Assembly: GCA_965178125.1 (NCBI GenBank)
Contig: OZ237737.1
Span: forward strand, 1 to 64,000
Reading direction: 5' to 3'
DNA from: Bilabrum cf. latius
Lineage: Eukaryota
DNA length: 64,000 bases
Numbering within the stretch: position 1 is the first letter of the stretch; each line of letters starts with the position of its first letter. The notes below the pieces were generated by a model, which worked only from the letters and a program-made list of their open reading frames with translations, had not been told where the DNA came from and made no database searches. Made by a program: the position numbers and the translations under genes. Below, one piece after another: positions 1 to 64,000 of this stretch.

Positions 1-487
1 ACCCTAACCCTAACCCTAACCCTAACCCTAACCCTAACCCTAACCCTAACCCTAACCCTAACCCTAACCCTAACCCTAACCCTAACCCTAACCCTAACCC
101 TAACCCTAACCCTAACCCTAACCCTAACCCTAACCCTAACCCTAACCCTAACCCTAACCCTAACCCTAACCCTAACCCTAACCCTAACCCTAACCCTAAC
201 CCTAACCCTAACCCTAACCCTAACCCTAACCCTAACCCTAACCCTAACCCTAACCCTAACCCTAACCCTAACCCTAACCCTAACCCTAACCCTAACCCTA
301 ACCCTAACCCTAACCCTAACCCTAACCCTAACCCTAACCCTAACCCTAACCCTAACCCTAACCCTAACCCTAACCCTAACCCTAACCCTAACCCTAACCC
401 TAACCCTAACCCTAACCCTAACCCTAACCCTAACCCTAACCCTAACCCTAACCCTAACCCTAACCCTAACCCTAACCCTAACCCTAA
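1..487. repeat. Telomeric tract 1 (CCCTAA)n, >=81 units, runs off the window start
   Basis: Perfect CCCTAA hexamers; C-rich strand on +, as expected for a left chromosome end. Confidence 0.99.
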
Positions 488-503
488 GGGCAAGCGGAAT
501 CCC

Positions 504-1406
504 ATGGACGACGACGACGACGACGACGAGGAGGATGTCGCGGAGCACAGCGCCACCACGGTCCGGAGGGAGCAAGGCGGGATGGATCTGGACGACTCAG
601 AGTCCAGCGACTCATAGACCGAGCAAGCACTCCACGATCTTCTCAGAGCCAAGCGAGCGGCGGAGGCCGAGAGAAAGGAAAAGGCAAAGGCCAAACTTAA
701 GGCCAGGACCAAGGCCGCGGGCAAGTCGAAGAGCAAGTCGAAGGGCAAGGCGAAGAGCAAGGGTGCCCGATCGGCAGAGCCGTAGGGCAGGCACGCTGAA
801 GCCGCGCCTCTGGCTAAGATGCAACCCAAGCGATCGCCCGTTCTCCAACCGGGCTATGGCGGAGGAGCTCCCCACGCCGTTGAACAGGAGAAGAGGGGAG
901 CAAGTGGCGCAAGGAGTGGAGCAGCAGCATCACTGCCTCGACAGGACTCTGAGGAAGATGAAGAGGACATCGGTGGTCGGTACCACGTAGACGCAGCCGA
1001 AGAGCAGGACGAGGATGAGGCTCCGATAGGGCTCGTGCAGCGGGACGAGGAGGATGGGGACGAGCTGGATGAGGAAGAAGAGAACGAGGCCCAGAACCAG
1101 CAAGACGACTCTGAGAACGACGGTGGAGTGGAGGACAACGGCTTCACTGACTAGCAGCGGCACCTGGTGGACCGCATCCTCGCTGCCTGCGATGACATCG
1201 CGCTGGGCGTCGGCCGGACTCTCGACGACATGCGCGAGGACGTGGAGGAGACAATTGAAGAGAGGGACGACGGGTTGGGCACGCTAGCAGACCTGATGAC
1301 GGCCCTCGAGAAGACGGCGGAAGGAGATCTCAATGCGGCAGGCGTGGACGCTGTTGAGGCGCTCCTGGCAGCTGTCGGTGCGGAACCCTCCTCCGATGAC
1401 GAGTGA
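504..1406 (+). CDS. Cassette ORF copy 1: 300-aa low-complexity acidic/basic protein (TAG=Gln), possibly 5'-truncated
   Basis: ATG at 504 (MDDDDDDDEED...), in-frame TAGs at 615, 783 and 1152, TGA at 1404-1406. Joins track ORFs 819..1154 and 1167..1406. K/A/S-rich tract (KAKAKLKARTKAAGKSKSKSKGKAKSKG) followed by an E/D-rich tract. Confidence 0.7.
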
Positions 1407-1706
1407 AAAGCAGCCAGGCGGATGGCAATTGAGGTCAGTGGCAGCTGGGCCAGCTTGTGAGAGGAGCTTGCCAAAGTGCCAGCCAGTGACCCGTTAGGAC
1501 GGGATAGTAGGAGCCACGTAATACTCTATGAAGTCTTGACTGTAAGCACATGAATACCTGGTATCGAAGCGTTCCTTCAAACAAGTACCATTGAGAACGA
1601 CACCACATCCATATAGTCCATGATCTGAAAGCAACACGTATTTTTCGGACATGATTCCAATCCATCAATCACAATGTCACCAAAAATCACAACAAACCCT
1701 AGGGAT

Positions 1707-2731
1707 CATTTGGCCCATGTTGTGCCCCAAGACCGTCCCAATGCAGTTTGAACCGTCTTCATATGTCCTGTAGTTGCCGAGATCTCAATCCGCGAAAATT
1801 CAGCATGAAATCCTTCATCGGCTCGTATCGGCGCCGCGCGACATAAACGGAACCTGGGGAACATTTGGCCCATGTTGTGCCCCAAGACCGTCCCAATGCA
1901 GTTTGAACGGTCTTCATATGTCCTGTAGTTGCCGAGATCTCAATCCGCGAAAATTCAGCATGAAATCCTTCATCGGCACGTATCGGCGCCGCGCGACATA
2001 AACGGAACCTGGGGAACATTTGGCCCATGTTGTGCCCCAAGACCGTCCCAATGCAGTTTGAACCGTCTTCATATGTCCTGTAGTTGCCGAGATCTCAATC
2101 CGCGAAAATTCAGCATGAAATCCTTCATCGGCACGTATCGGCGCCGCGCGACATAAACGGAACCTGGGGAACATTTGGCCCATGTTGTGCCCCAAGGCCG
2201 TCCCAATGCAGTTTGAACGGTCTTCATATGTCCTGTAGTTGCCGAGATCTCAATCCGCGAAAATTCAGCATGAAATCCTTCATCGGCACGTATCGGCGCC
2301 GCGCGACATAAACGGAACCTGGGGAACATTTGGCCCATGTTGTGCCCCAAGACCGTCCCAATGCAGTTTGAACGGTCTTCATATGTCCTGTAGTTGCCGA
2401 GATCTCAATCCGCGAAAATTCAGCATGAAATCCTTCATCGGCTCGTATCAGCGCCGCGCGACATAAACGGAACCTGGGGAACATTTGGCCCATGTTGTGC
2501 CCCAAGACCGTCCCAATGCAGTTTGAACGGTCTTCATATGTCCTGTAGTTGCCGAGATCTCAATCCGCGAAAATTCAGCATGAAATCCTTCATCGGCACG
2601 TATCGGCGCCGCGCGACATAAACGGAACCTGGGGAACATTTGGCCCATGTTGTGCCCCAAGGCCGTCCCAATGCAGTTTGAACGGTCTTCATATGTCCTG
2701 TAGTTGCCGAGATCTCAATCCGCGAAAATTC
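1707..2731. repeat. 155-bp tandem satellite, ~6.6 copies (cassette 1)
   Basis: CATTTGGCCCATGTTGTGCCCC recurs at 1707, 1862, 2017 and so on; monomers differ by a few SNPs. Confidence 0.97.
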
Positions 2732-2791
2732 GACAAAAATTGAAGATGAAAATATTTTTTCCCCGACCCTGTCCCTGACTTTATAATAGAT

Positions 2792-3296
2792 ACCCTAACC
2801 CTAACCCTAACCCTAACCCTAACCCTAACCCTAACCCTAACCCTAACCCTAACCCTAACCCTAACCCTAACCCTAACCCTAACCCTAACCCTAACCCTAA
2901 CCCTAACCCTAACCCTAACCCTAACCCTAACCCTAACCCTAACCCTAACCCTAACCCTAACCCTAACCCTAACCCTAACCCTAACCCTAACCCTAACCCT
3001 AACCCTAACCCTAACCCTAACCCTAACCCTAACCCTAACCCTAACCCTAACCCTAACCCTAACCCTAACCCTAACCCTAACCCTAACCCTAACCCTAACC
3101 CTAACCCTAACCCTAACCCTAACCCTAACCCTAACCCTAACCCTAACCCTAACCCTAACCCTAACCCTAACCCTAACCCTAACCCTAACCCTAACCCTAA
3201 CCCTAACCCTAACCCTAACCCTAACCCTAACCCTAACCCTAACCCTAACCCTAACCCTAACCCTAACCCTAACCCTAACCCTAACCCTAACCCTAA
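2792..3296. repeat. Internal telomeric tract 2 (CCCTAA)n, 505 bp (~84 units)
   Basis: Perfect hexamers. Confidence 0.99.
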
Positions 3297-3312
3297 GGGC
3301 AAGCGGAATCCC

Positions 3313-4215
3313 ATGGACGACGACGACGACGACGACGAGGAGGATGTCGCGGAGCACAGCGCCACCACGGTCCGGAGGGAGCAAGGCGGGATGGATCTGG
3401 ACGACTCAGAGTCCAGCGACTCATAGACCGAGCAAGCACTCCACGATCTTCTCAGAGCCAAGCGAGCGGCGGAGGCCGAGAGAAAGGAAAAGGCAAAGGC
3501 CAAACTTAAGGCCAGGACCAAGGCCGCGGGCAAGTCGAAGAGCAAGTCGAAGGGCAAGGCGAAGAGCAAGGGTGCCCGATCGGCAGAGCCGTAGGGCAGG
3601 CACGCTGAAGCCGCGCCTCTGGCTAAGATGCAACCCAAGCGATCGCCCGTTCTCCAACCGGGCTATGGCGGAGGAGCTCCCCACGCCGTTGAACAGGAGA
3701 AGAGGGGAGCAAGTGGCGCAAGGAGTGGAGCAGCAGCATCACTGCCTCGACAGGACTCTGAGGAAGATGAAGAGGACATCGGTGGTCGGTACCACGTAGA
3801 CGCAGCCGAAGAGCAGGACGAGGATGAGGCTCCGATAGGGCTCGTGCAGCGGGACGAGGAGGATGGGGACGAGCTGGATGAGGAAGAAGAGAACGAGGCC
3901 CAGAACCAGCAAGACGACTCTGAGAACGACGGTGGAGTGGAGGACAACGGCTTCACTGACTAGCAGCGGCACCTGGTGGACCGCATCCTCGCTGCCTGCG
4001 ATGACATCGCGCTGGGCGTCGGCCGGACTCTCGACGACATGCGCGAGGACGTGGAGGAGACAATTGAAGAGAGGGACGACGGGTTGGGCACGCTAGCAGA
4101 CCTGATGACGGCCCTCGAGAAGACGGCGGAAGGAGATCTCAATGCGGCAGGCGTGGACGCTGTTGAGGCGCTCCTGGCAGCTGTCGGTGCGGAACCCTCC
4201 TCCGATGACGAGTGA
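3313..4215 (+). CDS. Cassette ORF copy 2 (300 aa, TAG=Gln)
   Basis: Same as 504..1406. Confidence 0.7.
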
Positions 4216-4515
4216 AAAGCAGCCAGGCGGATGGCAATTGAGGTCAGTGGCAGCTGGGCCAGCTTGTGAGAGGAGCTTGCCAAAGTGCCAGCCAGTGACC
4301 CGTTAGGACGGGATAGTAGGAGCCACGTAATACTCTATGAAGTCTTGACTGTAAGCACATGAATACCTGGTATCGAAGCGTTCCTTCAAACAAGTACCAT
4401 TGAGAACGACACCACATCCATATAGTCCATGATCTGAAAGCAACACGTATTTTTCGGACATGATTCCAATCCATCAATCACAATGTCACCAAAAATCACA
4501 ACAAACCCTAGGGAT

Positions 4516-5540
4516 CATTTGGCCCATGTTGTGCCCCAAGACCGTCCCAATGCAGTTTGAACCGTCTTCATATGTCCTGTAGTTGCCGAGATCTCAATCC
4601 GCGAAAATTCAGCATGAAATCCTTCATCGGCTCGTATCGGCGCCGCGCGACATAAACGGAACCTGGGGAACATTTGGCCCATGTTGTGCCCCAAGACCGT
4701 CCCAATGCAGTTTGAACGGTCTTCATATGTCCTGTAGTTGCCGAGATCTCAATCCGCGAAAATTCAGCATGAAATCCTTCATCGGCACGTATCGGCGCCG
4801 CGCGACATAAACGGAACCTGGGGAACATTTGGCCCATGTTGTGCCCCAAGACCGTCCCAATGCAGTTTGAACCGTCTTCATATGTCCTGTAGTTGCCGAG
4901 ATCTCAATCCGCGAAAATTCAGCATGAAATCCTTCATCGGCACGTATCGGCGCCGCGCGACATAAACGGAACCTGGGGAACATTTGGCCCATGTTGTGCC
5001 CCAAGGCCGTCCCAATGCAGTTTGAACGGTCTTCATATGTCCTGTAGTTGCCGAGATCTCAATCCGCGAAAATTCAGCATGAAATCCTTCATCGGCACGT
5101 ATCGGCGCCGCGCGACATAAACGGAACCTGGGGAACATTTGGCCCATGTTGTGCCCCAAGACCGTCCCAATGCAGTTTGAACGGTCTTCATATGTCCTGT
5201 AGTTGCCGAGATCTCAATCCGCGAAAATTCAGCATGAAATCCTTCATCGGCTCGTATCAGCGCCGCGCGACATAAACGGAACCTGGGGAACATTTGGCCC
5301 ATGTTGTGCCCCAAGACCGTCCCAATGCAGTTTGAACGGTCTTCATATGTCCTGTAGTTGCCGAGATCTCAATCCGCGAAAATTCAGCATGAAATCCTTC
5401 ATCGGCACGTATCGGCGCCGCGCGACATAAACGGAACCTGGGGAACATTTGGCCCATGTTGTGCCCCAAGGCCGTCCCAATGCAGTTTGAACGGTCTTCA
5501 TATGTCCTGTAGTTGCCGAGATCTCAATCCGCGAAAATTC
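4516..5540. repeat. 155-bp tandem satellite, ~6.6 copies (cassette 2)
   Basis: Same monomer variant order as cassette 1. Confidence 0.97.
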
Positions 5541-5600
5541 GACAAAAATTGAAGATGAAAATATTTTTTCCCCGACCCTGTCCCTGACTTTATAATAGAT

Positions 5601-6201
5601 ACCCTAACCCTAACCCTAACCCTAACCCTAACCCTAACCCTAACCCTAACCCTAACCCTAACCCTAACCCTAACCCTAACCCTAACCCTAACCCTAACCC
5701 TAACCCTAACCCTAACCCTAACCCTAACCCTAACCCTAACCCTAACCCTAACCCTAACCCTAACCCTAACCCTAACCCTAACCCTAACCCTAACCCTAAC
5801 CCTAACCCTAACCCTAACCCTAACCCTAACCCTAACCCTAACCCTAACCCTAACCCTAACCCTAACCCTAACCCTAACCCTAACCCTAACCCTAACCCTA
5901 ACCCTAACCCTAACCCTAACCCTAACCCTAACCCTAACCCTAACCCTAACCCTAACCCTAACCCTAACCCTAACCCTAACCCTAACCCTAACCCTAACCC
6001 TAACCCTAACCCTAACCCTAACCCTAACCCTAACCCTAACCCTAACCCTAACCCTAACCCTAACCCTAACCCTAACCCTAACCCTAACCCTAACCCTAAC
6101 CCTAACCCTAACCCTAACCCTAACCCTAACCCTAACCCTAACCCTAACCCTAACCCTAACCCTAACCCTAACCCTAACCCTAACCCTAACCCTAACCCTA
6201 A
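5601..6201. repeat. Internal telomeric tract 3 (CCCTAA)n, 601 bp (~100 units)
   Basis: Perfect hexamers; 96 bp (16 units) longer than tract 2. Confidence 0.99.
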
Positions 6202-6217
6202 GGGCAAGCGGAATCCC

Positions 6218-7120
6218 ATGGACGACGACGACGACGACGACGAGGAGGATGTCGCGGAGCACAGCGCCACCACGGTCCGGAGGGAGCAAGGCGGGATGGA
6301 TCTGGACGACTCAGAGTCCAGCGACTCATAGACCGAGCAAGCACTCCACGATCTTCTCAGAGCCAAGCGAGCGGCGGAGGCCGAGAGAAAGGAAAAGGCA
6401 AAGGCCAAACTTAAGGCCAGGACCAAGGCCGCGGGCAAGTCGAAGAGCAAGTCGAAGGGCAAGGCGAAGAGCAAGGGTGCCCGATCGGCAGAGCCGTAGG
6501 GCAGGCACGCTGAAGCCGCGCCTCTGGCTAAGATGCAACCCAAGCGATCGCCCGTTCTCCAACCGGGCTATGGCGGAGGAGCTCCCCACGCCGTTGAACA
6601 GGAGAAGAGGGGAGCAAGTGGCGCAAGGAGTGGAGCAGCAGCATCACTGCCTCGACAGGACTCTGAGGAAGATGAAGAGGACATCGGTGGTCGGTACCAC
6701 GTAGACGCAGCCGAAGAGCAGGACGAGGATGAGGCTCCGATAGGGCTCGTGCAGCGGGACGAGGAGGATGGGGACGAGCTGGATGAGGAAGAAGAGAACG
6801 AGGCCCAGAACCAGCAAGACGACTCTGAGAACGACGGTGGAGTGGAGGACAACGGCTTCACTGACTAGCAGCGGCACCTGGTGGACCGCATCCTCGCTGC
6901 CTGCGATGACATCGCGCTGGGCGTCGGCCGGACTCTCGACGACATGCGCGAGGACGTGGAGGAGACAATTGAAGAGAGGGACGACGGGTTGGGCACGCTA
7001 GCAGACCTGATGACGGCCCTCGAGAAGACGGCGGAAGGAGATCTCAATGCGGCAGGCGTGGACGCTGTTGAGGCGCTCCTGGCAGCTGTCGGTGCGGAAC
7101 CCTCCTCCGATGACGAGTGA
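6218..7120 (+). CDS. Cassette ORF copy 3 (300 aa, TAG=Gln)
   Basis: Same as 504..1406. Confidence 0.7.
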
Positions 7121-7420
7121 AAAGCAGCCAGGCGGATGGCAATTGAGGTCAGTGGCAGCTGGGCCAGCTTGTGAGAGGAGCTTGCCAAAGTGCCAGCCAG
7201 TGACCCGTTAGGACGGGATAGTAGGAGCCACGTAATACTCTATGAAGTCTTGACTGTAAGCACATGAATACCTGGTATCGAAGCGTTCCTTCAAACAAGT
7301 ACCATTGAGAACGACACCACATCCATATAGTCCATGATCTGAAAGCAACACGTATTTTTCGGACATGATTCCAATCCATCAATCACAATGTCACCAAAAA
7401 TCACAACAAACCCTAGGGAT

Positions 7421-8445
7421 CATTTGGCCCATGTTGTGCCCCAAGACCGTCCCAATGCAGTTTGAACCGTCTTCATATGTCCTGTAGTTGCCGAGATCTC
7501 AATCCGCGAAAATTCAGCATGAAATCCTTCATCGGCTCGTATCGGCGCCGCGCGACATAAACGGAACCTGGGGAACATTTGGCCCATGTTGTGCCCCAAG
7601 ACCGTCCCAATGCAGTTTGAACGGTCTTCATATGTCCTGTAGTTGCCGAGATCTCAATCCGCGAAAATTCAGCATGAAATCCTTCATCGGCACGTATCGG
7701 CGCCGCGCGACATAAACGGAACCTGGGGAACATTTGGCCCATGTTGTGCCCCAAGACCGTCCCAATGCAGTTTGAACCGTCTTCATATGTCCTGTAGTTG
7801 CCGAGATCTCAATCCGCGAAAATTCAGCATGAAATCCTTCATCGGCACGTATCGGCGCCGCGCGACATAAACGGAACCTGGGGAACATTTGGCCCATGTT
7901 GTGCCCCAAGGCCGTCCCAATGCAGTTTGAACGGTCTTCATATGTCCTGTAGTTGCCGAGATCTCAATCCGCGAAAATTCAGCATGAAATCCTTCATCGG
8001 CACGTATCGGCGCCGCGCGACATAAACGGAACCTGGGGAACATTTGGCCCATGTTGTGCCCCAAGACCGTCCCAATGCAGTTTGAACGGTCTTCATATGT
8101 CCTGTAGTTGCCGAGATCTCAATCCGCGAAAATTCAGCATGAAATCCTTCATCGGCTCGTATCAGCGCCGCGCGACATAAACGGAACCTGGGGAACATTT
8201 GGCCCATGTTGTGCCCCAAGACCGTCCCAATGCAGTTTGAACGGTCTTCATATGTCCTGTAGTTGCCGAGATCTCAATCCGCGAAAATTCAGCATGAAAT
8301 CCTTCATCGGCACGTATCGGCGCCGCGCGACATAAACGGAACCTGGGGAACATTTGGCCCATGTTGTGCCCCAAGGCCGTCCCAATGCAGTTTGAACGGT
8401 CTTCATATGTCCTGTAGTTGCCGAGATCTCAATCCGCGAAAATTC
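7421..8445. repeat. 155-bp tandem satellite, ~6.6 copies (cassette 3)
   Basis: Same monomer variant order as cassettes 1 and 2. Confidence 0.97.
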
Positions 8446-8505
8446 GACAAAAATTGAAGATGAAAATATTTTTTCCCCGACCCTGTCCCTGACTTTATAA
8501 TAGAT

Positions 8506-9029
8506 ACCCTAACCCTAACCCTAACCCTAACCCTAACCCTAACCCTAACCCTAACCCTAACCCTAACCCTAACCCTAACCCTAACCCTAACCCTAACCCT
8601 AACCCTAACCCTAACCCTAACCCTAACCCTAACCCTAACCCTAACCCTAACCCTAACCCTAACCCTAACCCTAACCCTAACCCTAACCCTAACCCTAACC
8701 CTAACCCTAACCCTAACCCTAACCCTAACCCTAACCCTAACCCTAACCCTAACCCTAACCCTAACCCTAACCCTAACCCTAACCCTAACCCTAACCCTAA
8801 CCCTAACCCTAACCCTAACCCTAACCCTAACCCTAACCCTAACCCTAACCCTAACCCTAACCCTAACCCTAACCCTAACCCTAACCCTAACCCTAACCCT
8901 AACCCTAACCCTAACCCTAACCCTAACCCTAACCCTAACCCTAACCCTAACCCTAACCCTAACCCTAACCCTAACCCTAACCCTAACCCTAACCCTAACC
9001 CTAACCCTAACCCTAACCCTAACCCTAAC
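8506..9029. repeat. Proximal telomeric tract 4 (CCCTAA)n, ~524 bp (~87 units)
   Basis: Perfect hexamers ending in one degenerate unit (CTCTAG) at the subtelomere border. Confidence 0.98.
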
Positions 9030-9033
9030 TCTA

Positions 9034-9302
9034 GTTGGTGTTTGGGGGACATGTTGAGCGTGCGGCGGGTGGGAGGGCCTGTGGGTGTTTGGGGGACATG
9101 TTAAGCGTGCGACGGGTGGGAGGGCCTGTGGGTGTTTGGGGGACATGTTGAGCGTGCGGCGGGTGGGAGGGCCTGTGGGTGTTTGGGGGACATGTTAAGC
9201 GTGCGGCGGGTGGGAGGGCCTGTTGGTGTTTGGGGGACATGTTGAGCGTGCGGCGGGTGGGAGGGCCTGTGGGTGTTTGGGGGACATATTGAGCGTGCGG
9301 TG
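9034..9302 (+). repeat. Subtelomeric 47-bp G-rich minisatellite, ~5.7 copies
   Basis: GGGGGACATG recurs at 9044, 9091, 9138 and so on; unit is about GTGGGTGTTTGGGGGACATGTTGAGCGTGCGGCGGGTGGGAGGGCCT. Confidence 0.95.
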
Positions 9303-9360
9303 GATAACGGTGAACATGACAACTGGCCGATAGAACTCAATCAATACTCTGCTCTCTTAT

Positions 9361-10839
9361 TCAAAGTGCGGCCTCATATATACCAACGATATCCTCCGTG
9401 GACAACCGGATGGGGTTGTTCCCAAGCCTAACGGGGTCGACCGCTTGTGCCAGTGACTCAATGTCGGCCCTGTCTACCCCTGCCTCTGACAGCGTGGCCG
9501 GCAGCTTGAACTAGCGAAGCCAGGCACGCATGGCCTTCGGGGCTTCCTCAGGACTGACAGTCCCCCCCTGTTCCGCTAGCCACGAACACGACTCTCGCAC
9601 AGCAGCCAACACCTGTTCCGCCCCTGCAGGGTGGTTGCAAGCATCCGAGTTGACTCTACCCGCGATGATATCCGTGGCAATGGCAGCATTGGCCCGGGCA
9701 ACATGGCCGAGAGTGAGGCACACCGCAAGCCCATGTGGTACTCCATACCTCTGCGTGAGCTGGTAGGACAGCGCATGCCCCGCCGTGGTCTTGCACTCGG
9801 AGATGGCACGGCCTGCCATGTAGGATGCTCGACTCACTGCGTGTACCGCCCCGCCTGATGCTGATTCCATGTCTTGCTACGCCCCCGTCCAGTCCTCTTC
9901 GACTGCATCCTGCCAGCTGAACCGGCGGGCGCCGTCCGTCGCGACTTTGCTCAACGCAGAGATCCGGCGAAGCAGCTCTGCATCGGGGCTCTGCCGCAGC
10001 GCTGCGAGGCGAGTATTGCTGCAGGAATGTAGCTTCTCGGCCACTGCAACTGCTTCAGGCAGCTGCGCGATAATGACCTGCCCGCCCTGCCTGGCCGCCT
10101 CGATGCCCACCGCAGTTGCCCCGCTTGCCCACCGCGCCTCCATGCAGTGGGCAAGCGCGTCCAAGCCAGTCACGGCGGCAATGCTGGGTGGCATGCTCTA
10201 CTTGAGAGATGCGTCCAGTATGACGCGCGCTGGCAAGAGGCCAGGATGATCCACTGATCGTTTCTTCCCGTTGTCATAGATGGCTGCAAATTGTGTGGCC
10301 TCGCTACCCGTGCCACTCGTAGTAGGGCATGCAATCAAGGGGAGTGGATTCACATCTGGTGCTGGTTTACCGCGGGCTACCTGGTAGGCCTCCGTCTAAT
10401 CAGGACACGCAGCTACAAGGGCCGCCACTTTGGCAACGTCCAATGCGGATCCACCTCCAATAGCAATAACAACATCTGTGTCGGTTGCGCGGCATAGTCT
10501 TGCTGCGACTTCAGCTTCCTCGCACTTTGGATTGGGGGAAAAGTCCGTGAATATAGAAATTCGTCCAGATTTCCCGGCTGCAACTGCAGCCGAAACCCAA
10601 GGTGCGAAAACTGCACCGGATCCTTGCGTTGCACCTTTGTCGACGACCAATAATACTGATGATCCCAACCCGATACTTTGGTTTATTCCAAACTACAAGT
10701 CGGTGTAAGTTGCACTAAAATTTGATTCAGCGCCTTCTACTTGAATAACCTTGCTGGCGTGCGTTCTAGTCTTGGACGCTCTGCTAGTCGACATCCATGG
10801 TGGTAGGCGCCTGAGGATCGATCTACAGCTAGATCGCAT
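9361..10839 (-). CDS. Iron-containing (group III) alcohol dehydrogenase, phosphonoacetaldehyde-reductase-like, ~492 aa
   Basis: One frame with TAGs at 10693, 10396, 10198, 9877 and 9511. Motifs [64 protein letters not shown] stop. R/S-rich N-terminus resembles a mitochondrial presequence. Confidence 0.88.
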
Positions 10840-11167
10840 GGTATTCTTTGAGATTTGGACCTGCAACGTTCGATATGTATTCGCAGTCTGACAAAATATG
10901 CTCTCAAAATTGAGTAGGAAAACTGCAGTGCACTATGGTACGCAGAGCGGTGGCTTGTGCCGATACTGCACCAAAGAAACCATTCAGTCGACAAAGATTG
11001 TTGTAAGAAATCAATTTCGTCGACTACCTATCCGAGCTGCTGTTGCACCAGGAAGGAACTGCTGGTTGAAGACAATTTGCTGAGACTTGGGTGCCAACGT
11101 TGCACCCTGCTTTCTCGCTGCAATTGTTATCTTGTTATTATTTTGTTCACTTCCTGCCTGCAGTAGC

Positions 11168-11521
11168 ATGATTGACAGGGTAGCAGGAGTTGGAATGATT
11201 GCCGTAGCTTTGGTCGTGTTTGTCTACTACACGGCCTGGGTGTTTGTGACAGTAAGTCTGCTCGATCTGACTGCCATGCTCGCGAAAAGTGGCAGCATGA
11301 TACTTACTGGCGAATTTAGTACTGCCCTAAACTCACTTTTGCAGCCATTCTTGTCCAAAGATCACGATTTGCTCGGGTATTTCCCTCCGAGATTCCTCGC
11401 TTCTGCCATCCCTGCTGTCACACTAGTCGTCTTGCTGACGTTTACAATTGGATACTATGGCTACGTTAAGAGTTAGTAGGCAGCCAAGAAGAGGGAGAAG
11501 GAGTCGAAGAAGCTGAAGTAA
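11168..11521 (+). CDS. DPM2: Dolichol-phosphate mannose synthase regulatory subunit (2 exons, intron 11252-11344)
   Basis: DRVAGVGMIAVALVVFVYYTAWVFVT|PFLSKDH...YFPPRFLASAIP matches the DPM2 pattern. Reading TAG TAG at 11474-11479 gives a C-terminal KKLK dilysine motif before TAA. Confidence 0.85.
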
Positions 11522-11597
11522 TTGGCACGCGCAGCCGTGATTGAATAATTGACGAGCATACTTTGTATATCTGGCGCATAGTTGAATGCAAACGAGC

Positions 11598-14639
<3,042 letters not shown>

Positions 14640-14891
14640 TTGTTGCCAACAACCGACCTTCTCCAGGTATATAGGGCAGATTTGACCCCGAGTGGATTTC
14701 GCAACGGAACTCATCACTAAATCGCACGCAACCGGAGCGTCACGCATTCACGTCGACTTTTCACGTCGAATTTTCCGACGGTCAAGCGGGCGGCTACAAC
14801 AAGAGGATGAGTGGACGCAAACTACAGGAGTAATGCTGGTTGATCTACGATTCGGGCTGTGCAACATCGCAAGAATCGCGCTCGGGCACGA

Positions 14892-16667
14892 TCACGCCAC
14901 CAGCAAGGCCGGCTGCTCGCAGTACGCCCGGAATGCCTGCAGGAACCGTCCCGCCGTTGCCTCGTCCACCACGCGCCTATCTGCCGAGAGCTGCACGCTC
15001 ATCTTAGTTGCAACCTCTGGCTCAGGCCAGCGTCCCTGTCTGTCCTCACCCGGCACCCCGCCCGCCTCTGCGTCCGCGATTGCATCCAGGTCGTCAAGTG
15101 ACACGGCTGACCCGGGGGCGCCCCCAGAAGCCCGATCTGTGGCAGCCGCGGATCCGGTCCTCAGCACCGCCTCCCTTGCGATGTCGTCCACCTCTTGCTG
15201 CGCCTCGGCTGCCCCCAGCTCGGGGTACACGAGCTGCTGCTCGCCCTGCCCCACAGCGAGGATGGCCGCCTGGGGAGGGTTGATCACCGCCGTGAACGTG
15301 GAGATGCCGAACATGCCAAGGTTGCTCACGCTGAACGTGCCGCCCTAGTACTCCTCCGGGAGCAGCTTCCCCTTGCGTGCCCGCGTGGCCAGGTCCTTCA
15401 CCTGCCCCCCGATGGAGCCCAGGCCCAGCCCGTCGGCGCCCTTGATGATGGGGGTGATCAGCCCCCCGTCGGTGGCCACTGCCACGGAGACATCCACGGT
15501 CTCGTTCTCTCTGACCTATTGGCTCTTAGGGTCGAAGGAGCAGTTCACTTCGGGCACCGCCCTCAGCGCCATGGCCGCCGCCTTGATCACGAAGTCGTTC
15601 ACAGAGGCTGCCACACCGGCCGCCTTGAGCTGCTTGCGCATGGCCAGCATGGCGTCGATGGAGCACTCCATCACCGTGTAGAAGTGGGGCGTCTCCCCCT
15701 TGCTCTCCGTCAGCCGCGATGCGATCACCTTCCTCATCGTGGAGGGAGCAGAGTCCTTGAAGGAGCCCCCCTCCCGCCCCAATGCGGGGGCAAGGTCAAG
15801 CGCGCTTCCAGCTGTGCTAGGCTCCACCCACAGGGGTGAGCCTGATGATGCCTGGTGACTGCCTGCACGCGACGCTGATTCCCCCGCCAGGGCAGGAGTG
15901 GGCGCTTGAGACTGCCCCTCGGAAGCCGGCTGCTCCTGCTGGCTGCCAGAGGGTGCCACAAGTCCCATCCTTGCAAGCGCCTCGGCGGCATCCTGGTGGC
16001 CCAGCATAGCAAGCACATCACCCTTTGTAAGCATTCCGCGCTTGCCGCTGCCGCGGGCACTGCTAACGTCCAGCCCATGCGATCGGATCAGGGCAGAGGC
16101 TGCAGGAGAAGCCGTTGCAGACCCAAACACTGCCCCGCCACTGCCTCCAGTGGCAGCGCTGTGAGTATCCTAAGGTGATGGAGGCGATTCAGTACTTCCT
16201 GGTGAACTATCATTGGAATTCTGGTCTGATGGAGAGCCAGTTGAAGCAGACGACATGGCATCAGAGTAGTCCATCGCCATGGCTGCTTCCAAATCCTCCT
16301 CATCCTCTACCGCAACTGCGATCGGTTGCCCCACCTTGACACCATCGCTTCCAGCTGGAACAAGAATTTTAGCCAGGTATCCTTCGTCCTGCATTTCAAA
16401 ATCAACACCGGCCTTATCAGTATTCACGACGCAAAGCACGGACCCGGCATCAAATCTCTCGCCTTCCTTCAAGTTCCACTCTCCAATGCTTCCCTCCTCC
16501 ATGGTTGGACTCAGTGCAGGGAGCGTAATCGGAGTGCCGTTTCCCCATGAGCCCCTCAAGGCGGTCGAAACGGCAATCTATCTCGAATGTCTCCACGCAG
16601 ACATCACTCCCAAGCACTAGCGTGATCGTCTCAATACCTAACGCGACGCAAGCCTGCCACCTAGCAT
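14892..16667 (-). CDS. PDHX: Pyruvate dehydrogenase E2-family protein lacking the catalytic His (E3-binding protein/protein X-like), ~591 aa
   Basis: Lipoyl domain ([15 protein letters not shown]), subunit-binding domain ([14 protein letters not shown]), EEY[TAG][14 protein letters not shown]-terminal SADRRVVDE replaces DHRVVDG. TGA stop. Confidence 0.8.
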
Positions 16668-16894
16668 GACTATGTAATACTTATATGAATATTATGCCAA
16701 CCGCGCTAACGCCGCAACGAATATGGCTAAGATCTAGCTGCGCCAATGACGCATCTCGCTTAAAATCGGATTTATGGAATTCAAGCACGTTACTAACCTT
16801 CCCAACCCGAAATCTAAATTTGGTACTCCCTACCAGATCTGCGGCGAGTCCGTGTGTATCCTTCGCTAGATTATTTAAGCAATTTTCTTGCTCA

Positions 16895-17906
16895 TGGATG
16901 CAGATGACTTGCTTGGCGACCTGTTCGACGCCTCGCCAGAACCACAGAAGTCTGCTACTCAGCCCGAAGTACTCGGAGGGGGGCTGGATGAAGCGACCAC
17001 ACAGCGAATGATTGAGCAATTTGCTGCTGTATCAGCCCCAACACAGCAGCAAGCAAGGGAACTGAAGCTTTTGCAACTCAGGCTTGCTGTATTTCGGTCA
17101 AAGTGATCTGCTGAGCTTGGCACTGGGAAGTTCGCACGCGCTTTCGCTCAATACTGGAAAGCCTTGGACCAGCGCTTTTGTTTTCATCAGCCTGAGCTAA
17201 GATTTAGAAGTGTTCAAACTAAATTGCTTGCAGCGCTTGCAGTCAGCACCAGATGTTTGGACGGATCAACGGATGATACTCTAGCTTGATACAAATGCTG
17301 AGACACCGGCATAAGGGAGCTTTGGCTCAAGGTGCATGCCGGTGACTACTAGGACGGACAACTTGCGACTTGGGAGACAGATTGATGGATTACGCCGTGC
17401 AGCCAGCCTGCCCTGAGCAGGAGAAGGTACCGATACAGTCGGCACTGGCCCCAGATTGGCAGCCGATTCCGTTGCAGGAGCGTGTCCCGCTGCAGTTGAA
17501 CTCTATCGCCCCGTCCCCATTGGCCTCTTTGCATGCCTAGTAGCCGGCGCAATCGACCGACATCAGGCCTTTGGCAGCCAGATTTCCGCAGCTTCCCATC
17601 GCCAGGCACGAAACAGAGACCGAGTCTTTCGATGCAACCATGCTCTACACACTCATCTGAGTGCAGGTATTGCGGAGCATCGAGCAGTCTACGCTTCCGC
17701 TCGACTTGGCCATGAACGTCACATTGAACTTCTCCACTGGAGCCGAGCCGGGGGCTTCGAACCTGCGTTCAACGAGTTGCGGTCATCGATTGCGGCACGA
17801 GCCATGTAGCAATCTGGGGAAAATCATGCTTGAAACATCATGGGAAGAGAAACTTCGTGGGATCGAGTCTGATCTCACGAGCACTAGCAGCCTGCTTCGC
17901 ACGTGA
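16895..17906 (+). CDS. Hypothetical multi-exon protein (structure unresolved)
   Basis: Protein-like N-terminal piece MDADDLLGDLFD... and C-terminal piece ...WEEKLRGIESDL..., in different frames; introns not resolved. Confidence 0.3.
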
Positions 17907-18165
17907 AGGCCTTGTTGGACCTAAGGGGCACTGTTTTGCTGCAGCTAATGCGGGCCGTAGCATGCTTGACTACGCAAAGAAGAAGAAAAACACTAATTGC
18001 CAGTTTCATCATAGAAAACATTCGAACACTGCTAGACTACCCAGGGAATTTCATAACTAGATCCATCGCCGCAAACCAGATTTCTTGGTGAATTGTAAGG
18101 TGTTAAACAAGCAGAGCACAGTTGAGCAACCCTTCCCGACGCACTAAAGGCAGGAGGAAGAAGCT

Positions 18166-21047
18166 ATGAGCGACTATTATAACTTCAAAACGATCCCACC
18201 GGTCCCCAATGCCAAAGAATTCGTTGACATTGTGCTGCTACGCACGCAGCGGAGGACACCAACCGTGATTCACCCCCAGTTTCACATCAAGAGAATTCGT
18301 GAATTCTACATGCGCAAGGTGCGCTTTACGCAGCAGACCTTTCATGAGAAGATTACCCAGATCTTAGATCGGTTTCCCAGGCTGGATGTGAGCTAAATAG
18401 TCGCTGAGTTGGTGCAGTTGCCGTTCCGGCTGGAAGAACTGCGGGTTCATTGCCGCGCTGATCTACAATCTACTTAATTTTGCCCGTTCTACTCTTGCAG
18501 GACATTCATCCATTCTATCAAGACCTGATGAATGTGTTGTATGACCGAAATCATTACAAGATTGCGCTTGGGCGTCTCCGGACCACCAGGACAACGATCG
18601 ACTCGATCTGCAAGGATCACGAGCGCCTCCTAAAATTTGGTGACGAGCCGTTTCGGTGCAAGTGCCTGAAACGAGCTGCACTTGGACGCATGTGCACGGC
18701 AATGAGGCGACTAGGACCCAGCTTGGAGTATCTCGAAGAGGTCCGCAGGCACCTTTCGAGACTGCCTGCGATCAACCCTGCCACGCGTACTCTTCTGGTC
18801 ACTGGGTACCCGAACGTAGGCAAGAGCAGCTTCGTCAACAACATCACTCGTGCAGATGTCGAGGTGCAGCCGTTCGCCTTCACCACCAAGAGTTTGTTTG
18901 TGGGCCACACCGACTACAAGTTCCACCGGTGGCAGGTGCTGGACACCCCTGGTATTTTGGATAGGCCGCTGGACAAGAGGAACACGATCGAAATGCAGGC
19001 AATCACAGCCCTGGCCCATCTGCACGCGGCTGTCCTGTACTTCTTGGACATATCCGAGTCGTGCGGGTACTCGATCGAGGCCCAGTGCAAGCTCTTCGAG
19101 TCCATCACGCCCCTCTTCCAGGGCAAGCCCGTGCACGTTATCTGCACCAAGACCGACCTGCAGCCGTGGAATAAGCTCGAGAAGGGAGAGCAGCAGAGAG
19201 TGAGTTGGTTTTGAAGTGTTCCTTGCCCCCTGTGCTGACTGCCCCGCGCCCCGCCCCGCCTTGTCCCCCGGCCGCTTTACCAACCTCCCTCTTGCACCGA
19301 CTCGAGGGCGGCTAAATCTGAGGCCCACATGAATGCTTGTGCATGGATCCCCCTGGAGTAGCCTATGCTCTCCTTGGGCCCCTGCTCCGTGCCATAGTTC
19401 GGCCTGGCTTGTCCCCAGGGGCTCGCCAGGGGGGCTCTTCGCCTGGGAGTGTACCTTCGGGTCAATGCCCGGGCGCGGGGTCTTTCTTGAGCTGGGCGAC
19501 ACTTAGAGCTTTTGACTGCTTCCCGCTGTCACTGTGCCTCTGTCTTGGTTGCGGTTTGTTCTCCACTGCCACCGCAGATCGAGCAGATGGCCGCCAAGGC
19601 GGGTTGCCCCCTGCTGTTCATGTCCAACGCCAGCAAGGAGGGGGTCATGAAGGTCAGGAACCAGGCTTGCGAGCGCCTCATGAGGGCCCGTATTGCGCAG
19701 AGCATGAAAGGCAACCGCGTGGCGTCCATCATCGGGCGGCTGACCGTGGCTGTACCCAAGGCAAGGGACGGCAAGGCCAGGCCCGCGGCCATCCCGGACA
19801 GCGTCAGGGAGGAGCGGCGCAAGCGGAGGGCAGGGGCTGCCTCCGGACCAAGCTCAGCTGCTGTGGAGAAGGCCGAGGGCGAGGACACGTCGGCGGCCAT
19901 CGCGGCTGCGGCGGAGGCGGTGGCGGATGCGGCGGACGGTGACGGTCCCGTGGTGCTGGGCGACTTCGTGTCTGGCCTGGCCGAGGACGATGCCACCGAG
20001 GCTCTGCTGGCTGGCGGGCTGTACCCCATGGGCAAGGGCGCCGGGCTGCACGTGGAAGGCGCGCTGGTGGCCACTGGCAAGGGCGGCAAGCTGCTGGAGC
20101 GTGACATCGAGAGGGCAGCTGGCGGGGCCGGCATGCACCAGATCGACGGTGCCAAGCAATATTCCCTTTCGGACGACCAGTGGAAGAGGGATATCATGCC
20201 TCAGATCCTGGACGGCAAGAACGTGGCCGACTTCGTGGAGCCCCACGTGGCGGAGCACATGGCCCGCATGGAGAAGGAGGAGGACGAGGTGCTCCGGGCT
20301 GAGGAGGCAGCGGCTGCCTCGCTCAAGGCCTCGACTGGGGGCGAGACAGGCAGCTCTGCGGCAGCATCGTCGTCCTCTTCTTCTGGACAGGTGGCCATGG
20401 GCGGGAGTGGCGCCGACGGTTCTGCCGCCCCCTCGCTTGGTGCCGTGCTGGGTGCCCCCGAGCTGGACAGCTTGGATCGGGAGCAGGAGCACGCACTGGC
20501 GCAGGAGCTCAGGAAGCGCAAGAAGGTGTACCGCCTAAAGCGCACGGTGGAGAAGCGCAACACCCGCTCCATCCTTCCCAGGGATTTGCGGCCCGCGGAG
20601 CCCGATGGGGCCGCCCGCCAGCTGGAGCGCATGGGCATGGAGCCGGCCGCAGCCCAGGCCAAGGCAGAGCAGATGGCTGGGGCGGGCCGCCGGGGTCGCA
20701 AGAGAGGCAGAGAGCCCTCGGCTGCAGGCCGCGCGGGTTCGGGAGCCGGCCAGGTGGCCATGGGGGAGGGCGAGGGCAGCGAGCAGCCAGACGCCAAGCG
20801 GCGCAAGAGGTCCAAGAGTAGGGTGAGGCTGGACCCAGCCAACGTGGAGGTGGACTACTCGAGCAAGCTGGACAGAGGTCTGAAGGACTCGAGGCAGAAG
20901 GTCTCCGCCATCAGGCACCTGCGGAGGGCCCGTCGCCAGATGCAGATGAACGCCAAGAAGGGCGAGGGAGACCGCGTCATTCTCAACGAGATGCCAAAGC
21001 ACCTGTTCTCGGGCAAGAGGGGCATTGGCAAGACCGACTGGAGGTAA
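18166..21047 (+). CDS. NOG1: Nucleolar GTP-binding protein 1; exons 18166-18387, 18501-19199, 19578-21047
   Basis: [35 protein letters not shown]-terminal [17 protein letters not shown] immediately followed by TAA. GT-AG introns. Confidence 0.96.
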
Positions 21048-21354
21048 TTGCCCCTATCGGTACAAGGTGGTTTGTGTTTCGCATAATTTCTTGTGGCGAC
21101 CTGCTTGCAGCACAGCGAACATCACTACGTGCCACAGTGCGATCCAGTGCGAAAACCGGAAGACCACCCCACCGGACACATCGGAAACTACAATCGATAA
21201 AAACTTCCTCCAGAGTACACAGTTAAACACTTGATCAGGATCTGCCAAAAGAACTGTACACGAAGGCCAGTCTTGGGGTATTGCTTATCTTGCTGGGGCA
21301 TTTATAGGCACTTGCAGGGGCAGAATCGCAAGTTTTGTTTCGGCAGGATCAAAC

Positions 21355-24300
21355 ATGCAGAGGGCTTCAACTTTCGTGCGAAGGCCCACAGATACCATTA
21401 TGATGTAGCTAGGCAAGCTATCAAACTTTGGTATCCAACAAAATTCGGCCATGGTCGATATTTTTCAAGAAATTTTGCGCCGTGTCCGTCGAATCGAGAA
21501 ATCCCTTGGTCCTATGCTTATTCCAGAAACAGAGGAAGAGGAAGACTCAGCTGCTGTTAGTGATGGTGAAATCCTAGGATCACACGGGTCTAGCGGGGCT
21601 GAAGTGCCCGGAGCCGTCACGGCCAAGGCTGCAGGATCAGAGTCGCCAGGACACGCAAAATCCGATGGCAGTAGCATTGCGAACTCATTGACTGGAAACA
21701 TTAATGGCGATCAGTCATCTGCGCCCCACACTAGAGACGCCCCAGTCACGCCTTCTCACGCGATCCCTGTGTAGGGGCCAACTACTAGCGGAAGGCCTAA
21801 ACTCGAGGCCGATGGTGGCAGCGCAACATCCAAGTCGGCGAGTGCGGTCCCACGCAGTGCGGAGTTATCAGAATATGATTCTGCTCAAGACTCTCCTGCA
21901 GAGCCGAATGAAGCAAGCCCCAGCCATCGCATGGGCAAGGACGAGCGGCATAGCCAGGGCAGTCCCAGTCCCAGTGCCCCCGGTGATGGCAGCGTGGATA
22001 GCGCGGGAGGAGGTGCACCTTCTGGCGACCCATCCGTAGCTAGGAGGGAACTACTACTTAGCGTGGAGGTTGTGGATGACTCGAGTGTCATGCATGGTGG
22101 TGAGGGAGAGGGCGAGCTGGATGGGCCCGCCCCGAGCGAGTTCGGCGAGCTGGATGGCCTCATCCGGCAGATCCAGCAGGGGGGCACTGCTGCCGAGGGG
22201 GTGCCTGCTAGTGCTTCGGGAGGCGCGGGGGTTAGCTAGAGCAAGAAGAAGACGACTGCGACCAGCGAGGGGGGTGGAGGGAGTGAAGGTGCTGGTGGTG
22301 GCATGGCACCACAGCAGCGCAAGGCAGGACAGGCCAGCTCTGTCGCACCGACAGAATCCGAAAGCAGTGAAGTACGCCCCTCGACTGCACCAGCGGCTAG
22401 CTTTAGCAACGCGGTCAGTCGCATGCCAGCAAACGCGGGGTTTGGGTCCAGTGCGCGCATGCTGGTGCGTCAGGTGTCGTTGAAGAGGACCATGTCGAAG
22501 ATTCTGACCAAGGCACGCGCTCGCCTAGATGGAGAGGCCATCATCACTCGGGTGCAAGCCGTTGAGGAGCAGCTGGAGGAATCCCGCAAGAGAGAGGAGG
22601 ATCTCAGGCGGCAAATCTTGGCAGTGCGAGACTCTGCCTACCAGCAGAGCAGTGCGTTGAGCCAGGGGCTAGGCCCTGCCATCATCCAGCTGCAGAAGTA
22701 GATGAAGAAGCTACAGGATGGTCGTAGCAACCAATCTGGGTCTAATAAGACAGAAGAAGGTAGCTTGGTCGCTGCGGCTGGCAGACACGGCTTCGGAGAC
22801 GCTGACACGCGGCTCATGCTAACAACAATCGAGGAACACGTGCGCGAGGGTATCCCTGCGGCAGTGGACCCTTTGAAGCAGAAGCTCGCAAATCTTGAGT
22901 CAGACCTCAGGCCATCCGTGGAGGAGGCGCTGGGAACGACGCGATCGATGCGGCAAAGCGTGGAAAGAGCGCAGGAAGCTTCGACAGCAGCGTCAAAGGA
23001 ACTCGTGGACCTCCGATAGCAGCTGCAGGGTGCACTACCGCAACTAGAAGAGGTCATGGAGCAAACGGCCGCTGCAGCACGCCGCGAGAAGCAGCAACGA
23101 GGAGACTTGGACGCGTTGCTTGCTTGGCAGCGCAGACAAGGGGCTGGCGGGGCTGGCACCGAGCTCAATATTTCGGTTGGCAAGCCGCAGGAGACGGACT
23201 GCGTGGCAATCTATGGCATCTCGCCCGAAGCGCTCTTCGGTGAGGTTCCTGGCGAGACCAAGCCGTTCGGAGATCGGGGAACGGGATAGGACCAAGGCGC
23301 GCCGAGTAACAAACCGATGGGTCAATCCACCAGGATGGACGGCCCAACCAGAGTGGGTGCAGACTTTCTGGCATCATGGCTGCACGTTGCAGCTGGTCAC
23401 ACGATGCTGCCAGATGGGGTATTTGCTAAAGACCATTCTGGTGGTGGCACGGTGGAGAGCAAGAAAGATGGAGGAATTGGCCAGGTAGCTGGCGCCACGA
23501 GTGGCCCGGCTGACGCCATGCCCGCGAGAGGTCGATTCGACAGCTACCTCACTAGGGCCCTAGATGGCGCAAAACTGACGCTACGAGCCCTATGTTCTGG
23601 AGGTAAAGAGGCTCTTGCAGTTTGGCCAGTGAACCCGGCCGAGGAACTAGCTGATTTGGATCAAGTCCGAGCTCTGGTCAAGTCTAGAGCGGACGGAAGC
23701 GCCAATGACATCGCTCCCATGCCGCTTGACATGTACTAGACGTGGACTGGCGAAGAGCTCAAATAGGCCGCGGTCATGCACCAGTTTGACCGGGCAGTTG
23801 GCGCTGCGCAGGAAGTCATCGCTAGTCTGGAGAGATTTGCTGAGGACGGTGATTCCGACAAAGTGGCAAAGATTTTGCCGAAGCTTACCGCAGCTGTGCG
23901 CGAGGTACGGATGGTGTGCACTCTAGACTGGCCGCTGGCCCTCTTGTCCAGAGAGGATCGCCTTGGGCGGGCTGTGAATCCGCCTGCCTTCGCGCGACGA
24001 CTGTCTGCCATCCGACACGAGTTACGCGAGAGTGGCTCGACTGCCGACGACACAGTCGCGCTCCGCCCGTCCGTGGCATCGCTGCAGGATTTGTGCGATG
24101 CCGCTTTTATTGCAGCAGAACGAGCGTGCTGGTGCGTGGGTCTCAGTTCGTTCTCCCGCTCCCTGGCACGCGGCGCAGCATCCCAGCAGGCTGCGATGGA
24201 GGACCGCATGGACCAGGTTGGAGATGCGCTGCAGCGAAGCAACGCAGCGATAGCAGAAGACATGGATAGGCTCAGGCATTCGGGGCAGAACACGCATGAC

Positions 24301-25782
24301 CGATTGGTTGGAGTCGAGTCTGTATGCACCTCACTGCAGTCTGCATTTACGAGCTCGTCTGCCCGCAAGAACGAGCTGCCTGACCAGCTCGGTGCAAGGG
24401 TGGCCATGGCACTCGAGCGCGCCGAGGTTGCCGAGAAGGGAATCAAGGCTCTCGAGTAGTAGATCATGAGCAGTGTCAGCAAAGATGACATGGAGGAGGC
24501 GCTGAGCGCAGTCAAGCTGGCTCTGGGCAACTCGGGCGAGGATGGATTACAAGAAGGGAAGGCCTCGGCCGTGCACCCCGACTCGGCTGCAGGATAGGAG
24601 CACAAACGGCTGAGGAGCGAGGTAATCAGGCTGTCCAGGATGCTGCATGACAAGGCAGACGAAAGCCAGCTGCACGATCTGCAGGCTGCTCTGCAGAACG
24701 CGATGGGCAACCTACAGCGGATGGAGCAGGCCAGCGAGCCCACCGGCTATGACACGATCCTGTCTACGCGCAGGCTGTGCATGAGCTGCAATCAGCCGCT
24801 ACCGGTAAATCATCCTGATGCTCAGAAAGATCCGAAGGAAACGCTCTTGACCTCGTCTGCAACTCGGGCGATTCGTGTGCCCGGGGAATCGCGGCGTCGA
24901 GGCTCGGCACACCGCCGGGCGCTCGACCCCGGCCTGGCGCAGGTGGGCATGCTGTCGGACTCAGTGGCATCGCTTCCCGCGCGACTCAGTAGCGAAGGTG
25001 AGCATAGCCTTGAACTAACGGGCGTCAGTTTGCAGGCGGGCCCAGCTGGTGGCAGTTTTGGGCACCTGCCGCACCATGGTGGCCGGTCGGGTGCCGTCTT
25101 GCCTCCGCTTACAGGGAATGAAGAACGCTGGGCGGCGTACGACGGCCTTCCACCCGATGGGTTTGAAGACAGTCCTGGTCTTGCAGAAGAGCCTGGCTTC
25201 AAAGGGCCGTCTTCCTCCGTGCTTATGGGGTCTAGTCTGGATGAGCGGGGCAGCACGAGCGAGGGCTGGCAGACTGGCAGAGGCAGCGCCATGGGTGTCA
25301 GTGGACCTTCTGAAGGGGAAGCAAGCGATGCGCAGCTCCGATCCATCGGTCCAAGTGGCAATGCTTCCCATCGACGCAGGGGGCAGCGCGGGGATGGCGG
25401 GACAGGCAGCACACCGCAGCGCGGCGGGGTGCTGGCTCCCATCGAGGGCGGCACGCACAGGGGCAGGCCCCCCATGTCGAGAAGCAGCTCGAAAGGGAGG
25501 CTTCCGGGCGACTTGCGGGGTCCAGGGCGCGTGCAAGACTCATGGCAGGTGTCGGGCGTGCGGACAGCCAAGGGTGGTGGCGAGATGGCAGGCGGCAAAG
25601 GGCCCATGGTGGTCGGGGGGCACGGGGTCAGTCGGCCCCGTACTGGCGGCGGTGCGGGTGCAGGGCGCGGAGGAGGCGGCCCTGGCAGCCGGAGCAGCCG
25701 GCCTTAGACGACGGCAGTGCAGTCAAGGCAGGCCCGCAGCAAGGTAGTGACCCTGCCGCTTGGTCGGTCAGAGCGGCAGTAA
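21355..25782 (+). CDS. Large hypothetical coiled-coil protein, ~1475 aa (TAG=Gln), with C-terminal CxSC motif
   Basis: Eight track ORFs (21451 to 24640) share one frame, separated only by TAG, and end at TAA 25780-25782. LSTRRLCMSCNQP recalls DUF4795/QRICH2-like tails (tentative). Start uncertain. Confidence 0.75.
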
Positions 25783-25838
25783 ACCGGAATTCGGAGAGCA
25801 TCGCTGGATGAGAGTCATTACAAAATGTGTCTTTTGTT

Positions 25839-28467
25839 TTACCCAATGCAAGATTTTTCAATATCACGGGCCCTCTTTGCGCGTTCTAGTAGCACGTCTG
25901 ATCGGCCCGCCGAAGCCCGGGCTTTGTCCATGGCAGCCGCAGCTGCGTCGGACCCTGGCGCCTTGGACGCTAGCTCCTTCGCCACCCGCATGTCTTCGGA
26001 AGCGAGAGAACGAGCCACGTCCGCCGCCTTCTCCGCCCGCTCCGCCACATCGTCTCTGTCCCTCCTCTCCTGCGTGGCGAGGAACTCAGAGGTTGTCTTG
26101 GCAACCTCCACGTCGCCAGGGCCGCGGCCCGTGTGCAAACCTCCGCCCCGGTTCACGAAAGCGAATGCCTCGATGCCCAGCACCTCGGCCTGGGCGCTTG
26201 ATGCCGCACTCACACCCGCAGTGGCGATTGCTTGGTTCTCGCCCCGCTGGGCTGCCATCAGCGCCCGCATCCATCGCGCAGACACGCTGCACCGCGTCAG
26301 GGCCGAGTCCAGGGTGATGGCAGCGGTGGGCGAGGCCCTCTGGCCCCCGATCAGAAGCCGCTTCTCTGTGCTGTGCACCACCATGTCGTACTCGACCGAG
26401 ATTCCCCCCCTACTAGAATCGCGGTCTGGGCTCGGCCCCATGCCAGGCGGCACCGCAGGGTAGTGCGCAACCTCCGGCGCCAGCTGGAAGAGAGCATCTT
26501 GCGGGTGTCCCTTCCAACGAGAGGGGCGGCCTCGTCGCGGGGGGCTGATCCCGCTGCTGCTGAATACCCCGATGGTGCGGTCATCGTGCATCCCGCCGGG
26601 CACAGCTCCACCGGCGCCCACTGCATCCTCTTTGACCCTGACCCGCAGCACCAGCAGGATGGGTGCAAGGGCCTCGCAGTGCTGCTACAGGGCAGACAGG
26701 GACCAAGAATGCCGTGAGCTAGTGTACACGCACCTCCAATCGAAGCTACTAGCAACTGCCGGAAGCAGGGAGCAGAGCGTGGAGAGCGGAGGGGAGGGAG
26801 CAACCGTGGCCACGAGCCCAGCCTCCCACAGAGACGGCAGAGAGCTGGAGCCCTGAGAGCCGGCGGAGGATCCCACGGCCTAGGCAGACACGGGCTGCCC
26901 CTTGGCAGCTGCCACCCGCTGGCCATCGATGGGCAGCAGCACAGTTGGGAAACCCAGCACCTTCGGGTTGTACCACAGCGGTGGAGCCATTGGGTCACCG
27001 CCAGCTCCAGGCCACGTGCCCCCCTCGCTGCGCACCGACCGGCCTGACACCTCCGCGCCGGGCAAAGCCGCCCCTGGGTCCGCAGCGCTGCTACTCCCTG
27101 CACCGGACGCGGCAGCATATGACCCCGTATGTGAGCTGCTCTTGCTGCTCGCCCCGCCCTCTGCCTCATCCTCGCTGTCGTCACCCAGCAGGGTCAGCCC
27201 CCCGCCGTCCTCGTCCTCGCCCCCCGCGCCGCCCGCGTCCCTCCGGCCGCCTGTAGCGCTGCTTGTCGGTGCGCTATCGCCACCCTTGCCTAGCCCCATG
27301 GCACCCGGCACCCAACCAAGAGCCCCGGCCAGCTCCCCAGCCGCGCTCCCCAGGATTGACCCGCCTGTGCCGGTTGATGCCACCCGAACATCCTCTGCCG
27401 ATGCCCCCGCTGCGAGCATGTGCCTCTTGACAGACTCGGCGACCCACTCCCTCGACAGCCTTGAGATCGCGAATGCCTCCTTGGCCAAAGCCTCGTACGA
27501 GTAAGGATACGCCTGCTGAGGGGCTGCCCTGGAGCGGCTGGAGCGGGGCACCACCCACGAGCGGAGGCATGTCTCCATCTCCGATGCACTTCTGCACTGC
27601 TTTAGCTGCGACTAGAAGAGCAAAAAAGGATGCAACACTTGGAATTCTAGGAGAGCAATGCACAGAACACGTGGCAAGATAAGCTGTAGGGACATGCCTC
27701 AGCTCACGCTTCTCTTTTTGGCTCTGAGCCATGCCAGGGCCAGCCGCAGCAACACCTTTCTTCCTTCGCTCAAGAAGGCATCAACTACCTTAAGAACATC
27801 TTCGTGGGGTATCCAACCCACAAAAAACGACCTAAACCAAGACGTGAACACCTGATTCGCAGCATCTCCGAGCTTGCGCAGATGTGCGTACAACTGAGGG
27901 TGGCGCTCTGCCACGAGTTCCATGAAGCAGCTAGTGAATGCCTGCTCTTCCAAACGGCTTAAGTGTAAGTGCCGTGTTGGGGCTAGACGCGCGGTTACAA
28001 GCGCCTCAAGCACGGCGTACGTCTCTGCTTCAGACAGGCTCGACAACAGGAGGAGTGCCAAATTTGGTACCATTGGCGAGTATCGCAGCCCGTGCAACTA
28101 CGCCAGCACGCAGACAACTCGATCATGCGCTGCACTTATTTCAACTGATGGCTGAGAGAGCAGTCCGAGCGCCGACTCTGGAAGCACCGTCGGTGCAACG
28201 CCTAAAAAAGGTATCTGCGGCGAGCATCGCGGACTTGACGAGGTGAGTACAGTTGAAGAACATTACATGGACATAAAAAATACTGGAAATTACGGTGCTT
28301 ACTCTAAAAACCTTGGCTGGCTTAGGTAGAGCAGTCCCAAACACCTCTTCGAGCGCTGCGTCATAGAAGTCTGCTCTGCTGCCGGCTTTGGTCAGGCCTA
28401 GCCAAGCGTCCCGGCGGCTCTTTGGATCTAATCCACTTCTACACTCTGCCTTTTGGTCCTCAGCCAT
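25839..28467 (-). CDS. TBC1D24: TBC (Rab-GAP) + TLDc domain protein, TBC1D24-like, multi-exon
   Basis: WFRSFFVGWIP...VVDAFLSEGRKVLLRLALA (TBC); WRCVYTSSRHSWSL...PILLVL, LFQLAP, LLIGG, EVLGIEAF (TLDc). TAA stop. Start and introns approximate. Confidence 0.75.
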
Positions 28468-28638
28468 CGTGCTCAATGGATGTGAGGCGCGGCAATTGGT
28501 GCCGAGTGTGATGATGATGATGAACGAACAGCAACAGTGGCATGCATGCAGAAATTTGTGAGCTGTTATCAGGAGTAACCAACTGTTGGCCGCCCTGTGT
28601 CAAGTTTATCACGCATTTGTCCAGCTTCTATTTGGGGC

Positions 28639-31600
28639 ATGACACAGCCAACTCTTGGAGCTGTTTGGAGCGCCTCGTAGCGTCAACCTCGCAAAGCTGT
28701 CAATGTGTAGCAGAACTCGAGCACCTCTGGTAGACCCAGTGAACAAAATCAAGACGTTGTAGATCTACTTAGTTCCTCATCTGACGAGGAGCAGCCAGAC
28801 GTTGTGCAAAGATCCTTGCAAGCGCCGGCCCGCCGGGCAGGCCACGTCATTCCAGAACCGCTAATTTTTGAGCAAGACTATCATTAGTTTCAAACATCTT
28901 CCGTTGAGACGCAACGTTGGCACACGTCAGACTCGGTGGTATTTTCTGTGTTTGCCGAAGCTTTGTCTGCACTTGAGGCAACCAGATCCAGGCTCGCGAA
29001 GGAGCGTATTCTAGTGAACCTATTTCGTCTGCTAATGCGATCTTCCCCCGAGGATCTCGTGTCTGCAGTGAGACTGATCACAAACTAGCTCGTGCCTCCC
29101 TGGTATGGCACCCCAACTGGTGTAGGAGGCAGCACTGTTGCGAAGGCGGTTCTGGCTGCTACCGGGCTATCGCGGAAAGCCCTCCACGAGCAGTACTCAG
29201 TGCACGGTGACTTGGGAACAATCGCGGCTTCTTGCAAGAAATAGCAGGCCTTGTTGGTAGCTCATCGGCCCCTAACGATTTAGGAAGTGTTCGCCTGCAT
29301 AAAGCGACTGGGTACCACTAGTGGCAGCGGCAGCGGCAAGGCTCGGCAGCAGGCGTGCATCGGGTTGCTGCGGAGGTGTGCAGCCGGTGAGATCAAATAC
29401 GTCACTAGAGCTCTGCTGTAGCACTTGCGTGTCGGCGCAACTGAGGTCACGGCGCTGCAGTGCATGGCACGGGCTGCGGTGCTGCACCACAGCCAGCGAG
29501 GGCGCGGGACAGGTGGCCAATCGTCAGCAGAAACACGGTCCGCCTCATCCGGTGCAGACCTGTAGTCTGCATCATCAGGTGCTGGTAGATCACTAGTTGA
29601 CTCACATAGTAGTAGAGATGGCGGATCAATGGCCGAGTCTTCGGGCAGGCGGGCTGGCTCGGCATCAGAGCCACCTCATTCGCAGCTCTCAGCCTCGGAT
29701 GTGGCTGAGCTCGAGACGGCGATGCAGGCAGCGGCAAACGCTACGCGTAAACTTTTTGGGAAGCGACCGTCCATCGAAGTTGTGGCAGGCGTCCTTCAGG
29801 CCGATGGCCCGGATGGCTTGGAGGAAGCGGGCACGTGCCAGTTGTGGACGCCCGTGCAGCCAATGCTCGCGGCAGTAGCCCGCAGCTTCGATGAGGTCGC
29901 TGCCAAGCAGGCCAACTGCACCGTGTCTGCAGAACTGAAGTACGACGGGCAGCGGATTCAGGTGCATTGCTGTACGACGAGAGCAAAGGACGCGTTGGCC
30001 CACCTTGCGTCACTCGCATCTTCGGGTGGCCCGTGGCCTCCCTCCTTGAGCGTGTCCATGCAGCACGTCAGCGATCCACACGGCAATCCAACGTCAGGCA
30101 GTCTTGCTCTTGTGAGTCTGGAAGGGCTTGGGGGTGCTCCTGTTCTATAGGTACGCTGCTTCAGCCGCAACTTGGAGGACACGACCCGAAGGTGGCCCCA
30201 AGTGGCGGGTAGTCTAGCTAGGTCTGTGCTTCGCCTTAATATGCCAGCTGCTGCGTGGACGAGTGGCTTTGAACTGCCCTCCAGATTCATTGTGGACGGA
30301 GAAATTGTCGCAGTGTCACTCGCGAACGACAGTGCCACGAAAAAACCCGGCTCTTTGACAGCAGTATCGCTGACGGGAGCCAGTGGTGTATCAAGCACCA
30401 CGAATCCGGCTGATCGCTTCACCTTTGACACCGCAGAGATGCTTACTGACAATTTGACGAGAACATTGGACTGCTAGTACCGGATATTACCGTTTCAGAG
30501 CTTGAGCAGGCGGCCGAACCCGAGCGGGAAATCACAAGCGGCCGCCTCAAGCGCCGCTCCCTAGCTTGCATCAGTGGCCAAGACGCTGCTTATCCTGTAT
30601 GACATGGTGATGCTAGATGGTGTAGACATGGCCGAGTGTAGTCTCAGCACTCGCCGAGAAGCATTGTGCGAAAAGCTGCCGGACATTTCAGGCGAGCTGG
30701 AGCCCAGCAAGCGGGTGATACTCAGCACAAGCGATGCCACATTTCGCGAGCAGATATCAGCTGCTGTGCAGGCCTCCGTGCAGCACGGGTGCGAGGGTAT
30801 CATGAGTAAAGTTGTGCGGCTACCTACAGCATATCCTGCAGCGAACGAACCACATGGTTCGCCTACCTTGAAGAGCCACCGGAAGCGGCCGCGCAGCTCC
30901 GGCACGCAGGCCCACGCTACACGCGGACAGCCCCTCTCTGTCCACTACGAGTGCCGGCGCAGCGATTCATGGATCAAGCTAAAGAAAGACTACCTGAGTC
31001 CCGAAGCGAGCGGTCTGGCTGGCATTGGGGGGCTGGGGGATTCGTTTGATTTGGTTCCAATCGGGGGTTGGTTGGGCAACGGCCGGAAGGCCGGCTGGCT
31101 CTCGCCAATCCTGATGGCCACAGTAAACAAGGCGACGGGGGAGTATTAGAGTATGTGCCGGGTTATGAGTGGCATTACAGATGACCTGTACAAGCGTTTG
31201 ACGGCGTGGTACTTGGAGCCCGGGAAGGGCAGGTACTTTGGAGACGAGGCTACTAGCGGAGATAGTGATGACGATATGAATGCCAGCGGCAACCAATGCC
31301 AGGCGATGATGGACATGGAGCTACCTGACAAGCTGCCTTCGACCTTGCTACCGGTCCACCCTCGGCCTGCGATGTATGTGACGAGGGAATCTCCGAGCGT
31401 GTGGTTCAAGCCTCTGCAGGTCTGGGAGGTGCGCGGGGCCGACCTGACGGCCTCTGCCGTACACATGGCCGCGGCCGGGCAAGTGGGCCACGGCGGGCGA
31501 GGTGTTTCTCTGCGGTTTCCTCGCCTGATTCGCACCCGGCCAGACAAAGGCGTAGGTGACTGCACGCCTCCAGAGTCAATTGCGGCTGCGTTCCTTGCTC

Positions 31601-31878
31601 AGGCTGGCCGAGAGCATGCCGGTCAATCTAGTGGGGGTGCATCCAGCGGCAGGGGTGCTGCCACTGGAGTGACCATAGATGATAGCGCTACTAACCCGCA
31701 TGGATCGTCAGAAACGGGAAAGCGGCGTCGAATTGACAAGGGCTCCGCGTCGAGCGGAGAGGCCGAGGCGGAGGGGTGTGCAAGGCAGTCGAGTTAGTAC
31801 GCGGAAGGAGTCAAAGAAATGCCTGGTGCAGCCAGTGGCAGTGGCCAAGGGGATGGTAGCGAATCCGGTTTTACCTGA
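28639..31878 (+). CDS. ATP-dependent DNA ligase of the ligase I family, plant LIG6-like catalytic core, ~1079 aa
   Basis: DNA-binding domain (RSRLAKERILVNLFR, HGDLG), PMLA, ELKYDGQRIQVH, DGEIV, CEGIMSK, WIKLKKDY, DLVPIGGWLGNGRKAGW, EY[TAG]SMCRVMSG, SLRFPRLIRTRPDK. Single frame with many TAGs; TGA at 31876. Confidence 0.9.
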
Positions 31879-31942
31879 GCGAATGCAATGAAATAAGCAC
31901 AATTTATATGCAAGGATGCAGCACCCTGATCGATTGCCTGGT

Positions 31943-33423
31943 TCAAAGCAGCACCCTCATCTTCTCCTTGGCCGGGACCTGCGTGAAAACCACCTTGCCG
32001 TCATAGGACGCCGATACCACCACCCAGGGATTGTACGAAGACCAGCACACCTGCGATACCGTGTCTCCGTGCCCCGTGCTCCGCTTCAGCAGCGCATCGG
32101 GAGCCATCCGAGTCCCGCGCCGCTCGTCCTCGCCCCCGCCAGCCTCTCCGGCCCCTCCCGCACCCGTTTCCGCCCCCAGCCTGGCTTCCTCTTCCTGCAC
32201 GATGTCGTCGTATATAGGCAGTGAGCTGACCGAGCTGGCCCTCCACATATTCACGGTGCCGTCGTCCGATCCCGTCGCGAGCAGCTGGTCGTGGCAGGGG
32301 TTGTACTTGCACTGCGTGATGGCGTGCGCATGGCCTCTCAGCACGAGCACCAGCCCGGGCTGTTGTGAGGAGGACGAGGAAGAGGACCGAGGCGCACCGG
32401 CGGCCCCTCCCGCAGCCGCCCCCTTGCTTGCTCCAGATGCCGCAGACGAGGCAGCCCTCAGGTCCCAGATCCTGGCCTCTCCATCCTCGGCCCCTGTGCA
32501 CACGTACCACGGGCGGTTCGGGTTGTACGAGATAGAGGTCAGGGCGAGCCCGTCGCTGCCAGCTGCCTGCACGACCGCGTCCAACTTCTTAGCCCTCTCG
32601 TCCCACTGCACCAGCGCCGAGCCCATGCCCAGCACGGTCAGGCGGGAGTGGTGCGGGTCCCACGTGCCGCAGCTGAACTCGCGGCCGGCCGTGGCTGACA
32701 TCGATGCGGTCGGCTCGCTCGAAGCCTGGCTATCTCCCGAGTCTGCCGCATCAGCAGGCGCAGATGTGGGGGCGCGGAAGTGCGCGGCCCCCCTGGCGTC
32801 CACCACGAGCACCCTGGCCTCGTGCTCCTCTGCCTCCACTGGGTGCCACTCCACAGTGTTCACTCGTCTAGCGTGGCCTTTCGCGCCGCGCGAAGCGTAC
32901 GATTCGTGCGATGGAAGTTTCAAATTCAGCGCCATTACCGGTTCTATCGGTTTCCTGGCGGCCTCTGCAGCCGCTGCGTGCTCCGCATCCGTAGCCGGGC
33001 CGTCCACCCCGGTCGAAGGCATGGGAAGGTGCTAAATAGACACGCTTGGGTTTGTGTCTGCGTATTATAGAGTGAAAAATGGCATGGAGACGTGAGGCGC
33101 AAGAAATACTTCTGCACTACTGCAAGGACTGTGTGGCGAGACATAGGAGCAAACATACGCTCACAGTCCTTCAATGATTCTGTGGCAATCGCAGCGGTGA
33201 GCGGGCAGCGGGTAGGAGTTGAAATGCCTTGGATAGGGCCGTTCAAGGCGTAAATGGCACGGCGTCGCACATCCACGGCAACCTCGTCGAACTGTAGAAG
33301 CGAGAGAAAGCTGTCGCGTCCAGACGATCCACAGGATCCAACCAGAAACGAGTGATTCGACTCATCCCCACGAATAGCATCAATATTTGTCACTATTCCA
33401 TCGCAACCATAAGTTGCGTTCAT
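31943..33423 (-). CDS. EIPR1: EARP/GARP-interacting WD40 protein (TSSC1); one intron ~33164-33058
   Basis: WDPHH, YNPNRPWY, KYNPCHDQLLATGSDDGTVNMW..SSVSS, and C-terminal WSSYNPWVVVSASYDGKVVFTQVP..EKMRVLL followed by TGA. Confidence 0.88.
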
Positions 33424-33617
33424 TGGTGAACCCGTGTCGCAGATACTTCAATTTGCAATTAATTCTACGAAACGAACGTTCTTTTTGCGATAGGTGCACT
33501 GCACTGATACGCAGTGCGGGTGCAGAACTGCGTGGTCAAATCGACAGGACCGTTAATTTTTGCCTTGTATAAAGGGTTCAACTCGACCTATTCGAAAAAT
33601 AAGAACATATTTTCGTA

Positions 33618-36600
33618 ATGAAGCAGGATAGCTCCTCTGAGGACGAGCGAGACGCGGGGGAGGTCCTTTCTGGTGGAGGAGCGTCCCACGGTTTCGGCGG
33701 GCCCACGTTTCTGGCTGCCCCACGCATGCCACGATGGCATGGAAGGCGGGTTCAATCCATCGAAACTAAAACTAGGGACGAGCTTAAGGCGTTCGCTGGC
33801 ATTGTGGCCATGGACGCATTACATCATGATTCCACCGAGGACTCATCCGGCTTAACAATCGGGGAGCTAGGCATGTCTCTCCCACTGCCACAGGTTCAAG
33901 TTTTACGCAGCACTAGACTAGTTATCGAGCCACAGAATGCTTCAGAAACACCTGATCAAATACTGTTTGACCCAGAATCGGAGGATGCTGCTGCTATGCG
34001 TTCATCCGGATGCGTGGCTATCCTTGAAGTTGGTGCAGCTGCAACTGACAGAGACAGCAGTGGTAGCCAATCGCCAGAATATTCGCTCAGAATGGACTCC
34101 GCTGCAATTCCGTCGTGCCTTAGGGGCGTCGAGGGCTCCCTGAATGGTGCGGTGCTGCCAGGCTCGGCGTGGTCTAAATAGGCGCGACGGCTCGCCCTCG
34201 CGATGGCCGATCAGCAGCTGGCTTGCATGAAATTCATGTGCCCCATCTGCTTAAATACGGAGCCACTGTCGCAGGGATTCAGCGTGCTTAGGTGCTCCCA
34301 GCACATCACATGCCAGACGTGCGCCAAGAATTTTGTGTTGAGCGCGGTCAACGCAGCAGGCAACTCGCCCGACAGCCTCCTCAACCTGGTGTGCCCGGGG
34401 CACGGATGCACCGTAAAATTTGCACCTCTTGATGTGATGCGGCTGTACGGGCCCGAGAGCATGGTAGGAGTTCGGCGGCGCCGCGCGCGGGATCGAGGCA
34501 TGCAGTCGACGAACACGTGCTGCTCGGTTCCCTCCCTGTTCCACGTGCCGGAAGCGGGCCATCCAGAGCTGCAGAGGTACTTGAGGTTCTTTCGTAGGCA
34601 AGGGGGAGAGTACCGCGAGTGTCCTCGATGCGGCTTCTAGTAGCACAATGCCATGGAGCAGCTACAGAAGGGGCTGCGTGACGCGAGGCGAGCAGCGGAG
34701 AGAGCTCTCGTGCAAGTCCTCTCCGATTAGAGAGGTGACGGCGGGGGCGCTGCCGCCGCTTCAGCGATGAGTGATCCAGTAACAGCAACTGCCAGCGAAT
34801 CCCAATCCTCTGCTGCACCAGACCCAGACTAGCAGCGCGAGCTGAGGGCCCAGAAGGTGCAGCTCGACCGACTCGCGCTCGCGGCTGAAGTAGCCCTTGC
34901 TGAGCATAGTGACGTGCAGTGCGCGAGGTGTTGGCAGCAGTACTGCATCCAGCATGACACTCAGCACGTCGGAATCAGCTGCAGATCTTACATCACAAGA
35001 AAGCATCTCCAGGACAGCGAGCATGCCGTGGCCAAGCAGTACGAAACCGTGGCGAAGGAAACGGGCGCGGCGGCAGAGGCCGAGAGGCTAAAGCAGGACG
35101 CACAAGACCAGCTTGACTCTCTATATTTGATCCAGCGGAGTACTGTGCCGTGTCCTAGCTGTGGGTAGGGCGTCCACAAGACAGAGGCTTGCAACCACAT
35201 GACGTGTCCCTGTGGGCAACACTTCTGCTATCTTTGCGGGTAGAAAATGCCGAAGCCAGACCCGTACAAGCATTTCCATCAACCAGGACCCTGCAAAGGC
35301 AAGTTATATGGCGGCAGCTCGAACATTAACAGGGACGAGACTGTTCAGCGCGGAGCGATCCAGCGCATGTCTGCCGACGAGCGGAGCCTGAAGGACCAAG
35401 CTGGCAGCGCAGGGAAGGAGCTTGCGATGCGACGGATGTGGACCGAACGGCGAAGCAAGCGAACTGGACTAGATAAGACCAACGTTGGTGGTCAGAAAGA
35501 CGCGATAGCTGGCGGCATGGAAGCCCGTAGACGGGTGGCGTACTCTGTAGCGCAGACGTACCGGTGCCTCGATCGGACGCGTGCCTCGATCATTGCCAGC
35601 GACGTGGCCTTCTATGCGACTTCAATCATCCTGACGGCTCTTGTGTTGCCGTTTATCCTTGCTGCTGTATCATGGATGGCCGTGGCTTGGGTGCTGGTTT
35701 TCGCAGGTAGCTTGATTTTCGCATTGATGTCGTGTCAGCCCCGCGAAGCGTTGGCCTTGGTATTCGAGACAACTGACCTAGTCAACCTGCTGTGGAGGAC
35801 TGACGGACTTTTGCGCGATGGCGGCATGCAGCAGCTCTACACGGAGCAGTTTGGAAACGATGAATCTACAGAGGCAGATACTGGCACGTCGGGAGCAGGA
35901 CGTGATCAGCCGCATGACCACCCTGCGCAAACCTCGGCACATCATCGAGCGAACCCCCAGCAAGGTGCCGCAGCCGATAGCGGCTATCAGGGATTTCTTG
36001 GTCACGCGACTGCGGTAGAATTACCTGTAGATGGTGAAGTTGCACGTGTGTATGCCGACGTCACTAAACAGGCCGAAGCCCTCGCTGCAGAGCAAGTAGA
36101 GCTCAGCATGGACACGCCTCGAGCGGGCGAAACCGAAAAAGTCTTGGGTGTTGAGTCCTGCAAGCGACCCACGGGGCTCATCTGGATCGTGCTCTGGGTA
36201 TCGCTCCCTGCATTGCTCGCCCTCAGTGTGCCAACATGCTGCTTGCTCGGCGGGTTTCAGGTGCTCTTTCGCGGGTGCCTGCCGTGGTGGCGCGAAGCAA
36301 AGCCCAACGTACTGGCATGCCTCCTCTGGGAGGTGCTACCTGGTTATCGATCGGGCAGTCTGCTCAGTGTGACAAAGACCATTCTTTTCGTAATGCTTTC
36401 CGTAGTGGTGGGGATTCCGGTCGGCGTACTCCGGGCTGCGTGCTTCGCATCGACAAGCGTCACATGGATGGTGCTAGCCCTTATTTGTAGCGCATGCATG
36501 CTAGACAGCGAGCTGGCGACATGTGCAGCGTCATTTCGGTTTCTGTCAAGGTCTAGGCATATGTCAACCGCACCACTCATGCCAGCAGCCGGAAACCCGT

Positions 36601-38834
36601 CGTTCCAGGTCTTGCCTTGGGAAGCGGCAGAGCTGCTTCTGGCGGCTGTACTTGTGCCGGTTTGGATTTGCAACGCCCTGCTTGAGGAGATTCACGTGGT
36701 CGTTACTGGAACTGCACGCCCATTCAGCGTCCAGCGGGGCGTGGTCGGCGTGGCTGCATAGCGTTGCTTTGCAGCGGTTAGCAGGCTGTTCTCGTGCAGG
36801 CGATGGCGGCGCCATGGACGAGGCACCGAGTCGGTCATTCCAGCGGCACTCAAGACCAATGAGGCATACTACAGTGGGATGCACTCTCAAGTCGTTCCAG
36901 AGAGAGCTGGGGCCTTTGCAAGTGTTGCGGCAGCTGCCCCCACCGAACACGATTTGTCCGCAACACTGGTTGGCGGCGGAGCGAGCTCGCGATCGCTGCC
37001 TTTCGAAGAGACTTGTTGTTGCAAGGGAATGGACGTCATGCTCTGGTATATATGGCAAGTGTTTGCCTCAGTGTTTTTGCGACTTCCTTGCATGGTGCTC
37101 ATTGCGGGGGCGTGCACCGTGCTAGCAGCAGTGTATGCACTTCTTTTCGGCGGAATGTGGGTCCTGGTCCTGGCCTACGTGGTCCCCCGAGAAAATGCGA
37201 TTGTGGTGCTGGAAAACGATGTACGAAATCCTGGGGGTCCATTTGCTGGTCCGGCCGTGTGGGGAAGTGCTAGTTTGATGCAGTATGCTATGGTGCTGAG
37301 CTCGCCAGTGACCGCACCGCTGATGTTAGTGGCAGTGGGCTTCGCTGCGATGCTGCAAGAGCTAGACGACGAAGCGGTGCTCCCGTTTGATCCGACCGGC
37401 GCCACACGGCAGACGAACGAACCGAACGTGCTTCTGCAGGTGTGGAACTCTTGGTGGCCAGTGCTTCGGCGGCCGGAGGACGTCATCTATGGCCGGGAGC
37501 ACGCGGTGCGCAAAACCGCAGAGCTTCTTGGACTAGCAAAGGATATGGAGGAGCAGGAGGATGATACTGGGTGCTAGGCTGAAAGAACCGACGTGGGCAA
37601 TGCCACCAACTCTGGAAAAGGTAGTGGCCAGGTCGCTGCAGCTGCTCTGGCCAGCACCGATGATTCGACGCTGCCCCACCTCGGCACAGCCACCCCGCCC
37701 GTTGACATTTCAGAGACGCTCAAAGCGTCCATCTTGGGCTCTGCGGACAAGGTCGCTGTCGCCCGCTCCCGGCTCGAGCAATTGCAGCGATTGATCGACG
37801 GCGCGGAGGGAGAGCTGGCGGCGAAGCAGCTCGCGTTGAGCAGCCTGCAGGCAAACCAGGACGCCTCGCTGGCCCACTGGATCAACGATGAGTTTCAGAG
37901 AGGCAACGAAGTGACAGAGGCTCAAATGGCGGCAAAGCGGCAGGAATTCAGTCGGGACCATGCCGAGCTCGCTGCAGATGCTGAGCTAGCCAAGCGGACC
38001 CGAGACGCCCTCGCGCAGGAAGTGGCACAGGCGGTCCCCGAGGCGCATGGGATCCGGCGAGCAGATCTGTGGCTGCCACATGCAGGAGCTGCAGCTGTTT
38101 ACCCAGTGCTGATTGTGTTGGGTTGGTGCGCAGCCGCTGCTACATTCGCCGCCATTGGTGCTGTATCGCTGGCGTGCAATTCATACATGCTGCTGGGTTC
38201 GATCGTGCTTCTACCCTTCACATTTCTGGCGTTGCGGCTTGGCGGTGGCATCACAGGGGCGTCCATCCCGGAGGAGTTGCTCGTCTCGCTGCTGGCTGGC
38301 AGCACGCTGGCCCACAGGCTCGGCTAGGCGGTGCACGCTGCCACAGGCGTTCTGTGCATCTGGCCTGTGCTCGCCCTAGGCATGGCGCTTGATGCTTGGA
38401 CGGAAGGTAGCCTGCCGCGACTAGCAGGCAGCACTTCGCGATACGTGCCACCTCAGCAGGGCGCAGGGGAAGGAGGCCAGAGCACCCACGATGACGAGGA
38501 GCTCTCCGTGCCGGTGCCCCTGCTCGCCCTGGCGCAGGTGCCGCGAGCATTGCATTCAATGTGCACGTGGATCTGGCCCCCTGGCTTTCGGAGCAAGTTG
38601 GCAATGGAGGACACGAAGGCTGCAGACAAGCGAGGTGACGTGCGTCCCTTCGATCGCGCGGCACAGTGTGCCAAGATGCTGGTCGAGGGACGGCCGGCAA
38701 TCCTTGTGGTGGGGGTGCCCCCGTCCACCGAGGTTTGTCAGCCCACACCAGACAAAACCATGCTCCACATTGGGCACGCAGTGGTGTATGCAGCTGCTGC
38801 TTTGGTGGTCATCCTTCCGGTTGCCCTGACTTGA
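33618..38834 (+). CDS. RBR (RING1-IBR-RING2) E3 ubiquitin ligase with long multi-transmembrane C-terminus, ~1738 aa
   Basis: CPIC..C..H..C..C..CP..C (RING1); CPRC...CARC..YC..H..H..C (IBR); CPSCG[TAG]GVHKTEACNHMTCPCGQHFCYLC (RING2 with catalytic Cys). Seven track ORFs share one frame, joined by TAG. Confidence 0.85.
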
Positions 38835-38972
38835 GAGAGAGGGAGAGAAAATAGAGTTTTCGCACGCAGTTCATTACCAGAGACAATCCGAGGACTGCCA
38901 AAGTGAGAGAGAGAGAGAGAAAATAGAGTTTTCGCACGCAATTCAATACCAGAGACAATCCGAGGACTGCCA
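38832..38972. repeat. Imperfect tandem duplication, 72-bp period, 2 copies
   Basis: TGAGAGAGAG...AAAATAGAGTTTTCGCACGCA...CCAGAGACAATCCGAGGACTGCCA begins at 38832 and again at 38904. Confidence 0.9.
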
Positions 38973-39131
38973 CCAAAGTAACGCGCACCTTAACAGGGGA
39001 CCCAGCTGTACCCGCGTTGGCGGAGCCAGTCAGGACCTGAAAAGGCCTCTGAAGAAATAGTTGGTCTGGTTAAGACCGATACATGCCTAGGACCCGTGTC
39101 CTAAGCGCATCGCGTTGAGATCTCCTGGGAG

Positions 39132-39698
39132 TCAGACCCAGTCGAACGTCCGCAGTGAGGGAGCATGCGCGAGGAAGGCCTGGCGAGGCGTGAGGCGTTC
39201 AGCCTCTCGCCACCAGACCGCCACATAGTCCGCCTCTAGGACTTGTTGCCTGCTCCAGATCCGGGAGCGTGCTAGCCTTGCCGTTCCCTTCGCCCAGATG
39301 CGTTCTAGCACCTGAAGCTCCTTGCTGAGGGCGCAACGGCCCAGCGTTCCTGTCATCCACTCTCCGATGAACTAGTTCTCGGAGGGATTCAGTATGTGTC
39401 CGAGCGGGTGGGCTCGGATTGCAAGGTCTCGGGCTGTTGGGCTGCCCGAGCTGAGTTGTTCAGCTACGCACAGTTGGCAGGACTACAACCCCTCGATGGC
39501 TCGTCCGAAGCTCTCATTGGCCCTCTGCTACAAGCGTCGGATTGCACGTCGGCACCGTTCTGTGTGTGTAAGTGACTTGATCCCCTCACAGGCAGTGGTT
39601 CCGGCTTGCGGCGAGGCAATGAAACTGCGAAGATCTACTCTACTCGTTTCGGCCGCATAGTGAAACCATAATAATAATTGGTAGCGATACATGAGCAT
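39132..39698 (-). CDS. Hypothetical protein (TAG=Gln)
   Basis: Track ORFs 39528..39740 and 39132..39356 are in one frame, linked through three TAGs; no recognisable motif. Confidence 0.35.
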
Positions 39699-39720
39699 AT
39701 CTACTAGTCTGCTTGAAGAA

Positions 39721-40506
39721 ATGTGTGGGTTCCCTCCCAATCACTTGGACGCCGCGGAGGTATGCTTGACATCATCTTGCGGACTGCCCAGCAAACGCCC
39801 GCAGTCCTGGCTGCCAGTACGAGCAACAAGAGAGGTGATAGATATTGTATCATAGGATTCTGCATCCAAATGTCATGTTGAAGGGGTAGCGTAGCATAGT
39901 CTACACTTCATGTTCAGTGATTGCATTGAGGTTCGAGCCGCTTTCTTGGAGCTACAGCACGCGAAGTCTGCTCTCATATCTCCACCAGTGACTGATACAT
40001 CATCTATTGATAGGGGAAGATTGCCGAGACGCGCAATTGGACGGTCGTCCATCTTTGTGTACGCAGGCTCGCCTACGCCCTTCGTTTTTCCGTTTGATAT
40101 TCCCATCGACTTGGATGAACGAAATCGGGTGCTTACCGATGAGCAGGCCATTAATATAATACATTTTACGAGAGGTATTGACCCTCACCAAGAAAAAATA
40201 GATGAAAGGGCCGAAGGCACGGTGTCAATGGCCGCAAGTGCTGGCTCTGGAAGCAGCCGTGAAGCCGATGATCTCGACCCAATCCCCGCTCCCGGCGACG
40301 CCTCTTCTCAGCATAGACGCACGGGAGGGGATGATCCGGCGGTAGGAGTCCTTATGCCGCACTCGATCGTCCTTAAGCTCGGGGGTCCCTCGCCGGTGCA
40401 CAAAGCCGGCTCCACGGCCGAGTCGGGGCCGTTTGCGCTGTTCCGGGCTGCAACTGAAGGTGCAGGATCAAAGTCACTGGCAATGGCAGGTAGAACTACC
40501 ACGTAA
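39721..40506 (+). CDS. Hypothetical protein (TAG=Gln)
   Basis: ATG at 39721 is in frame with ORF 39910..40506 through two TAGs; introns possible. Confidence 0.45.
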
Positions 40507-40706
40507 ACCAGCTGTGGCCCATCGCCCCAAATAGCCGCGACCAGTCGTGTGGGCTTGTCTGTCATGAGCTGTACAAGGTGGTGCAGGTGCCGCCTGTGAC
40601 ACCCAGCATACCACATGCCGGCTGCGTGATGCTCGAATGCGAGGATGAGCAAGCCAGATACGCCAACCACTGGTATACGGGGGGTAGACCTGCCAGTGGG
40701 TCACGA

Positions 40707-41609
40707 TCACGACCCACCGCCGCTCGCTGCACCTGGCTCGATCTCGCTGCTACCTGCCCCTGTCTCATCGGATTCTCGATCCGAGGGGAGGGTGGCCTGG
40801 AATTCTGCCCAGTCCACAGTGGTGGGCCCCCTTGTCTCTGCTCCTGCTGCGGTCGATGGGGGCACTGGGGTGGCACGTAGGTCGAGGCCCGGCCGGAGCC
40901 TGCAGAAGTACACGTGGGCCTTGAAGTGGACATCCGCATCTGCGCTTCCAGTTGATGCGTCGCCTCCCATAGAGCTAGTTAAGCTTGCCTCATCCAGCGC
41001 AGGGGATTCGCCTGCCAGTGATGGCTTGTGGCCTGGCAAGAGGCGCCGGGCGCATGACACCGTCCGGAGGCGCCTCACGTACATGTTGGCACTCCAGTCC
41101 AGACCGGGGGGAACTGGGCCAGCTACCCCTGCGGTAGAATCACTACGGGCATCGTATCCCTCGAGCTCGTCCATGGCAGCCTTGGCTTTCTCGTATTGGC
41201 TGTCGCTGAACCAGATGAGTTCCCCGCGTATGGCCTTCGCTGGCAGAGGCGTCTGCGCCGCAGGAAGTTCCTTGCTGATCGAGTAGAAGAAGTGCGCCTC
41301 AGAATCTGCAGGCATAGCGCTAGGATCCTCAGCTACTTCGAAAAGGCCTGGGAAGTTCGTATCGTCGAAGTGGAACATTGAGGCACCGTGACTGTCATCA
41401 ATGTGCAAAGTGGCGGGCGCTGAATAGGCCTCCGTGCCCCCTACACACCGATCACGATTCTTGAAACCAGAACGCAGCGTTCCGTAGACAAAGAAGGGCA
41501 CGGTGGATGGAAGAGTGCTCGGTGGTTTCGGTGAGCTGCTGCTGCTCTCGCTCTCGGCCATGCGTAGTGCCCCTTGGCTAGCTGATTTAATAACCTTGCC
41601 AATATCCAT
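40707..41609 (-). CDS. Gamma-glutamylcyclotransferase/AIG2-like protein
   Basis: FFVYGTLRSG, IRGELI, MDELEGY, MYVRR, AHVY motifs; TGA stop. Confidence 0.8.
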   Translation of the reverse strand: MDIGKVIKSASQGALRMAESESSSSSPKPPSTLPSTVPFFVYGTLRSGFKNRDRCVGGTEAYSAPATLHIDDSHGASMFHFDDTNFPGLFEVAEDPSAMPADSEAHFFYSISKELPAAQTPLPAKAIRGELIWFSDSQYEKAKAAMDELEGYDARSDSTAGVAGPVPPGLDWSANMYVRRLRTVSCARRLLPGHKPSLAGESPALDEASLTSSMGGDASTGSADADVHFKAHVYFCRLRPGLDLRATPVPPSTAAGAETRGPTTVDWAEFQATLPSDRESDETGAGSSEIEPGAASGGGS

Positions 41610-41743
41610 CGTCAAAAGTTCAAAAATAAGCCTTTGTTTCTGTGCATGATCGACGCGTCGCCCAGCTTTCAGACTGTTGGTGGAACCGCACGCAACGATT
41701 CAAAAAAAAGTGCAAACGGCAACTGCGGTAAACCTGCCCTAAA

Positions 41744-43258
41744 ATGGAGGGATTGATATCTGCTAAACAACGTCATGCGACTCAAGAGTTATACAATTCT
41801 CTGTAGTGCGCTGGATTACTCGATGGGCGAAACTTGAGAGAGTGAGTAGCTGGTTGCTGTGTGCGATAGCAGTCGATTCTTCATGTGGAAAAAATGGGTC
41901 CGGTTTCCGCGGATCTCCTGCTCCCACAATGTACCCTGCGCAGACTTGTTAAATATTCGGAGCCATCGAATGCTCTAGACCTGTTAGGGGACCTCCTGGG
42001 TCGCTGCTGCCCTGCAGTTGCTAGAAACATGCTGGAGGCTGGAATCACCGTGGTAGGCAAGACTGGTAATGAATTGGCCACTGCCATCTTGTGTGCTGCG
42101 GTTCAAGTTCTTGCATTAAAACCGTCGCTTAGCCCCTCCCAATTTATGGCACATGGGAGGTATGCAGCTCGGCGGATGGGCTTATGCGCAGCCGTGGTGG
42201 GTGCCGCAGCTCAGGCCGAGCTGGATGCACGCCAGAGCAAACCTACGATAAAGCGGGTGGCCCCATACGCTCGTAATGCATCCCAGAGTACAACGTCAGT
42301 GCAACGGGCAAAGGTTTCGGCACCGTTTTCTAGCAAGGCGGCAGGCCGGCGCCCACGTGCCACTCCCAGTAGCGCCTCTGCGACCGCCCTCGGGCCACCA
42401 GTGCCCGTCCCGGGGCGCAGGGAAGCGGGCGGGTCCCGCCTCGGCTCCATGGCGGGGATCAGATGCAAGAAATAGGGCTCGTTGGAGTGGGATTGGGCCA
42501 GCGATGACACGCTGGCCGTGCTGCGGCAGGTGCGCATTGCTGCCGAGCGTGTAGAAAGACGCGTGCTGGGCATCGAGGCCCGGCTGTAGTAGGCCGAGGA
42601 TGTGCTTTTGCGTGGTGCTGGTGATGCTAGCGTGGCGGTAGCAGCCTTACCGAGGCCCGGGATTGGACAGGAGGGGCGCGAGGGCGAAGCTTTCCAGGGC
42701 GAGGTCGGGGAATGGGGCGAGGGCCACTCAGGGGGCGAGGGCGAGGGCGAGGGCGAGGGCGAGGGGCTGTCCTCTGTGGGCGCGCTTGCCTTCTCCCAAG
42801 AGACAGGGCAGGAACAGGAGCAGGATCATGATCTGCATGCCGCAGTCCAAGGCAAAGGGGGTTTGCTGATGGGCAGCGGCAACATTCAGTTGCAGCAGGA
42901 GGAGGAGGAGGAGACTTTGATGCAGGAGGTCACTAGCCTGGGCTCAGGTAGAGCGATGCAGGAGGTCACTAGCCTGGGCTCAGGTAGAGCGATGCAGGAG
43001 GTCACTAGCCTGGGCTCAGGTAGAGCGATGCAGCCCTCGTCTGCGGCAGCAGCTGCACCCTGGTCACTGGAGCATGCAGCGATCGAGACGACGGAAAGGG
43101 CTCACACTACCGAGGGCTAGGTCCCGCGAGAGACCCCTGCGGTGCCCTCCGCTCAGGTGCAGCACCTGCTGGCCCGGCTGGGGGAGGGCATCGCGAGGAC
43201 ACAGTAGATAGTGGCGCGGGTCGAGGGGCTCAGAGGGACTGGGACGAGGTCGACTTGA
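41744..43258 (+). CDS. CEP44: Centrosomal protein CEP44-like; intron 41842-41943
   Basis: VARNMLEAGITVVGKT...LKPSLSPSQFMAHGRYAARRM resembles the CEP44 N-terminal domain. Frame continues through TAGs to TGA at 43256. Confidence 0.6.
42920..43033 (+). repeat. 36-bp coding tandem repeat x3 (MQEVTSLGSGRA)
   Basis: ATGCAGGAGGTCACTAGCCTGGGCTCAGGTAGAGCG repeated exactly. Confidence 0.95.
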
Positions 43259-43487
43259 AGGGCATGGAATGGCATTATTATGGTGTCTTTAGTGTGCCGT
43301 TGTTGTGTGCAACTGTTGCGACCACCACACTGCTCGTTTGCGATCAAACCCTGGTCGTCCGGAACCGGAACATAGCCGGCGGCACGATGTGAGGCTGGAT
43401 GCGGCCCTTCACATTCGGCTCTCACGCGGTGCTGCTTAGGCCTACGCTCGCCTGTAACCGAATTGATCACCCCATTTACTTGGAGCC

Positions 43488-46400
43488 ATGGACAGCAACA
43501 AGGCTGGCGCTGCCAGTGGCAGCATGGTCCCAGTTTCCACGCCAGATCCAGCCTCCAATAGTGGTGGCATGGCAGCTGCATCAACCCCTAGTAGAGGGAT
43601 AAACGACATTCATATTGGTGATTTTACCACGCCGTCCGGAGGTCCGTTTGCTTCGATGGACTCTAGTTTATCTGGGGGTTCTTCCCATGGCATCGATTTG
43701 GATGCCAACGGCACGCCAACCGAAGTTGATGAATCTTCCCCGCCGGTATAGAGGGCCACCCACGACGCCAAAGCAGTTCGAGTCGATACTTTATAGAAAG
43801 CGAGTGAAGGAGGACCGGTGGAATCATTAGATTCTCAAGGAAAACCCGTATCGGTGCAACCGGGTGTACCAGCCAGGCGTCGGCTGCGAAGGCAAGATGA
43901 ATCCCCTCTAATTTTGAGCCCGTCACTATCGTCAAACCATCCTTTGTCTCCTTTCGTGCAACGGAATCGGGCGCGACCGGGGCCTGCTGAGAGCAGGGCG
44001 TCTTCTATGGGTGCGGTCGATTCACCTGCAGCAGGTTTAGGGGGTATGCAAAATAAGCCCAGGCATGAATAGGGAGGCTCTTCGTATTCCAGCCAAGTCA
44101 GCCAAGCTGCGCCCCCGACTATTCCAGAGGATAGCGATGAACTCTCTGCGCGCGGTGGTGCAGCGGTGGGTGGATAGGCAGCAATGGGCGATAGCTTCGC
44201 ACTTAGTGGTGCACCGCAGCAGGAGAGCACCTCGCAAGGCGTATCACGGTTCAATGAATCTATGCGTACGGATGGGACGCCGTCAGCATCACTATCACTT
44301 GCACCAGCACCAGCACCAGCACCAGCACCAGCACCAGCACCAGCACCAGCACCAGCACCAGCACCAGCACCAGCACCAGCACCAGCACCAGCACCAGCAC
44401 CAGCACCAGCACCAGCGGCAGTACCAGCACCAGCACCAGCACCAGCACCAGCACCAGCACCAGCGGCAGTACCAGCCCCGGCAGCTGGCCCTGTTCCAGT
44501 ACCTCCTGACACGGCGTTACTAGCTCAAATTGATGACTTGCGCACCAGGTTGCATGCTGTGCAACACGATGCCTCTAGTGCCAGAGCGGCCCTGGGCTCT
44601 TCTCAGCAGGAAATGCACCGCCTGGAGGCACGAGCAAGTGGGAGTGAGGGGCAGCTGCTGGCGGCCCGCGAGGAGGCGAAGCAGATGAGGGAGCTGATCT
44701 AGAGGCTCAACGGAGAGCTGCGCGCATCCCACGGCAAGCTGGAGGAGGAGGTGCAGCGGAGGGTGGCCCTCAGTGGTCAGCTGGGGGAGGCCAGGAAGGC
44801 AGCCGAGACGGCAGCTCGCACCAGGCCTGCGAGCGGATCATCACACGATGAGGCAAAATTGGCTGCGCTGGTGGCAGAGCGGGCACGATTGCAGGTAGAG
44901 CTCCAGCAGGAGAAGGAAAAGTCTGAGGCACTTCGGCAACAACTGGAGGCAAACGCATCTGAGATGACTGTGCAGATCGATAGGTCCGCTGCGCTTGTTC
45001 AGGACTTGCACGAGTAGAAGGCCGCCGTAGAGGTGCAGGGCAAGCAGCTGAACGAGATGGAGGAGGCGCAGACAGCGCTGCAAGCAAGGCACGTCGCGAT
45101 CGCATCGGAAGTAGAAGATCTGCGCGTCAGGTTGGGTGAGGCGGAGGCGGCTGCTGAGCAGTAGAAGCACCTGCGCGAGACGGCTGAGGCGGGCTTCGAC
45201 GAGCGAGCAGCAGCCCTGCAGGAGGACGTGGGCAAGCTGGTGCAGGCGGCCGACAGCACCAAGCAGCAGCACGCCGCGGTCAAGGAAGAGCTCGCTGCTG
45301 CACAGCAAGAGCTCAAAGACGTAAAGTAGGCTCTAGAGGCGAGTCGCTCTGAGGCCGAGGAGCTCCGGCGGGAGATGCAGGCCGACAGGCAGCAAGTGCA
45401 CGAGCAGCAGCAGGAGACATTAGACACCTTGGCGGAGTCCCGCGAGTTGATTGATGCGCTGGAAGGCAGGGTCGGGGCAGAGCGGCTGCGATCCAGGGAT
45501 CTGGGTCGTCGGGCAGAAGATGCCGAGCACCAGCTGGCATCGTCCGGCAAGCAGCTCCTCGACGCAGAGGTGTCCATGTCCGCTCTGCGCGAGGAGCTCG
45601 AGGCGGCCAGGGCAGGATTAGAGGACGCGAGGGCCCGGAGTCGGAAAAAGATGACGGTGCTCCATTCGACAGGGCGCAAGACGGTGCTGGCTGCTTCCCC
45701 GGGGTCGCCCGCACAGTCAGATGCACCGGAGCAACAATTGGCGCTTGCGAGCACAGCTCCTTCAGTCGAGATCATGGAGGCCACTGGCAGCGCCAGCCGG
45801 GGCACAAACCGGGCCACCACGCGGCTAGGCAGAGCCGGGGGCTCCACACGGAGATCGAAGGCGGCTGCATCTCGCGAGGCTCGGCTCAGCGTGGAGCTGC
45901 GGCGCGTATCTCAGCTCCATGATCAGGCGGTGCGCTCGCTCCGAGACGCCCGCACCCAGTGCGCCTCCCTCCGATCCAGGCTCGCGGGGGCAGAAGACAC
46001 CGTGAGAGCGGCGCAGGAGGCCCGCAAGCGGACGAAGCAGGCGGCTCGCAGAACGGAGCAGCTGTGGAAGGCGAGGTGGCAGCGGGCCTGCAGCGTGATC
46101 CGCAGGCTGCTCGAGCAGCAGTAGGGAGCTGGGCATGACGGTGGGCCTGCGTCAACGGGTGGCTTGAGCGACGAAGTGGTTGGCGAGAGAATTCTCGCCG
46201 CCCCCACGGTGAGCAGAGAGGACGTGATCGCGGTGCTGCGTGCGGCCGGAGCTGAGCTAGGGAGGGCCGCCAGCGCCGTGTAGGAGAGCCGGGCCAGTCG
46301 AACGGATGCGAGTGGTGCCGATTCCGACGTGCGTGCAATGGCTGCCCATGCTCATGCACTGCTGAATCTGCCGCTATCGGGTAAAGCTGGTGATATAATC

Positions 46401-47087
46401 GACAACCGCAGTCCGGTTCGTGGAGCTGCAGCTAGCAACGGCGATCTTGAGAGGGACAGCCCGCGGTCCAATGAGCGTGATGAGGCGGTTGAGCTGGATG
46501 CGCTGGTGCGAGCTGGCAAAGAGCAGCCCAACCAAGGCAGTGGCGAGAAACAGGCAGCCTCCCCCGCCCTCAGCGAGGATCTAGTGGCGCTCAGGAACAT
46601 CATATCGCCCCCTCCCCAGCGGCAGCTTGCCCGTGCAATCGGCCGTGGCAAGGCAGACCCCAGTCCCAGTGGAATCCAGGATGGTGAGGACCGCGAGGAC
46701 GGCTCTCCTGGCTCTCTGCTGGAAGGCACGATGGGAATGGATGACGAATCGCTGCTGGATGAGGAGGAGGGCCGCGCGAAACAGACAGCAGCGGGGAGTG
46801 AGCAAGAGACAGGTGGTGTGGCTGACGCGAGCGAGCTGCACACGCCAGGCCACCGGCTGTCCTCTCCAGAGGCCACGGATCGGAGCAGCGGGTAGCCTGC
46901 CGATAGCGGTGCAGGCGGATCCCCAGATAGCGTCGACGCCACCACGACTCGGTTCGTGTCCCCGCCCCCGGGGAGTGCAGCCAGACGAGGGACCAAGACA
47001 AGGACACCCCGCAGCTCGCATGCCAAGAGCGCGTACGGCTCGAGGAGCGGCATCGCCAGCAGCACCAGGCGTTTGTGGCGCAAATGA
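43488..47087 (+). CDS. Large coiled-coil protein with Ala-Pro linker, ~1199 aa (TAG=Gln)
   Basis: Six track ORFs in one frame separated only by TAG; E/Q/A/L/R heptad-rich core; TGA at 47085. Confidence 0.78.
44301..44476 (+). repeat. (GCACCA)n coding hexamer repeat (poly Ala-Pro)
   Basis: Direct inspection. Confidence 0.95.
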
Positions 47088-47181
47088 ATCGAACGTGGCG
47101 CGTCTTAAATTGTGTGCATGAAGATCGATAGCAAGCCAGTTTGTTACAGCTCTGCAAGCAGACACAAACGGACGCACCCAT

Positions 47182-50175
47182 TCACTCCACTCCGAGCATG
47201 CCTGCCTCGAGAGCGGCGCCCTCGTCCATGCCGTCGTCTTCGTCCTCGTCCTCGTCCTCGTCATCCGCAGCACCAGCTGCCTTCCCTTTACCCTTCCCTT
47301 TTCCCTTGCCCTTGGCAAACGCTAGACCCGCACCTTTGCCCCGCTTGGAGGCGCCTGCAGGTGCTGACTTGCCACTCACGTGCAGCCCCTGCGACCTGTG
47401 CGACCTAGAGTTGTACGCCCGCGTGAAAGCAGACTTTGACTTGCTGTCGAGCGACTGCCACATGGACTGCGCCCCGCCCAGACCCAGCTCGGGCAGCGTC
47501 TCAATGACGTCCTCCCTCGACAGGCCGTACATGTCCATGTTGTCTATGGCGCGGTGCGCGCACAGGGTGGCAGCGGCCGTCGCGGGCTGCAGCTTCTTCG
47601 CCTTCGATTTCTTCTTCCCACTCGATGCACTGCCACCAGCCGCTGCCGCCACGTCTTCCGCAGTGATGTCTCCTCGCTCGATCCCCGCCCTCGCCTCTTC
47701 GATGGCCTCCTTGCCCAGGGGCCGCAGCAGCAGCCGCAGCATCGCAGGTGCATAGTCCATGCGGACAGCGCGCAGCCCACCGGACACCCTCCCGCTCATG
47801 TGCACCGTCAGCTCGCTCAGCAGCCGGCTCCTCTTGTTGCGAGCGCTGTTGCGGCCCAGCCAGTCGGGGAAAGCGGCCTACACCCGGCCCGTGGCATACC
47901 ATCCGGCCCTCACGTTGAGTGCCGCCTGGGAGGGTAGCAGCTGCCACTGCTGCCGCTGCCTGACCTTGCAAGACACAATGTCCCCGTCGCTACAAGACTC
48001 AGCCGCCTGCGCTAGCCTCCCCAGCCTGCTCAGCGCCCCCTCGTTGCCCCTCTCCCCCAGGATGGAGCTGGGGTACGACTGCGCCACCATGAGCGGGAGC
48101 AGGTCGTAGTCCACGAAGAAGGCATCGTACCGCTCGCGCACGGTGACAGACCGAGAGAACACCGTGGGCAGCGCGGAGAATGCCGTGTGCCGCAGTGCCT
48201 CGTCCTTACTGATGGACCGCTGCTCCTCGCTGAAGTCGCGGTAGGTCAGGCGCGAGCGGGTGCGGGCCTGCATCTGCAGCATGCCGAGCACCTGCCGCAT
48301 GTCGTTGCCGCACGACTCGGCAATCTGCTCGAGAGTTACCTGATCCACCTGAAGGCCGGCCTTCTGCGCGATGGGCGCCATGGCTTTGGCGATGGCACCT
48401 TTCTGGGGACGCATGAACTTCAGGTCGAAGCAGTTGTTGGCCAATGAGCGCACGCTAGACTTCTGCCTGTCGTTGCACAGGCAAATGATCGGGGTCCTAG
48501 TCTTCTTGATGATCTGGATCAGCTCGCCGTTGCCCCCCCGATCCGATGCCCCCAGTCCGTCCACCTCATCCATGATGATCACCCGGCGAGCACCGGTCCC
48601 GGCATGCGGCCGCACGCTGCCGTCCAGCGACTTGCCGTTCCACGCCAGCACCTGGGTCCCGATCACGCTCCCCATGCGCTCCCTGAGGCCCTTCTTGGAC
48701 CTCGTGTCAGAGGCGTTCAGCTCGAAGATCTCCCGCCCACACACCTTGGCAGCCAGGTGAGCAGCCGTGGTCTTGCCGATGCCAGGCGGCCCGCTGATGA
48801 GGACCGCTCGCTTCTCGGGCTGCTCCTAGGGGCGAGCCTTGTCCACCGGTGGATTGCTCCCGTTCTTGCCGCTGGACCGCAGGTGTCTCTCATCCCAGTG
48901 CTGCAGCCAGCTCCTCAGCTTAGCAAAGTGGGTGGCGTGCCCCACCAGGTCGTCCTGGCTCCTGGGCGCGAACCGGTCCGCCCACAAGCTCTGGGAGGCA
49001 TCGGCGCGCTGGGCGGCGGAGCTTAGGCGAGACGATGACGAGGAGGACAATGCACCGCTGGCGCTAGCGGCGCTGCTAGACGAAGATGAAGAGGCTGGCT
49101 TCAGCCTCTGTTTCAAAGCCGCCTTGGCTTGTCCTCCCTTTTCGCTCTCCTATTCCTTCAAGGCTGCCGCCCTGGCGAGGATCTCCTGCATGAACCTCTC
49201 TGCCGTCCACACAGCCACATCTTTAACCTCCGCGTTGCTCCACTTGCTCCCGCTCTCCACGCTGCGGCCGTCCTCCAGCTGCGCCCCCGCCACTAGAGCC
49301 CACGTGGTGCCGCTGACTGCGTGCGACACCCGGCCCCCGTTCAGCTTGCACAGCTCCTCCAGCTCCTCCCTCCCGAGCAGGTCGTGCTCGCCCGAGAAGG
49401 CGAACCGGTCGCCGTCAAGCGCCGCGTGGTGCCCCACTTCGTCTCCTTTCTTGAAGGCCGCCAGGGCAGCATCTACCTGTGCGCGAGTCACGCCGAGCGA
49501 GTCCTCCAGGCCCTGCCGCTCGCCAGCGAACCCGGGCCGGTGGGTACTCTTCGGCTTCTTCTTGCTGCGGCTGCTGGTGCTGGTGCTGGTGCTTGCTTGG
49601 GACTTCTTGGCATCCGATCGAAGTGGCGAGCCAGCTGTTGTAGTCTATTTGGACAGGATACCGCCGGAGTTGGTCCTAGAGGGAGAGGACCGAGCGGGCT
49701 TGGGAGGCGCGGGTTCTGGCTCCAACTCGTCATCGGAGCTGTCGATTACCATCGCACTAGCCTTCTTTGTATTTGGCCCCGCAGTTTTCCTTTCTGCCTT
49801 GGTGGATGGCGGTCCGGCGGAAGCAGACGTGCGCTTTGATGCGCTTCCTCCTGCCTCAACACGGCGCTTCTTTGCCGCCGGGATCGCGGTGTCAGTCGAG
49901 GCATGCCCCGCACCCTACTCAGACATTGAAAGCAATTTACTGGGCTCTGGCACGCTCGACGCAGATACTGCCCGAGGCTAGCTGGCTTTCGCAATTTGGG
50001 CCCTCTCGGCTGGAGCAGCTGCTGGCTCGCCAAAGAACGCAGCAGCTGATACAGCCGTCTTGCTCTCCCGCGGACGCTTGCCAGTCATAGGTTTTGATTG
50101 ACCACCAGCTGGTTTCTTGGGAGATTTAGACTTTTGCCCCCCGCCGCCGCCGAAGAATGCGCGTATGTCGTTCAT
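47182..50175 (-). CDS. RFC1: Replication factor C large subunit, ~997 aa
   Basis: NDIRAFF N-terminus, BRCT domain, LWADRFAP, SGPPGIGKTT, ELNASDTRS, IIMDEVDG, DRGG, ICLCND, FPDWLGRNS. One frame with TAGs; TGA stop. Confidence 0.95.
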
Positions 50176-50420
50176 ATTCAAAATTCGGCGAATCGATTGT
50201 ACCGGCACAGGCCTACAATTCAGATTGGAATGGGTAGCTAGCGATAGGCTACTAACTAACAGCACCGCCTGTGAGTGGTGCGTCTTGGAGGCGCTACAAA
50301 TTGAATACAGAAGACCTGCGGCGGTGACGCCGGCGGTCGCCAAAGCTCGCCGGCGGTTTTAATCTTCTTCTTGAAAGTTCAACACGCTACAAAGGACCTC
50401 TTGCAAACCCCCCGCCCTAA

Positions 50421-51218
50421 TCAGTCATTTCGCGCACGTTTCGCAGGCCTGGTGTCAGCACTCTACTGAGAAACCTTAACCACTGCATGCTCCGCGTTCA
50501 CGACATTCCTGAAGTTCGCGGGACTAAGTGAAATTGACGGCATCACACCATCCTCATCTCGATCATCATCCTTTAGCTCAGACAGACTGGACAGTTCTTC
50601 CGGGAACCGTCTTCGCTTACTTGCCTTCGGTCGCTTCCACTCACCAGCTTCGGCACCATCCTCGCTCTGCTGGCTCGTATCGTCGTCCGACAGATCTGAA
50701 GCTTCTGTCTGGCTGTCGCTCTCTCCCTCGGAAGCATCGAGCGAGACCCCATCCACATCCTCGGAATCTACCCCCTTACCATTGCGCGGGTACCGCAGCC
50801 CCGCAGCCGACGCGCTGACCCTGCGTCTTTTGAAGTCCTGCACATGACTCCAGTCGTCTTCCGAGTCGTCGCTGTCTGCGAATTCCAGATGGCAGGCCTT
50901 GATGTCATGTTCTAATTCAACAAACATACTATGCCGTGCTACAGCATTCTCTCTGGAGATAGCCAGAGAAAGGTCTGAAACCCACGTGGCGACCATATTC
51001 CGCATCTTTCTTCTGTCATCTCTGGAATCGCCCAGCTTCTTCTTGATCTGCTTGGCCAGCAGTTGCAAAAAAGCTCGCCGGCGGTTGCAACCACATTTAG
51101 GAAGTTCAAGTGAGCAGTCCGACCAATTGTTCGACTCGTCCGGCTCTGAACTTATATTTGTAGAGTTGATTATATTTGCACTTACTGTAGCTTGGTTCTG
51201 ACTTGGCTGTCGACGCAT
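50421..51218 (-). CDS. Hypothetical acidic/basic protein
   Basis: 251-aa track ORF extended through one TAG to TGA at 50421; NLS-like KRRR motifs; start uncertain. Confidence 0.45.
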
Positions 51219-51265
51219 TGAACTGCCAGAGACGAACCAGAAGCAGCAAGAACGGAAGGTACGAC

Positions 51266-54200
51266 ATGTCGGGTGCGGCCACGTAGCAGCAGCAAATAAG
51301 CAGCGAAGCAGCGCGATAGTGAGCCAAATTCATCTAAGTCGTATGTAGTATTGTACTGGAGAGGTTCAATGGTGAATCATCTGTCAAGTTTGCTATGATA
51401 TCTACTCGCAGGAGGCTGCGAAAGCGTGTTGATGAACTCGTGCAATTGGGCATGTCCAGGCAAGCCGCTACGCGGGAAGTTATTTTGGAGATATAGAGAG
51501 CACGTACTCGGCAGGCTTTGTCGGGCTCTGCCGGCTCACCGTCAAGTCCAAGAGGTCCAGCTGGAGCGACCGCAGCATCACCCACAACCGGATCTAGCAG
51601 CAGGCCTCAGGAATCAGCGGGTGCAGCGCCTGCAGCTGCCAGCGAATCTCAATTAGCAGTCTAGAACGCCTCGTTCAACGTTGCCCCAGCTGCACCAGGC
51701 GCGCAATCACCGCCTGCACATCGACCACGAGCAGCATCGGCTGAGCAGGCAGAGGGCGCCGATGCCGAAGACGATTTTGATGCAGACATGGCGTTTGCCA
51801 TCGAAGCGTCTCTAGCAGAGTCTCACTCGCCGTCTAGCGGTGAGGCTGGTTCACGCGCTCGAGCTTCTGGTCCGGGTGGTCAGAGTGAGCACCCGGTGCG
51901 TGGCGCCGCCAGTGGAGGTGTGGAAGATTTCGACAGTGGGGTTGAGGGGGACGATGACGAGGACGAGGACGAGGACGAGGAAGGGGCTGGGGATGGGGAA
52001 CACATGGGTGATCACGGCGTGATGTTCGAAGTAGAGGGGGCGGGTGGCGAGGACGATGGTGGCGGCGCGGGCGAGGAGGGAGGGGGAGGGGGAGGGGGAG
52101 GACCGCTGGCTCCTGGGGTGGCTGCTGTGGACCTGTCTCGCCTGCTGCAGGGCTTCATGGGCGACGTGCATGTACCGGGACATGCGCAGGAGCACGGGGC
52201 GCAAGCGGGGCAGGCGGCTGGAGGGGATGGTGGACCAAGCAGCGGGAGTGGCTGCGGGGATGCAGGGGCCGCTGGCAGGATGCCGGGCGGCATGCCGGGG
52301 ATCCCGGGGATGCCCATGTTGGGCATGGGCGGGCTGGCGCAGGCTTTGGCGCATAGAATGGGGAGAGCAGGCGCAGGTGCAGGTGCAGGTGCAGGTGCAG
52401 GTGCAGGTGCAGGTGCAGGTGCAGGTGCAGGTGCAGGTGCAGGTGCAGGTGCAGGCGGTAGGCGAAGGAGCGGTGGCTCCTCTGCAGCCGCTGCCGCTGC
52501 CGCCCCCCAGCGGTCCAAGGAAGACGCGGACCTCCGCAGCATCAGGTCGGTCGCTTAGGGAGCGGCTGCCAGCAAGGCAGTGCGCCCCACCGTAGCCCAG
52601 CTCAAGGAAGGCCTCACCATAGAGCGGGCACAAGAGCTGTTCAGCACCTGTCGCGCGGTGGCAGAGGCCAGCAAGGACGCGAGCCAGGGCGTGTATTGGC
52701 GGCCTCTCGTGCAGGCGATCGGGCGGGTGTTCGGGAGCCCAGACGCGCTGGCTGGGAGCTTTCTGCTGCGGGCCGAGTGTGAAGGCAGGCAGGAAGAGCC
52801 CCAGCACGAAGGGGCCATGGCGCAGCAACTCATGATTCTGTCCAAGCGAGCAGACGCTCGCGCCACCCTCAGGAAAGTGGGCATGTCTCCCACGATCGGG
52901 GGCAAGCCGCAGTCAGCCCCTTCGATGCCTCACAGCCTTGAGGCACTGCCTTCAAGTGCATTGGGAAGGCTGCAGGACTCGGAGTCCATCCAGGAGGTCA
53001 TCAGCCCCGTGGCTACAGGATCATCCTCCCAGCCCAGCGCATCATCGGCGGCAGCTGCCAAGGAGGCCAAGGAGGCCAATGAGGGGCAGGCCCCCATGGA
53101 AGGCAGCGCGGCCGGGGACCCAGAAGCACCCACTGAAGCGAGTGCGGGTGCTATTTCATCGTTGTCCTCTCCCTCTTCCTCGATGCCTTCATCGTCATCG
53201 TCGTCCTCTTCGTCGTCCACTGCCGAGGCCACGAAACCCGAGGGTGTCGGTGCCAGTTCTTCGGCAGCAAGTGGCGCCGGCGCGACCAAAGAGGACACCG
53301 AGTGGGCAGGGACCAGCATGCTTCGCAGCGGAATTGACGTCGCAGCGCTCATGGACTTCTACGATAACGTCTGCAGCTGCCCTTGCCAGGCAGTCCCTAA
53401 TGGGCTTGCCTACGCGCTTGAGCACAGTATCCAGGAACTGTCCCGGACGATGAAGCGCGAGCCCAAGGCGGCTGCAGGGAGCGAAGAGGCTGCCGACACT
53501 CTCGGCAAGTATCGTGCCCTCTGGATCCTGTTCCTGTGCCCCCTGCTGCTGGATCCAGAACACGCAGAGACAATCAATATCCCGCTCTATTCGCTCATGC
53601 TGTCCAGCGAGCACTGCAAGGACACCCTGGCTCTGTGGGCCTCGAGGCTGCCCCACCGGGCCATGCGGCACTGCGTGGGAGTGATGCAGTAGTCGCTGAC
53701 TGTGCCGCTGCTGACCGGGCAGCAGCTGACGATCCACGACGTGAACGAGCCTGTACAGGTGCTTAACCTGCTCAACCTGGGTAACGTGCTGCACCAGGAG
53801 CGCCACGGAGACATGGTCGTGGAGACGGACGAGTTCTACAACGAGGCCGTGTCCACGCACGTGAGCCTCGAGGACGACTACCGCAGGTGGCGAGCGATCC
53901 GCGCTGGCGAGAAGACCTTCGCTTTCTTGACGTACCCCTTCATCTTCGACGCCGCGGCCAAGTTCGAGCTGCTCAAGGCGGACGCGCGCAGGCAGATGGT
54001 GCGGCAGGCCCACCGCAGCATGGCCCACCTGTCCAGCCCGTACCTGACGCTGGAGGTGCGCCGGGACAGCGTGCTGGAGGATTCCATGAACCAGATCATG
54101 CAGCAGACGCAGGTGCTCAAGAAGCCCCTCAAGGTGAAGTTCCTGGGAGAGGACGGCGTGGACGAGGGCGGTGTGCGCCGGGAGTGGTTCCTGCTGATGG

Positions 54201-55090
54201 CCAGGGAGCTCTTCGTGACCAAGTACGGCATGTTCCGGGAGGAGCAGGAGACCAACGTGCTCTGGTTCAACCACGACTCGCCCCAGTCGCCCAGGCAGTG
54301 GGAAATCGCAGGCTCGCTCGTGGGTCTGGCTGTCTACAACAGCGTGCTGCTGGACGTGTCGTTCCCCCGCGTTGTGTACCGCATGCTACTGGGGCAGGAC
54401 CCCACGCTGGCGGACCTGGCGCAGTTCAGACCCGAGACCGCGCGGGGGCTGCAGAGCCTGCTTGACTACGACGGGGAAGACGAAGAGGACGTGTTCTGCC
54501 TGGATTTCTCCGCGGTGTACGAGTCTTGGGGGCAGCGGCGGGAGCACGACCTCATCCCGGGCGGGTCTGGCGTGGAGGTGACGCACCAGAACAAGCAGCA
54601 GTACGTAGATCTGTACGTGCGGTGGGCCCTCGTGGACCACGTGAAGAAGCAGTTTGACGCCTTCCGCAAGGGCTTCATGCAGGTGGCATCGAGCGACGTG
54701 CTGCTGCTCATCCGCGCAGAGGAGCTCGAGCAGCTGGCAGTGGGCAGCAAGGCGCTGGACTTCGAGGCGCTGCGGAAAGCTGCCAGGTATGAGGACGGCT
54801 TCGAGGCGGACTCAACTGAGATGCAGTGGCTGTGGGAGGCGGTGGATTCGTTCACTCCCGAGGAGCAGAAGAAATTTTTGCAGTTCGCCACGGGCACTGA
54901 CAGGGCCCCCATCCGAGGGCTGGGCAGCCTCGACTTTGTCATCTCCTGCGCGGGAGCAGACTCGGACCGCTTGCCCTCCGCGCACACGTGCTTCAACCAC
55001 CTGTTAGTGCCACGGTATTCGAGCAAAGAGAAGCTCACGGCCAAGCTCAGGGCTGCCATTGCCGAGAGTGAGGGGTTCGGTTTGATGTGA
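51266..55090 (+). CDS. HECT E3 ubiquitin ligase (UBE3A/HERC4-like HECT domain); probable intron 51319-51411
   Basis: FYNEAV, FLTYPFIF, KKPLKVKFLGEDGVDEGGVRREWF, RLPSAHTCFNHL, C-terminal EGFGLM then TGA. UIM-like DADMAFAIEASL. Confidence 0.93.
52367..52456 (+). repeat. (GCAGGT)n coding hexamer repeat (poly Ala-Gly)
   Basis: Direct inspection. Confidence 0.95.
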
Positions 55091-55198
55091 CGAGCCAGCG
55101 CCGTCACCTTTTTGATTGTAGAGTAGAGCACTATGATCAAGCATGCATGTTGATGTGGATATAGTTCGCCCAAGACCACTTGCCACCCCGTGGCTCCC

Positions 55199-57772
55199 TC
55201 AGTCGTCCTCGTCCGCCACGCGCGCCACCATCTCGTTGACGTACGCTCCGATCAGCTCGTTGACGGCCGCGCTCTGGTCCGTCTGGAAGAAATGCTTGGT
55301 CTGCTTGATGAGGTTGCCGTGGTGGATCTCCACGGATCGTGGGGCCCTTCCCCACATAGGAATCTCGGCATAGGACCACTCGACCTTCTTCTGCTTGGTC
55401 TCAGGGTCGATGATCATGATGCCCCGCGGGTTGATGGCCAGGAAGCAGTTGTCCACCGCCAGGTCGAACTGAGCGGGGTTCTTGGGCCTTACCATGAAGA
55501 AGGAAGACCCGTAGATGGCCCACGACTTGACATAGTCCAGGTACTCCTTGCGGCACTGGGAGGGCGGCTTCTCATTGTGCTTGGCCACCTCCTTGTTGAG
55601 CTCGGCCAGGTACTCCTTGGCGCGAGACGACTCCACGAGCGACTGCTTGATGTATCGCCCCAGGTCCTTGAGCTCCACTGTCTGGTTGGGGTGCTCGGCC
55701 TGCCTCTGCAGGGCCCCCAGCCGGATCACGTCCTCGTCGATGCACGGGTAGCGGTCGCACACCACGTCGTACACGGCCTGGGTGTACATGAGCCGCTGGG
55801 CGGCCTCGTCCACCTTGGGCTTGTTCTTGATGCTAAAATAGTGCTTCACCTTGAAGACCAGCCGGAAGGACGCCGAGTCCGCTCCCTTCTTCCCGTCCCT
55901 CTGCTTTTCCTCGTCAAAGAGCCGCTGCCAGGCAGCCACCGCGTCCATCACGCGCTCCTTCTCGTCCAGGCAGCGCTCGCCCTCCGTGTCGTGCACCTCA
56001 AACACGGCGAAGCCCCTCGAGTTGTCGGGCTCAAGGCCCTGGATCTCCGCCATCATGGCCTTCAGCTCTGCCGACGTGGTCATGGAGGTGCATGGGAGCA
56101 TCTCGTATGACCCGTCCAGCATGTAGAGCCTCACGAGGGCGGGCAGCAGCTGCTTGGTGCTCTCGATCTCCATCGAGGGGGGCACCTCTCGGCGGGGCTT
56201 CATAGTGGCGCTGCGGTCTAGCCTCGAGAGGGCGAACTTGGCGTAGTCGTAGGCGGTGGGCTGGAAGGGCTTGCCGGGGGTCTCGGTGGCCTGCGGGTGG
56301 GGGTGGCGCGAGAGAGCGGTAGGAAGCCTCGGTGGTGGTAGGAGGAGAAAAAGAGCGGCATTACATGATCTATCTACTCACGATGGCACCGCTCATGTAG
56401 GACCTGAGGTAGGGGAGCAGGTCCGAGCCGGGCATGATGCTGCCTGCCAGCACGCTCAGCAGCTGCCACCCGTTGAGCACAGAGTTGGGGTCGGGGTTGT
56501 TGGTGGTCTGCTTGATGACCTGGATGTAGCACTCGTCTCTGAGCTCCTGCGGGGAATCCATGAGCACCTTGAGGATCTTCTCAGCGTGCCCCCCGCCCTC
56601 CTTGCTCGTGGACCGGTCCCCCATAAAGCCCAGCACGTTGCGGAAGAGCTGCACCGCCACCTCGTCCAGCTTGGAGTCGGCCATCTGCAGCAGCGGCTTG
56701 GAGATGTTGTCCTTCTTCCACGAGAGCAGCTTGGCCATCGTGGTCCGGCCCCCGAAGATGCCCTTCCTATTGAGGTTGCAGTAGTCCTCGGCGTACTCCT
56801 CCATGTTCTTGCGCTCCACCTCCTGGGGCTCTGGAAGATTGAGCATGCTCACGATGGTCAGCTTGCGGAGCCGCTCCTCTTCCTCGCGCATCTCCTCGGC
56901 CTCCGCTGCGGCCTCCTCCGCCTCCTTCTTGGCTCGAGCCGCCTCCTCCTTGGCCTTCTTGGCTCGGATGCGACGGAGCTTCTCGAAGCGCTCCCTCCTG
57001 AAGTTGACCGTCTTGACCGCCTGCTTAGTGCCCTCCTCCAACATGCGCTTCCACATGAGGCGAGCCTTGCTTGCCATGCCACCGGCACCCGCGCCCGATG
57101 CAGCTGCTGCCGGTGCTGGGGCAGGGGCGGCCACAATTGCAGCGGCAGGGGCCGGAGCAGGGGCCGCCGCGGCAGGAGCCGGAGCAGCTGCACCGCCCGC
57201 GGCGGCGGCGGCGGCGGCGGGGGCAGGGGCCGAGCCCTCGGTCGCTTTTTGGTTCATGAACTCAACGATTTCCTTGGGTACGCTCCAGTCGGTGGACTCC
57301 CCCTTGAAGAAGTACTGCTTGCCAGAGGACGGGTCCTTGGCGGCGGCCCATCCGCCAGCGCTAACATCATCAGGAATCACGCTGCGAGCAAGGCAGCTTC
57401 AATGACAATAATAATTGACATACGTTGCATTTGTTTTGTGTATGCATCCGCAAGATCAGCAAGGTCTGCTGCTTGAGCACTGCTGATTGCTGTTGCCGCT
57501 GGTTCGACTCATCCTCGAAAGGCACTCACACATCTGCCGGCCACTCCCATTGAGTTGCCCCATCTTTAGTGTAGTAATATTTGGACTGGGAGGGGTCAAA
57601 CACTGCCTGCCAGCCACTGCCGATATCGAGAGGACTGCGAGTGGCGCGGCACAGACAAGAGGTCATGCGGGAGAGGTACAACAGGAGGCTTGATCACTAG
57701 ATCCTAACGATTGCGCAGCAGCAATACAGACCGATAGAGTATAAGAATATATCAAGCTTCTCACGCCGCCAT
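55199..57772 (-). CDS. WW-WW-MyTH4-FERM protein; exons ~57772-57765, 57634-57530, 57381-56382, 56290-55199
   Basis: GWQAVFDPSQSKYYY..GATQWEWP and GWAAAKDPSSGKQYF..ESTDWSVP (WW); LFRNVLGFMGD, ELRDECYIQVIKQTTNNP..GWQLL (MyTH4); RLVFK, YGSSFF, LAINPRGI (FERM). Confidence 0.85.
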
Positions 57773-57934
57773 ATGTAGACTCTTTGTGCAGTGTTTGGGG
57801 GAATCGGATGACTCGAGCGCGAGCTGTTGTCCCCAAATTTGCTAGGGATTCAGGTTTCGTTATATCAGATTTTCTTGGTGGCGCTGAGCGCGAGTCGATG
57901 TCCCACACGACGCAGCGGCAAAAAGCACCGCAGG

Positions 57935-58900
57935 ATGGCAGTCTCCGACAAGAACTTGAGGAGGAATCTTACGATCGACCAGAAGGCGGAATTCACTGAC
58001 GGTGAGTGGTGCGGAGCTTGCTCAACCGCACTATGCGGCATCAAGCAGCAATTCGACTTTACAAGCAGAGAATTCATCGGACTCGACAAATTTGCAAAAG
58101 TTTGGTTGTAAAGCAAAAAAGAAGCAAACGATTGTCGCACTGCAGTGCCCGGTTGATGTTGCGTTCGTGCTGCGCGTGCCACAAGAGTCCACCCCCCGAC
58201 GCTGCGATGTACCAGCCATCTGTTGTGCCGCAGCGTTCAATGCTATTGATACCGATGGTTCCGGAAAGATAGACACGGGCGAGGTTAAGCAGGGACTCAC
58301 AATGTGTGGCATGGTGAGTTGAAAATGCGTCTATCGATTGCAATGCCTGCCTGCTGCGCAGTTGCCGTACCGATGCAGGGTGCCTGGCAGCTTGTTCGTC
58401 TTTTCGTTACTTGCCTGATGTACACTCGAGCATTCGCGCGTATTCTTGCAGCGACCAACGGAAGAAGAAGTGAGGGATCTCATCAACAGGTTCGACGTGA
58501 ACGGGGACGGCGAGCTCGAGCTCTTCGAGTGGCTGGAGATGGCCGCGATCATGTTCCTGGGAGCCGACGACTCTGAGGAAATGAACGAACTGTTTAAGGT
58601 AAGCGGGCGCTTCATGCTACGCACTCCACACAAGTGTTGACTTGCCACCGCAGCGTCTTGCGGCACTGAGTACTTTCAACCAATCGCCCCTCGCAGCTTT
58701 TCTCGGACCGTGACACCAATACCGTGACCCCTGATTCACTATATAAAGCCATGAACAGGTTTTTGAAGGGACAGGCTATCACCATGGATGATGCAGAAGA
58801 GCTCATTCGGGAGTCTGGCGTCGAACTGGCGGATGGTTGCATCCCAGTGCAGTCATTTGAGAAGATTGTGCGCCAGCTGAACATCAAGCTGAAGATCTGA
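57935..58900 (+). CDS. Calmodulin/centrin-like EF-hand protein, 4 exons
   Basis: LTIDQKAEFTD|AFNAIDTDGSGKIDTGE...|RPTEEEVRDLINRFDVNGDGELELFE...; GT-AG introns; TGA at 58898. Confidence 0.82.
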
Positions 58901-59097
58901 GCGAAAGTCGTATGATCACCCTTGCGTGCTTGTTAGATATAGCAATAAACCCACGGCTTCGCCGACCAAACAATAATGCGACCATTATTGCACAGTCACG
59001 AGGCATTTTTTCATGTCTGCGAGCTCCGATCGATCGAAGCAACGCATCAAAACGGCGAGCCTTTTAATCGTGCATATTCGAAGATCACTACGTTAAG

Positions 59098-60322
59098 ATG
59101 CTGACTAAATTCGCCGCTATGTTTGCTATTGTTGCTACCAGTGCGTTTGCCGCGTGCCCGAACAGCTGCAGCGGCCATGGAAAGTGCGATGGCAACGACA
59201 AGGTAAGCTCCGTTGCGATGTCTCATCCAAGAATCTTAGAGCGCGAGTATTCACCATGGCCGTGCAGGACTTCATTGGCTGTTTCTTTACGACAAATTAT
59301 CACGGGTAGACCGATTGCACACCCACCGGAAGCGGCCCTGGAAGGGCAGCCGAGGCAACGCCCCCCAAACTGGAGAGGTGCATCTCCCGTCAATGCATTG
59401 ATGGATCCTATCACTCATATTTGGCGATCATATTGTTCCTGTTTATCGCAGTGCACCTGCTACAACCGCAAGGATGGTATCGTGGACGCCGAGGGCCGGA
59501 CCGTGCCCGCTTGGGTCGCACCTGACTGCTCCGAGAGGACTTGCCCGTACTCTGCCGCGTGGATCGACGACCCTTCCGCTGACAACACCGCTCATCGAAT
59601 GGCCGAGTGCTCCAACGCCGGAACCTGCGACCGTGCTTCTGGCGAGTGCCAGTGCTACGCCGGCTACACCGGTGAGAAGTCCGTCGAGGCGTTGAACGGA
59701 CACCGTGTCAGCTTGCCACGCCTGCCAGTCCTGCTCGGCCGCTCGCATGCACCTGCAACATATGCGCGATTCAAAGAAATCGAGCACTCTCTGAATGGGC
59801 TGCTCCTCCCCCTCCTCCTATCGATGAAGCCAAGCCCCGGTTCGTCCAGCTGCAGCACCCGCCTCAACTCACCTCCACCCCCCTCGCTTGCCCTTGTCCT
59901 TCTCTCTCGCTCTTTCACTCGCAGGCCGGGCATGCGACCGCACCTCGTGCCCTAGCGACTGCTCCGGACACGGCACCTGCCAGAGCCTCAAGCAGTTCTA
60001 CGTGGACCACCAGGAGGAGGCAGACAGCAGGGAGGGGGGAGGCGTCACGCTGGCATACTCCACGGCCTGGGACGCGACCAAGATGTTCGGATGCAAGTGC
60101 GAGCTGGGGTACCGCGGGCCCGACTGCGCCCAGCGCGAGTGTCCCTCCGGGGCTGACCCCCAGGGCGGGCCCGACGGGGATGGGTTCGTGTACTCTGGCA
60201 CGGGGCACGTGGAGTACAGGGACTGCTCGGGCCGGGGCACCTGCGACTACACCACGGGGCTGTGCAACTGCTTCCGGGGTGCATATGGCGAGGACTGCGC
60301 GCTGCAGTCCGCGCTCGTGTGA
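59098..60322 (+). CDS. Secreted EGF/tenascin-repeat protein of the stramenopile Sig/tubular-mastigoneme family; exons 59098-59202, 59452-59671, 59925-60322
   Basis: Signal peptide, ACPNSCSGHG, DCSERTCP...AW.D...AH..AECSN.G.CDR..GEC.C, WDA.K..GC.C, RECPSGADP, CSGRG.CDY.TGLC.CF. Confidence 0.85.
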
Positions 60323-60624
60323 TGGTTGCGTGACAAGTGAGAGGACAGCGAGGTGCAAGCAAAGGCTGCAGGGCGATGATGTGGTGCGGCTGGATCTCCA
60401 CTCGAGGGCTTGCTCACATTGAGGGGTGTCTTGGTGGGCGGTACTCGAGCTGATTTTGATGATGCATCGCGCATGTTCAGTGTGCCTCAATCTTCGATTT
60501 CGTTTCATGACAGCTGTTTTATTTGGGTTGATAATTCAATACCACATCATCAGGGAGGCCCCGGATTTCGGACCGTGTCTCCACCAGCACGGCAATCCCA
60601 TGTAACCTCCCCCCCCTTCGGAGC

Positions 60625-63600
60625 TCAGTGCCCGCCTGCACCTCCAGTGGCCGCTCCTGCCCCCGCCCCCTTGCCCTTTGTCTCCGCAAGGATCTGCAAC
60701 AACTCGCCTGCCTGCTCGCCCGTCGCATCCCCCGTCGCCTTGATGGCCTCCAGCCGCTTCAGCAGGCCGCCGTGCCCTTCCCCCGCAATGGGGACAGCAG
60801 CACCCTTGGCCCGTGGGACAGACGTGCCCAGGGCAAGCATCAAGAAGGTCTCCGCGGGACTCGGCGGGCCGGCACCCGCCTTGTCCCCTGCTGCGGCCAG
60901 CGCCCTCCCCGCGTGTCTCGCCACGCACTCCGCCAGTGCCTCGTTCCTGGGAGCCTGCTTCTGCTCCTGCTCAGCGGCGACCGCCAGGTTGAGCGCGAGC
61001 ACACCGCCCAGCGGCCACAGTTTCTCCGCCGCTGGGTTCAGCAGCACGCCCAGCACCCTGTCGAGGTGCTTGAGACTGCCCTCCGCCGCAGCGGGAGCCA
61101 GCCATGCCCTCCTGACCGGTGCAGCGTGGGCCATGTTCACCAGGCAGCCCGCGAACCGACTCACCTGCCCAGGCTTGAGCCCTGGGGCGCAGGCACAGTC
61201 CGCCAGTTTGGCCAGCAGCGGGATCGCCTTGCTGGCTAGCTGCTACCGGTGCGTCTCGAAGAGTGCAGCGATGCGGAACAGCTCCGACGCGGCCACGAGC
61301 CGTGCACCCGGCCACTGCAGCATGATCTTGTCCAGCAGCAGGCGCGACTCGGGGGCGGGGATGGTGTCAGAGTGCCGCTTGCCCTCCTCCTTTAGCCTGT
61401 CCACGAGCATCCCCAGCGTGCCCGTCTCTCCCACAGTGAGCTTTGCACCCGCATGCTCGCCCTCCAGCTTGTCCGAGGCCTCCCTGACCTTGGCCAGCAC
61501 CTTGTCCATCGGGGGCATGCTGCTCTGGGGCCGAGAGTCCAGGCACGGGAAATGCTTGAACCGACGGGCGCTTGCGCGGGGGGCCAGATCGGGCCGCGCG
61601 GGGAGTCCCCTCTGCTGCCTGACTTGCATGATGAAGTCTATGATCTGCTGCCGCTGCGACTGCTCGATGCCCTGGGACCTGTTCTCATGGAGGAACCTGT
61701 CCGCTGCGCTCTCCGGCCTCTCCTCTGAGCCGAAGGACAGCGTCAGGTTGGCCGCGCCTCCACCCGGCAGATCCACGGCAACAGGGGCAGTGAGCATCTC
61801 CCCCATCGTGCTGGCTCCCGCGCCGCCCGCACCCGAGGGCACAGACCCGTTCGCAGCCCCTGGCTGACCCCCGTCGCTGTCGCCCACATAGTCCCCCTCC
61901 ACGTTCCAGGCCCCGCCCACCGCTGACCACTGGCACACCTTGAGACCTCCTGTGGCCGAGTCCCGGAACAGCGCGATGTCACCATCCTTGGACCCGGGGA
62001 TGCTGTCTCGAGCCGCGAACTCCCCTCGCACTGGTATGCTCCCGCCCGAGGTGGACCCGGCGCCGCCCGCTCCAGGAGCCCCGCCCGACCCCGCGGCTGC
62101 GGCCGGTGGGTTCATCATCTGCTGGAATGCCGCCGCCGCCGCGCTGCCCTCTTGCGCCTGTCTCGCCGGGTCCTGCGACAGCACCAGCACGTGGCCCGCC
62201 CGACCCCTGGCCTGGTCCGTGCCGACCGCGATGTCCCCGTTTGGCAGGCCAGCGATGGCCCACGGCACTCCCGGGAGTGCCACTGCCTGCAGCAGCTCCA
62301 GATCCAGGGAAAATAGGCGCAAGCACCGGTCGTCCGACCCCACCGCGATCACCGCCCCGCCTGGAGCATCAGGGCGCGCGATGCAGGCCACCGCGAAGGT
62401 GAACACCCCCTGCCCCGCGGCGGTGGCCTCTCGAGAGACCGCCACGCAGCCCTTGGCCGCCCCGTTCCTGGTCCACAGCCTCAGATTCCCGTCGTTGGAC
62501 ACGGTGGCCAGGGCGGGTGGGCCCTTGGCCAGGCTCCCGTCGGGCCCCTTGGCCTCCTCCTCGGGCAGCTGGCTCGAAGGCAGGGCGCACACGGCACGCA
62601 CAGCGAGGTCATGCTCCTCGCAGCACCGCTCCAGCACGAACCCAGCCAGCGCTGCCTCGGCCACTTTCTCCTTCCCGCTGTCCCCACCTGCCGCCCCCTC
62701 TCCCCCTCCCCCCCCCCCTTGGAGCCCCTTGAGGGGGACCGGCTTCCACATGCGCAGGCACGCCCCGGCGTACCCTTGCCCTTGCTTGCGACCAGCCGCC
62801 GCCGCCGCCACCCTTCCGTCCGCCAGCACCACGGCGGGCGTCCCATTGTCGCTGCCCTCGTGCCTGTGAAGCTTCTCCCCCGTCTCGAGGTCCACCACGC
62901 TCCACGCGCCGTCCTGCCCGCCAGTCAGGAGCAGATCGCGGCCGGGGACGCCCCAGGCTCGCGCAGCGGATTCGGGCACCTGCTGCATGCTCATCACACC
63001 GGCGAGCATGTCCGTGTTCCGCGGGTGCACGACGATCTCGTGCTCAACCTTGAACTCGCCCGCGGGCGGACCATCACGGGGCTTGCCACTGGCAGCGCCG
63101 TCTCCCTCAGCGGCTGGTTTGGATGCACCGGCGGCTCCCAGCTCTGCTTTCGCGTCTTCCCACTTGTATATTCGCACGATTCCCCGAAGGTCCCCCGTCG
63201 CGATCCGGTTTTTGGTGAGGGGGCATACGGCGCGAACCATTGCCACGCTGCCGGGAACGGAGCCAACCATTTCAACCAAAGGCTACTCCTGCGAAGCAAC
63301 AGCCGCCCCCGCTGCCGAAGCTATTGCACCAGACGATGAGTGTTCTTGCGACTCCACAATTCTGGCTATATTGGCCATGGAATCGTCTCCACCCGAGATT
63401 AGGCCGCCACTTGGGAAAAGATCGCCTTTGCCTGGAGGAATGGACTGAAGCGCATGAACCTGCGGTGGTATTGGAACTCACATTTTGATTCTAAGCAGAT
63501 TGATCTAAACGAGAGGTCATCGATTTCGTCTACTACGCAGCAACTACACTTGCACACTCACGGCCTGCTCGTGTTCCGGCACGACAACAGAGGCAAACTT

Positions 63601-63675
63601 GAAGGCCAAAAACTCTTTGGTCTCTCCTTCTGCCCCTAACTTGAGCTTATCTACTGCATCACTAGATTCTGACAT
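60625..63675 (-). CDS. PLAA: Phospholipase A2-activating protein/DOA1-like (WD40 + PFU + PUL-like); intron ~63561-63460
   Basis: WD40 repeats (HEQAVHAL, ISGGDD, HDLAVRAV, TVSNDGNLRLW, GSDDRCLR); QWSA..GAW...GD and AADRFL....I......QIIDFI (PFU). Confidence 0.82.
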
Positions 63676-63800
63676 GAAAAGTCACGATCTGCTGGCTAGA
63701 ATGCGCGCCTTTTCGTGCTTTCGCCGACCTCAGCTTGTTGCATCCGGAGCCAGAATAATAACCACACCGACTGCATCCTTTTACAGGACGATTGACGATA

Positions 63801-64000
63801 ATGCGCCTGTTGATCCTGGCCGGATTTGCTTGCTTTGCGAATGCGCTGGCTCCAGGTTCCAAGCCTCACGTTGTAGTAATGCTAGTCGACGACTGGGGCT
63901 GGGCCAACGCCGGATGGCATCGCGAGGCTGGATTCAACGAGAGTGCCACTCCCCACATGGACGAATTGGTCAAGGAAGGGATCGAGTTGAATCATCACTA
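63801..64000 (+). CDS. Arylsulfatase (S1 sulfatase, ARSB/I/J-like), 5' part only
   Basis: Signal peptide then KPHVVVMLVDDWGWANAGWH...TPHMDELVKEGIELNHH; runs off the window. Confidence 0.85.
   Translation, partial: MRLLILAGFACFANALAPGSKPHVVVMLVDDWGWANAGWHREAGFNESATPHMDELVKEGIELNHH

Follow-up and report, generated by a model that had tools for sequence, protein, structure and literature searches.

The window, that is, the 64-kb stretch of DNA analyzed here, opens on one chromosome end of a GC-rich eukaryote. An array spanning positions 1-9036 alternates four telomere tracts with three copies of a cassette; in order from the window start, the tracts hold 81, 84, 100, and 87 CCCTAA repeats, and the last has a degenerate end. 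On the forward strand, the terminal C-strand tract, A(CCCTAA)81, occupies 1-487 and extends to the first letter of the window, which makes 81 repeats a lower bound on its real length. It is followed by cassette copy 1 (488-2791), a perfect internal tract of A(CCCTAA)84 (2792-3296), cassette copy 2 (3297-5600), a second perfect internal tract of A(CCCTAA)100 (5601-6201), cassette copy 3 (6202-8505), and a proximal tract (8506-9036) whose 87 perfect repeats give way to degenerate ones (CTCTAGTTGG-type) from 9029. Tandem Repeats Finder reports the first three tracts as (ACCCTA)n with 81.2, 84.2, and 100.2 copies and the fourth (8506-9033) with 88.0 copies at 99% matches. A script that follows the 6-nt periodicity recorded 0 deviations in tracts 1-3 and a first break at 9030 in tract 4, which ends in ...CCCTAACTCTAGTTGG. 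A first-pass annotation of this DNA had stated that the tracts hold no degenerate hexamers, and this is borne out, with tract 4 perfect until about 9029-9030.

The three cassettes are 2304 bp each and 100% identical, and chance is no issue for 3 x 2304 identical bases. Because the cassettes, aligned together with 18-19 nt of the repeats on either side, show no difference (2341/2341 columns), the register of the junctions is identical as well, and this is true of both junction types in all three copies. The cassettes are arranged head-to-tail, with the 5' end of their open reading frame (ORF) facing the chromosome tip (the window start), and in 3/3 copies the 3' end of the cassette sense strand is followed by CCCTAA. 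The alternation, order, and registers had been described in the first-pass annotation and are confirmed by Tandem Repeats Finder, the script, and the alignment; the polarity that it gave is likewise confirmed from the sequence. Unit lengths (cassette plus tract) are 2809, 2905, and 2832 bp, with the two fully internal units (2809 versus 2905) 96 bp apart. The script found no further cassette copy elsewhere in the 64-kb window.

The proximal tract probably represents the telomere that this arm had originally. Next to it, the native subtelomere is a 47-bp G-rich minisatellite repeated 5.6 times (9037-9300; Tandem Repeats Finder) that measures only 264 bp. The first host gene, identified by homology as an iron-containing alcohol dehydrogenase, lies on the minus strand (9361-10983), with its stop 60 bp from the minisatellite and its end 330 bp from the proximal tract. 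Because the arm has essentially no other subtelomere, the cassettes appear to have been added onto an ordinary capped end.

Cassette structure and the host genetic code

Each cassette begins with a 16-nt leader and a 300-codon ORF, followed by a 291-bp spacer, 6.7 copies of a 155-bp satellite, and an AT-rich tail. The leader, read from the sequence as the stretch between tract and ATG, lies at 488-503 on the plus strand in copy 1, and the cassette 5' end, GGGCAAGCGG, directly follows the perfect tract. Neither tract nor leader contains an ATG, and the ORF starts at the first ATG after tail, tract, and leader. The ORF (504-1406, plus strand) stops with TGA at 1404-1406 and contains in-frame TAG codons at 615, 783, and 1152; copies 2 and 3 carry it at 3313-4215 and 6218-7120, also on the plus strand.

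This frame is open only if TAG is read as sense. Because the homology of at least six host genes continues across TAG codons, sequence comparison indicates that TAG is a sense codon in the host, where it probably means glutamine; the alcohol dehydrogenase frame is itself open only with six TAG codons as sense. The cassette ORF is therefore intact. Thus, the first-pass description of the cassettes as ORF-bearing stands for the host code but not for the standard code, in which the longest intact cassette ORFs are only 151 and 111 codons. TAG usage is 1.0% in the ORF versus 0.68% in ten host frames, and TGA terminates the ORF as it does eight of those ten frames. Because these properties resemble those of host frames and the cassette has no plasmid match, we conclude that the ORF is native rather than foreign DNA or vector.

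The predicted product comprises an acidic region, a basic region rich in Lys, Ser, and Ala, a second acidic region, and a non-repetitive C-terminus of ~85 amino acids. GC content at codon positions 1, 2, and 3 is 0.74, 0.42, and 0.71. No relatives were detectable among 1.84 billion representatives (0 found). For the three cassette ORFs scanned, Pfam gave no family at E <= 0.1 and no zinc-knuckle or other Gag-like signature.

Downstream of the ORF, the spacer (1407-1697, plus strand, GC ~0.47) leads into the tandem satellite (1698-2731; Tandem Repeats Finder), which was absent from the first-pass annotation. Its 6.7 units are 98% alike and make up 45% of each cassette, and variants private to individual units are identical from cassette to cassette. 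Because 155 is not a multiple of 3, the short minus-strand ORFs in the satellite are by-products. The tail (2732-2791, plus strand, GC 0.33, read from the sequence) carries variant hexamers that resemble telomere repeats (2761-2779) and, 2 nt short of the next tract, a TATA-like TTTATAATAG (2780-2789), and it ends in ...TTTATAATAGAT right against that tract. The function of this tail may be promoter-like.

Inspection of the cassette ends revealed neither poly(A) at the 3' end nor a MoTeR-like variant-repeat cap at the 5' end. Inverted or LTR-like terminal repeats were not found in 488-1700 plus 2700-3320, that is, outside the satellite. No reverse transcriptase (RT), endonuclease, or helicase was found in the cassette, the Pfam scan of which also gave no Penelope-type RT, and the ORFs scanned across the window likewise showed no RT. 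The first-pass claim that RT, helicase, poly(A), LTRs, and terminal inverted repeats are missing therefore holds as far as tested (Pfam, and terminal repeats outside the satellite).

The cassette family in other organisms

The cassette was compared with four runs whose contigs come from other organisms or strains than the source. The ORF part belongs to a multi-copy, polymorphic family in all four, spacer positions 1546-1683 are covered by none of the four, and the satellite is very deep in one run only (X1). The fraction of cassette words present in any one indexed run was at most 0.46. In run X1, the summed depth of the family runs to thousands; contig depth does not equal copy number, but many family copies exist in this relative. 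On one contig of another run (X5), telomere-type repeats lie directly before cassette position 1432. Because this copy adjoins telomere repeats, the family is present at chromosome ends beyond this one; the junction at 1432 looks the same whether it is a healed break or a 5'-truncated insertion, and the two account for it equally well. Among the rows listed (76 more exist), family substitutions at codon positions 1, 2, and 3 number 6, 14, and 9, with no enrichment at the third position.

Origin of the array

Our leading, though tentative, explanation is that the array arose by DNA-templated, recombination-dependent amplification of a cassette-plus-telomere unit, as in TALT or yeast Y' arrays. 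We infer the copying mechanism and the order of events as follows. A unit made of the 2.3-kb subtelomeric block and a telomere tract would be copied in head-to-tail orientation on the distal side of the telomere that the arm had originally. The terminal TTAGGG strand would pair with a CCCTAA tract, either internal or on the sister, and prime synthesis through the cassette to the template end, by break-induced replication (BIR) or unequal sister exchange. Each round would internalize one telomere tract while adding one cassette and a new terminal tract, which would then be held at a set length by telomerase or by more recombination.

Several observations favor copying of this type. Unit boundaries coincide exactly with telomere tracts, and templated copying would automatically keep the junctions identical in 3/3 copies. 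The complete identity of the cassettes, private satellite variants included, and the purity of the tracts suggest that the events are very recent or ongoing. The tract lengths of 84, 100, and 87 repeats may differ because invasion by naked repeats in variable register allows variation, an argument also made for MoTeR (PMC7367193). The lack of RT, endonuclease, LTR, and poly(A) in the cassette, and of RT in the window ORFs scanned, is a further point for DNA copying. The multi-copy family in all four runs, with one copy beside telomere-type repeats, the native character of the ORF, and the near absence of other subtelomere on this arm also favor it. There is also precedent, since chromosome ends in Caenorhabditis elegans amplify unique blocks with same-orientation telomere-repeat flanks in tandem (PMC4595603).

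Other observations count against recombination. First, all tracts are near one length (at least 81, 84, 100, and 87 repeats). When random-register pairing between two 88-repeat tracts was simulated, both internal tracts fell within 81-100 repeats with p = 0.02-0.045, compared with p ~0.5 if a whole telomere is internalized each time; because the SD in the simulation came from a fit to these very data, the contrast between the models is overstated. For recombination to fit, pairing would have to favor full overlap, or the donor tract would have to be short. Second, the cassettes have precisely the polarity of telomeric retroelements, in which the 5' end faces the tip and the 3' end is followed by CCCTAA.

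This polarity, found in all three copies, is a point in favor of an RNA-mediated, telomere-targeted, non-autonomous element that is HeT-A-like in logic, an origin that we regard as unlikely; a non-autonomous telomere-targeted element was one of two origins offered in the first-pass annotation. The tip-facing 5' orientation is likewise seen in HeT-A and Athena. It is also stated for MoTeRs (PMC7367193). A transcript would start near the TATA-like tail of the upstream cassette, cross the CCCUAA tract, ORF, and satellite, and stop in the next CCCUAA tract. Its 3' repeats would anneal to the TTAGGG overhang, and an RT encoded elsewhere, or telomerase itself, would copy it onto the chromosome end, where the cDNA would already be capped because it ends in TTAGGG. 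Addition onto intact ends predicts telomere-sized internal tracts, as in the simulation, and the intact ORF with its ATG placed first after tail, tract, and leader, the long repeat-bearing 3' region, and the multi-copy family are all consistent with such an element. The X5 copy starts at 1432 after telomere-type repeats like a 5'-truncated insertion, but it is equally well a healed break. However, RT is missing from the cassette and the window ORFs scanned, as are poly(A), a MoTeR-type 5' cap, and (by Pfam) a Gag-like signature from the cassette. Furthermore, the ORF has no relatives among the representatives searched, the three copies are all full-length with the same 5' end, and the substitutions listed are not concentrated at third positions. 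No listed run with cassette sequence is recorded as RNA, which is not evidence either way.

It is quite doubtful that the cassette is, more specifically, a non-autonomous element dedicated to telomeres, copied through RNA, and cooperating with telomerase rather than replacing it. In such a case, the tail promoter would fire across the tract to give a transcript with CCCUAA at both ends. The 3' repeats would prime on the G-overhang of an intact telomere, and the TTAGGG-ended cDNA would be extended to the set-point; every internal tract would therefore be a whole, perfect telomere. The ORF product would be the element's chaperone or targeting protein, written in the host's TAG-sense code.

The copy number could instead be an assembly artifact, in which one cassette (or some other number) lies between the terminal and an internal tract and reads were chained through pure CCCTAA. 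We consider this improbable. Identical cassettes and pure tracts of similar size are expected if two tracts and one cassette were reused, the array lies at the very end of the sequence, and the three copies come solely from assembled sequence. Moreover, long-read assembly is reported to have produced sub-telomeric mis-assemblies in at least one protist with TTAGGG telomeres, which is not known to be the source of this DNA (PMC12210455). However, the entire array is 9 kb, well inside single long reads, false chaining would require overlaps of 0.5-0.6 kb of pure simple repeat, and tract length differs among all three units, as it would in real molecules. The family depth in run X1 also points to many copies in a relative. 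Both junction types exist, so even one copy would be a cassette between 0.5-kb perfect tracts. We infer the existence of the array as assembled.

Finally, an extrachromosomal circle with a cassette and one tract could have served as a rolling-circle template, by the "roll and spread" of telomerase-negative Kluyveromyces lactis that is cited for identical-spacer arrays in the MoTeR paper (PMC7367193). This would give identical cassettes and junctions, and intra-tract recombination can circularize a tract-flanked unit, but this origin, which falls under the ALT/t-circle amplicon offered in the first-pass annotation, is very unlikely because equal unit lengths are expected, unlike the 2809, 2905, and 2832 bp seen here, and later slippage in a perfect tract would be needed between the internal units.

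Relation to known telomeric arrays

Telomere-flanked arrays of unique blocks at chromosome ends are of a described kind. Yeast Y' is a tandem subtelomeric element of 5-7 kb that carries an ORF, encodes a helicase, is amplified by recombination, and has short internal telomere tracts between its copies. The cassettes are likewise tandem, ORF-bearing, and separated by telomere tracts, but their Pfam scan gave neither a helicase nor any other family. In HeT-A, the ORF lacks RT, the 3' region is long, and a promoter at the 3' end drives the downstream neighbor, while Athena and Coprina are endonuclease-deficient Penelope-like elements, with Athena 3' ends complementary to the G-overhang. The cassette shares the polarity of HeT-A and Athena but lacks a Gag-like or RT domain and poly(A), and it alternates with full telomerase-type tracts rather than replacing them. 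Drosophila HeT-A is reviewed in PMC5537684, and Y' is mentioned in the discussion of the TALT paper (PMC4595603).

TALT of C. elegans is a unique block including part of a gene, with telomere-repeat flanks and tandem amplification within telomeres (PMC4595603). A wild C. elegans strain has a multi-copy TALT1-like array (PMC9066243), and mTALT is described in mouse ES cells (PMC7889907). Like TALT, the cassette is a unique genomic block with same-orientation telomere repeats on both sides. In the assembled sequence, it occurs as three tandem copies at one telomere. There is no sequence relation between the two. TALT was amplified in telomerase-deleted survivors at all chromosome ends, whereas one end was read here; its flanks are telomere-like ITS rather than 84-100 perfect repeats, and the cassette block holds a whole ORF and a satellite.

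Like telomere-specific non-LTR retrotransposons (HeT-A/TART, MoTeR, SART/TRAS), the cassettes lie head-to-tail with the 5' end nearest the tip, and like MoTeRs they do so inside a TTAGGG telomere. MoTeR2 of Magnaporthe is a short (1.7 kb), non-autonomous member; MoTeRs have ends in common with an RT-encoding partner and a 5' end of TTCGGG(TTTGGG)n, and their arrays grow and shrink via interstitial tracts by transposition, BIR, or D-loop copying (PMC7367193). These interstitial tracts hold at most 18 repeats, and those of at least 3 are fragile (PMC7367193), whereas the cassette has no RT or variant 5' cap and its tracts hold 84-100 repeats. FoTeR is a telomeric retrotransposon of Fusarium (PMC12857005). 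Against TALT (PMC4595603) and MoTeR (PMC7367193) arrays as described in these papers, the first-pass proposal of an undescribed telomere-extension system is overstated. The unusual feature of this array is the full size and perfection of every internal tract, because long interstitial tracts are fragile in other systems (PMC7367193).

The TAG-sense code of the host is worth recording, as standard-code annotation would break most window genes. The cassette also puts an intact lineage-specific gene and a 155-bp satellite into telomeric chromatin. If the array is real, it represents a natural, very recent lengthening of a chromosome end with non-telomeric DNA, beside ordinary TTAGGG tracts. It would then become testable how long perfect internal tracts are tolerated, and whether the copying uses DNA, which would be ALT-like in a wild type that presumably has telomerase, or RNA.

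Telomere tracts and cassettes at the chromosome tip

The first-pass annotation had described the first 9 kb of the window as identical, ORF-bearing cassettes interleaved with telomere-sized CCCTAA tracts, and this description is correct because the tracts, the identity of the cassettes and their absence from the rest of the window were each confirmed. Tandem Repeats Finder and a periodicity check both place four C-strand tracts in the array. The terminal tract (1-487) has 81 repeats and reaches the window start, and it is followed by tracts of 84 repeats (2792-3296) and 100 repeats (5601-6201). The most proximal tract (8506-9036) has 87 perfect repeats and becomes degenerate from 9029. The periodicity check found no deviating base in the first three tracts. 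Between the tracts lie three cassettes of 2304 bp each (488-2791, 3297-5600 and 6202-8505), which, when aligned together with their flanks, agree in 2341 of 2341 columns. Cassette-like sequence is absent from the remaining 55 kb of the window, where the best blastn matches are low-complexity stretches of at most 36 nt.

Each cassette, described here by the coordinates of the first copy, opens with a 16-nt leader (488-503) and an ORF of 300 codons that ends in TGA (504-1406). These are followed by a spacer of lower GC content (1407-1697) and 6.7 units of a 155-bp satellite at 98% identity (1698-2731); all three cassettes share its private unit variants. The AT-rich tail (2732-2791) carries telomere-like variant hexamers (2761-2779) and a TATA-like element, TTTATAATAG (2780-2789), which lies 2 nt from the next tract. 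Neither inverted nor LTR-like terminal repeats were found in the scanned stretches 488-1700 and 2700-3320, and the cassette has no poly(A). An Rfam scan of 1-12000 gave no matches at E <= 1, and no tRNA was detected in the whole window. No PLSDB plasmid matches the cassette, and therefore the cassette is not a vector. The frame of the ORF is also open across the entire upstream CCCTAA tract in its CCT AAC reading, as seen at 480-503 and in each tract. Because ATG is absent from both tract and leader, a transcript that began in the upstream tail or tract would meet no start codon before the ATG of the ORF.

On the proximal side of the last tract, the sole native subtelomeric sequence is a G-rich minisatellite of 264 bp (9037-9300; 5.6 units of 47 bp, 95% alike). 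An alcohol dehydrogenase gene comes next, with its stop 60 bp past the minisatellite, and further housekeeping genes follow (kinase, E2 acyltransferase, NOG1, DNA ligase I, RFC1, HECT E3 and PLAA). With its FERM, CEP44-like and CDKL kinase genes, its TTAGGG telomeres and a GC content of about 0.6, the window suggested Acanthamoeba as a candidate source, but no evidence links the two, and the TAG-sense code speaks for a different lineage. Because the proximal side holds just the minisatellite and then ordinary genes, the end of this arm was earlier plain and capped, and the cassettes sit on the tip side of a complete telomere tract.

Relatives of the cassette in other organisms

The predicted ORF product is acidic, then basic and rich in Lys, Ser and Ala, then acidic again, and ends in a non-repetitive C-terminus of 85 residues. 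Pfam assigned no family to it and returned two sub-threshold rows alone (E 0.5-0.65). A word-indexed search for protein relatives of near length (165-525 aa) was empty, and phmmer found no matches among 1.84 billion representatives. Likewise, an IMG/VR protein search with the C-terminal 83 aa as query gave 92 pattern matches, none of which was confirmed, and neither an ORF 24-mer nor a satellite 22-mer had any match in JGI metagenome contigs and IMG/VR.

Relatives were found in an index of sequencing runs. Of 12 runs listed, 10 hold part of the cassette, with a best share of words of 0.46 and never half, and they represent five organisms and five studies; none of the listed runs with cassette sequence is an RNA run. 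We compared positions 488-1860 with four runs (X1, X5, X6 and X7), all of which consist of contigs, so that neither starts and ends nor copy numbers can be read from them. In all four, positions 544 to about 1500 belong to a polymorphic, multi-copy family, with 313 pieces at 85-100% identity in X1, and positions 488-533 and 1546-1683 are uncovered. In one X5 contig, position 1432 is immediately preceded by telomere-type repeats. Among the rows listed, which do not include a further 76, and with the clustered block 625-633 set aside, 29 placeable substitutions fall 6, 14 and 9 at codon positions 1, 2 and 3, a spread that does not point to purifying selection at the protein level.

The 155-bp satellite has a different distribution. 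Its summed contig depth in X1 is 1e5-2e5, versus thousands for the ORF part, and it is absent from X5, X6 and X7 but for the depth that X5 and X7 show in the last bin (1822-1860). Because its depth so greatly exceeds that of the ORF part, the repeat is a major satellite in one related organism, far above what cassette copies themselves would contribute.

Origin of the array

The assembled array works in like manner to the TALT and Y' arrays, and its layout resembles that of MoTeR2 arrays. However, the cassette lacks the helicase that defines Y' and the reverse transcriptase (RT) that defines Penelope-like elements. It differs from MoTeR and HeT-A in having neither a 3' poly(A) nor a 5' variant cap, and no RT partner was found. 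Furthermore, TALT, Y', MoTeR, HeT-A and Penelope-like elements all differ from this array in its perfect internal tracts of 0.5-0.6 kb; breakage of interstitial tracts in the blast fungus already sets in at three repeats (PMC7367193). We rate the array as belonging with already known kinds of telomeric array, with some chance that the cassette represents a telomere-targeted element of a new type. The cassette did not appear in the literature listings and passages surveyed, and the listings showed no match for a TAG-sense organism with such telomeres.

Any account of the array must accommodate identical copies, identical junctions on both sides, and perfect tracts of unequal length (84, 100 and 87 repeats) that are nevertheless near one size. 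Templated copying, whether DNA- or RNA-based, would leave the junctions identical and permit unequal tracts. We tentatively place DNA-templated recombination first, at somewhat short of an even chance, because nothing unseen has to be assumed and because direct precedents exist in TALT (PMC4595603) and in array expansion through interstitial tracts (PMC7367193). By this route, one telomere tract would invade another, and break-induced replication (BIR) or unequal exchange would then extend the array.

We simulated how tract lengths would be expected to vary. Random-register pairing of two 88-repeat tracts left both internal tracts within 81-100 repeats in 2-4.5% of cases, versus about half the time when the whole telomere was internalised at each step; this contrast is overstated, since the spread had been fitted to those three tract values themselves. 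The outcome favours addition to intact ends, pairing with full overlap, or reuse of the same tracts by the assembly.

An RNA-mediated element, whose transcript would both start and end in CCCUAA and be primed on the G overhang, is unlikely in our estimate. Such an element would agree with the polarity, with tracts of telomere size, with an ORF that is intact and whose ATG is the first after the tract, and with the truncated copy in X5, but neither an RT nor a poly(A) nor any Gag-like feature was seen. We consider it similarly doubtful that the cassette copy number is an assembly artefact, an explanation with which the near-equal tract lengths are compatible in the simulation if the same tracts were reused. 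Amplification by a rolling circle is improbable, since it should yield equal units and those observed are 2809, 2905 and 2832 bp long. A small remainder of the probability is assigned to none of these four explanations.

Reading of TAG in the cassette and in host genes

Under the standard code, the cassette ORF contains three in-frame TAGs. GC at its codon positions 1, 2 and 3 (0.74, 0.42 and 0.71) marks the 504-1406 frame as coding; its third-position value is below most host ORFs measured (0.72-0.88), and that of the Fe-ADH fragment is 0.63. Long coding frames elsewhere in the window are broken by TAG alone, and reading TAG as an amino acid (X) turns the window into very long single ORFs. 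The in-frame TAGs of the host genes lie within 9361-63477 (for example at 36759, 37575, 47880, 52556 and 53690). ORF-length statistics alone do not separate a TAG-sense from a TGA-sense reading in this GC-rich DNA.

Homology extends across many of these codons. The RFC1 C-terminal domain matches contiguously over residues 279-416, across X316, and human RFC1 aligns over 6-376. The PUL domain of the PLAA/Doa1 homologue spans 590-788 across X680, and aligned blocks contain six TAGs in DNA ligase I and two in Fe-ADH. The CDKL-type kinase domain (13524-14423, minus strand) has three, one of which corresponds to Gln in five of the five PDB homologues printed; the same homologues vary at the remaining two sites (H/Q/K/Q/R and Q/E/V/N/T). 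Ten host frames use TAG at 74 of 10,831 codons (0.68%), and they stop at TGA (eight) or TAA (two). Because homology crosses the TAGs, one kinase site points to Gln and the frames end in TGA or TAA, this nuclear genome, judged from sequence, reads TAG as sense, most likely as Gln.

Given TAG as a sense codon, the cassette ORF is intact and written in the host's own dialect, with three TAGs in 300 codons (1.0%) and a TGA stop. We dropped a pseudogene with three nonsense TAGs as an explanation, because TAG occurs inside conserved domains of host genes, and likewise a systematic long-read error for CAG, because the TAGs at 615, 783 and 1152 are kept in short contigs of three other organisms. This retention indicates that they did not arise by recent nonsense mutation or through errors of assembly.

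Single uninterrupted TAG-sense frames of 1000-1700 codons occupy 21235-25782, 28579-31878, 33603-38834, 43467-47087, 47182-50358 and 51338-55090, so many genes in the window contain few introns or none. NOG1 is split across two frames (18462-19214 and 19491-21047), so some introns or changes of frame do occur. Repeats in or near coding frames include (GCACCA)29 at 44301-44476, a Pro-Ala run, and a 72-bp repeat in two copies (38832-38972). A perfect 36-bp repeat (3.2 copies, 42919-43033) encodes a repeated 12-residue peptide, and within the HECT E3 gene (GCAGGT)15 at 52367-52455 specifies a run of Gly and Ala. Annotation of this genome under the standard code would break up most genes of the window.
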